From Halorhodospira halophila SL1 (GTDB lineage Bacteria > Pseudomonadota > Gammaproteobacteria > Nitrococcales > Halorhodospiraceae): a stretch of DNA of 32,000 nucleotides. The stretch is from the NCBI RefSeq assembly GCF_000015585.1, contig NC_008789.1:810001-842000 (forward strand). The letters are read 5' to 3'. The translations under genes were made by a program, and so were the position numbers. This document shows, piece after piece, positions 1 through 32,000 of the stretch. The notes beneath the pieces were generated by a model. That model had not been told where the DNA came from and searched no databases. It saw only the letters and a list, made by a program, of their open reading frames with translations. Every line of letters starts with the position of its first letter. Position 1 is the first letter of the stretch.

Positions 1-434
1 CCGGCCTCAAGCCGTACATCCAGCACATCGGGCTCTACAACAACAAGGCGCGCAACATCATCGCCGCCAGCCAGCAGCTCATCGAGCACCACGACGGCCA
101 GGTGCCCCGCGACCGCCCGGCCCTGGAGGCCCTGCCCGGGGTCGGGCGCAAGACGGCCAACGTCATCCTCAACGTCGCCTTCGGCGAGCCGACCATCGCC
201 GTGGATACGCACATCTTCCGCGTCGCCAACCGCACCGGGCTGGCCCCGGGGAAGAACGTCCGCGAGGTGGAGGCGGGGCTGGAGGCGGTGACGCCGGAGC
301 CGTTCCGACTCCACGCCCACCACTGGCTGATCCTGCACGGGCGCTACACCTGCACCGCCCGCCGCCCGCGCTGCGGGGCGTGCGTGATCGCTGATCTGTG
401 CGCCTTCCCGGAGAAAGACCCGGAACGGACCTAA
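1..434 (+). CDS. nth: Endonuclease III (DNA glycosylase/AP lyase), 5' end outside window
   Basis: Frame open from window edge to TAA 432-434. HhH motif LPGVGRKTANVIL, DTHIFRV, and C-terminal Fe-S ligand pattern C-x6-C-x2-C-x5-C (CTARRPRCGACVIADLC). Confidence 0.9.
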   Translation, partial: GLKPYIQHIGLYNNKARNIIAASQQLIEHHDGQVPRDRPALEALPGVGRKTANVILNVAFGEPTIAVDTHIFRVANRTGLAPGKNVREVEAGLEAVTPEPFRLHAHHWLILHGRYTCTARRPRCGACVIADLCAFPEKDPERT

Positions 435-480
435 GAGGTGGGGGCACCGGCCACGGCGCCATGAGGGGGCGCAGCCCACC

Positions 481-515
481 GGCACCGCTACCGACGGGGC
501 GCCGGCAGCGGTGCC
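481..515. terminator. GC-rich inverted repeat between convergent nth and argG
   Basis: ggcaccgct (481-489) pairs with agcggtgcc (507-515). No obvious T-tract, so function is uncertain. Confidence 0.3.
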
Positions 516-527
516 TCCGCGCCGGGG

Positions 528-1739
528 TCAGCCGCGGCGCTTGGCGCCGAGGCGCAGCCGCAGGGCGTTGAGGCGGATGAAGCCCTCGGCGTCCTTCTGG
601 TCGTAGGCGCCGGCGTCGTCCTCGAAGGTGGCCACCGAGGCGTCGAAGAGGCTCTTCGGCGACTGGCGGCCGACGACGATGACGTTGCCCTTGTAGAGCT
701 TCAGGCGCACGGTGCCCTCGACGTCCTGCTGGGTCTGGTCGATCATCGCCTGCAGCGCCTCGCGCTCCGGGGCGAACCAGTAGCCGTTGTAGACCAGCTC
801 GGCGTAGCGCGGCATCAGCTCGTCCTTCAGGTGCGCCGCATCGCGATCCAGGGTGATCGACTCCATGGCACGGTGGGCGCGCAGCAGGATGGTGCCGCCG
901 GGGGTCTCGTAGCAGCCGCGGGACTTCATGCCCACGTAGCGGTTCTCGACGATGTCGATCCGGCCGATGCCGTGGCGCGCCCCCAGGTCGTTGAGCCGGC
1001 CGAGCAGCGCCGCCGGCGAGAGCCGCTCGCCGTCGATGGCCACCGGATCGCCACCGGCGAAGGCGATGTCGATGTACTGCGGCTCGTCCGGCGCCGCCTC
1101 CGGCGCGTTGGTCCACAGCCACATCGCCTCCTCGGCCTCGGTCCAGGTGTCCTCCAGGACCCCGCCCTCGTAGGAGATGTGCAGCAGGTTGGCGTCCATG
1201 GAGTACGGCGCGCCGCCCTCCTCGCGCTTGCCCTCGATGTCGATGCCGTGGCGCTCGGCGTACTGCAGGAGCCGCTCGCGGGAGTTGAGGTCCCACTCCC
1301 GCCACGGGGCGATGACCTTGATCCCCGGCTCGAGGCCGTAGTAGCCGAGCTCGAAGCGGACCTGATCATTGCCCTTGCCGGTGGCGCCGTGGGCGACGGC
1401 GTCGGCGCCGGTCTCGCGGGCGATCTCCACCTGCCGCTTGGCGATCAGCGGCCGGGCGATGGAGGTGCCGAGCAGGTACTCGCCCTCGTAGACGGCGTTG
1501 GCGCGGAACATCGGGAAGACGAAGTCGCGGGCGAACTCCTCGCGCAGATCATCGACGTAGATCTCGCGGATCCCGAACGCCTCCGCCTTGCGCCGGGCGG
1601 GCTCCAGCTCCTCGCCCTGGCCCAGATCGGCGGTGAATGTCACCACCTCGCAGCCGTAGGTCTCCTCGAGCCACTTGAGGATCACGGAGGTGTCGAGACC
1701 GCCGGAGTAGGCGAGTACGACCTTCTTGACGTCCGACAT
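528..1739 (-). CDS. argG: Argininosuccinate synthase
   Basis: 403-aa ORF with N-terminal ATP-pyrophosphatase motif AYSGGLDTS. Full-length ArgG-like sequence, in an arg gene cluster. Confidence 0.95.
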
Positions 1740-1769
1740 GGGGAGCTCCTCGGTATTCAGGTTCAGGGG

Positions 1770-2672
1770 TCAGTATCCCAGCATCAGGAATTCAAGCAGC
1801 GCCTTCTGGGCGTGCAGGCGATTCTCCGCCTCGTCCCAGACGACGCTCTGCGGTCCTTCGAGCACCGCGGCCTCCACCTCCTCGCCCCGGTGGGCCGGCA
1901 GGCAGTGCATGAACAGCGCCTGCTCGCCGGCACACTCCATCAGCGACTCGGTCACGCAGAAGCCGCGGAAGGCCTCCTCGCGGGCCGCCTGCTCGCTCTC
2001 CTGGCCCATGCTCGCCCAGACGTCGGTGGTGACCAGGTCGGCGCCCTCGGCGGCGGCGTAGGCGTCGTCGAAGACCTGGACGCGGTCACCGCCCAGCGCC
2101 AGGATGTCCGCCTCCGGGCGGTACCCCGGCGGCGCGGCGATGTGCAGGTCGAAGCCGAGCAGGCCAGCGGCCTCGATCCAGCTATGGCACATGTTGTTGC
2201 CGTCGCCGATCCACGCCACGCGCCGGTCGGTGATCGGCCCGCGGTGCTCGGTGAAGGTCTGCAGATCGGCCAGCAGCTGGCACGGGTGGCACAGGTCCGA
2301 GAGGCCGTTGATCACCGGCGCCGCCGAGTGGCCGGCGAAGCGCTCCAGCATATCGTGGCCGAAGGTGCGGATCATCACCGCATCGACCATGCGCGAGACC
2401 ACCCGGGCGGTGTCCTCCACCGGCTCGCCGCGCCCAAGCTGGGTATCCCGCGGCGAGAGGAACAGGGCGTGGCCCCCGAGCTGCGCCATGCCGGCCTCGA
2501 AGGAGACCCGGGTGCGGGTGGAGGATTTCTCGAAGACCATCCCCAGCACCCGGCCCTGCAGGGGCTGGTGCAGATGCCCGGCACGGTGCATGTCGCGCAG
2601 CTCCGTGGCCCGGCGCAGCAGCTGGTGGATCTCGTCGACGGAGCAGTCACGCAGGGTGAGGAAGTGGCGCAT
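1770..2672 (-). CDS. argF: Ornithine carbamoyltransferase
   Basis: 300-aa ORF with motifs STRTR, HPCQ and [10 protein letters not shown]. Confidence 0.93.
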
Positions 2673-2701
2673 CCAGGACGCCCTCCTTGGTTCGGTTCAG
2701 G

Positions 2702-3883
2702 TCAGGCGCCGGCCAGGTGGCGGCGCACTAGGTCGACGACGCCGTCGGCGAGCTGGCGGATCTCATCATCGTCCAGGGTCAGCGGCGGGACCAGCCGGAC
2801 CACGCGGCCGGCGGTCACGTTGATCAGCAGTCCGGCCTCCAGGGCCTGGCGCGGCAGGGCGCTGGCCTCCACGGCGAGCTCGACGCCGACCATCAGCCCG
2901 CGGCCGCGGATCTCCCGCACCCCGTCGACACCGGCCAGCCCCTCGGCCAGGCGGGCACGCAGCGCCTCGCCGGCTCGGGCGGCGGCCGCCGGCAGGTCCT
3001 CGCCCTCGAGGGTGTCGAGCACCGCCAGCGCCGCCCGGGCGGCCAGCGGATTGCCGCCGTAGGTCGTGCCGTGGCTGCCGGGGCCAAGGATCTCGGCGTG
3101 CTCGGCGGCGGCCAGGCAGGCGCCGATGGGCAGACCGTTGCCCAGGGCCTTGGCCAGCACCAGGACGTCCGGGCGGATGCCGGCCTGCTCGAAGGCGAAC
3201 AGCGTGCCGGTCCGCCCCATGCCGGTCTGCACCTCGTCGAGCATCAGCAGCCAGCCGCGCTCGTCGCAGAGCCGGCGCAGCCGCGCCAGGTAGTCCGCCG
3301 GCGGGATCTGCACCCCGCCCTCGCCCTGGATCGGCTCGACCAGCACGGCGCAGACCGCCGGATCGTCGACGGCCGCCACCGCGTCGGCATCCCCGTAGGG
3401 CACACGCAGGAAGCCCTCGGGCAGCGGCGCGAACCCCTCGTGGGCCTGCGGGTTCCCGGTGGCCGCCAGCGCCCCCAGGGTCCGGCCGTGGAAGGCGCCG
3501 TCGGCCACCACGATCTGCGGCGCCGTGATGCCGCGGCCGGCCGCATACCGGCGGGCCAGTTTGATGGCCGCCTCGTTGGCCTCGGCCCCGGAGTTGCAGA
3601 AAAACGCCGCGCCCATCCCGGCGGCGGCGCACAGGCGCTCGGCCAGGCGTTCCTGCAGCGGCACCCGGTAGAGGTTGGAGGTGTGCACCAGGGTCTGCGC
3701 CTGCTCGGCCACCACCCGGGCGATGGCCGGATGGCTGTGGCCCAGCCCGCACACGGCGATACCGGCCACGCCGTCGAGATAGGCGTGACCCTGCTCGTCG
3801 TACAGCCACGCCCCCTCACCCCGGGTGAAGGCGACGGGCAGGCGGTTGTAGGTGGGGATCAGGGCTTGCATGGACCGTTTCAT
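2702..3883 (-). CDS. argD: Acetylornithine aminotransferase (class III PLP aminotransferase)
   Basis: 393-aa ORF with LMLDEVQTGMGRTG and a PLP-lysine context VLAKALGNG. Sits upstream of argF-argG on the same strand. Confidence 0.88.
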   Translation of the reverse strand: MKRSMQALIPTYNRLPVAFTRGEGAWLYDEQGHAYLDGVAGIAVCGLGHSHPAIARVVAEQAQTLVHTSNLYRVPLQERLAERLCAAAGMGAAFFCNSGAEANEAAIKLARRYAAGRGITAPQIVVADGAFHGRTLGALAATGNPQAHEGFAPLPEGFLRVPYGDADAVAAVDDPAVCAVLVEPIQGEGGVQIPPADYLARLRRLCDERGWLLMLDEVQTGMGRTGTLFAFEQAGIRPDVLVLAKALGNGLPIGACLAAAEHAEILGPGSHGTTYGGNPLAARAALAVLDTLEGEDLPAAAARAGEALRARLAEGLAGVDGVREIRGRGLMVGVELAVEASALPRQALEAGLLINVTAGRVVRLVPPLTLDDDEIRQLADGVVDLVRRHLAGA

Positions 3884-3981
3884 ACCCGCATGGAACCGGC
3901 TCTAGAAGCCGGGAAAAAACGTCTAACCTAACCGCCGACGGGACCCGGCGCAAGCACCGCAACCCCTTGGAATCCCGGCGG

Positions 3982-4662
3982 CTAGAAGCTGGACGGACGG
4001 CCGCAGTGCGCGTCCCAGCAGTTGACGATGGCGCAGAAGAGCTCGGCGGTCTTCTCGGCGTCGTAGATCGCCGAGTGGGCCTCCTTGGCGTCCCACTCGA
4101 TGCCGGCGGCCTTCACCGCCTTGGCCAGCACCGTCTGCCCGTAAGCCAGCCCGCCCAGGGTGGCGGTGTCGAAACTGGAGAAGGGGTGGAAGGGATTGCG
4201 CTTGAAGCCGGTCCGCGTCACCGCGGCGTTGAGGAAGGCCAGATCGAAGAAGGCGTTGTGGCCGACCAGCACCGCCCGATTGCAGCCGGTGTTACGCAAC
4301 TCCTGCCGGACCGGGTTGAACATCTTGCCCAGGGCGTCGCGCTCGGGCACCGCCATGCGCAGTGGGTGCTCGGGGTCGATGCCGTTGAGCTCCAGCGCCT
4401 TGGGGTCGATGCGTGCCCCCTCGAAAGGCTGGACATGACAGGTGTGCGTCTCCGCCGGATAGAGCCGGCCGGTGCCCTCCTCGGCGCGCAGGATCACCGC
4501 CGCGATCTGCAGCAGGGCATCGGTCTCGGCCTGCAGCCCGCCCGTCTCCACATCCACCACCACCGGCAGGAAGGCCCGAAAACGGGTGCGCAGGGGGGGG
4601 ATCTCGGTGCTCTGAATACGCTCGTCCGCGGCGGACGACTGCGCGGGGTTCTGCTCGGTCAT
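3982..4662 (-). CDS. rnt: Ribonuclease T (DEDDh 3'-5' exoribonuclease)
   Basis: 226 aa. Exo[10 protein letters not shown], Exo[15 protein letters not shown], ExoIII H-x4-D (HSAIYDAEK). Confidence 0.88.
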
Positions 4663-4733
4663 GGGGCTGCCGTAACTGGATTCGGGTGCCGCATGCTACG
4701 GCGCCCCGTGAGCGCGAGCAAGCCGCCCGGCCC

Positions 4734-5069
4734 TCAGCCGCTGGCGCCCGCCCCGGCGGCGTCGACCAGCTGCTGCAGCTCGCCGGAGTCGAACATCTCC
4801 ATGATGATATCGCAGCCGCCGACCAGCTCGCCGTCGATGTAGAGCTGCGGGATGGTCGGCCAGTCGCCGTAGTCCTTGATCCCCTGACGGATGCGCTCAT
4901 CCTGGAGCACATCCACGTAGGCGAACTCCCGCCCGCAGCCGGCCAGGGCCTGGGCCGCCCGCTGCGAGAAGCCGCACATGGGCTGCTCCGGGCTGCCCTT
5001 CATGTACAGCAGGATCGGGTTCTCCGACACCTGGCGGGCAATGGTCTGCTGAACCGATTCGTCGCTCAT
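4734..5069 (-). CDS. grxD: Monothiol glutaredoxin (Grx4 family)
   Basis: CGFS active site (QPMCGFSQRA). Start placed at ATG 5067-5069 (MSDESVQQ...) rather than the longer ORF-track start. Confidence 0.88.
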   Translation of the reverse strand: MSDESVQQTIARQVSENPILLYMKGSPEQPMCGFSQRAAQALAGCGREFAYVDVLQDERIRQGIKDYGDWPTIPQLYIDGELVGGCDIIMEMFDSGELQQLVDAAGAGASG

Positions 5070-5171
5070 TGCGTCTCCATCCTCTGCGGCAGATCCGCGG
5101 CGGGGCCCGCTTCCGGCCACCGCCTGGCGGGCATCGTAAAACGCCACTCCGGCGCGCTCATCCCACCCACC

Positions 5172-6209
5172 CTAGGGTTGGTGCAACCGCCAGGCCAGGC
5201 TCTCGCCGGCGCGCAGGGGCACCACCGGCTCATCGCCGCCGGGGTAGCTGGCCGGCACCTCCAGCGGGGCCCGCTCCAGGGTAACCGTCTCCGGGTTGAC
5301 CGGCAGGCCGTAGAAGGCCGGGCCGTTGCGCCCGGCGAAATCGGCCAGCCGCTCCAGCGCACCGGCCGCCTCGAAGGCCTCGGCGTAGAGCGATAGCGCG
5401 ATGGGCGCCGTATAGCAGCCGGCACAGCCACACGCCGACTCCTTGGCCCCCCGGGGGTGCGGGGCGGAGTCGGTGCCCAGGAAGACCCGCGGGTGGCCGG
5501 AGGTGGCGGCCTCGAGCAGCGCCTCGCGGTCGGCCTCGCGCTTGAGGATCGGCATGCAGTAGTAGTGCGGTTTGAGCCCGCCGACGAGCAGATCGTTGCG
5601 GTTGTAGAGCAGGTGCTGCGGTGTGAAGGTCCCGGCCAGACGCGGGTCGTCGCCGGTCACCAGCTCGGCGCCGACGGCGGTGGTGACGTGCTCGAGCACC
5701 ACCTTCAGCCGCGGGTGCCGGTCGAGCAGCGGCTGGAGCACATCGTCGATGAAGGCCGTCTCGCGCTCGAAGATATCCAGCTCCGGGCCCGTGCGCTCGC
5801 CGTGGATCAGCAGCGGCAGGCCCTGCTCCTCCATGGCGGCGAGGGCATCGTAGCAGAGCAGCAGATCGGTGACGCCGGCATCCGAGTGCGTGGTGGCCCC
5901 CGCCGGGTAGAGCTTGACGGCGTGCACGAAACCGCTGGCCGCCGCACGGACGATCTCCTCGGGCGAGGTCTTGTCGGTGAGGTAGAGCGTCATCAGCGGC
6001 TCGAAGGTCGAGCCCGCCGGCAGCGCGCCGAGGATGCGCTGGCGGTAGGCCGCCGCCTGCTCCACCGTGGTCACCGGCGGCTGCAGGTTGGGCATGATGA
6101 TCGCCCGCGAGAAGACCGCCGCGGCCTGGGGGGCCACGGCCTGCATGAGGGCACCGTCGCGCAGGTGCAGGTGCCAGTCGTCGGGCCGGGGCAGGGTCAG
6201 GGTATCCAT
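5172..6209 (-). CDS. pyrC: Dihydroorotase (homodimeric type)
   Basis: 345 aa from ATG 6207-6209 (MDTLTLPRPDDWHLHLRDG, HxH metal site). The longer ORF-track start runs antisense through the tRNA gene and is rejected. Confidence 0.9.
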   Translation of the reverse strand: MDTLTLPRPDDWHLHLRDGALMQAVAPQAAAVFSRAIIMPNLQPPVTTVEQAAAYRQRILGALPAGSTFEPLMTLYLTDKTSPEEIVRAAASGFVHAVKLYPAGATTHSDAGVTDLLLCYDALAAMEEQGLPLLIHGERTGPELDIFERETAFIDDVLQPLLDRHPRLKVVLEHVTTAVGAELVTGDDPRLAGTFTPQHLLYNRNDLLVGGLKPHYYCMPILKREADREALLEAATSGHPRVFLGTDSAPHPRGAKESACGCAGCYTAPIALSLYAEAFEAAGALERLADFAGRNGPAFYGLPVNPETVTLERAPLEVPASYPGGDEPVVPLRAGESLAWRLHQP

Positions 6210-6302
6210 GGAGAGGAGTTTCCAAGCGCTGCCGGCCAGTTGCAAGGGGCGGCCGGGGTTTTGCAGGGCGTCGGCTTGTGGTAGAGTGCGCAACTGATCG
6301 AT

Positions 6303-6378
6303 GGGGCCGTAGCTCAGTTGGGAGAGCGCGACATTCGCATTGTCGAGGTCAGGGGTTCGACTCCCCTCGGCTCCACCA
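6303..6378 (+). tRNA. tRNA-Ala (anticodon CGC)
   Basis: 76-nt cloverleaf folded by hand: acceptor GGGGCCG/CGGCTCC with the G3:U70 alanine identity pair, anticodon loop TTCGCAT, T-arm AGGGG-TTCGACT-CCCCT, encoded CCA. Confidence 0.93.
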
Positions 6379-6730
6379 CCTATCACCAACGTACACCATT
6401 TATCCTCAGATAGTTACGGCGCATCTAGTGGCGCCGGGTGGAGATAAGTGGCGTCACGTTTCGCAGGATTCTCGCAGGGCGCTGAGCGTCGCATGATGAG
6501 TGCGACAGCTGGGGCCTGCGAAGACCCGACGCGCCGACACGGATCGCCACGGACCAGCAGGTCAGACCGTCTCGACCCGGTGCGACCAGACAACTCTGGA
6601 CGTCCTGGTTTCTCACGACTGTCCCCAGGTCCCGGCTCCGCATTGACGAACTGCTGGAACTCAACGAGCTCACTGGTGTGCTAGCCTGACCGTACGGATA
6701 GATGGACCGTTTTCCCGATGAGGCCCAGCT

Positions 6731-6988
6731 ATGTTTCGTGTCGCCAACCGCTCCAAGAAGTCGCTCTCCAGCGGCGCGCGAGCGATCTCCCTGCGCCCAA
6801 GGAAGCGCAAGCAGGTCAAAGCGAGGACAACGCTCTCGCGCCCAGTAGCCCAAGTTGAAAAGGTGACGCGGGCACGGGACGGCTTCGCCGCGGACCGGAA
6901 AGTACTACGTGGCGGCACCGAGCGCGTTGCGAAGGCTATGCGCCGCAAGGTCGCGGAGAAGGAAAAAGAGTTCGGCCATGAGTCGTGA
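6731..6988 (+). CDS. Hypothetical small basic protein
   Basis: 85-aa ORF only, very K/R-rich, no recognisable motif, in the lower-GC patch. Confidence 0.25.
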   Translation: MFRVANRSKKSLSSGARAISLRPRKRKQVKARTTLSRPVAQVEKVTRARDGFAADRKVLRGGTERVAKAMRRKVAEKEKEFGHES

Positions 6989-7478
6989 CTCCGAGGATGG
7001 CGAGTCACGTCACGATCCCGATGCCGAACCTGCCCGACGCGGAGAGCTGGCGAGTTCGGACGCTGATTCGCCGGATCTCTCCGTATCGGTTTCGCCCCTC
7101 CCATCCGCCGAGGACCTCAGACGACTTGACACGTACCAGAGCGGACTCGGACGTGAAGTCATCGACATGGTCAAAGCGGAGCAAGCGTCCCGGCACGAGG
7201 AGAGCCGACGCCAGCTAGACGCCCAGGATAGGCGGCTTGAACTTGAGCAAAAGCGGCTTGAGCTCAAGGAGAAGTCCATCAACCTCGAGCAGCGGCAGGC
7301 CGACGACGATTCAAACGATAACCGTCGCCTCCACTGGATGGCGTACTCGATCGTTCTTATCATCCTCGCCACTGTCATTCCGATTGGGGTCGCTGTCGCC
7401 TTCCTGCTCGCCCCCTGGGCCGGCGTCGTGATCATCTCTGTAGCCTCTGGGCTACTGTCAGCCGCTCGCCTGATCTGA
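6978..7478 (+). CDS. DUF2335-like membrane protein
   Basis: ATG 6978 preceded by ggagaaggaaaaagag. LPSAEDLRRLDTYQSGLGREVIDMVKAEQASRHE resembles the DUF2335 signature (P-x-P-E-x-L-x-x-Y...HR). A coiled-coil stretch is followed by two C-terminal TM helices. Confidence 0.55.
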   Translation: MSRDSEDGESRHDPDAEPARRGELASSDADSPDLSVSVSPLPSAEDLRRLDTYQSGLGREVIDMVKAEQASRHEESRRQLDAQDRRLELEQKRLELKEKSINLEQRQADDDSNDNRRLHWMAYSIVLIILATVIPIGVAVAFLLAPWAGVVIISVASGLLSAARLI

Positions 7479-7646
7479 TCTGCTTTCGGCGCAGGCGTCG
7501 CCACCACAGACACACCCCCTGATGCCGCCCTCCTACGCCGCGGCCACAGCTGCCCGACCCCTGCGGCTGTCGGCAGTTTTGACAACGCAACACCCCGACC
7601 CTCGCCTGCCCCGAAAAACGCGATTCCAATCAATGCCCTGGCAAAA

Positions 7647-7662
7647 CGGCACGGAACCTGCT
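7647..7662 (+). promoter_or_regulatory. Candidate sigma-54 (-24/-12) promoter of the EBP-OMP operon
   Basis: cGGCACggaacCTGCt has correct GG-N10-GC spacing and a perfect GGCAC -24 box; the -12 box is CTGC instead of TTGC. Lies about 45 nt upstream of ATG 7708. Confidence 0.45.
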
Positions 7663-7707
7663 CAGCCGTGTGTCCATTCCGTACCACCTGCCAGGAGAGA
7701 CAATCGC

Positions 7708-9071
<1,364 letters not shown>

Positions 9072-9075
<4 letters not shown>

Positions 9076-10175
9076 GCCGGGGGCACGGGCCTCGCGCCCG
9101 CCCCCCGCTGCGGCGCCGGATGCAACGGTGGTCCGGCCTCCCCCTGGCCGTGCTCCTCGCCGCCACGCCGCTGCTGGCCAGCGCCAACGAACCCGACGCG
9201 GTGGGCGCCCCGCCTCCGCCCCAGGAGACCGCCGGCGGACTGCAGCAGCGCACCATCCTCTCGCCCCAGGGCTCGTTCACCGCCGAGCCGTCGCTGAGCT
9301 ACTCCCAGTCCACGTCAACGCGGGTGGCCATCGACGGGGTCACCATTCTGCCGGCCATCGCCGTGGGGCTGATCTCGGTGCGCCAGACCCAGCGCGAGAG
9401 CCTCACCGCCGCGCTGGGGCTGCGCTACGGGCTCACCGACCGGCTGGAGGTGGAGACACGCATCCCCTACGTCTACCGCGAGGAGCAGGTGCGCGAGCGC
9501 GAGATCCTGCAGAGTTCGGACTTCGCCGGCATCAGAGACTCCGACGGCTACGGCCTGGGGGATGTCGAGGCCTCGTTGCGCTACCAGCTGAGCAGCGGCC
9601 GCGGCGACGGCGCCATCTTCACCGGCGGCCTGCGCGTGAAGAGCCGCACCGGGCGGGATCCGTTTGAGGTCGAGACCGACGAGATCCCCCTCGACGACGG
9701 CAACAGCGATGCACGCAACATCTCCATCTACAGCGAACAGCCCACCGGCAGCGGCTTCTACGCCGTCCAGCCCAGCCTCAACTGGGTCTACCCCTCGGAG
9801 CCGGCGGTGCTCTACGGCAGCCTGAGCTACCTCTACAACATCCCGCGCACCGTGACCCTGGAGGGGTCCGATGGCCCGATGCGCGTGCGCATCGAGCCGG
9901 GCAGCGCCATCGGGGTGAGCTTCGGCATGGGGCTGGCCCTCAACGACCGTACCTCGCTCAGCCTCGGTTACGACCACACCGCGGTACTGCGCACGCGCAC
10001 CGACGGCGCCCCCCGGGTGGATGCCGAGTTCGGCCGTTTTCAGGTGGGCTCGCTGCTGATCGGCGCCTCGCACCGGCTCGGACCGCGGACCAGCCTGGGG
10101 CTGTCGGTGGGCGTCGGGGTCACCGCGGAGGCCCCGGACGTGCAGGTGACCCTGCGCCTGCCGATTCGCTTCTGA
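9072..10175 (+). CDS. Outer-membrane beta-barrel protein (transporter-like)
   Basis: GTGA overlap with the EBP stop; an alternative ATG lies at 9120. Signal peptide ...LLAATPLLASA|NE, alternating beta-strand pattern, GYGLGD motif, C-terminal ...LRLPIRF (terminal Phe). Confidence 0.75.
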
Positions 10176-10191
10176 GCCGTCGGGGCCGGGC

Positions 10192-13100
10192 TCAGCCGGC
10201 CCCGTAACCGCCCCCGCCCGGGGTCTCGATGAGGATCTGATCCCCCGCCTCGAGATCCCGGGTGGCGGTGCCCGGCAGCTCTTCGACGGTGCCGTCCCGG
10301 CGCTCGATGGCGTTGCGCCCGCACGCCGCATCCGCGCCGCCGGCCAGCCCGAAGGGCGGTACGCGGCGGCGGTTCATCAGCGTCACCGCGGTCATCGGCT
10401 CCAGGAAGCGCAGGCGCCGGATGACCCCGTCGCCGCCCGGGCACGCCCCGCCCCCGCCGCTGCCCCGACGGATGGCGAAGCGCTCGACGCGCACCGGATA
10501 GCGCCACTCCAGCACCTCCGGATCGGTTAGGCGCGAGTTGGTCATGTGGGTGTGGACCGCAGAGCTGCCGGCGAAGTCCGGCCCGGCGCCGGCGCCGCCG
10601 CAGAGGGTCTCGTAGTACTGGTAGCGCTGGTTGCCGAAGGTCAGGTTGTTCATGGTGCCCTGGCTGGCAGCCATCGCCTGCAGCGCCCCGTAGAGGGCGT
10701 CGGTCACCGCCTGGGAGGTCTCCACATTGCCGGCGACCACGGCGGCCGGGTAGCGCGGGTTGAGCATCGAACCCTCCGGCACGACGATCTCCAGCGGCTC
10801 CAGGCAGCCTTCGTTGAGCGGGATATCGTCCTCGACCAGGGTGCGGAAGACGTACAGCGTGGCCGCCCGGGTGATCGCCAGCGGGGCGTTGAAGTTGCTC
10901 TCCGCCAGCTGCTCGGAGGTGCCGCTGAAGTCGATCCGCGCCCGGCGCGCGGCGTGATCGACGCGGACCGAGACCCGGATCCGCGCGCCGTTATCCAGAT
11001 CACCGGTGAACTCGCCGTCGGCGAGGCGATCGATGACCCGGCGCACGTGCTCGGCGGCGTTCTCCTGGACGAAGCCCATGTAGGCCTGCACCACCGCCAG
11101 GCCGAACTGCGCCACCATGCGCCGCAGCTCGGCGACGCCCTTCTCGTTGGCGGCGATCTGCGCCTTGAGATCGGCGATGTTCTGCGCCACGTTGCGCGCC
11201 GGATACGGGCCACCGCTCATCACGGTGGTGAACGCCTCCTCGAGGAAACGCCCCTCGGCGACGACCTGGAGGTCGTTGATGAGCACCCCCTCCTCGGTCA
11301 CCCGGGTGGAGTCCGCCGGCATCGATCCCGGGGTACGGCCACCGACATCGGCGTGGTGGCCACGGCTGGCGCAGAAGAAGAGCAGCTCCTGCCCGTCCGC
11401 GGAGAAGACCGGCGTCACCGCGGTGAGATCGGGCAGGTGCGTGCCGCCATTGTAGGGATCGTTGAGCAGGAAGACGTCGCCGGGGCGCAGGGTCTCGCCG
11501 CGGCGATGGAGGATGGTGCGCACCGCCTCCGACATCGAGCCGAGGTGGACCGGGATGTGCGGCGCGTTGGCCACCAGGTTGCCGTCGGCGTCGAAGAGCG
11601 CACAGGAGAAGTCGAGCCGCTCCTTGATGTTCACCGACTGCGCCGTCCCGGCCAGGGTCGTGCCCATCTGCTCGGCAATCGAGCGGAACAGGTTGTTGAA
11701 CACCTCCAGCAGCACCGGGTCGGGGCGCCGGGTATCCACCTGCGGTGTCTGCACCGGCTGCCCCGCCTCGGCGGTCACCGACCGGCGCAGGATCAGCTGA
11801 TCGCCGCCGGTCACCTCCGCCTCCCAGCCGGCGTCGATCACCGTGGTGGCGTTCTCCTCCTGGAGGATCGCCGGCCCGCTCAGCCGGGTGCCCGGGAGCA
11901 GATCGGCGCGGGCGTAGACCGGCTGCTCCGCCATTCGCTGGCCATCCCAGGCCGTGACCCGGGCCAGCGGCTGCGGCGGGGCCTTCGGCGCCGGCGCCTC
12001 GCCCTCGCCCGCTTCCTCCGCCGCGGCGTGGTGAATCGCCTCGACGCTGAGCGCCTCGAGGACCCGCGGGCGGTCATCGAGGGTGAAGCCGAAGCGCTGG
12101 CGGTGCAGCCGGGCAAAGGCCGCGTCGACCTCGGCGACGTCGTCGCTGCCGGGGACCTCGAGCGCGGTATCGGTGCCGGCGTAGCGGACGTGGGCCCGCA
12201 CGCGCAGCGTCGCCGCCTCGCCCGCCAGCCCCTGGGTCGCCAGCCCGGCGCGGGCCTCGGCGGCGAGCTCGTCGATCACGTCGGCCAGCTGCGGGGCGCT
12301 GGCCGGCTCCAGGGGCGCCTCCACGGTGCGCTGACTGATGGCGGTGATGTCCGCCAGCCCCATGCCGTAGGCCGAGAGCACCCCCGCCAGCGGGTGGACG
12401 AACACCGTGCGGATGCCCAGCACATCGGCCACGGCACAGGCGTGCTGCCCCCCGGCGCCACCGAAGCAGTTGAGGGCGTAGCGGGTGACGTCGTAGCCGC
12501 GCTGCACCGAGATACGCTTGATCGCCTGGGCCATGTTCTCCACGGCGATACGCCGAAAGCCGGCGGCCACCGCCACCGGCTCCCGGGCATCCCCGGTCTC
12601 GGCGTGGATGCGCTCGGCCAGCTCGGCGAAGCGCTCGTGCACCCCCTCGGCGTCCAGGGGCTGATCGGCACCGGGGCCGAAGAGGCGCGGGAAGAACTCC
12701 GGGCGGATCAGCCCGAGCAGGACATTGCAGTCGGTGACGGTCAGCGGCCCGCCGCGGCGGTAGGCCGCCGGCCCCGGATCGGCGCCGGCGGAGTCGGGCC
12801 CGACCCGGTACTTCATGCCGTCGAAGTGGCAGATCGAGCCGCCCCCGGCAGCGACGGTGTGGATCTGCATCATCGGCGCGCGGATGCGGCAGCCGGCGAT
12901 CTCCGCCTCGAAGGTGCGCTCGAACTCGCCGTCGTAGTGGGCCACGTCGGTGGAGGTCCCGCCCATGTCGAAGCTGATCAGCCGGTCGATGCCCGCCATG
13001 GCCGCGGTGCGCACGGCGCCGACGATCCCGCCGGCGGGGCCGGAGAGGATGGCGTCCTTGCCCTGGAACTGCGCGGCGCTGGTCAGCCCGCCGTTGGACT

Positions 13101-13833
13101 GCATGAACAGCAGCGGCACATCGCCGAGCTCGGCGGCCAGGCGCTCGACGTACCGCCGCAGCACCGGCGACAGGTAGGCGTCGACCACGGCAGTATCCCC
13201 CCGGCCGACGATCTTCATCACGGCGGCGGCCTCGGCACTGGTCGTCACCTGGGTGAAGCCCACCTCGCGGGCGATGCGGGCCACCACCTGCTCGTGGGCG
13301 GCGTCGCGCCAGGCGTGCATGAGCACCACCGCCAGCGCCCGGTAGCCGGCGGCGTAGGTGTGCTCGAGCCGGGCGCGCACGGCGTCGGCATCCAGCGTGC
13401 GGACCACCGAGCCGTCGGCGCCGAGCCGCTCGGGGATCTCGATGACCTCGGAATAGAGCATCTGCGGCAGGCGCACGCGCCGGTCAAAGATATCGGGGCG
13501 GTGCTGGTAGCCGATGCGCAGCTGATCGGCCAAGCCCTCGGTGATGGCGAGGACCGTGGGCTCGCCGCGGCGCTCGAGCAGCGCGTTGGTCGCCACCGTG
13601 GTCCCCATGCGCACCGCCTCGATCCGCTCGGCCGGGATCGGGGCGTCGGCCCCCACACCGAGGATGGTGCGGATGCCGTGGAGGGCGGCGTCGGTGTACT
13701 GCTCCGGGTTCTCGGAGAGGAACTTGCGGGCGATCAGGCGCCCGTCGGGGGCGCGGGCGATGACGTCGGTGAAGGTACCGCCCCGATCGATCCAGAACTG
13801 CCAGCGCTCTCCCGCCGCGAAGCCGTCCGTCAT
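10192..13833 (-). CDS. Fused hydantoinase A / hydantoinase B family protein (5-oxoprolinase-type, ATP-hydrolysing)
   Basis: 1213 aa from ATG 13831-13833. N-terminus [14 protein letters not shown]; the length and two-domain architecture are typical of HyuA-HyuB fusions / 5-oxoprolinase. Confidence 0.85.
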
Positions 13834-13894
13834 GACCCACTCCTGCGACTCATACAACCGGCCATCTTCGCACAGGGTCATGCGCGCGTGTGGC

Positions 13895-14011
13895 GTCACC
13901 GCAGATACTGACCTGCGGCTATCCCGTTACTTCGGCACGAGCGAAGGCTACTGGCTGCGCCTGCAGAACGCTTACGACCTGGAGGAGGCGCGCCGCCAGC
14001 TGGCCGCGTGA
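13895..14011 (+). pseudogene. higA: C-terminal stump of a HigA-family (Xre HTH) antitoxin
   Basis: ...[37 protein letters not shown] matches the conserved HigA C-terminus (LS.yFGTS.e.WLnLQ..YDL). There is no N-terminal HTH half and no higB. Confidence 0.6.
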
Positions 14012-14037
14012 CGGACGCTGCGCGGAAGTCGTCGAAG

Positions 14038-14114
14038 ATGGCGCCCCGGGCAGGATTCGAACCTGCGACCTATCGCTTAGGAGGCGATTGCTCTATCCGG
14101 CTGAGCTACCGGGG
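14038..14114 (-). tRNA. tRNA-Arg (anticodon CCU)
   Basis: 77-nt cloverleaf on the minus strand: GCCCCGG...CCGGGGC acceptor, anticodon loop CTCCTAA, T-arm GCAGG-TTCGAAT-CCTGC, encoded CCA. Confidence 0.92.
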
Positions 14115-14150
14115 CCGGCGCCTAACTTGTACCCATCCGCCCGCCACCGG

Positions 14151-14766
14151 TCAACCGGCACGCCGGTGGCGCAGCACGAGGTTGCGCAGCCGGTACAGCA
14201 ACAACCCGGCAACGGCGACCAGAAGCAACAGCGTCACCACGGTGCCGTAGGTGCCCAGGTAGGCCTCCACACGGGCCCAGTTGGAGCCGGTGGCGTACCC
14301 GGCGGCGAGGAGGACGCCGTTCCACAATGTGGTGCCGAGCAGGGTCAGCAGCAGGAACGGAACCAGCCGCATCGGCAACAGCCCGGCCGGGATGGAGACC
14401 AGGCTGCGCACGGTGGGTACAAAGCGCCCGAAGAGCACGATCCACGCCCCGTGCCGGCGGAAGACCCGATGGGTCACCTCCAGATCGCGCTCTTGGATCA
14501 GGTACCAGCGGCTGCCCCGGCGGACCCACCGGCGGGCCCGCGCATCGCCGACCGCCCGCACCACCAGGTAGATCAGCGTTGACCCCAGGGTGGCCCCCAG
14601 GCTGGCGGCAGCCAACACGGTCACCGGGTTGAGCTCGGCCTGGTAGACGGCGTAGCCGAGGAAGGGCATGACCGCCTCGGGGGCGAGCACGATCATCACC
14701 GCAAAGATCCCCAACCAGCCCAGCAGCTCGACCGCGTCGACGATGAGTTCCGGCATGCGCAGCGAT
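14151..14766 (-). CDS. DedA-family inner-membrane protein
   Basis: 205 aa from ATG 14764-14766 (MPELIVDAVE...). Multi-TM, with the DedA motif context FGRFVPTVRSLVSIPAG. Confidence 0.8.
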
Positions 14767-14888
14767 CCCTCCCGGTTGGTGCACGTCGGACCGGCCTCGA
14801 CCGGCCCTGATACAGGGTACCAGCCGCTCCCTGCCCCACCCGGGCAACCGGTGTAAGGGCGCGGCAACACCGGCCGCGGCAGGCGCAG

Positions 14889-14934
14889 AACGCCGCCCTG
14901 CGGGCCCGGCACCCCGCCGGGCCCGCAGGGCGTT
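14889..14934. promoter_or_regulatory. Long perfect palindrome, candidate enhancer (UAS) for the sigma-54 promoter
   Basis: ccctgcgggcccggc (14896-14910) / gccgggcccgcaggg (14916-14930) around a 5-nt centre, extended by aacg/cgtt. Lies about 105-150 bp upstream of the -24/-12 element. Confidence 0.45.
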
Positions 14935-15035
14935 ACGCCGGCGCAGCACTCGACCGCTCGCTGCGGCGCAAGGCCCCACCGTGGACCGCCCCAAAAACCC
15001 CGGCCACTCCGCATGTTACGGCTCACAGGCCCGGT

Positions 15036-15051
15036 TGGCCCGGCAATTGCA
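15036..15051 (+). promoter_or_regulatory. Sigma-54 (-24/-12) promoter
   Basis: TGGCCCGGCAATTGCA versus consensus TGGCAC-N5-TTGCW, with correct GG-N10-GC spacing. About 110 nt upstream of ATG 15161. Confidence 0.7.
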
Positions 15052-15160
15052 CTAATAAGGCTGCGGCGCTGCTCGTCCCCCCAGGCGGCGCCCCCGCGGA
15101 GGCCCGGCCGCTGACGGCCGGGCCCCGCGTTAACCACTACGACCGAGAAGAGGGAACGAC

Positions 15161-16507
15161 ATGATCAAGCAAACGACGCTCGCCAGCACCCTGGTCCTGG
15201 CCATGGCTGTAAGCGGTACCGCCTGGGCGAACCCGCAGAACATCGCCGAAGGCGAAGAGAACACCCTGTCCGCCTCGGTGAACGCCAACGCCGACGACGG
15301 CAGCGCCGCCGCCAGCGAAGGCTCGACGGCCAACGTGAACAACAGCGCCCAGGACGGCTCGTACAACACGGAGAAGAACTACAGCTCGGAGTCGGCCTAC
15401 AACAAGGACGATAACTCCGATAACAGCACCAACCTGACGGACTCTCAGAACAGCACCAGCAGTTCCGAGATGAGCTACGCCAAGGATGACAACTCCGACA
15501 ACAGCACCAACGTGACGGATTCCCAGAACTCGTCCACGTCCAAGAACTGGGACGACAACTCGGACAACAGTCTGACCGACTCCCAGAACACGACGAAGTC
15601 CAGCAGTCAGGAGATGTCCTACAACAAGGATGACAACTCGGACAACAGCACCAACCTGACGGACTCTCAGAACAGCACCAGCAGTTCCGAGATGAGCTAT
15701 GCCAAAGATGACAACTCCGACAACAGCACCAACGTGGCCGACTCGCACAACAGCAACAGCGAGAAGAACTACAGCTCGGAGATGAGTTACAACAAGGACG
15801 ACAACTCCGATCGCAGCACCAACGTGGCGGACTCCCACAACGACAACTCGGACCGCAGCGACAACTCCGATCGCAGCTCGAGCGTGGCCGACTCGCACAA
15901 CAGCGAGAAGAACTACAGCTCGGAGATGAGCTACAACAAGGACGACAACTCCGATCGCAGCACCAACGTGGCGGACTCCCACAACGACAACTCGGACCGC
16001 AGCGACAACTCCGACCGGAGCCTGACGGACTCCCAGAACGACAACTCCGATCGCAGCACCAGCGTTGCGGATTCCCACAACTCGGATAGCAGCAACAACG
16101 ACTCGTTCAACAAGGACAACAGCGACCACTCGGATAACAGCACCGCCGACTCGTACAACACCGACGAGAGCGACAACTCCGACAACAGCATCGCTGATTC
16201 CTACAACACCATGGACTCCCACAACACGATGAAGGACTCGCAGAACGAGATCAGCGACGCCTTCAATCACTACCTCGACATGGAGATGACGGTCGCCAGC
16301 TCCGAGCTTGAAGGCACAGTGAGTGGCAACACCCTGCGCATCGGCGGCGACGACGACGCCTGGCTGCACGTCAATAACCGCATGGCGGAAGGCTCGATCT
16401 CCGGCAACGCGGGCATCACCCAGGTCTCGCAGAACGGTGGCGTCGGCAGCCTGATCCAGCAGAACGTGACCATGCAGGGCAACGTGCGCATCAACCCGGC
16501 CCAGTAG
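15161..16507 (+). CDS. Secreted D/N/S-rich tandem-repeat protein with conserved N/Q/G-rich C-terminal module
   Basis: RBS agaggga. Signal peptide MIKQTTLASTLVLAMAVSGTAWA|N, about 300 aa of EMSY(N/A)KDDNSD(N/R)STN..DS(Q/H)N units, and a C-terminal module ...SGNAGITQVSQNGGVGSLIQQNVTMQGNVRI. Confidence 0.85.
   Translation: MIKQTTLASTLVLAMAVSGTAWANPQNIAEGEENTLSASVNANADDGSAAASEGSTANVNNSAQDGSYNTEKNYSSESAYNKDDNSDNSTNLTDSQNSTSSSEMSYAKDDNSDNSTNVTDSQNSSTSKNWDDNSDNSLTDSQNTTKSSSQEMSYNKDDNSDNSTNLTDSQNSTSSSEMSYAKDDNSDNSTNVADSHNSNSEKNYSSEMSYNKDDNSDRSTNVADSHNDNSDRSDNSDRSSSVADSHNSEKNYSSEMSYNKDDNSDRSTNVADSHNDNSDRSDNSDRSLTDSQNDNSDRSTSVADSHNSDSSNNDSFNKDNSDHSDNSTADSYNTDESDNSDNSIADSYNTMDSHNTMKDSQNEISDAFNHYLDMEMTVASSELEGTVSGNTLRIGGDDDAWLHVNNRMAEGSISGNAGITQVSQNGGVGSLIQQNVTMQGNVRINPAQ
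15371..16200 (+). repeat. In-frame coding tandem/dispersed direct repeats
   Basis: 15398-15514 is near-identical to 15620-15736 (222-bp register), and 15761-15877 to 15905-16020 (144-bp register, about 3-4 mismatches). Confidence 0.9.
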
Positions 16508-16534
16508 TCGGTCAGCGGTAACCACCCGGAACTG

Positions 16535-16554
16535 GGGGCGGCCACGGCCGCCCC
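16535..16554 (+). terminator. GC hairpin after the repeat-protein gene (attenuator/partial terminator candidate)
   Basis: ggggcggc / gccgcccc stem 28 nt after the stop. A second hairpin ccgcccggc/gccgggcgg lies at about 16579-16601. No U-tract. Confidence 0.4.
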
Positions 16555-16630
16555 GGCCCTCCGGCAGGGAAGTATCGGCAAGGACAGGCCCGCCCGGCAG
16601 CGCCGGGCGGACCGCATCGGGAGCATCCTC

Positions 16631-17026
16631 ATGAATGGCATCCGGCAACGGCTGTTTGATTGGACCACGGGTCGCACACCGATCCTGGCCTTGGGCGCCG
16701 CCCTCGCGACTCTGCCCGGACTCGCGGCCGCTGAAGCGCTTCACCACGGACAGCAGCTCTTCGAACAGCAACTCGGTGCCCCGGTGGCGGCCGAGGCGCT
16801 GGACGAGCAACGCGGTCTGGCGGACACCTTCCGCTACCAGACCAGCACCATCTCGGAACAGGGCACGGTCCTCGGCAACGTCGTGGAGTCGAGCCCCAGC
16901 GGCATGAACGTCATCCACGATGGCGCCCTGCGCGACAATCACGGGCTGACCACGGTCATCCAGAACTCGGGCCACCACGTGATCATCCAGGAAGCCACCA
17001 ACATCAACGTGACGGTAACCCCATGA
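16631..17026 (+). CDS. Small exported protein, paralogue of the C-terminal module of the repeat protein
   Basis: RBS gggag. Signal-like N-terminus ...PILALGAALATLPGLAAA|E. QGTVLGNVV...DNHGLTTVIQNSGHHVIIQEATNINVTV aligns with EGTVSGNTL...SGNAGITQVSQNGGVGSLIQQNVTMQGNV of the upstream gene. Confidence 0.7.
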   Translation: MNGIRQRLFDWTTGRTPILALGAALATLPGLAAAEALHHGQQLFEQQLGAPVAAEALDEQRGLADTFRYQTSTISEQGTVLGNVVESSPSGMNVIHDGALRDNHGLTTVIQNSGHHVIIQEATNINVTVTP

Positions 17027-17727
17027 ACCGCCACGCCACGCCACTGGCCACGCTCGGCGCCCTGGCCTGCCTGGCCCTGGCCACCCCGGCACCGGCCCAG
17101 GCCGCCGGGCTACCCATCCCGCACCTCGGCGGCGGACACCACGTGGTCGTCGAGAGCCTGCAGTCGGTCCGCTTCCGGGGCGTCGAACGCCAGGCCCTGG
17201 ACTACAGCTGCGGCTCGGCGGCGGTGGCCACCCTGCTCAGCTACCACTACGACCACTCGGTGGGCGAGCCCGAGGTCTTCGCCGGCATGTTCGCTGCCGC
17301 GGATCAGCAGCGGGTGCGCACCGATGGCTTCTCCATGCTCGACATGCAGCGCTACCTGGCCGAGCTGGGCTACCGCGCCGACGGCTTCAACCTCACCCTC
17401 GAGCAGGTAGCGGCGCTGCGCATCCCGAGCATCGTGCTGATCGACACCGGCGGCTACCTGCACTTCGTGGTGATCAAGGGCATCCGCGACGGCCAGGTCC
17501 TCGTCGGCGACCCGGCCATGGGGCTGCGGGCCTACAACGCCGAGACCTTCAAGCAGCTGCGCCGCGGCCCGCTGCTGGTCATCCGCGACCGCCACGACCT
17601 GGCGCAGCTCACCTTCAACCCCGACCGGGCCTGGGCCGTACAGACCCGCCCGCCGTTCGAGCACGCCCGCGAGCACCAGGGGCTGAGCGACTTTACGCGC
17701 AACCTGCGCCGACCGGGGGACTGGTGA
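17023..17727 (+). CDS. Stand-alone exported C39-family (papain-like) cysteine peptidase
   Basis: ATGA overlap with the previous gene. Signal peptide ...LALATPAPAQA|A, catalytic Cys in LDYSCGSAAVATLL, His in GYLHFVVIKG, Asp in VGDPAMG. Confidence 0.8.
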   Translation: MNRHATPLATLGALACLALATPAPAQAAGLPIPHLGGGHHVVVESLQSVRFRGVERQALDYSCGSAAVATLLSYHYDHSVGEPEVFAGMFAAADQQRVRTDGFSMLDMQRYLAELGYRADGFNLTLEQVAALRIPSIVLIDTGGYLHFVVIKGIRDGQVLVGDPAMGLRAYNAETFKQLRRGPLLVIRDRHDLAQLTFNPDRAWAVQTRPPFEHAREHQGLSDFTRNLRRPGDW

Positions 17728-17729
17728 TC

Positions 17730-18245
17730 ATGGCCGCGCCGACCGCCCTCCCCCACCGGGCCCCCTGGGCTGCGGGCCTGGCACTGCTGATCGGTGCCAT
17801 CGGCCACGCCGCCGCCGAGGAGACGCCGGCCTCCCCCTGGGACGACCTGGCCCAAGTGCCGTCCGCCGAGCTGGCCCAGTGGCGCGGCGGCTGGACCAGC
17901 GCCGACGGTGTCCTCGTGCGCTTCGGCTTCGAGCAGGCGGTGGCGGTCAACGGCGAAACGCTGGGCCACGCCCAGATCGATCCCGTGGCCGTGCCACTCG
18001 GCGACCGGGCCGGCGCCCACCAGGCCGCCCGGCAACTGGCCGAGTCGTTCCGCTTCACCACCACCGACGGCGTACAGATGCACCTGGGCGACCAGGGCAT
18101 GACCCTGGTGCTACAGAACAGCCTGGATGGACAACTGATCCAGGTCCTCCAAGATCTGGACGTTCAGCTGGAAGGGATCCCGGTGGAACGCCTCAACCGA
18201 CTGGGGGAGCTGATGCAGGTGCAGATGCTCGAAGGGCTGCGCTGA
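17730..18245 (+). CDS. Exported protein of unknown function
   Basis: Overlaps or abuts the C39 stop (GTG 17724 or ATG 17730). Signal peptide ...LALLIGAIGHAAA|EE. No recognised motif. Confidence 0.6.
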   Translation: MAAPTALPHRAPWAAGLALLIGAIGHAAAEETPASPWDDLAQVPSAELAQWRGGWTSADGVLVRFGFEQAVAVNGETLGHAQIDPVAVPLGDRAGAHQAARQLAESFRFTTTDGVQMHLGDQGMTLVLQNSLDGQLIQVLQDLDVQLEGIPVERLNRLGELMQVQMLEGLR

Positions 18246-18260
18246 CCCGGCCTCCGGCCA

Positions 18261-19448
18261 TCACAGCCCCTGCGTACGCTCCACGACCCAGCGAAAACCG
18301 ATGCGCTCCTGCTCAAGGCGGACGCGCTCGCCGATGCGATCCTGGCGCAGATCCTCGAACAGCGCAGCCTCGGCTTCGGTCAGACGCGCCAGATCGCCGA
18401 GGAAGCGGTGCTCGCTCGGCTCCGCGGTCCACAGGGGGCGGTGCGCTTCCAGCGTGGCCCGGTCCATGAGGAGCGACTCGGCCTGCGGCAGCGCCCGACG
18501 CAGCCGGTTGAGGATGGCGAAGCCGTGGGTGTCGATATCCCCCCAGTAGGCGACACGCACGCGGTGCAGCCAGGGCACCTCGGCCAGGCGCTCGAGGCCG
18601 TAGCCGAGACCGAACACCACCAGCGCGCGGGGGTGCGCCGGGAAGGCGAGGCCGTTGGTCTTGTTCTCGGTGATGAAGACCGTCTCCACCGCCGGCGCCA
18701 GTGCCTGGAACTGCTCGGCGGGGATGGTCAAATCGGTGAGCCCGGCGATGGCGCACGCCGGATCGAGCACCCGAAAGCGCACCAGCGGCGGCTCCTGGCA
18801 CAACCCGTAGCGTTCGGCGAAACGCCGGGCGCCGGTGGCCTCGGCCTGGATGGCCTCGGCCGGCAGGACTGCATCGAGCAGCTCCATGAGCAGCTTGCGC
18901 CGGGCCTCGATGAACTTCGTATCCACTCCCGGGATATCGAGCTGGCGGAGGTAGACGCCGGGGCGCGGATGGTCCCGGAAGTAGCGCAGCACCGCGAGGA
19001 TCCGATCCCACGCCTCGGCGTGCTCCAGCACGGTCAGCGGCCGGCGGGCCAGCCAGTCGGCCAGCTCCGGGAACGCCGCCAGGCCCTGTCGGCAGAGGGC
19101 GTCGAAACGCTCTGCCTCCTGGCGGCGGCCGATCAGGCGCAGGGCGTCGGCCTCGGTCGGTACAACGGCGCCGGCCGGTAGCTCATTGCGGCCGTGGACG
19201 CGGTGACGGACGGTGCGCCACTGGATCTCGAAACCGTAACCGCGCTGCGCCCGGTCGGCGGCGGCGAGGCGCTGCACCCACTGCCGAACGCCCTCGAAGT
19301 CCTCGGCCAGTTCGCGGGAGCCCGGACGGCGGAGCCGCAGGCTCAGCGGGAAGAGCGCGGCACCGGTCACCCGCGCAGCGAGCAGTTCGCCCCGATCCCA
19401 GCGCTTCTGCACCTGCTGGCGCAGATCGGCGGGGGTCGTCCAGCTCAT
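18261..19448 (-). CDS. jetD: Wadjet JetD (DUF3322 N-domain + Toprim-like DUF2220 C-domain)
   Basis: 395 aa from ATG 19446-19448 (MSWTTPADLRQQVQKRWDRGELL...). C-terminal YWGDIDTHGFAILNRLR. ATGA overlap with the jetC stop. Confidence 0.8.
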   Translation of the reverse strand: MSWTTPADLRQQVQKRWDRGELLAARVTGAALFPLSLRLRRPGSRELAEDFEGVRQWVQRLAAADRAQRGYGFEIQWRTVRHRVHGRNELPAGAVVPTEADALRLIGRRQEAERFDALCRQGLAAFPELADWLARRPLTVLEHAEAWDRILAVLRYFRDHPRPGVYLRQLDIPGVDTKFIEARRKLLMELLDAVLPAEAIQAEATGARRFAERYGLCQEPPLVRFRVLDPACAIAGLTDLTIPAEQFQALAPAVETVFITENKTNGLAFPAHPRALVVFGLGYGLERLAEVPWLHRVRVAYWGDIDTHGFAILNRLRRALPQAESLLMDRATLEAHRPLWTAEPSEHRFLGDLARLTEAEAALFEDLRQDRIGERVRLEQERIGFRWVVERTQGL

Positions 19449-20833
19449 CCGCTGGTTGCCGCGCGCCGGATGGCCTTTTCGGCGTGGTACGCCTCGATGC
19501 TCAGATGGCGCAGCAGCGAGAAGCACCCGCCTTCGCCGTGGACGAAGCCGACACTGGCGACGAAGCGCTCGATGATCGCCCTGACCTGGAGGAACTTGCG
19601 CTCGTTGTACTGGGCGTCCTCGGAGCCGGTCACCGTATCCTCGGTGCAGGCCCGGAGCTGCTCGCGGAAGTCGCGGACCTCGGGGTCGGTGGTGGTGTCG
19701 GCGACCAGCTCGATGTAGCGCCCCGAGTTGTAGTCGATATCGAACAGCGAGGCGTTGATGGTTGCGATGCGCTCGCGGATCTGCGCGCGCTCTTTGTTGA
19801 GCTGGGCGTTGAAGTTGGCGATCTCGCGGATGGTGTTCTCGTTGAGCAGCTCCTTGAACCGGGCCTCGAAGCGGGGCAGGTCGTCCTCCTGGAGGGCGGC
19901 GATCTTCGCCTCGTTGGACCAGCCGAGGACGAAGCGGGAGCGGTCGTCGATGCGGTGGCGGTCGTCCTTCTCGTGGCGATCCCCGCCCGCCTTGATCTGC
20001 CCGGCCGGGGTGATGGCGCGATCCTCGCGCCGGAAGGTCTCCAGATCCCGGGTGCAGGCGTAGTCGAAGCGCCGACCCAGCTCCTGCTCCAGCCAGGCGT
20101 AGAACGCCGAGTCGGGACGGATGGCGATCTTACGCACCAGGGACTCGGGGTGCAGCGCGGGCGGCTCACTGCTGCGCGGCTCGCGCACCCGGTAGTAGAC
20201 CAGCCGGCCACGCAGGTGGCTGCGATCCACCCAGCCGGCCACGGCGCGGTAGTGCGCCTCCGGGACCAGGAGCGAGAGGCCGAAGTTGTGGAGCAGCCGC
20301 TCGATGGCCCCCTCCCAGTCCGTCTCCTGCTCATGGACCTGGAGGAGCTCACCGGCGAAGGGGACGGCCTCCTCATCGAGGCTCAGCTCCTGGCACAGGC
20401 GCTGGCGCAGCTCCAGCATGCGCGCCGGGATGTTGGAGCGGCGCTGACGCAGCGACTCCAGCTCCTCTTCCAGGCCGGCGTGCTCGGCACGCAGGTCGCG
20501 CATGCTCACCTGCGCCTCGGTTTGCTGGTTCTGGAGCCGGGTCAGCGCCTCTTCGGCGGCCTCGCGCTCGCCGGCCGCTGCCTGCTGGTTGGCGCGGAAG
20601 ACCTCCGCCGACTCAGCCAGCGGCAGCCCCAGGGCGCGGGCCAGCTCGTTGTAGGTGCGGGCACTGGCGCTGCGCCGCTCCTTCTCCTCGCTCTTGCGGG
20701 CGATCTCCGCCTTGAGCCGCTCCAGGCGATCCCCGCCATTGTCGGCGATGGCCTGCTTGAGCTCGTCGCGCTGGCCCTGCTGCTCGCCGTAGGTCCGGTC
20801 GAGCTGGGCGATCCGATCCTCCAGGCGGGTGAT
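19445..20833 (-). pseudogene. jetC: Wadjet JetC (SMC-like ATPase) remnant: coiled-coil/hinge only
   Basis: Hand translation extends the frame upstream of the ORF-track start to about 20833 (ITRLEDRIAQLDRTYGEQQGQRDELKQAIADNGGDRLERLKAEI...). No Walker A head; the C-terminal head is missing apart from the last about 38 aa (FVASVGFVHGEGG...). Confidence 0.7.
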
Positions 20834-21851
20834 CGCGCACGGCCAGGGCGTGCTGCTCCACCCCCTGGATCAGGTCCATGATGCGGCGGTTCTCCAGCCA
20901 GGCCTGGTCATCGAGGAACTTGCGCAGCTGCGCCGACAGCCGCGAGACGGTGCGCTGGGTCTCCTCGCCGGCATCCAACCAGTCGTGGTGGATGCGCGCC
21001 AGCCGGCGGTCCGGCCCCAGGGTCTGGACCGGTTCGAGTTCCAGGACGCGCTCGAGCAGATCGGTGAGCTCCTCCTGACGCGCCGGCGACATGAGAAACC
21101 CCCAGAAGGCCCGGAAGCTCTTGCCCTGGTCCGAGTCGGCGATGGCGTCGGCCTCCCCGAAGACCTCACCGAGCAGCGCCCCCTTGCTGCCGCCCCAGGT
21201 GGTGATGCGCTCGCGCACCTGGCGGTCGAGTTCACGGAAGTTCTGCTCCACCTGCCGGAAGTCGGAGAGCAGCCCGCGGGCCGTGCGCTCCACCTGGTAG
21301 AAGCGCTCCTTGATCTGCGTCTCGTCCAGCAGCGCCAGCTGCCCATCGCGGATGGCGGCAATCTCGGCGTCGATCTCGGCACGCCGGCGCTCCAGGGCCT
21401 CGATCCGCGCCTCGGGGTCGGTCTCCGCCCCCTGGACCACCTGACGGAGCAGATCGAAGACCGTCATCAGCCGCGACTCCGCCCCCACGAACTGCCGCTC
21501 CTGGAGCTCGTCGAGCCAGCCGAGCGCCGTCTCCGTCGCCGGGGTCAGATCGAAGTGCGGCTCGTCGGTATTCGGCGGGTAGAACTTGCGCAGCCAGCCC
21601 CGTTCGTCCGCCGCCCAGTCATTGAGATACTCCGCCGCCGAGCGTGGATAGACCGCCTCGCCCAACTCCTCGCGCAGGCCGTGCAGGTAGTCCTCCAGGG
21701 CGTTGGTCAGCTCCCCCTGGGCGCGCGCCCGGCAATTGGGCTCGACGAAGGCACGATGCAGGAAGCCGAGCACCAGCGGCGCGCTATCGGCAGCGAGCAG
21801 CCGCCAGGCCGGGTGGTGACGGCGCAGGGTGTCGAGGTGGTGGTAATCCAT
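20826..21851 (-). pseudogene. jetA: Wadjet JetA (DUF3375) truncated at about residue 340
   Basis: MDYHHLDTLRRHHPAWRLLAADSAPLVLGFL... is typical JetA. Recognisable sequence ends at ...IQGVEQHALAVRDHP, and the rest of the ORF-track product is out-of-frame jetC sequence. Confidence 0.7.
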
Positions 21852-21994
21852 GCTCGGCTCGCTCGCTGATCCTGCCCCAAGGTGATCCGGTACGGGAACC
21901 GGAAACGGCGGCGGCCGTCAACGGGCCGACCCACTCGCCGGCACCCGCGATGGCCGGGCGTGTGCGGACCGACCACGGTGCTTGGGGCCCCCCA

Positions 21995-22301
21995 TCACCC
22001 CAGGCGGTTCTCCACCGGCGTGCCGCTCATGGCCACCCGGGCCGCACCGGGGATGGATTGGCCGAGACCGTACCCCCATCCACCGTCAGCGCCTGAACCG
22101 AACCGTTGTTGGCATACCGCCGCCCCCGCGGACGCCCCGCCGCAGCTCACTAACCGTGACGACGGACAGAAACAGGCCATGACCGTCGGCCGCTGAGCGC
22201 TCAAAAAACTGCCGTACACCGGAGTTGGCGCGCCCGCCTTTTCTGGCCTCGCTGATGACGTTGGTGTCAATCAAAAACACGCGGCGCGCCCTCCTGATCA
22301 T
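21995..22301 (-). pseudogene. PIN-domain toxin (FitB/VapC-like), frameshifted or degenerate
   Basis: N-terminus MIRRARRVFLIDTNVISEARKG...LSVVTVSELRRGV is PIN-like. The frame then dies, and weak PIN-like remnants (ADGGWGYGLGQSIPG...) sit in another frame. Confidence 0.5.
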
Positions 22302-22345
22302 CGGCGCGCTGGAAGTCATCGTCACGGCCGACGTCTGGCATGGAG
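22267..22345 (-). pseudogene. C-terminal stump of the cognate FitA/VapB-type antitoxin
   Basis: ...ASMPDVGRDDDFQRADDQEGAPRVFD* overlaps the PIN start. The 5' part is replaced at about 22340 by unrelated plus-strand sequence. Confidence 0.45.
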
Positions 22346-22463
22346 GCAAGCAGTGATAGCATCTCTAGCTTACCAACGGATGACGAGGGTATCCTCGTGG
22401 AGCGAGCGTTCGGGTCCACGGTCAACGGGACCGCCACCCCCGAGAGTGACCTCGACGTGGTCG
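22340..22463 (+). pseudogene. N-terminal fragment of an MntA-like nucleotidyltransferase
   Basis: MEASSDSISSLPTDDEGILVERAFGSTVNGTATPESDLDVVAL carries the GS-x9-SDLD NTase motif. About 80% DNA identity to 28858-28935, then breaks off. Confidence 0.6.
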
Positions 22464-22508
22464 CTCTGGACTCAGATCGAGCGCAGCGATCGCTCCCTGG
22501 CCACCTGA
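22464..22508 (+). pseudogene. 3'-terminal stump of a HEPN gene
   Basis: Reads SLWTQIERSDRSLAT* in its own frame. This is a DNA/protein match to the end of the HEPN gene at 23254-23298 (AFWIQIERSYRSLVA*). Confidence 0.55.
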
Positions 22509-22519
22509 GAAGATCGCTT

Positions 22520-22828
22520 ATGCGCCTTACGCAACGCCAGCGGGAGGTCATTCAGCAAGCAGCACGACGGGCCTTTGGCCCTGGCGCGCGGGTCAAGCTG
22601 TTCGGCTCCCGCCTCGACGATCAGGCCCGAGGCGGCGATTTCGACCTCCACGTCGAGACCTCCGAGGCGGATCCTGAGCGCCTCGTCGCGGCGCGGCTGT
22701 CCTTCCTCCAGGCACTCCATGCCGATCCAGCCCTGGAGGATGAGAAGATCGACGTGGTCGTTCAGAGCCCCTTGCACAGCGCGAGGCCGATCGACCAGGT
22801 GGCCAGGCAGGAAGGCGTCGAGCTATGA
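22520..22828 (+). CDS. Minimal nucleotidyltransferase (MntA-like antitoxin candidate)
   Basis: 102 aa from ATG 22520. KLFGSRLDDQARGGDFDLHVE NTase motif; ATGA overlap with the downstream HEPN gene. Confidence 0.7.
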   Translation: MRLTQRQREVIQQAARRAFGPGARVKLFGSRLDDQARGGDFDLHVETSEADPERLVAARLSFLQALHADPALEDEKIDVVVQSPLHSARPIDQVARQEGVEL

Positions 22829-23298
22829 GCAGCGGCAACCGGGCCAAACTTCAGGAAGCGGTCGATGCCTGCACCTGGCACGCCGAGATCTTGCACGAGG
22901 ACCTGGCGGAGCACGGCGATCACCGCTACGACGCCCCATACGTCGCGCACCTCGACCGAGGCAGACTGCGCTTACTGGACCAGATGGCCTACCGCTTCAC
23001 CAAGCTCCAGGACACCATCGGCCAGCAAGCCTTACCCGGCATCCTGGAGCTCGCCGAGGAGCCGCTGCCGCCGGAAACCCCCTTCGCGCAGAAGCTCCAG
23101 CAGCTTGAGCGCATCGGCGTCATCCCCTCTGCCGAAACATGGCGCGAACTGCGCGAGACCCGGAACGCGATCGCCCACGAGTACCCGGATCAGCCCGAGA
23201 TCCGGGCCGCGGTCCTGAACCGCTTCCTGCAAGATGTGGAGAAGCTCCTCGCGTTCTGGATCCAGATCGAGCGCAGCTATCGCTCCCTTGTCGCCTGA
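22825..23298 (+). CDS. HEPN-domain protein (HepT-like toxin candidate)
   Basis: 157 aa with an R-x4-H-x-Y motif RNAIAHEY, coupled to the NTase gene. Confidence 0.7.
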   Translation: MSSGNRAKLQEAVDACTWHAEILHEDLAEHGDHRYDAPYVAHLDRGRLRLLDQMAYRFTKLQDTIGQQALPGILELAEEPLPPETPFAQKLQQLERIGVIPSAETWRELRETRNAIAHEYPDQPEIRAAVLNRFLQDVEKLLAFWIQIERSYRSLVA

Positions 23299-23312
23299 AC
23301 AAGCGAACCCCC

Positions 23313-23369
23313 ATGAACCCCGCAGCACTCCGCCTGCAGGTGCTGCGCGCCGAGGCAGGATTGCCGCAC
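23313..23369 (+). pseudogene. 5' fragment (19 codons) of a MarR-family EPS-regulator paralogue
   Basis: MNPAALRLQVLRAEAGLPH, compared with MDTEELHLQVLRLLDDNPH of the intact gene at 30678. DNA homology also covers about 20 nt upstream of the ATG. It ends exactly at the integrase stop codon. Confidence 0.6.
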
Positions 23370-24523
23370 TATTGGCTCGCCATCATCGCCTCGAACGCGG
23401 AACCGTCGTCGCCCAGGGCATTCGCCACGAAGGGGGCGTAGCGCTCGAAGAGCATCTTCGTCGAGGAGTGGCCAAGCAGCCGGGAGACGAATAACGGATT
23501 CTCGCCGGCAGCCAGGTGGAGCACGGCGGCCGTATGGCGGGTCTGGTAGACCCGTCGCGGGGCCAGACCGAGGGCCTTGAGGGTAGGCTTCCAGACCTGC
23601 TCGGCCACCCAGCTCGGGTGAAGCGGCCGCCCGTCCGAGCGCGTAAAGACGTAGTCGTCACCCTGCCGACCCCGAATGTGCCGATCCAGCTCCGCCGCCA
23701 ACCCCGGCGACAAGGGGATATCCCGCCGGGTCTTGCGGTGCTTGAGGGTCGTCTGCCGCCCATCGACCCGGGCCTCGCGAACCCGCAGCTGCCGGCGCTC
23801 CAGGTCCACGTAGCACACCTTCAGGCCGTCGACCTCGCAGCTGCGCAACCCGGTATAGAAACGCAGCTTAAAGTAGAGGTAGTAATCCGGATCGACGGCG
23901 GCGAGGAAGGCGTGGACCTGCTCCGCGGTCAGCGGCATGGGATCGTCGCGATCGTCGCGCAGGGGCCGGATTTGGCGCATGGGGTGCTCGATCCCGAGTT
24001 CGCTTTCGGCGAAGCGCATCACGCCGGCGAGGGGCGTGAGGATGAAGTTGATACGGGCGTTGCTCAGCCGACGCTCGCCGCGGGCGTTGGTGAGCTCCAG
24101 GAGTTCGTGCCGAAAGGCGCGGACCGCGCGCTCGGTGATCTGATCCAACGGCCACTCGCCGAAGTGCGGAATCAGATAGCCCTCCAGAACACCGCACACC
24201 CGCCGCGCGTAGCTCTCCTTCCAGTCCCCGAGGTGGAGCTGATACCACTGCCACGCGTAGGGGCCGAAGCGCTGATCCGGCGCTCGCGAGCCCTGCTCGC
24301 GCAGCCAGCGCTGCGCCTCGGCCAGCTTGCGGCTGTTGGGGAACCAGGCCGCATAATCGAACGTCCCCATCTCGATCTCGGCGTTGATCCGCCGCAGATC
24401 ACGCCGGATCCGCCGGCGATTCTCGGGCGTATCGCGCAGCCCGGAGGTCTCGCGGAAGCGCCTTCCGTACAGACACAGATCGTACTGCAGCACCCCATTG
24501 GGGCGGACACAGAAACTCGCCAT
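23369..24523 (-). CDS. int: Tyrosine site-specific integrase (phage type, DUF3596-like arm-binding N-terminus)
   Basis: 384 aa from ATG 24521-24523 behind ggagagg. Catalytic signature R (YTGLRSCE), H-x-x-R (TRHTAA), LLGHSS...ERY. Confidence 0.85.
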   Translation of the reverse strand: MASFCVRPNGVLQYDLCLYGRRFRETSGLRDTPENRRRIRRDLRRINAEIEMGTFDYAAWFPNSRKLAEAQRWLREQGSRAPDQRFGPYAWQWYQLHLGDWKESYARRVCGVLEGYLIPHFGEWPLDQITERAVRAFRHELLELTNARGERRLSNARINFILTPLAGVMRFAESELGIEHPMRQIRPLRDDRDDPMPLTAEQVHAFLAAVDPDYYLYFKLRFYTGLRSCEVDGLKVCYVDLERRQLRVREARVDGRQTTLKHRKTRRDIPLSPGLAAELDRHIRGRQGDDYVFTRSDGRPLHPSWVAEQVWKPTLKALGLAPRRVYQTRHTAAVLHLAAGENPLFVSRLLGHSSTKMLFERYAPFVANALGDDGSAFEAMMASQ

Positions 24524-24673
24524 GACCTTCACCTCTCCTTCCCTGGAGACGATGATCAATCGTACGCCCGAACGGGCGGTCTACGTCCACCACTGGCTGA
24601 CGGGAGCACTTGCTTCGCGGATCGCATATGAGCGCGGTGGCGGCGGATGGCCCCCAAACAGGCGGTCGCGGTG

Positions 24674-24767
24674 CCGCGCGGTCAGGGCTGCCGGGAACTG
24701 TTAAAGTGAAGGAATGGAGCAGACCCCGCAGCATCCGCAGTTGCACTCGGTCAGCCAGCGGCTCGCC
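24674..24767. repeat. Repeat R, copy 1 (longest)
   Basis: ccgcgcggtcagggctgccgggaactgttaaagtgaaggaatggagcagaccccgcagcatccgcagttgcactcggtcagccagcggctcgcc. Partial copies lie at 28784-28850 and 29324-29379. Confidence 0.9.
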
Positions 24768-24888
24768 AGTCCAGTGCCTTGCGCGGCCGCTGGTTGAGAA
24801 GGCGCGCAATATCGTTGAGTTGGGTCTGGCTCGGCTCGCTGAGATCGGCGCCCTGGTCCAGGGCCTGTGCGAATCGGGTACTGGACAT
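24751..24888 (-). pseudogene. C-terminal stump of an IS30-family transposase
   Basis: ...DLSEPSQTQLNDIARLLNQRPRKALDW... carries the LN-x-RPRK-x-L motif typical of IS30-family transposase C-termini. There is no catalytic DDE region. Confidence 0.55.
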
Positions 24889-24910
24889 CAACCGGACCCC
24901 CCGCCATTCT

Positions 24911-24934
24911 TTGGATGTACATGAGCGTGTGTAC
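24911..24934 (+). promoter_or_regulatory. Candidate vapBC promoter/operator
   Basis: TTGGAT followed by inverted repeat GTACA-N8-TGTAC (24917-24934) and TACTAG, 36 nt upstream of vapB. Confidence 0.3.
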
Positions 24935-24969
24935 TAGGCCGCCCGAGCGTATCCGGCCAGGGGGGAACC

Positions 24970-25224
24970 ATGAGCGAACACATTACCCGCGTATTCCAGA
25001 ACGGAAACAGCCAGGCGGTGCGTATCCCCGCCGCATACCGCCTGGATAGCGACCGCGTTTTGATCGAGCGCAATGAACGCGGCGATCTGGTGTTGCATCC
25101 GTTGCCCGAGAGGCGCGGCGATTCACTGCTGGCGGCCCTGGAGGGGTTTGACGACGAGTTCATTGCGGCCTTGGAAGAGGAGCGGGACCAGCCGCAACCA
25201 CCCCAGGACCGGGAGTCGCTGTGA
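24970..25224 (+). CDS. vapB: AbrB/SpoVT-fold antitoxin VapB
   Basis: 84 aa. FQNGNSQAVRIPAAYRL is the classic VapB/MazE-type swapped-hairpin motif. GTGA overlap with vapC. Confidence 0.85.
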   Translation: MSEHITRVFQNGNSQAVRIPAAYRLDSDRVLIERNERGDLVLHPLPERRGDSLLAALEGFDDEFIAALEEERDQPQPPQDRESL

Positions 25225-25493
25225 CTTACCTCCTGGACACGAACATCTTGATCTACCTGATCAAGAACCGCCCTCCCGCCGTGGCTGAGCGGGTCAACGC
25301 CCTGCCCAGGGAAGATCTGCTCTGCATGTCGTTCGTGACCTTCGCGGAACAGCTCAAGGGCGCAGAAAGAAGCACCCGGAAAGCGCAGGTCCTGCAGAGC
25401 CTGGAAAGGCTGAAACAGGAAATCATCGTGGTTTATCCCGATAGCCCCGTCATATGCCACCACTACGCGGAACAGTTCACCCTCTTGAACAAG
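25221..25493 (+). pseudogene. vapC: PIN toxin VapC, 5' two-thirds, interrupted by an IS200/IS605-family element
   Basis: MTYLLDTNILIYLIKNRPPAVAERV... aligns with plasmid MvpT/VapC up to ...HYAEQFTLLNK. After that the frame reads into the IS left end. Confidence 0.75.
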
Positions 25494-25510
25494 TGCCCGC
25501 CGCATTCCGC

Positions 25511-25537
25511 GACTCAATTCCCGTCAGGGAATGAGTC
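25511..25537 (+). repeat. Left-end subterminal hairpin
   Basis: gactcaattccc-gtca-gggaatgagtc with one bulged A. Confidence 0.7.
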
Positions 25538-25569
25538 GTCGGTCAAGGCGGGCTTTCTTGGCTGAGGAC

Positions 25570-25700
25570 CTAGTGCTTCACGGTGTAGAGGTTGGCCCCG
25601 CCGGTCGTTGTGACCGCATAGGCGCGCGACCAGAAATAGGGCTTCCAGAACCACTGCGCGAGATGCTCAGATGCGCGTGATCGGCCTCGCCGTTGCACTC
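25570..25700 (-). pseudogene. tnpA: IS200-type Y1 (HUH) transposase TnpA remnant
   Basis: C-terminal ...EHLAQWFWKPYFWSRAYAVTTTGGANLYTVKH*. An HUH piece ECNGEADHAHL lies in a different frame immediately upstream, so roughly 40 codons are missing and the frame is shifted. Confidence 0.55.
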
Positions 25701-25800
25701 AGTGAGTGCTGCAGCCCCAATTGCCGATCACATCAACAAATGCGGGTTCTCAGCGTTGTGTTCGATTGCACTTTAATTCCTGATCTGAAACAATTTCGCC

Positions 25801-27141
25801 GTGAAACTCATCCGCTCCGACAAGCTCGGCGTCAAGGTTCATCGACCCGAGCAGCGTGAAGCCCTCGATGCGACACTGGCGGTGTATCGCAATCTTGTGC
25901 GTGATCTCATGACGATGATGATGACGCATTGGCCTGCACTTGGTCGCTTCGAGGGCAACGCCATCGTCAAGGAGGTCGAGCGGTTGATCCATCCCACCAG
26001 CAAGCGCCCGCAGGTACGCTACCCCTATTTCGCGCGCCGCTATTACAAGTTCCCGAGCTACCTGCGCCGCGTTGCGATCATGGATGCCGCCGGACAGGTG
26101 CGCTCCTTCCATACCCGATTCGACACCTGGCGCTGCGGTGATCGCAGGCACCAACATGCACAACCGCCACGGCTTGTTTGTGCCACGAATACATTCCCAG
26201 CGCTCTATCAGGGCCAATGCATCCGCTTCAATGAACGCTACACCGAGGCAGCGATCAAGGTCTTTCACCGAGGCGACTGGGTGTGGATGCACTTTCGGCT
26301 GACCGGTGCGCATCGCTATCTCGGCACGGGCAAGCAGCGTGCCCCTCAGCTTGTGGCCAAGCGCGGGCGCTACACGCTGTCCGTGCCCGTTGAGCGCCCC
26401 ATCACCCTGCCACGCAATGCCGATGTCGATCGTGTGCTGTCGGTCGATGTCGGGATCAACACCGCCGCTACCTGGGCGGTTGTCGATGCCACCGGCACTG
26501 TGCACGCCCGAGGCTTTCTCGGGCGTTGCGACAAAGACCGTGAGGCACGGCTGATCGCCCGCATCCAGAAGGCGGCCCGACAGCACACGCGCCACGGCTG
26601 CCGGCTGCCACCGGGCTTCTGCGCCCGGGATCACCGCCGGTTGCGTGGGTTGTTCGACAATGCCGCTCACCAGATCAGCCGCCGGATCGTCAACGAGGCA
26701 TTGGCGCATGGCGCCCAGGCCATCATCGTTGAGCACCTCAAGGGCTGGCGACCCCGAGCCGGTCGGCGGCGCAGCCCCCTGCGCCAGCGCTTCCACCGCT
26801 GGTTCCACCGGCTGCTCGTCGATCGTATCGAGGCCAAGGCGACTGAGGCCGGGCTGCGAACACGGACGGTCTACCCGCGCGGGACTTCTTCGCAGGCGTT
26901 CGATGGCTCCGGCAAGGTGCTGCGGGATCAAGCCAATGCCCGTCTTTGCACTTTCCCGAGCGGCAAGCGCTATAACGCCGATCTCAATGCGGCCTACAAC
27001 ATCGCCGCAAGAGGCATTGTCAGCATTCACCGCCCGACTCGCGAGAGTCAGGCGGGTGCGCAGCGGCCGAAGCCCGCTGCCACACCGCGAAGCCCGGTGA
27101 CGCTCTCCAGCCTGTGGCCCACGGCCACGGCAACTGCGTGA
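25801..27141 (+). CDS. tnpB: TnpB-like RNA-guided nuclease (IS605 OrfB family) with degenerate zinc finger
   Basis: 446 aa, GTG start. RuvC-I LSVDVGINTAAT, RuvC-II AIIVEHLKGW, RuvC-III RYNADLNAAYNIA. The expected CxxC...CxxC region reads TSSQAFDGSGKV...ARLCTFPSGK. Confidence 0.8.
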   Translation: MKLIRSDKLGVKVHRPEQREALDATLAVYRNLVRDLMTMMMTHWPALGRFEGNAIVKEVERLIHPTSKRPQVRYPYFARRYYKFPSYLRRVAIMDAAGQVRSFHTRFDTWRCGDRRHQHAQPPRLVCATNTFPALYQGQCIRFNERYTEAAIKVFHRGDWVWMHFRLTGAHRYLGTGKQRAPQLVAKRGRYTLSVPVERPITLPRNADVDRVLSVDVGINTAATWAVVDATGTVHARGFLGRCDKDREARLIARIQKAARQHTRHGCRLPPGFCARDHRRLRGLFDNAAHQISRRIVNEALAHGAQAIIVEHLKGWRPRAGRRRSPLRQRFHRWFHRLLVDRIEAKATEAGLRTRTVYPRGTSSQAFDGSGKVLRDQANARLCTFPSGKRYNADLNAAYNIAARGIVSIHRPTRESQAGAQRPKPAATPRSPVTLSSLWPTATATA

Positions 27142-27156
27142 GTGATCGGATTCCGC

Positions 27157-27183
27157 GACTCAATTTCCGGCAGGAAATGAGTC
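27157..27183 (+). repeat. Right-end subterminal hairpin
   Basis: gactcaatttcc-ggca-ggaaatgagtc has the same bulged A. A compensatory c:g to t:a change relative to the left-end hairpin preserves pairing. Confidence 0.7.
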
Positions 27184-27219
27184 GTCGGAGGCTTCAAAGT
27201 GGAGGACTGGGCGTCCTGA
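27181..27219 (+). pseudogene. vapC: Last codons of vapC
   Basis: VVGGFKVEDWAS*, compared with ...RVGGLRTEDWS* of MvpT-type VapC. About 30 codons of the PIN core between the two pieces are absent. Confidence 0.5.
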
Positions 27220-27224
27220 GCCGG

Positions 27225-27296
27225 ATCGAGGCGCTGTGCGCGGAGGTGGAGGCCGCCGAGCCGGCCGGCGACGAGGCGGTGGACGAGGCCGACTAG
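27225..27296 (+). pseudogene. 3'-terminal fragment of a MarR-family EPS-regulator paralogue
   Basis: IEALCAEVEAAEPAGDEAVDEAD*, compared with IEQLRAEVEAADKTPAADDAP... of the intact gene. DNA match gatcgag..gctg.gcgc.gaggtggaggccgccga. Confidence 0.5.
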
Positions 27297-27350
27297 CCCC
27301 CGGCCCCGCCGAGCGGCCCGGCACCGTAGCGGCCTTGCCCGCGGCCTCCC

Positions 27351-27434
27351 CCTGTGGTGGAATCCTGTGCTCACAACCTGAACACACCTGCCGGACGGGC
27401 CTGCCCAGGCGTCACCGCCCTGGCGGTAGCGTGC
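27351..27434 (+). repeat. Repeat P (regulator-gene leader), copy 1
   Basis: cctgtggt...gctcacaacctgaacacacctgccggacgggcctgcccaggcgtcaccgccctggcggtagcgtgc. The 66-nt core has 3 mismatches versus 30563-30628. Confidence 0.85.
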
Positions 27435-27503
27435 CGGAGCGCCCCGACCGCGAATCGTCGATGGGATCGCGGGCCGCAAGCTGCACAATCAGATGAGGCT
27501 GGA

Positions 27504-27998
27504 ATGGCCAACAACACCACGGCTTTAGCCCATCAGCTGCGGGCTACCCAACGCCTTGCATACCGCCTCGAGCAGGCCATCGAGGTGCTACGCCCGCACT
27601 TCCCGCTTGACCCCGAGCAGTTCGATCCGGACATGCTGCCCGTGGAGGTGGCGATGGGCCTAGACGCATTCCGTACGCGCTTCGCTGACCTCCAGGACAT
27701 GCTCGGGCGCACAACTTTCCGCAGCTTGGCGAGGGCGGATGAGGACGAGACCCCCGGGCAAGAGCTGACCACCCGCGAGCGGATCGCGTTGATGGAACGC
27801 CGTGGCATCCTGGACGCCGCGTAGTGGCGACAGATCCAGGAGGTCCGCAATCAGTTCGCCCACGAGTACCCAGACGCTCATAGTGAGAAGGCGGCAAACC
27901 TGAACGCCGCTTGGCAGCTTACACCCCCCTTGCTGAGCGTTGCACGGCGGTGTACCCAGTACGCTCAGGAAAAGCATGGAGTAACGTGGTGCGACTAA
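27504..27998 (+). pseudogene. HEPN-domain (HepT-like) gene with in-frame amber codon
   Basis: Paralogue of 22825-23298. TAG at 27822-27824 sits 6 codons before the R-x4-H motif (ILDAA*WRQIQEVRNQFAHEYPD). The same frame stays open to TAA 27996-27998. Confidence 0.7.
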
Positions 27999-28324
27999 CG
28001 CCCGCCGAGCAGGCCACGATCCGCTCTGTTTGCCACAGCCACCTGCCGGCCGACCTCATATGGCGCCTACGCGTCTTCGGCTCCTGCCTTAATGAGGAGG
28101 CGCGGGGCGGCGATGTGGACCTCTACCTGGAGCTCGAGGGCGCAGATGCCACACGGCGGGCCGCCGTAGCTCGCGATCTTCGACCTGCCCTGGAGGAGGC
28201 CCTCGACCGGCCCGTGGACCTGGTCGTTCAGGATCCGGCACAGCCCCTGAAAGCCGTCGCCGCCATCGCACGGGAGCAGGGCATACGCATCGCTCAGGCC
28301 GACTCCGGCGAGCAGGTGAGCTGA
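27986..28324 (+). CDS. Minimal nucleotidyltransferase (MntA-like)
   Basis: GTG 27986/27989 behind ggag, overlapping the HEPN 3' end. RVFGSCLNEEARGGDVDLYLE; homologous to 22520-22828. Confidence 0.65.
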   Translation: MVRLTPAEQATIRSVCHSHLPADLIWRLRVFGSCLNEEARGGDVDLYLELEGADATRRAAVARDLRPALEEALDRPVDLVVQDPAQPLKAVAAIAREQGIRIAQADSGEQVS

Positions 28325-28325
28325 C

Positions 28326-28785
28326 GCCGCACTATTGGCTCGCCATCATCGCCTCGAACGCGGAACCGTCGTCGCCCAGGGCATTCGCCACGAAGGGGGC
28401 GTAACGCTCGAAGAGCATCTTCGTCGAGGAGTGGCCAAGCAGCCGGGAGACGAATAACGGATTCTCGCCGGCAGCCAGGTGGAGCACGGCGGCCGTATGG
28501 CGGGTCTGGTAGCCCCGCCGGGGGGGCCAGACCGAGGGCCTTGAGGGTGGGCTTCCAGACCTGCTCGGCCACCCAACTCGGGTGAAGCGGCCGCCCGTCC
28601 GAGCGCGTAAAGACGTAGTCATCGTCCTGCCGACCCCGAATGTGCCGATCCAGCTCCGCCGCCAACCCCGGCGACAAGGGGATATCCCGCCGGGTCTTGC
28701 GGTACTTGAGGGTCGTCTGCCGCCCATCGACCCGGGCCTCGCGAACCCGCAGCTGCCGGCGCTCCAGGTCCACGTAGCACACCTT
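28326..28785 (-). pseudogene. int: Duplicated 3' fragment of the integrase gene (frameshifted)
   Basis: About 97% identical to 23363-23821, with one extra G in the run at about 28521-28527. Contains only the last about 150 codons. Confidence 0.9.
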
Positions 28786-28850
28786 AAAGTGAAGGAATGG
28801 AGCAGACCCCGCAGCATCCGCAGTTGCATTCGGTCAGCCAGCGGCTCGCC
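28784..28850. repeat. Repeat R, copy 2
   Basis: ttaaagtgaaggaatggagcagaccccgcagcatccgcagttgcattcggtcagccagcggctcgcc, joined directly to the integrase fragment through a 2-nt (tt) microhomology. Confidence 0.9.
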
Positions 28851-29168
28851 GAGGACGAGGATATCCTCGTGGGACTGGCGTTCGGGTCCATGGTCAACGG
28901 GACCGCCACCCCCGAGAGTGACCTCGACGTGGGCGTGCTGTGTGCGGGCCCCCTTCCCGCCGAGAAACGTCGCGCATTGATCCATGACCTGGGCCAATGC
29001 CTCGGGCGCCCTGTGGATCTGGTCGACCTCCGTACCGCGGGCGTTCCCGTGCGCCGGCAAGCGCTGCCGCGCGCAGCATGGCAGCATTGCTGGACCAAGG
29101 GTGACCGATTACCGCAGCCTCTCCTGGCCGAGGCCATGCGTGTCCGCAGTACGCGGCTCTCGGGTTAG
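28797..29168 (+). CDS. MntA-like nucleotidyltransferase, 5' end lies inside repeat R (possibly chimeric)
   Basis: LAFGSMVNGTATPESDLDVGVL NTase motif and VDLVDLRTAG. The first 18 codons belong to repeat R. No partner HEPN gene follows. Confidence 0.55.
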   Translation: MEQTPQHPQLHSVSQRLAEDEDILVGLAFGSMVNGTATPESDLDVGVLCAGPLPAEKRRALIHDLGQCLGRPVDLVDLRTAGVPVRRQALPRAAWQHCWTKGDRLPQPLLAEAMRVRSTRLSG

Positions 29169-29197
29169 CGCCGCGACGAGGACACTCTTATGCCCTC

Positions 29198-29217
29198 ATG
29201 ACCATCTAGATAGTCAT
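29198..29217. promoter_or_regulatory. 20-bp near-perfect palindrome in an AT-rich patch (orphan operator candidate)
   Basis: ATGACCATCTAGATAGTCAT (one mismatch) followed by cataatat. Confidence 0.3.
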
Positions 29218-29323
29218 AATATAGCCCAATCCGTCTCACGATGCCCAAGGCTTTTCGGCCTACGCCCGGCAGTTGTCTCCCTCGCCCGATCTGATCGGAT
29301 AACGCTACCCGACCGTCACGGCC

Positions 29324-29379
29324 CCGCGCGGCCAGGGTTCCCCGGAACTGTTAAAGTGAAGGAATGGAGCAGACACCGC
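29324..29379. repeat. Repeat R, copy 3
   Basis: ccgcgcggccagggttccccggaactgttaaagtgaaggaatggagcagacaccgc, abutting the MarR 3' fragment. Confidence 0.85.
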
Positions 29380-29383
29380 CCCG

Positions 29384-29623
29384 CGCTCCGTGATCGAGCG
29401 CGGCTGGGTCAAGCTCGAGAACTTCCGCCGCTCGGGGCACAAGATGGGCTACGCCTACAAGCTCACCCCGAGCGGCCTCCAGGAGAGGACCCGCCTCGCC
29501 TATGAGCACCTGCAGCGCAAGCGCGCCGAGCACGAGCGCCTGATGGCCGAGATTGAGCAGTTGCGCGCCGAGGTCGAGGAGGCAGAGGCAGAGCTGGCGG
29601 AGCGCCCGGCGCAGCCCTCGTGA
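29384..29623 (+). pseudogene. 3' two-thirds of a MarR-family EPS-regulator paralogue
   Basis: RSVIERGWVKLENFRRSGHKMGYAYKLTPSGLQERTRLAYEHLQRKRAEHERLMAEIEQLRAEVEE... is colinear with residues about 41-110 of the intact gene. The N-terminal HTH half is missing. Confidence 0.75.
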
Positions 29624-29670
29624 CGCAGTCCTTGAGCATGGCTGGCGCCAGCTAACCCTAGCGATAGGCG

Positions 29671-30351
29671 ATGCTCGGTATGGAAACCGCAGATCACCCA
29701 GCGAACCCCCACGATGCGCTGGTCAAGGCGCTGTTGGAGGCCCCGGAGCGGGCCGCCGTCGTCCTGCGCGAGAAGCTGTCGCTGATCGAGTGCATCGATG
29801 CCGACGAGGAGCTCCTCGAGCTCCAGCGCCACTTCGGCTACCAGGTCCGCCACCTCCGGCCGGATGAACCGGACGCCTCCTACTCCCAGGACCCGGCCGT
29901 GCGGGCCGTGCTACGCGCCCTGGCCTGGTCCTGCGTACAGGAGCTCAGCCGCGAGGACCTGGTGCACCTGCTCCGGGACCTGCCGCCCGGCCACCCGCTC
30001 GAGAAGCCGCTGCTGGTCTATATCGCCCGGACCTACGGCTCCATCGCCGAGGCCGATGTGCGCTATGCTCTGGAGCAGACACGGCCGATTGAGCAAGCGG
30101 AGGAGCTGACCATGACCGTCGCCGAGGAGTGGATCCAGCGCGGAAGACAACAGGGCTGGCAAGAGGGCCGGCAAGAAGGCCTGCAAGAGGCCGAGACCCG
30201 AGCGTTGCTCCAGCAGATCGAGCTGAAGTTCGGCCAAGCAACCAAGGAGGCCCACCGCCAGCGCGTGGAGCAAGGAACCCCCGAGGAGCTCGAGCGGTGG
30301 CTTCGTCGCATCATCACGGCCAATCGGGTCGACGACCTCTTCGACGATTGA
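29671..30351 (+). CDS. Rpn/YhgA-like (transposase_31 family) protein with DUF4351-like C-terminus, apparently short in the nuclease core
   Basis: N-terminus NPHDALVKALLEAPERAAVVL. The C-terminus has the MTVAEEWIQRGRQQGWQEGRQEG repeat followed by LLQQIELKFGQ...LERWLRRIITANRVDDLF. It is 226 aa, against about 290-310 aa as I recall for the family. Confidence 0.5.
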   Translation: MLGMETADHPANPHDALVKALLEAPERAAVVLREKLSLIECIDADEELLELQRHFGYQVRHLRPDEPDASYSQDPAVRAVLRALAWSCVQELSREDLVHLLRDLPPGHPLEKPLLVYIARTYGSIAEADVRYALEQTRPIEQAEELTMTVAEEWIQRGRQQGWQEGRQEGLQEAETRALLQQIELKFGQATKEAHRQRVEQGTPEELERWLRRIITANRVDDLFDD

Positions 30352-30545
30352 CGTTCAGAGCCCATAAGCGACTCGCTCGGGAATATTCATCACGGCGCCG
30401 CAACGGGCCGCATAGACAGCACCTTATGGGACTGACTCAGGCCGCCCGGCTGTCTCTTCCGTTACCGTTATTGCCTCAGCCACCCCGCGCACCCAAACTC
30501 CCCCGCTGGACCGCTCTACCGCCTGTTGGTTGCCCCCACGTAACA

Positions 30546-30628
30546 CCTGTGGTTACATTACCGCTCACAACCTGAACACCCCTGCCGGACGGGCCTGCCC
30601 AGGCGTCACCGTCCCGGCGGTAGCGTGC
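30546..30628 (+). repeat. Repeat P, copy 2 (native leader of the intact regulator gene)
   Basis: See 27351-27434. Ends 50 nt upstream of ATG 30678. Confidence 0.85.
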
Positions 30629-30677
30629 TCGAACGCCCTACCCCGGCCGCGCCGCGGCCCTGATCAAGCGCCCCCGA

Positions 30678-31052
30678 ATGGACACCGAAGAACTCCACCT
30701 GCAGGTGCTGCGCCTGCTCGATGACAACCCGCATCTCAGCCAGCGGCAGATCGCCGGCGAGCTCGGGCTGTCCGTCGGCAAGACGAACTACGCCGTACGC
30801 TCGGTGATCGAGCGCGGCTGGGTGAAGGCGCAGAACTTCTCCCACTCCCCGAACAAGCGCCGCTACCTGTACAGGCTCACCCCCGCCGGGGTGAGCGAGA
30901 AGGCGCAGCTGGCCTACCGCCACCTGCAGCGCAAGCGCGCCGAGCACGAACGGCTGATGCAGGAGATCGAGCAGCTGCGCGCCGAGGTGGAGGCCGCCGA
31001 CAAGACACCGGCCGCGGACGACGCCCCCACGCGCAACCCGGGCCAGTCCTGA
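30678..31052 (+). CDS. MarR-family EPS-associated transcriptional regulator
   Basis: 124 aa. LQVLRLLDDNPHLSQRQIAGELGLSVGKTNYAVRSVIERGWVKAQNF...YLYRLTPAG...RKRAEHERLMQEIEQL matches my recollection of the EPS-locus MarR subfamily. Confidence 0.75.
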   Translation: MDTEELHLQVLRLLDDNPHLSQRQIAGELGLSVGKTNYAVRSVIERGWVKAQNFSHSPNKRRYLYRLTPAGVSEKAQLAYRHLQRKRAEHERLMQEIEQLRAEVEAADKTPAADDAPTRNPGQS

Positions 31053-31096
31053 CGAACCCGCACACCCACCCACACGAACCGCCCAACGAGACCGCT

Positions 31097-32000
31097 TTGC
31101 TCCAGAAGATCCTCTACCTACTCAGCCCCCAGGAGAAGCGCCGCGGCGCCCTGGTCCTGGTCATGGTCATCCTCATGGCGCTGCTCGAGACCATCGGCGT
31201 CGCCTCGGTGATGCCGTTTCTCAGCGTCCTCGGCAACCCCGAGGTGGTGGAGACCAACGCCGTCCTCGCCAGCCTCTACGACGGCCTGGGCTTCGAGTCG
31301 GTGGACACCTTCCTGATGGCCCTCGGCGCGGCCGCCTTCGCGCTGATCGTCTTCTCGGCGCTGTTTCGCGCGCTGACCATCTACGCCATGAACCGCTGGG
31401 CGCTGATGCGCGTGCACAGCTTCGCGCAGCGCCTGCTCGAGACCTACCTGCGCCAGCCCTACGCCTACTTCCTCGACCACCACAGCGGGGACATGTCGAA
31501 GACCATCCTCTCCGAGGCGCAGCAGGTGGTCGGCCAGGCGATCAAGCCGGCGCTGGAGGCCGTCTCGCACCTGATCGTGGTGCTGGCGCTGATCACCCTG
31601 CTGGTGGTTATCGATCCGGTGCTGGCCCTGGCCGTGGCGGGGGCCCTCGGCGGCACCTACGCGCTGATCTATGTCACCATCCGCGGCTTCCTCGATCGCA
31701 TCGGGCGCGACCGGGTGCGCGCCAACAAAGAGCGCTTCGAGGCCGCCGGCGAGGCCCTCGGCGGGATCAAGGACATCAAGCTGCTCGGCCGCGAGCACAG
31801 CTACCTGCAGCGCTTCCGCGGCCCCTCGGCGCGCTTTGCCAAGCACCAGGCGACCAGCAACGTGCTCTCGCAGGTGCCGCAGTTCCTCATCCAGGCGGTG
31901 GCCATTGGCGGCATGATCGCCCTGACCCTGGTGCTGATGGCCACCCACGGCGGGGCGACCAGCGGGGCGCTCGGCGAAGTGCTGCCGATCCTCGGCCTCT
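31097..32000 (+). CDS. ABC exporter, transmembrane domain (3' end outside window)
   Basis: Not in the ORF track because there is no stop in the window. Hand translation from TTG 31097: LLQKILYLLSPQEKRRGALVLVMVILMALLETIGVASVMPFLSVLGNP..., a typical type-I ABC exporter TMD of polysaccharide loci. The start codon is uncertain. Confidence 0.7.
   Translation, partial: MLQKILYLLSPQEKRRGALVLVMVILMALLETIGVASVMPFLSVLGNPEVVETNAVLASLYDGLGFESVDTFLMALGAAAFALIVFSALFRALTIYAMNRWALMRVHSFAQRLLETYLRQPYAYFLDHHSGDMSKTILSEAQQVVGQAIKPALEAVSHLIVVLALITLLVVIDPVLALAVAGALGGTYALIYVTIRGFLDRIGRDRVRANKERFEAAGEALGGIKDIKLLGREHSYLQRFRGPSARFAKHQATSNVLSQVPQFLIQAVAIGGMIALTLVLMATHGGATSGALGEVLPILGL

Follow-up and report, generated by a model that had tools for sequence, protein, structure and literature searches.

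C39 domains of bacteriocin ABC exporters couple removal of a leader peptide to export, and double-glycine leaders have a consensus of hydrophobic residues at P12, P7 and P4, Glu at P8 and Gly-Gly at P2/P1. The Fap system of Pseudomonas has its own peptidase, FapD, whose catalytic Cys is required for secretion, and FapE alone was found to lack its N-terminal ~70 residues in vivo (PMC5557850). According to a review, no regulator is encoded in the fap operon (PMC6173800), and a coiled coil is described for all homologues of its channel, FapF (PMC6173795).

We analyzed computationally a 32,000-nucleotide stretch of the Halorhodospira halophila SL1 genome (the window), for which a sequence-only reading had proposed a sigma-54-driven secreted fibre or matrix system around a FapD-like C39 peptidase. 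That proposal is supported by the channel, activator, synteny and promoters described below; fibre or amyloid formation by the ORF1-ORF4 system is itself an inference. The locus is probably a divergent, undescribed branch of FapD/FapF (Fap-type) outer-membrane secretion that exports repeat-bearing matrix or fibre subunits.

Organization and distribution of the locus

ORF1 to ORF4 are four tightly packed plus-strand genes behind a sigma-54 -24/-12 element, and two further genes of the window are considered with them:

7522..9075, + strand: sigma-54 enhancer-binding protein (EBP), from Pfam domains and GAFTGA
9072..10175, + strand: FapF-like outer-membrane beta-barrel (OMP), predicted secretion channel, from NCBIfam and PDB matches
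15161..16507, + strand: ORF1, 448 aa
16631..17026, + strand: ORF2, 131 aa
17023..17727, + strand: ORF3, 234 aa
17724..18245, + strand: ORF4, 173 aa

Re-derived coordinates agree with the earlier account of four same-strand ORFs with ATGA (ORF2/ORF3) and GTGA (ORF3/ORF4) overlaps; the public annotation starts ORF4 at ATG 17730, giving 171 aa. Signal peptides were called by eye, and plausible Sec signal peptides are present on all four proteins, ORF3 included, as had been claimed, with predicted cleavage at ...SGTAWA|NPQ (ORF1), ...GLAAA|EAL (ORF2), ...APAQA|AGL (ORF3) and ...GHAAA|EET (ORF4).

At least 597 related loci occur in species-representative genomes, and Alpha-, Beta- and Gammaproteobacteria as well as some Desulfobacterota have the cassette formed by a variable subunit, ORF2, C39 and ORF4. 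The sequence-only reading had tied its case to conserved synteny and to co-occurrence of the four genes with the EBP/OMP pair. Among 50 well-flanked loci (at least 6 kb on each side), an adjacent ORF2-like gene is present in 49 and an adjacent ORF4-like gene in all 50; the cassette is accompanied by a FapF-like OMP in 48/50 and by a sigma-54 activator in 28/50, and an ORF1-like gene is present in 40/50. All six genes are contiguous in H. halochloris, as are five in Cupriavidus metallidurans CH34. The OMP/EBP pair of H. halophila lies 5 kb from ORF1-ORF4, beyond genes for a hydantoinase/oxoprolinase, a tRNA and a DedA protein, and we counted this distance against our preferred explanation.

A FapD-like peptidase and a FapF-like channel

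ORF3 matches the C39 family (PF03412, E=1.8e-17), and its residues Q57, C63, H147 and D163 are intact and invariant in 22 relatives. Its NCBIfam matches are FapD (E=9.8e-43), the precedent named beforehand, and FilB (E=1.1e-33). By these matches ORF3 is a predicted periplasmic, stand-alone C39 cysteine peptidase of the FapD/FilB kind, the free exported enzyme with an intact signature that had been described.

The OMP, for which ATG 9120 is the likely start, has a signal peptide, ends in ...LPIRF and matches FapF (E=2.9e-33) and FilC (E=5.8e-14) in NCBIfam as well as the FapF structure PDB 5O67 (E=1.5e-24 over residues 53-367). It is a FapF homologue, here without the periplasmic coiled coil, a lack that we counted against our preferred explanation, and with the GAFTGA-bearing EBP it makes up the pair at 7.7-10.2 kb that had been put forward as a possible partner of the operon.

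With FapD, FilB, FapF and FilC as the best NCBIfam matches of ORF3 and the OMP, the locus might be no more than a diverged fap or fil operon of a kind already characterised, with nothing new to explain. The scores fall far under the curated cut-offs (146 vs 330, 117 vs 475, 115 vs 700 and 52 vs 630 bits), and Pfam and NCBIfam gave no FapA, FapB, FapC or FilA match; the same models do recognise real fap genes from Aeromonas. In Aidingimonas halophila the cassette lies next to a canonical fapABCDE operon, which argues for distinct paralogous systems and leaves this explanation hardly credible. The H. halophila system appears to be a distant, widespread relative of Fap, not bona fide fapABCDEF, as had been judged beforehand from gene content and order.

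Double-glycine-type leaders on ORF4 and ORF2

Directly after its signal peptide, and ahead of the mature part, ORF4 carries a double-glycine leader (L42...V45..E49-L50..W53-R54-G55-G56|W57; nt 17847-17891). In ORF2, the signal peptide is followed by the leader-like motif PVAAEALDEQRGL (aa 51-63, nt 16781-16819) and one C-terminal module. When we compared both families with the double-glycine consensus position by position, the 80 ORF4-family members had Gly at P1 in 77 and at P2 in 79, Arg at P3 in 78, Leu/Met at P7 in all 80, Glu at P8 in 42 and a hydrophobic P12 in 72, with Phe at P1' in 68. The 78 ORF2-family members had Leu/Met at P7 in 77, a hydrophobic P12 in 76 and Gly/Ala at P2 in 77. 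Cleavage of ORF2 is less certain because its P1 is Leu, not Gly, in H. halophila and varies across the family. The AlphaFold model of ORF2, of low confidence, shows the leader as helix and the remainder as coil. A leader HMM matched canonical FapE (2.4e-5) and gave no match to the ORF1 family. ORF1 has no leader, which we counted against our explanation because the model gives no account of how ORF1 would be recognised for export.

A near-invariant leader of this type behind a signal peptide makes the ORF4-like and ORF2-like proteins likely C39 substrates, a new observation. The textbook double-glycine leader on these two small exported proteins suggests what the periplasmic C39 protease, whose substrate has long been sought, acts on.

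The same leaders, the C39 peptidase adjoining in essentially all loci, and a weak match to a double-glycine bacteriocin-like peptide family (E=0.0031, the only non-Fap match of the leader windows) would also suit a Sec-dependent peptide export, in which ORF2 and ORF4 are C39-matured pro-peptides that leave through the barrel to act as signals or toxins and ORF1 is an unrelated co-transcribed surface protein. We regard this as very improbable: the cassette has neither immunity gene nor ABC transporter, the machinery belongs with the Fap fibre exporter by homology, the N/Q/G-rich and repeat-like mature parts do not resemble known bacteriocins, and ORF1 is syntenic in 40/50 loci and has the module common to ORF2 and ORF4.

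ORF1 and the shared C-terminal module

ORF1, the putative major secreted subunit, opens with a signal peptide (aa 1-23) and a conserved N-terminal stretch, continues in Ser/Asn/Asp-rich tandem repeats and closes with a single Fap-like module:

15403..16208, + strand: tandem DNA repeats (periods 78, 144 and 48 nt) coding the DNSDNS/DRSDNS-type low-complexity region of ORF1
16283..16504, + strand: ORF1 C-terminal module (about aa 375-448), ...SELEGTVSGN...SISGNAGITQVSQNGGVGSLIQQNVTMQGNVRI..., common to ORF2, its distal part also to ORF4

Net charge is -57 for the mature protein, and ORF1 is 22% S, 17% N and 14% D; about 300 acidic, low-complexity residues precede the single module. ORF1 had no Pfam or NCBIfam match. 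Its homologues, 200 to 880 aa long, are either D/N/S-rich or G/A-rich.

That the ORF1 C-terminus and ORF2 share an N/Q/G-rich module, as first noticed by inspection, was borne out by BLASTP (ORF1 residues 359-446 vs ORF2 residues 58-131, E=7e-4). The distal part recurs in ORF4 (E=0.005 vs ORF2), whose mature part ends in the module-like motif GMTLVLQNSLDGQLIQV; the ORF4 share was absent from the earlier account. In some species (loci L012, L022 and P0265) the major subunit consists of 9-13 tandem modules, with which the single modules align (hhalign E=2e-10), so that the two appear homologous. These two subunit designs, tandem modules and, as in H. halophila ORF1, one module preceded by a very acidic Ser/Asn/Asp repeat, are a new observation.

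The module of ORF1, ORF2 and ORF4 weakly resembles the FapB amyloid repeat: a non-circular ORF2 profile matched FapB repeat 3 (E=0.0014 at Z=5991), and profile-profile comparison with Fap repeats was weak (hhalign probability 14-28%). ORF1, ORF2 and ORF4 had not been recognised as members of any named family, FapA/B/C/E included. This stands in that FapA, FapB and FapC gave no match and that the three proteins have no direct match to the NCBIfam models of FapB, FapC or FapE, and needs revision for the module and for ORF4, which appears to be a distant FapE-like protein at the FapE position, with an N-terminal region in common with FapE (the direct, non-iterated ORF4 profile reaching FapE only at E=0.015 and 0.29). 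The FapE-like ORF4 and the FapB-repeat-like module together suggest a divergent branch of the Fap kind and not something unrelated. The ORF2 profile recovered 1412 representative clusters among 1.84 billion proteins, none with a name.

It is possible, if unlikely, that the Fap-type machinery is kept while its product is no amyloid or fibre, ORF1 being a polyanionic protein of the surface or matrix, monomeric or loosely associated (it might act as an adhesin, bind cations or minerals, or form a hydration layer), and the module mainly a FapF targeting or secretion signal. The single module behind so long an acidic stretch, the weak likeness to Fap amyloid repeats and the consistently C-terminal position of the module in single-module proteins, as expected of an export signal, all speak for it. 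So do the structure predictions suggested beforehand: AlphaFold gave no confident beta-solenoid, the models themselves scoring low (pLDDT 60 and 39). Against it, the 9-13 regularly spaced tandem modules of other members are stacked repeats of the CsgA/FapC type, not a signal architecture, and a module on three different proteins per operon fits co-assembly, as in the fibre or matrix reading that we prefer.

Promoter, activator and RNA structure

Regulatory features lie on either side of ORF1:

14894..14932, no strand assigned: perfect 17-nt inverted repeat, candidate activator-binding site, ~125 nt upstream of the -24 element
15036..15051, + strand: sigma-54 type -24/-12 element TGGCCCGGCAATTGCA, from pattern match and equivalents in relatives
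16535..16613, + strand: two GC-rich stem-loops between ORF1 and ORF2, from folding and family conservation

The promoter recognised earlier ends 110 nt 5' of the ORF1 ATG (15161). TGGC-N7-TTGCW has two matches in the 32-kb window against 0.40 expected, the second within a coding region. Sigma-54-like elements scoring at least 10/12 lie upstream of ORF1 homologues in 25/51 loci compared with 3.3% of control windows; such promoters thus appear to be a conserved, family-wide feature, also a new observation. In the two species compared, H. halochloris and H. neutriphila, the sequence of the inverted repeat is not conserved.

The EBP, which probably starts downstream of 7522, has a VpsR-like N-terminal domain (PF20161, E=5.7e-10), an AAA+ domain (PF00158, E=1.9e-68) with its GAFTGA loop at residue 288, and a Fis-type HTH (HTH_8). 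In relatives, the orthologous activator adjoins the OMP gene.

Both hairpins noted after ORF1 are present (16535-16554 and 16587-16613), with a U-tract after neither. In H. halophila alone they are not clearly above chance (z=-1.33 and -2.1 in two tests); in 54 related loci taken together, strong structure is seen at this position (mean z -2.87 vs -0.33 and -0.14 in control regions). Stable RNA structure 3' of the subunit gene thus seems conserved family-wide, which is new, and the stem-loops are a candidate partial terminator or mRNA-stabilising element.

A model for export and assembly

We propose that the EBP, co-transcribed with the FapF-like channel, turns on the 15036 promoter, yielding a single transcript for ORF1, ORF2, C39 and ORF4 on which the post-ORF1 stem-loops probably shift the output in favour of ORF1 over the accessory proteins. 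Judging from their signal peptides, the four products would cross the inner membrane via Sec. The periplasmic C39 would then recognise the leader of ORF4 and ORF2 (hydrophobic P12/P7, Glu P8, Arg P3, Gly-Gly P2/P1) and most likely cut after it (G56|W57 in ORF4), paralleling the export-coupled leader removal of bacteriocin exporters, and the unfolded proteins would leave through the FapF-like barrel. Outside, the C-terminal N/Q/G-rich module may drive assembly, with ORF2 and ORF4 as minor, priming or anchoring subunits and ORF1 as bulk subunit, whose acidic Ser/Asn/Asp repeat could provide a haloalkaliphile with a fitting surface layer, hydrated and able to bind cations.

Comparison with known systems

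With PCATs and their double-glycine leader peptides (class II bacteriocins, microcins, NHLP peptides), the H. halophila system shares the C39 fold, the Gln/Cys/His/Asp active site and a leader with hydrophobic P12, P7 and P4, Glu P8 and Gly-Gly P2/P1. Its C39 is free and periplasmic, whereas that of PCATs belongs, as a cytoplasmic domain, to an ABC exporter of the inner membrane; the leader of the H. halophila system sits after a Sec signal peptide and would serve export across the outer membrane only. Gram-positive Sdr/Clf SD-repeat stalks are likewise long, strongly acidic, Ser/Asp-rich tandem repeats of variable copy number on surface proteins, and several ORF1 homologues match a staphylococcal YSIRK protein model by composition; the likeness is compositional only, and envelope, anchoring and export route all differ. 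Curli (CsgA/CsgB/CsgG) are alike in logic, with unfolded N/Q/G-rich repeat subunits, minor repeat-bearing subunits and a dedicated outer-membrane channel, but have no sequence relationship or Pfam match, another channel type and no protease.

The Fil system of Acinetobacter baumannii (filABCDEF, a putative pilus) also has a stand-alone C39 (FilB) beside a FapF-like barrel (FilC), and FilA has a leader-like 'DDAALSAATGQ' after its signal peptide. FilA is a subunit of another kind, the H. halophila system lacks counterparts of FilD (FadL-like), FilE and FilF, and ORF3 and the OMP score lower against FilB/FilC than against FapD/FapF.

Fap of Pseudomonas (fapABCDEF) has in common with the H. halophila system Sec-exported subunits, a free periplasmic C39, a FapF-type barrel, a protein with a FapE-like N-terminal sequence directly after the peptidase, N/Q/G-rich repeat modules in several operon products and a major subunit gene placed first or early. 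The H. halophila system differs from it in the absence of FapA, FapB and FapC, in a channel without coiled coil and in a hypervariable major subunit with either one module plus low-complexity repeats or 9-13 modules. Whereas a canonical C39 site was not seen in the Fap literature (PMC5557850), its ORF4 and ORF2 carry a canonical double-glycine leader; the H. halophila-type cassette further includes the small ORF2 family, and the channel is encoded together with a dedicated sigma-54 activator.

Organization and promoter of the operon

Re-reading the open reading frames of the window returned the same coordinates for the four genes as the sequence-only reading had assigned, and two stems lie after the first gene:

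15161-16507 (+), ORF1, putative major subunit
16535-16554 and 16587-16613, two stems between ORF1 and ORF2
16631-17026 (+), ORF2, small exported protein
17023-17727 (+), ORF3, C39 peptidase, in ATGA overlap with ORF2
17724-18245 (+), ORF4, protein at the FapE position, in GTGA overlap with ORF3; start at ATG 17730 in the public annotation

The public annotation of the same genome lists ORF2 and ORF4 as "hypothetical protein", and ORF3 is 100% identical to an H. halophila protein named only "C39 family peptidase". By eye, all four products carry the Sec signal peptide that had been proposed for them: a basic n-region is followed by a hydrophobic core and a site of A-x-A type. In mature ORF1, Ser accounts for 22% of residues, Asn for 17%, and Asp for 14%; its net charge is -57, and it is coded by tandem DNA repeats with periods of 78, 144, and 48 nt.

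The claimed sigma-54 -24/-12 element, TGGCCCGGCAATTGCA at 15036-15051, indeed fits TGGC-N7-TTGCW, a pattern found twice in the 32 kb against 0.4 occurrences expected. Its -24 GG and -12 GC are correctly spaced, and the window also encodes an activator of cognate type (7522-9075), whose N-terminal domain is VpsR-like and which carries a GAFTGA loop and a Fis-type HTH. Elements of this type are enriched in relatives: when positions -350 to +120 relative to the first ORF1-like start were scored for similarity to TGGCACG-N4-TTGCW on a 12-point scale that kept GG and GC fixed, 25 of 51 loci scored at least 10, compared with 3.3% of control windows from the same loci, and 14 of 51 scored at least 11, compared with 0.7% of controls.

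Two further elements were observed near the promoter. A perfect 17-nt inverted repeat (14894-14932) precedes the -24 element by approximately 125 nt; it is a candidate binding site for the activator, or else a REP-like sequence, and is not conserved in two other Halorhodospira species. The presumed 5' UTR of ORF1 contains a perfect 10-bp hairpin (15101-15124).

Homology of the peptidase and the outer-membrane barrel

ORF3 is a free-standing protein of 234 aa with a signal peptide (by eye), the stand-alone, Sec-exported form of C39 protein that defines FapD. It matches Pfam Peptidase_C39 (PF03412; E = 1.8e-17), and its best NCBIfam match is FapD (E = 9.8e-43; 146 bits, under the equivalog cut-off of 330), followed by FilB (E = 1.1e-33; 117 bits, cut-off 475). 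Residues Q57, C63, H147, and D163 are present and invariant among 22 relatives.

The 367-aa product of the gene at 9072-10175, which overlaps the stop codon of the activator gene, had been called only an outer-membrane protein (OMP). Its matches to NCBIfam FapF (E = 2.9e-33; 115 bits, under the cut-off of 700) and, over residues 53-367, to the sequence of the FapF crystal structure (PDB 5O67; E = 1.5e-24) across the plug-and-barrel construct identify it as a true FapF homologue. NCBIfam FilC matches at E = 5.8e-14 (52 bits, cut-off 630), so that for barrel and peptidase alike the Fil match is weaker than the Fap match. A periplasmic N-terminal coiled coil has been stated for all FapF homologues (PMC6173795). 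Inspection of the H. halophila translation revealed no coiled coil, and only a short Pro-rich stretch, NEPDAVGAPPPPQE, between the signal peptide and residue 53, where the 5O67 match begins; the Cupriavidus OMP homologue has a heptad-like segment.

Conservation and synteny of the cassette

When a C39 alignment was scanned against one genome per species, at least 597 stretches among the 600 matches listed were found to encode relatives. The 80 loci that we fetched belong to Alpha-, Beta-, and Gammaproteobacteria and, for a few, to Desulfobacterota, Geobacterales, or other MAGs. When all of their ORFs were searched with iterated profiles, a recurring cassette emerged of one or two ORF1-like proteins (200-880 aa), an ORF2-like protein (115-180 aa), the C39 peptidase, and an ORF4-like protein (160-600 aa), usually accompanied by a FapF-like OMP and often by an adjoining sigma-54 activator. 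Fifty loci are flanked by at least 6 kb on each side. An ORF2-like gene is adjacent in 49 of them and an ORF4-like gene in all 50; 40 have an ORF1-like gene, 9 of these more than one. The suggested co-occurrence of the cassette with the activator/OMP pair was borne out, with the OMP in 48 and the activator in 28 of these loci; in 21 of the latter 28 the activator adjoins the OMP on the same strand.

The OMP gene adjoins the operon in relatives and is 5 kb away from it in H. halophila. All six genes are contiguous in H. halochloris and H. neutriphila, as are five on the megaplasmid of Cupriavidus metallidurans CH34, and the split in H. halophila is therefore secondary. A hydantoinase/oxoprolinase gene (10192-13899), tRNA-Arg(CCT) (14039-14115, -), and a DedA-family gene lie, in this order, between the activator/OMP pair and the operon, and tRNA-Ala(CGC) (6303-6378, +) is found upstream of the activator. 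The parting of the two halves, with tRNA-Arg, tRNA-Ala, and the hydantoinase/oxoprolinase gene, is seen in H. halophila only.

Directly downstream of ORF4, at the position that the OMP and activator occupy in relatives, are a decayed Wadjet system (18261-21851, -), in which no JetB was found, and an integrase:

18261-19526 (-), JetD, intact
19445-20509 (-), JetC fragment, 354 aa
20613-21851 (-), JetA, cut off at about residue 344 of 480
22340-22828, nucleotidyltransferase (MNT-like), beside the Wadjet remnant
23369-24559 (-), phage-type integrase

The Wadjet remnant, nucleotidyltransferase, and integrase look like an island at the relatives' OMP/activator site. A tRNA-linked island carrying the operon itself was considered and rejected, as both the position of the integrase and defence genes, beyond ORF4, and the orientation of tRNA-Arg speak against it. 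Separately, a metagenomic protein of 375 aa (P0288) consists of an ORF2-like protein fused in frame to a C39 peptidase, and is either a natural substrate-like/peptidase fusion or an artefact of assembly or gene calling.

Relation to canonical fap and fil operons

The operon had been read as differing from canonical fapABCDEF, and the profile searches agree: the NCBIfam FapB and FapC models do not match ORF1, ORF2, or ORF4 at E <= 1, yet an Aeromonas caviae locus scanned with the same model set gives FapB, FapC, FapD, FapE, and FapF. Neither ORF1, ORF2, nor ORF4 had a match in Pfam or NCBIfam, nor did the Cupriavidus counterparts of these three proteins with the NCBIfam Fap models. The 60 members of the ORF1 family gave no FapC match and one weak FapB match, and the Pfam scan assigned no family to the ORF2 family. 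In Aidingimonas halophila (L061), the cassette (7515-12005) stands beside a complete canonical fapABCDE (12589-16498) in the same genome; the two are therefore distinct, paralogous, coexisting systems. As to Fil, DUF6160 (FilA-type) does not match ORF1, ORF2, or ORF4 of the window and matches 3 of 78 ORF2-family members, all at E >= 0.029, and neither the window's cassette nor that of relatives showed FilD/E/F-like genes.

ORF4 resembles FapE in position, directly after the peptidase gene. An iterated ORF4 profile matched Aeromonas FapE at E = 1.9e-10; because the direct, non-iterated profile was much weaker (0.015 and 0.29), we lowered the strength given to this link, and ORF4 itself has no NCBIfam FapE match. 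The best NCBIfam FapE match in one alignment of the family (A2), at 2.9e-29, probably comes from the genuine FapE encoded beside the cassette in A. halophila, in the canonical operon; that alignment included this FapE, and the six FapE matches in A2 do not count as independent support.

In the literature searchable here, no description of the cassette was found; the nearest statement names five further phyla in which fapD and fapF homologues are co-localised (PMC6173800). In the Aeromonas caviae locus (L004 2242-4725), a sigma-54 activator stands upstream of a divergent fap operon, with an IS4-type transposase between activator and fapB; this activator is at odds with the published claim that regulators are absent from fap operons.

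A double-glycine-type leader in ORF4 and ORF2

C39 peptidases recognise a double-glycine leader of consensus LSxxELxxIxGG with hydrophobic P4, P7, and P12, as in the precursors of class II bacteriocins, microcins, and NHLP peptides. With positions counted back from the second Gly, the ORF4 family (n = 80) carries a near-invariant motif of this kind directly past the signal peptide, and the ORF2 family (n = 78) a looser one.

Residues at the leader positions of the two families
P1: ORF4 family, Gly 77/80; ORF2 family, variable (Gly 31, Arg 28)
P2: ORF4 family, Gly 79/80; ORF2 family, Gly/Ala 77/78
P3: ORF4 family, Arg 78/80
P4: ORF4 family, hydrophobic 52/80
P7: ORF4 family, Leu/Met 80/80; ORF2 family, Leu/Met 77/78
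P8: ORF4 family, Glu 42/80
P12: ORF4 family, hydrophobic 72/80; ORF2 family, hydrophobic 76/78
P1': ORF4 family, Phe 68/80

The motif reads L42-A-Q-V45-P-S-A-E49-L50-A-Q-W53-R54-G55-G56|W57 in ORF4 of the window and V52...L57-D-E-Q-R61-G62-L63 in ORF2. ORF1 was dropped as a leader-bearing substrate, since a leader HMM found no match in its family (best E = 0.35). The same HMM matches canonical FapE (2.4e-5 and 0.011). By hhalign, the ORF4 core matches two FapE sequences with E = 1.1e-5 and 81.6% probability (reversed control, 0.32), and the matched N-terminal 34 columns are exactly the leader region. Ten leader windows searched against NCBIfam retrieved two families only: FapE, weakly, and, at E = 0.0031, a family of double-glycine bacteriocin-like peptides. 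In an AlphaFold model of low overall confidence, the ORF2 leader is a short helix and the remainder coil, which would suit a substrate exported in unfolded form. For Pseudomonas, the catalytic Cys of FapD is needed for secretion, and FapE alone occurs in cells without its first ~70 residues (PMC5557850).

By eye, L...(L/M/V/I)RG also stands shortly past the signal peptide in canonical FapA, FapB, and FapE of Aidingimonas (L061 12589-16498) and Aeromonas (L004 5173-8231), and Acinetobacter FilA (L005 5658-6527) reads "MDDAALSAATGQ". Such leader-like elements may occur in the subunits of all FapD/FilB-type systems, FapE being the one that the leader HMM backs.

A shared module and its tandem amplification

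The N/Q/G-rich module that ORF1 and ORF2 were said to share was recovered between the last ~75 residues of ORF1 and mature ORF2 (E = 7e-4), and ORF4 has its distal motif, G-hydrophobic-T-x-V-x-Q-N-x...I-Q, in common with them. Tandem arrays of 9-13 copies of "N.I..sFnG..GI.tVQQNNG..N......V" stand at the ORF1 position in a Sneathiellales MAG, a Paracoccaceae MAG, and a metagenomic protein; hhalign relates these repeats to the single C-terminal modules with 96.9% probability (E = 2e-10). Judged from their repeats, these tandem-module subunits have the repeat-stack architecture of CsgA/FapC-type subunits. The ORF1 family is otherwise diverse in composition, with 50-65% D/N/S in Marinobacter, Thioalkalivibrio, and Halorhodospira homologues and 42-55% G+A in those of Burkholderiales.

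An ORF2-family profile built without any Fap sequence (Z set to 5991) matched canonical FapB in its third repeat ("TIDKTAFSGAAGIIQTNQSAGNGN"; E = 0.0014) and, less strongly, Aeromonas FapB (E = 0.019). Aligned by hhalign with eight Fap repeats, the module is in register with E = 6e-4 to 2e-3 and probabilities of 14-28%; because this repeat-versus-repeat comparison is weak, homology of the module to the Fap amyloid repeats is graded as likely and not as established. Structural comparison added little: ORF2 gave chance-level matches to PDB sequences and a weak AlphaFold model (63 sequences, pLDDT 60.4), and the ORF4 model was uninformative (pLDDT 38.7) because a single-sequence homologue search found only 5 close relatives.

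RNA structure after the first gene

The hairpins after ORF1 had been taken as a sign of overproduction of the first gene product. In the window alone they are not convincingly non-random, but across the family the 113 nt past the ORF1-like stop codon fold far more stably than dinucleotide shuffles (mean z = -2.87; z < -2 in 76% of 54 loci), compared with z = -0.33 inside C39 genes and -0.14 inside ORF4 genes. This result supports the idea of differential first-gene expression; the structure may either end transcription or protect the mRNA.

Proposed mechanism and implications

These homologies place the operon with Fap-type secretion systems, as a widespread and unnamed variant. The original observation stands, and its reading as a sigma-54-driven, FapD-like, secreted fibre or matrix system is supported, with fibre formation inferred. 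Sigma-54 and the activator would turn on the operon, and Sec would carry all four products across. The C39 peptidase would dock on the ORF4 and ORF2 leaders and probably remove them, and the FapF-like barrel would export the unfolded proteins, ORF1 presumably among them. Outside the cell, the shared module would drive co-assembly into putatively amyloid polymers, with ORF1 as the bulk subunit showing an acidic Ser/Asn/Asp brush. The leaderless ORF1, the OMP without a coiled coil, the distant FapE and FapB links, and the uninformative structure prediction weaken this reading.

A more specific model, which we offer tentatively and consider less likely than not, is that the periplasmic C39 protein and FapF-like barrel act jointly as the outer-membrane counterpart of a peptidase-containing ABC exporter, with the ORF4/ORF2 leader, read in the periplasm, as the signal for both export and priming; outside the cell, the matured single-repeat proteins would template cross-beta stacking of one-repeat subunits of the ORF1 type into a spine bearing a polyanionic Ser/Asn/Asp brush. 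If true, it would describe a modular "amyloid-anchored brush" architecture, undescribed for curli or Fap.

The substrate and role of FapD have been in question since 2017, and the leader motif offers a concrete, testable answer, supplying a canonical C39 site where the Fap literature recognised none in Fap proteins (PMC5557850). Its near-invariance on the FapE-position protein, and its presence on a second small protein, point to an exact peptide and scissile bond. Proteobacterial species with the sister branch number at least in the hundreds, the tractable Cupriavidus metallidurans CH34 and Marinobacter among them, and the branch suggests that FapD/FapF machinery serves cargo far more diverse than FapC, from 13-repeat to single-repeat proteins and from extremely acidic to Gly/Ala-rich low-complexity ones. 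The conserved sigma-54-type control and post-subunit RNA structure bear on biofilm matrix production in environmental bacteria and on the engineering of secreted protein materials.

Comparison with known systems

At most the peptidase and barrel, whose FilB and FilC matches stay below the cut-offs, are common to this system and Fil, as read from the Acinetobacter baumannii locus. Compared with Fap, FapC, with its three imperfect N/Q-rich repeats, and FapB are without a counterpart by model in the H. halophila operon. Unlike PCAT-type exporters, ORF3 is not fused to an ABC transporter, and ABC-transporter models match its peptidase domain only; as in PCAT-type leaders, the ORF4 family has Gly-Gly at P2/P1, hydrophobic residues at P4, P7, and P12, and an acidic P8.

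Follow-up and report, generated by a model that had tools for sequence, protein, structure and literature searches.

The locus and its features

The DNA analysed here, referred to as the window, is a 32,000-nt stretch of the Halorhodospira halophila SL1 chromosome. Near its right end lies an intact MarR_EPS regulator gene, a full member of TIGR04176 (cut-off 88 bits) and the first gene of an ABC-exporter/EPS operon, which retains its entire promoter/operator leader and is followed ~65 nt 3' by the start of the ABC exporter. A contig encoding an identical MarR_EPS protein (L068) continues downstream with an ABC exporter, a murA-like gene, murB, a sulfotransferase and a GT2. Upstream of the regulator is a variable hot spot, and the features that matter for its interpretation are as follows.

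~18244-30527, no strand: variable hot spot with Wadjet remnant, toxin-antitoxin (TA) modules, integrase elements, IS and MarR relics (flank comparison with L076)
22131-22352, −: 5' half of vapC (PIN positions 2-47, E=0.005), its vapB partner replaced
22340-23298, +: MNT/HEPN toxin-antitoxin mosaic (Pfam NTP_transf_2 / HepT-like, repeats), made up of an MNT3-type 5' piece (to 22468) and a HEPN 3'-end piece (22462-22508), both from repeats, an MNT gene (~22520-22828) and HEPN1 (22825-23298), all +
23294-23348, +: Fragment A, the first 12 codons of a MarR_EPS copy preceded by 19 nt of upstream sequence (self-BLASTN)
23369-24559, −: intact tyrosine integrase of element copy 1 (Arm-DNA-bind_2 (DUF3596) and Phage_integrase domains)
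24665-24767, +: MNT3 upstream region and first 18 codons, copy 1, cut at 24767 (98.5% to 28784-28850)
24751-24933, −: IS30-family transposase C-terminus remnant (tblastn)
24970-25565, +: vapB (24970-25224) and truncated vapC (PIN positions 1-74 of 120; domain match)
25501-27188, +: TnpB-only IS200/IS605-type element, tnpB 25801-27141 (NF040570 94.4 bits, Cas12f1-like_TNB)
27224-27296, +: Fragment B, probably the last ~24 codons of a second MarR_EPS copy (self-BLASTN, own stop)
27347-27454, +: leader copy with the operator-like palindrome GCTCACAACCTGAAC (27369-27383), now placed ahead of pseudogene HEPN2 and of MNT2
27504-28324, +: HEPN2 (disrupted after 27824) and MNT2 toxin-antitoxin pair
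28326-28785, −: integrase 3' fragment of element copy 2, frameshifted and fused to MNT3
28784-29168, +: complete nucleotidyltransferase gene MNT3 (ORF 28797-29168) and 13 nt upstream of it
29137-29287, no strand: phd/vapC module remnants (homologous to L004 1050-1099 and 1355-1460)
29315-29379, +: third copy of the MNT3 upstream region with ~5 codons, joined to Fragment C (repeat search)
29377-29623, +: Fragment C, from a third MarR_EPS copy, divergent in sequence and retained from codon ~40 to its end (TIGR04176, self-BLASTN)
29671-30351, +: Rpn-like (Transposase_31 / DUF4351) gene remnant (L065 homology)
30520-30662, +: leader of the intact gene, palindrome at 30563-30577
30678-31052, +: intact MarR_EPS regulator gene (TIGR04176, 149.6 bits)

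The limits of the hot spot come from comparison with L076, a related Halorhodospira locus. On the left, 15668-18243 matches L076 2-2552 at 82%, and on the right the window matches the L076 MarR units from 30528 and its ABC exporter over 31092-32000, with wholly different content between these conserved flanks in L076. The vapC piece at 22131-22352 is 86% identical to 2110-2331 of another related locus, L004, where vapC, vapB, a leader and MarR are contiguous, and the L004 region 1355-1579, homologous in part to the phd/vapC remnants, is likewise contiguous with a leader. The mosaic shares repeats with other modules and within itself (22379-22463 with 28851-28935, 90.6%; 22462-22508 with 23252-23298, 85%; 22601-22657 with 28076-28132, by self-BLASTN). 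The insertion sequences present are the TnpB-only element, bounded by hairpin-containing direct repeats of 42 nt (90% identical), and the IS30-family remnant, which has no Pfam match and which tblastn (1,690 plasmid records) placed in one case beneath an annotated IS30 family transposase. The Rpn-like remnant is 73-76% identical in nucleotides to the Transposase_31 gene of L065, with a weak DUF4351 match. Two repeat families were absent from the original prediction, namely the MNT-gene 5' region, in three or four copies (24665-24767, 28784-28850, 29315-29379, 22379-22463), and the hairpin repeat on both sides of tnpB (25501-25542, 27147-27188).

Copies of the regulator gene and of its leader

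The scattered pieces of regulator gene described in the original prediction are real, all five repeats being returned above chance by self-BLASTN of the window plus a repeat search. Fragment A aligns with 30659-30713 (82% identity, 55 nt, E=2e-8). A 5' fragment does exist beside the integrase, as predicted, but it comprises codons 1-12 with 19 nt upstream and not 19 codons, nor does it end exactly at the integrase stop codon (23369-23371, −); the homology ends 20 nt short of it, because only 2/14 bases of 23349-23362 are like the intact gene. The 24-codon 3' end at 27225-27296 was recovered as Fragment B, in which the 36 nt of 27224-27259 are 89% identical to 30965-31000 (E=3e-6), the reading frame continuing to a stop at 27294-27296; it is the weakest of the pieces, resting on those 36 nt, and other MarR loci match it marginally. 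The 3' two-thirds fragment at 29384-29623 was also confirmed, Fragment C being 75.5% identical to the intact gene (29384-29579 with 30798-30993, E=2e-33) and its translation matching TIGR04176 positions 42-104 with 82.5 bits. In the H. halophila SL1 annotation it is a 77-aa MarR-family gene and, that ORF excepted, its best matches are ≤75% identical.

The region of codons 96-107, with the shared IE(Q/A)L(R/C)AEVE motif, is present in B, in C and in the intact gene, each of which has its own stop codon. B and C thus overlap each other and the intact gene, and these three distinct 3' ends show, at the level of sequence, that at least three gene copies existed. The fragments are therefore not pieces of one interrupted gene, and with three separate 3' ends, one of them only 75.5% identical, they are not partial target copies left by successive 5'-end integrations; the tandem paralogue that the original prediction offered as a fallback turns out to be central.

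The duplication of the leader was borne out, with 27369-27444 and 30563-30638 being 92% identical (E=3e-25) and a profile search lengthening the copies to 27347-27447 and 30543-30641. Conservation marks this "leader" as a module of promoter, operator and hairpin. Copies of ~100 nt and 75-92% identity, two to five per locus, flank modules and are also found ahead of toxin-antitoxin pairs. The palindrome lies upstream of MarR_EPS in 48 of 56 loci, from beta- and gammaproteobacteria and spirochaetes, and at these loci tblastn gave no match to the integrase of the window.

It is apparent from related loci that the regulator is often repeated. L076 carries MarR_EPS twice in tandem, both genes intact and separated by an Rpn-like gene, in the order leader-MarR_a (8062-8430), MNT3 5' piece, Rpn-like gene and leader-MarR_b (10001-10369), and has five leaders, with no integrase within 10 kb upstream of MarR_b. 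The order Rpn-like gene, leader, MarR is kept in L072, L074, L075 and L076, all of which have a full-length DUF4351 gene directly upstream of MarR. Fragment C is 63% identical in amino acids to MarR_a and 64% to MarR_b, so that only its position ties it to the upstream paralogue as an orthologue. Three pieces of MarR, together with additional leaders, occur in H. halochloris (L001/L072). In Lamprobacter (L014/L017) the regulator is present in three or four copies, accompanied by TA genes and by scattered 3'-end pieces of MarR, and no integrase was detected at the Lamprobacter loci. Repetition and fragmentation of the MarR unit thus occur without any integrase in both Lamprobacter and Halorhodospira L076, the latter suggesting that the extra MarR units are older than and independent of the integrase.

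Integrase elements and their junctions

The integrase of element copy 1 conserves R227, K261, R329, H352 and Y362, its catalytic residues being intact, and DUF3596 is a mark of the IntBPP-1 subgroup (PMC8138268). Element copy 2, 4.96 kb further right and likewise oriented, is truncated and frameshifted, with 23363-23821 and 28326-28785 being 97.6% identical apart from a single 1-nt indel. Both integrase copies open with GCCGCACTATTGGCTCGC, a string that the window has at these two places only. The second integrase fragment does share this start, as had been noticed, but 28326 is merely the limit of homology between element copies, and what flanks it is no MarR piece but the MNT2 stop codon, 1 nt from the element end.

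At element copy 1 the 23348/23369 junction runs from regulator codon 12 through 20 nt to the integrase stop codon, and the 16-bp CCTGCAGGTGCTGCGC at the end of Fragment A (23333-23348) is identical in the intact gene (30698-30713). This is the sole junction that looks like an attL. With Fragment A only 20 nt from the integrase 3' end, the 16-bp identity and a second element copy, it is possible, though somewhat doubtful, that a MarR copy was the insertion target of the integrase element, at the 16 bp within codons 8-12. Repeated targeting of the regulator was not supported: an integrase of 71-80% identity is present at nine other loci, in none of which does a piece of MarR adjoin its stop codon, and MarR is repeated elsewhere without integrase. 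No clean empty site was found in the relatives' genomes compared, L004 itself being rearranged, and contigs with identical proteins end at the repeats. Fusion of integrase copy 2 to MNT3 is an 879-nt deletion with only 2-nt microhomology, deletion junctions having 2-4 nt of it, and this one reconstructable junction does not bear out the IS-mediated deletions that had been proposed.

Origin of the array

The fragments are probably the wreckage of at least three regulator-gene copies in a fast-changing region, not one gene repeatedly cut, and the region itself (~18244-30527) is likely to be a hypervariable array of small modules directly upstream of the EPS ABC-exporter operon. This reading is built on what is seen directly: the repeats with their order and strand, the three or more distinct 3' ends, the flanks that are conserved, and a relative whose tandem units are intact. 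In the genus the array would normally hold more than one MarR_EPS transcription unit, each a ~100-nt promoter/operator leader and a MarR_EPS gene, interleaved with toxin-antitoxin pairs and an Rpn-like gene. The order in the window is A, element 1, B, leader, element 2, C, Rpn remnant, leader and intact gene, with the MarR pieces and both leaders all on the + strand, which fits three tandem units of which only that nearest the EPS operon is intact. Unit 1 may be represented by Fragment A, possibly with Fragment B as the 3' end of the same gene. Element copy 1 would have split this unit and would now comprise the integrase, an MNT3 piece, the IS30 relic, vapB with truncated vapC, and the TnpB element. 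Unit 2 would be the leader at 27347-27454 and Fragment C, its 5' part having given way to HEPN2-MNT2, integrase copy 2, MNT3 and scraps of modules, and the Rpn-like remnant would lie between units 2 and 3 as in L076. Later losses were presumably small illegitimate (microhomology) deletions and module replacements. The lone MarR of L004, which has the same vapBC flank as Fragment A, might instead represent the site of a single insertion in its unoccupied state.

The original prediction, in which a site-specific integrative element struck the 5' end of one MarR_EPS gene repeatedly, duplicating part of the target each time before deletions scrambled the array, now appears unlikely. The element would have brought a replacement leader and first 12 codons, like SXT, which brings a new promoter and 5' end to prfC. 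Fragment A adjoining the integrase 3' end with the shared 16-bp core fits this, as do the leader to the right of each element copy, expected of an element-borne P arm, and the vapBC-leader-MarR of L004 without integrase, Fragment A having 85-89% identity to the MarR 5' end of L004 and the intact gene, past the core, 90% identity to L004; H. halochloris also has the same integrase family, similarly oriented, 2.8-10 kb upstream of MarR. However, 3' fragments with their own stops and overlapping one another are impossible from 5'-end integration, Fragment C at 75% identity is too divergent for a recent duplicate, the neighbour of integrase copy 2 is the MNT stop, 9/9 other integrase loci and the integrase-free MarR repeats disagree, and the 16-bp core, lying within the conserved LQVLR coding stretch and identical in L004, is not independent evidence. 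Rather less probable still is the import of foreign DNA through MarR/leader homology, by Campbell-type or homology-facilitated illegitimate recombination, with circles or fragments from other lineages (a MarR unit plus cargo) anchoring at the conserved regulator and leader on the EPS locus edge, so that divergent MarR copies accumulate. Copies differing by 11-25%, the lack of close relatives of Fragment C, leaders flanking modules, and strains with the same flanks but wholly different modules agree with it, but a donor-like sequence was not identified, the junction of A with the integrase is unexplained by import alone, and this explanation overlaps largely with that of several decayed units, differing only in the source of the extra copies. 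Very improbable is an integron-like platform whose integrase recombines at leader repeats to capture and shuffle leader-fronted cassettes. A tyrosine recombinase does adjoin TA cassette arrays in 10 loci, with a repeated ~100-nt palindrome-bearing element ahead of cassettes, yet the integrase is not IntI (TIGR02249 31 bits against a cut-off of 265), the palindrome at MarR_EPS loci without an integrase match is better explained as an operator, and L076 has its five leaders without a nearby integrase.

The SXT/R391 ICE is described as integrating into the 5' end of prfC (Hochhut & Waldor 1999, as cited in PMC8138268). The window resembles it in a tyrosine integrase with an arm-binding domain, a junction inside the first codons of a chromosomal gene, and a gene that stays intact with promoter and 5' codons on the element side, and differs in that its integrase is of the DUF3596 / IntBPP-1-type group and not IntSXT (DUF4102), its element has no conjugation genes, and the relatives of its integrase lack this target. 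Genomic islands also accrete in tandem at one att site and decay, as in ICE/CIME accretion in streptococci, and two direct-repeat element copies, the second truncated, with cargo worn by deletions and IS insertions, recall this; however, the junction between copies is not attP-like and most of the repeated "target" pieces derive from separate paralogous genes. Sedentary chromosomal integrons similarly have small TA cassettes near a tyrosine recombinase and a repeated element between cassettes, whereas the window lacks IntI and attC and its repeat is a promoter-operator-hairpin leader 5' of genes.

Variable TA/defence hot spots set between conserved core genes are a further parallel, the window likewise having conserved flanks around strain-specific content (TA pairs, IS elements, an integrase and the remnant of a Wadjet system), although here copies of the neighbouring EPS regulator's promoter/operator often precede the modules and the regulator itself is multiplied. 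Like other TIGR04176 regulators, the intact gene heads an ABC-exporter/glycosyltransferase locus, but in Halorhodospira and Lamprobacter there are several copies and relics. As the probable remains of separate copies, not of one serially interrupted gene, the fragments would therefore reflect ordinary island turnover.

The variable region upstream of the EPS locus

Core genome makes up the left 14 kb of the window, with argG, argF, argD, genes for RNase T, a VpsR-type sigma-54 activator and an oxoprolinase, and two tRNAs. The VpsR-domain activator (7474-9075, + strand), 21 kb before the EPS locus, is a candidate for a second EPS regulator. Positions 15668-18243 are 82% identical to the left end of L076, a locus from another Halorhodospira genome (GCA_022227925.1), and from 30528 on the window matches the MarR units and ABC exporter of L076, with everything between these two flanks being different. 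As the flanks match and the interior differs, 18244-30527 is a strain-variable hot spot. An ORF of low GC (60-64%) and strong AT skew is found at 15134-16504 (+ strand), with internal repeats of ~90-290 nt (15352-16084). Pfam gives no match for it, and in L076 (2-2552) it is conserved beside a Peptidase_C39 gene.

From 18.2 kb the hot spot carries the remnant of a Wadjet system (18261-21851, - strand), in which JetD (DUF3322 and JetD_C) and JetA (DUF3375) are present and a 354-aa ORF without a Pfam match stands between them, replacing JetB and JetC. This degenerate arrangement is shared by L070, a locus with an identical HEPN1 protein, and L004, a metagenome-assembled contig, retains just a 205-nt 5' scrap of jetA that adjoins a leader. 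The remnant is followed by the 5' half of vapC and by MNT/HEPN pieces, then by the region of the MarR_EPS fragments, where the scattered pieces between 22 and 31 kb come from many genes and not from MarR alone:

22340-23298, mosaic of MNT/HEPN toxin-antitoxin genes
23294-23348, + strand, fragment A, a 5' piece of MarR_EPS
23369-24559, - strand, intact tyrosine integrase with Arm-DNA-bind_2/DUF3596 and catalytic domains
24665-24767, start of an MNT gene (18 codons) with its upstream region
to the right of that MNT piece, remnant of an IS30-family transposase
between the IS30 remnant and the TnpB element, vapB and a truncated vapC
25501-27188, TnpB-only element of the IS200/IS605 type, with 42-nt hairpin repeats at both sides of tnpB
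27224-27296, + strand, fragment B, a 3' piece of MarR_EPS
27347-27454, leader copy
27504-28324, disrupted HEPN gene and MNT gene (HEPN2-MNT2)
28326-28785, frameshifted integrase 3' fragment fused to a full MNT3 gene
29137-29287, scraps of a phd/vapC module
29315-29379, MNT3 upstream region once more (third copy), fused with fragment C
29377-29623, + strand, fragment C, a 3' piece of MarR_EPS
29671-30351, Rpn-like (Transposase_31/DUF4351) remnant
to the right of the Rpn-like remnant, second leader and intact MarR_EPS gene (30678-31052, + strand)

The fusion of the integrase fragment with MNT3 was made by an 879-nt deletion with 2 nt of microhomology at the junction. The tnpB gene scores 32.6 bits with Cas12f1-like_TNB (cut-off 26.3) and 48 bits with TIGR01766 (cut-off 32), with NF040570 giving 94.4 bits for TnpB, slightly below the cut-off of 100, and no tnpA (Y1 transposase) ORF was found in the element, which interrupts vapC and has a right flank that is not vapC.

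Copies and fragments of the regulator gene

The intact gene matches TIGR04176 with 149.6 bits (NCBIfam curated cut-off 88) over model positions 2-104 of 105. That it heads an EPS locus, as had been predicted, follows from L068, a locus coding for the identical regulator protein, where genes for an ABC exporter, a murA-like protein, MurB, a sulfotransferase and a GT2 glycosyltransferase lie directly downstream; an EPS gene context is also seen downstream in the orthologous loci L072-L076.

Comparison of the window with itself recovered every repeat that the original prediction had listed. Fragment A pairs with the 5' end of the gene (23294-23348 with 30659-30713, 82%, E=2e-8), fragment B with its 3' end (27224-27259 with 30965-31000, 89%, E=3e-6) and fragment C with its latter part (29384-29579 with 30798-30993, 75.5%, E=2e-33), and the two leader copies pair with each other (27369-27444 with 30563-30638, 92%, E=3e-25). 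The 5' piece is indeed homologous to the regulator, but it consists of 19 nt of upstream sequence and 12 codons rather than the 19 codons claimed, as codons 13-17 match at 2/14 nt with only CCGCA in register, nor does it end exactly at the integrase stop, the homology ceasing 20 nt before it and the intervening 14 nt being those that match at 2/14.

Fragment C scores 82.5 bits against TIGR04176, which is under the cut-off of 88 and is not a full-length match; its translation (29390-29623) covers model positions 42-104 only, with the N-terminal helix-turn-helix part absent. In the annotation of Halorhodospira halophila SL1 the ORF is a 77-aa MarR-family regulator (P0121), and this 'MarR family regulator' is a pseudogene relic. 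The nearest relatives of the integrase and of MarR are likewise from Halorhodospira.

Fragment B, fragment C and the intact gene each have their own stop codon (27294, 29621 and 31050) and their own copy of the codon 96-107 region, therefore at least three MarR_EPS genes once existed, and the idea of one interrupted gene has to be given up. Fragment C differs from the intact gene (75.5% identity in nucleotides, 67% in amino acids) by a distance like that of Thioalkalivibrio orthologues. The MarR pieces all lie on the + strand, and the order from the left is fragment A (5'), the intact integrase copy, fragment B (3'), leader, HEPN2-MNT2, the truncated integrase copy, fragment C (3'), Rpn remnant, leader and gene, which is the order expected of three tandem units of leader and gene with the first two broken.

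Other loci give support by comparison. L076 has two intact tandem MarR_EPS genes (8062-8430 and 10001-10369), each with its own leader, and between them a 5' piece of MNT3 and an Rpn-like gene, a layout that mirrors the window's fragment C, Rpn remnant, leader and MarR; upstream is a toxin-antitoxin array with no integrase within 10 kb. The order of Rpn-like gene, leader and MarR is also found in H. halochloris (L072, L074, L075), where there is in addition a leader with MarR codons 1-8 joined to HicAB, half a leader fused to codons 39-69 of MarR, and a short piece of codons 8-18. In a Lamprobacter metagenome-assembled genome (L014/L017) MarR is present in three or four copies, together with scattered 3' ends of the gene of 47 nt and with PIN, HTH and DUF29 genes, and the window integrase has no tblastn match in these two loci. 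In H. abdelmalekii (L005) prpB is followed by leader, MarR, a second leader and a group II intron, the reverse transcriptase of which (11597-12982, - strand) comes directly after the second leader. From these loci it is apparent that multiplication and decay of the MarR unit are lineage-wide at this border and independent of the integrase.

A conserved leader in front of the regulator

The ~100-nt leader is made up of a -10-like box, a palindrome G(C/T)TCA-N5-TGAAC, a hairpin (GCCGGACGG...CCGTCCCGGC) and an invariant GGTAGCGTGCC (alignments A1 and A3). The palindrome, GCTCACAACCTGAAC in the MarR_EPS leader, is found just twice in the window (27369-27383 and 30563-30577), and in 48 of 56 loci (L004-L059) that span beta- and gammaproteobacteria and spirochaetes it is present in the 200 nt before MarR_EPS, the rate in random 200-nt windows being 2.9%; in Burkholderiales it often comes right after a TAGAAT or TACACT box. 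The searches made found no characterisation of the MarR_EPS family, and the palindrome is most simply read as the likely operator of this regulator. A reading of the leader as a sigma-54 promoter was dropped, as it fitted one copy only and that by eye.

The hairpin (27385-27447 and 30579-30641) encloses a small inner stem and is itself followed by the invariant GGTAGCGTGCC (alignment A3). Within the alignment 93% of cells are paired, with 14 double-change cells compared to 5.9 in shuffles and none of 500 shuffles reaching 14, which is moderate evidence of covariation, as the sequences are related. The hairpin might serve as a regulatory RNA in cis or as a binding site for a protein, and Thioalkalivibrio and Herbaspirillum too have the 3' part in front of MarR_EPS.

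In Halorhodospira the leader module occurs in 2-5 copies per locus, L076 having five within 12 kb. Copies precede MarR genes, the Rpn-like gene, the ABC exporter when this is separated from MarR, and toxin-antitoxin pairs, namely HEPN2-MNT2 in the window, HicAB in L072, and MNT-HepT and DUF6364-PIN in L076. Leader copies placed in front of toxin-antitoxin pairs, the Rpn-like gene or the exporter are:

L072, 3298-3402 and 8747-8844
L073, 13473-13569
L076, 4973-5073, 6018-6120 and 17064-17159

Side results of the analysis are the likely MarR_EPS operator and this conserved leader with its hairpin, which recurs ahead of genes for EPS exporters and of toxin-antitoxin pairs and matches no Rfam family.

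The integrase and the origin of the fragments

The integrase at 23369-24559 has the Pfam domains Phage_integrase and Arm-DNA-bind_2, with R227, K261, R329, H352 and Y362 invariant across 11 homologues; DUF3596 is a mark of the IntBPP-1 subgroup (PMC8138268). A reading as an integron finds no footing, with TIGR02249 giving 31.3 bits against a cut-off of 265 and PRK15417 16.7 bits against 435, and no inverted-repeat family of attC sites 3' of cassettes was found in the window, the repeated element being the 5' leader. Integrases 71-80% identical (L001-L003, L061-L067) recur in Chromatiales metagenomes in toxin-antitoxin arrays (Fic, HipA, HigB, BrnT, PIN, ParE) beside polysaccharide-synthesis genes, with a spare integrase 3' fragment also in L061, and L065 has, next after the integrase, a complete Transposase_31 (Rpn) gene with homology to 29671-30351 of the window. 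A metagenome scan with the integrase gave one distant match only. Among phages and plasmids its relatives are at most 29% and 40% identical, thus there is no characterised att site to borrow. Homology between the integrases ends right after FEAMM, a few codons before each stop, and every tail differs (23369-23385 in the window, and the homologues), which could be ordinary tail variability or an attachment core that overlaps the integrase 3' end. In H. halochloris-type genomes a ~140-nt palindromic repeat (L073 1137-1270, 2700-2840, 4187-4327; L001 5502-5640) flanks the integrase and beta-CASP genes, directly adjoining the stop codon of the integrase, and resembles elements of the REP or MITE kind.

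The original prediction had the integrase targeting the regulator repeatedly, with each event leaving partial target copies. Part of this stands, as the element is present in two copies (23363-23821 and 28326-28785, 97.6% identical with one 1-nt indel) and it is possible, if somewhat doubtful, that the first of these entered a MarR copy by site-specific recombination. What favours such an insertion is a single point, the junction of fragment A with the integrase, where the last 16 nt of the fragment (CCTGCAGGTGCTGCGC) equal codons 8-12 of the intact gene and have only two perfect copies in the window. This 16-bp identity (23333 and 30698) sits within the 55-nt, 82% repeat, in conserved coding sequence that is identical in L004. 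L004 has the same vapC flank, then vapB, leader and an uninterrupted MarR without integrase, and fragment A is 85-89% identical to the 5' end of its MarR gene; it is itself rearranged, with two leaders, the jetA scrap and duplicated vapC pieces. The upstream gene of L005 is a different one, prpB, L076 lacks the integrase but has two MarR genes, and contigs found by exact-protein look-ups with the identical intact MarR or HEPN1 end at repeats. No partner of the terminal element sequence GCCGCACTATTGG was found elsewhere, and a search for att copies of the end GCCGCACTATTGGCTCGC of the element found none. A MarR piece beside the integrase stop was found in 0 of 9 loci with integrases 71-80% identical to that of the window (L001, L002, L003, L061, L062, L065, L066, L067, L073), and what adjoins the second integrase copy (28326-28785) is the stop codon of an MNT gene instead of a MarR piece. 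H. halochloris carries an integrase of 80% identity in the same orientation, at 2.8-10 kb upstream from MarR and with toxin-antitoxin cargo filling the interval, and no integrase remnant was found after the MarR 5' piece there, a HicA gene being in its place. An element-derived 5' end of the intact gene was sought by comparing identity before (34/41) and after (306/340) the core, segments too short for the purpose. Integration at the 5' end duplicates only 5' sequence, therefore it cannot account for fragments B and C.

Modules may plausibly turn over by recombination between copies of the leader. It seems unlikely that in Halorhodospira the whole locus is a cassette array in which toxin-antitoxin pairs, the Rpn-like gene, MarR copies and exporter each sit behind their own copy of a portable regulatory leader, turn over by leader-leader recombination, possibly aided by the integrase, and place addiction or defence modules under the EPS regulator, the fragments of the window being the debris.

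The history proposed here is one in which at least three tandem paralogous MarR units would have stood in the variable hot spot, with the fragments as their relics, the units probably having decayed as modules were replaced, ISs inserted and small deletions made at microhomologies. Breakpoints cluster at codons 8-12 (fragment A and two pieces in L001) and at codon ~39-41 (fragment C and one piece in L001), though the notion of breakpoint hot spots was set aside, GCCG/CCGC microhomology accounting for the codon-39 joins. Decay of this kind is ordinary in genomes. Gene pieces scattered beside an integrase need not mean att-site duplications, and those in this window are traces of tandem paralogues lost from a hot spot of variable content.
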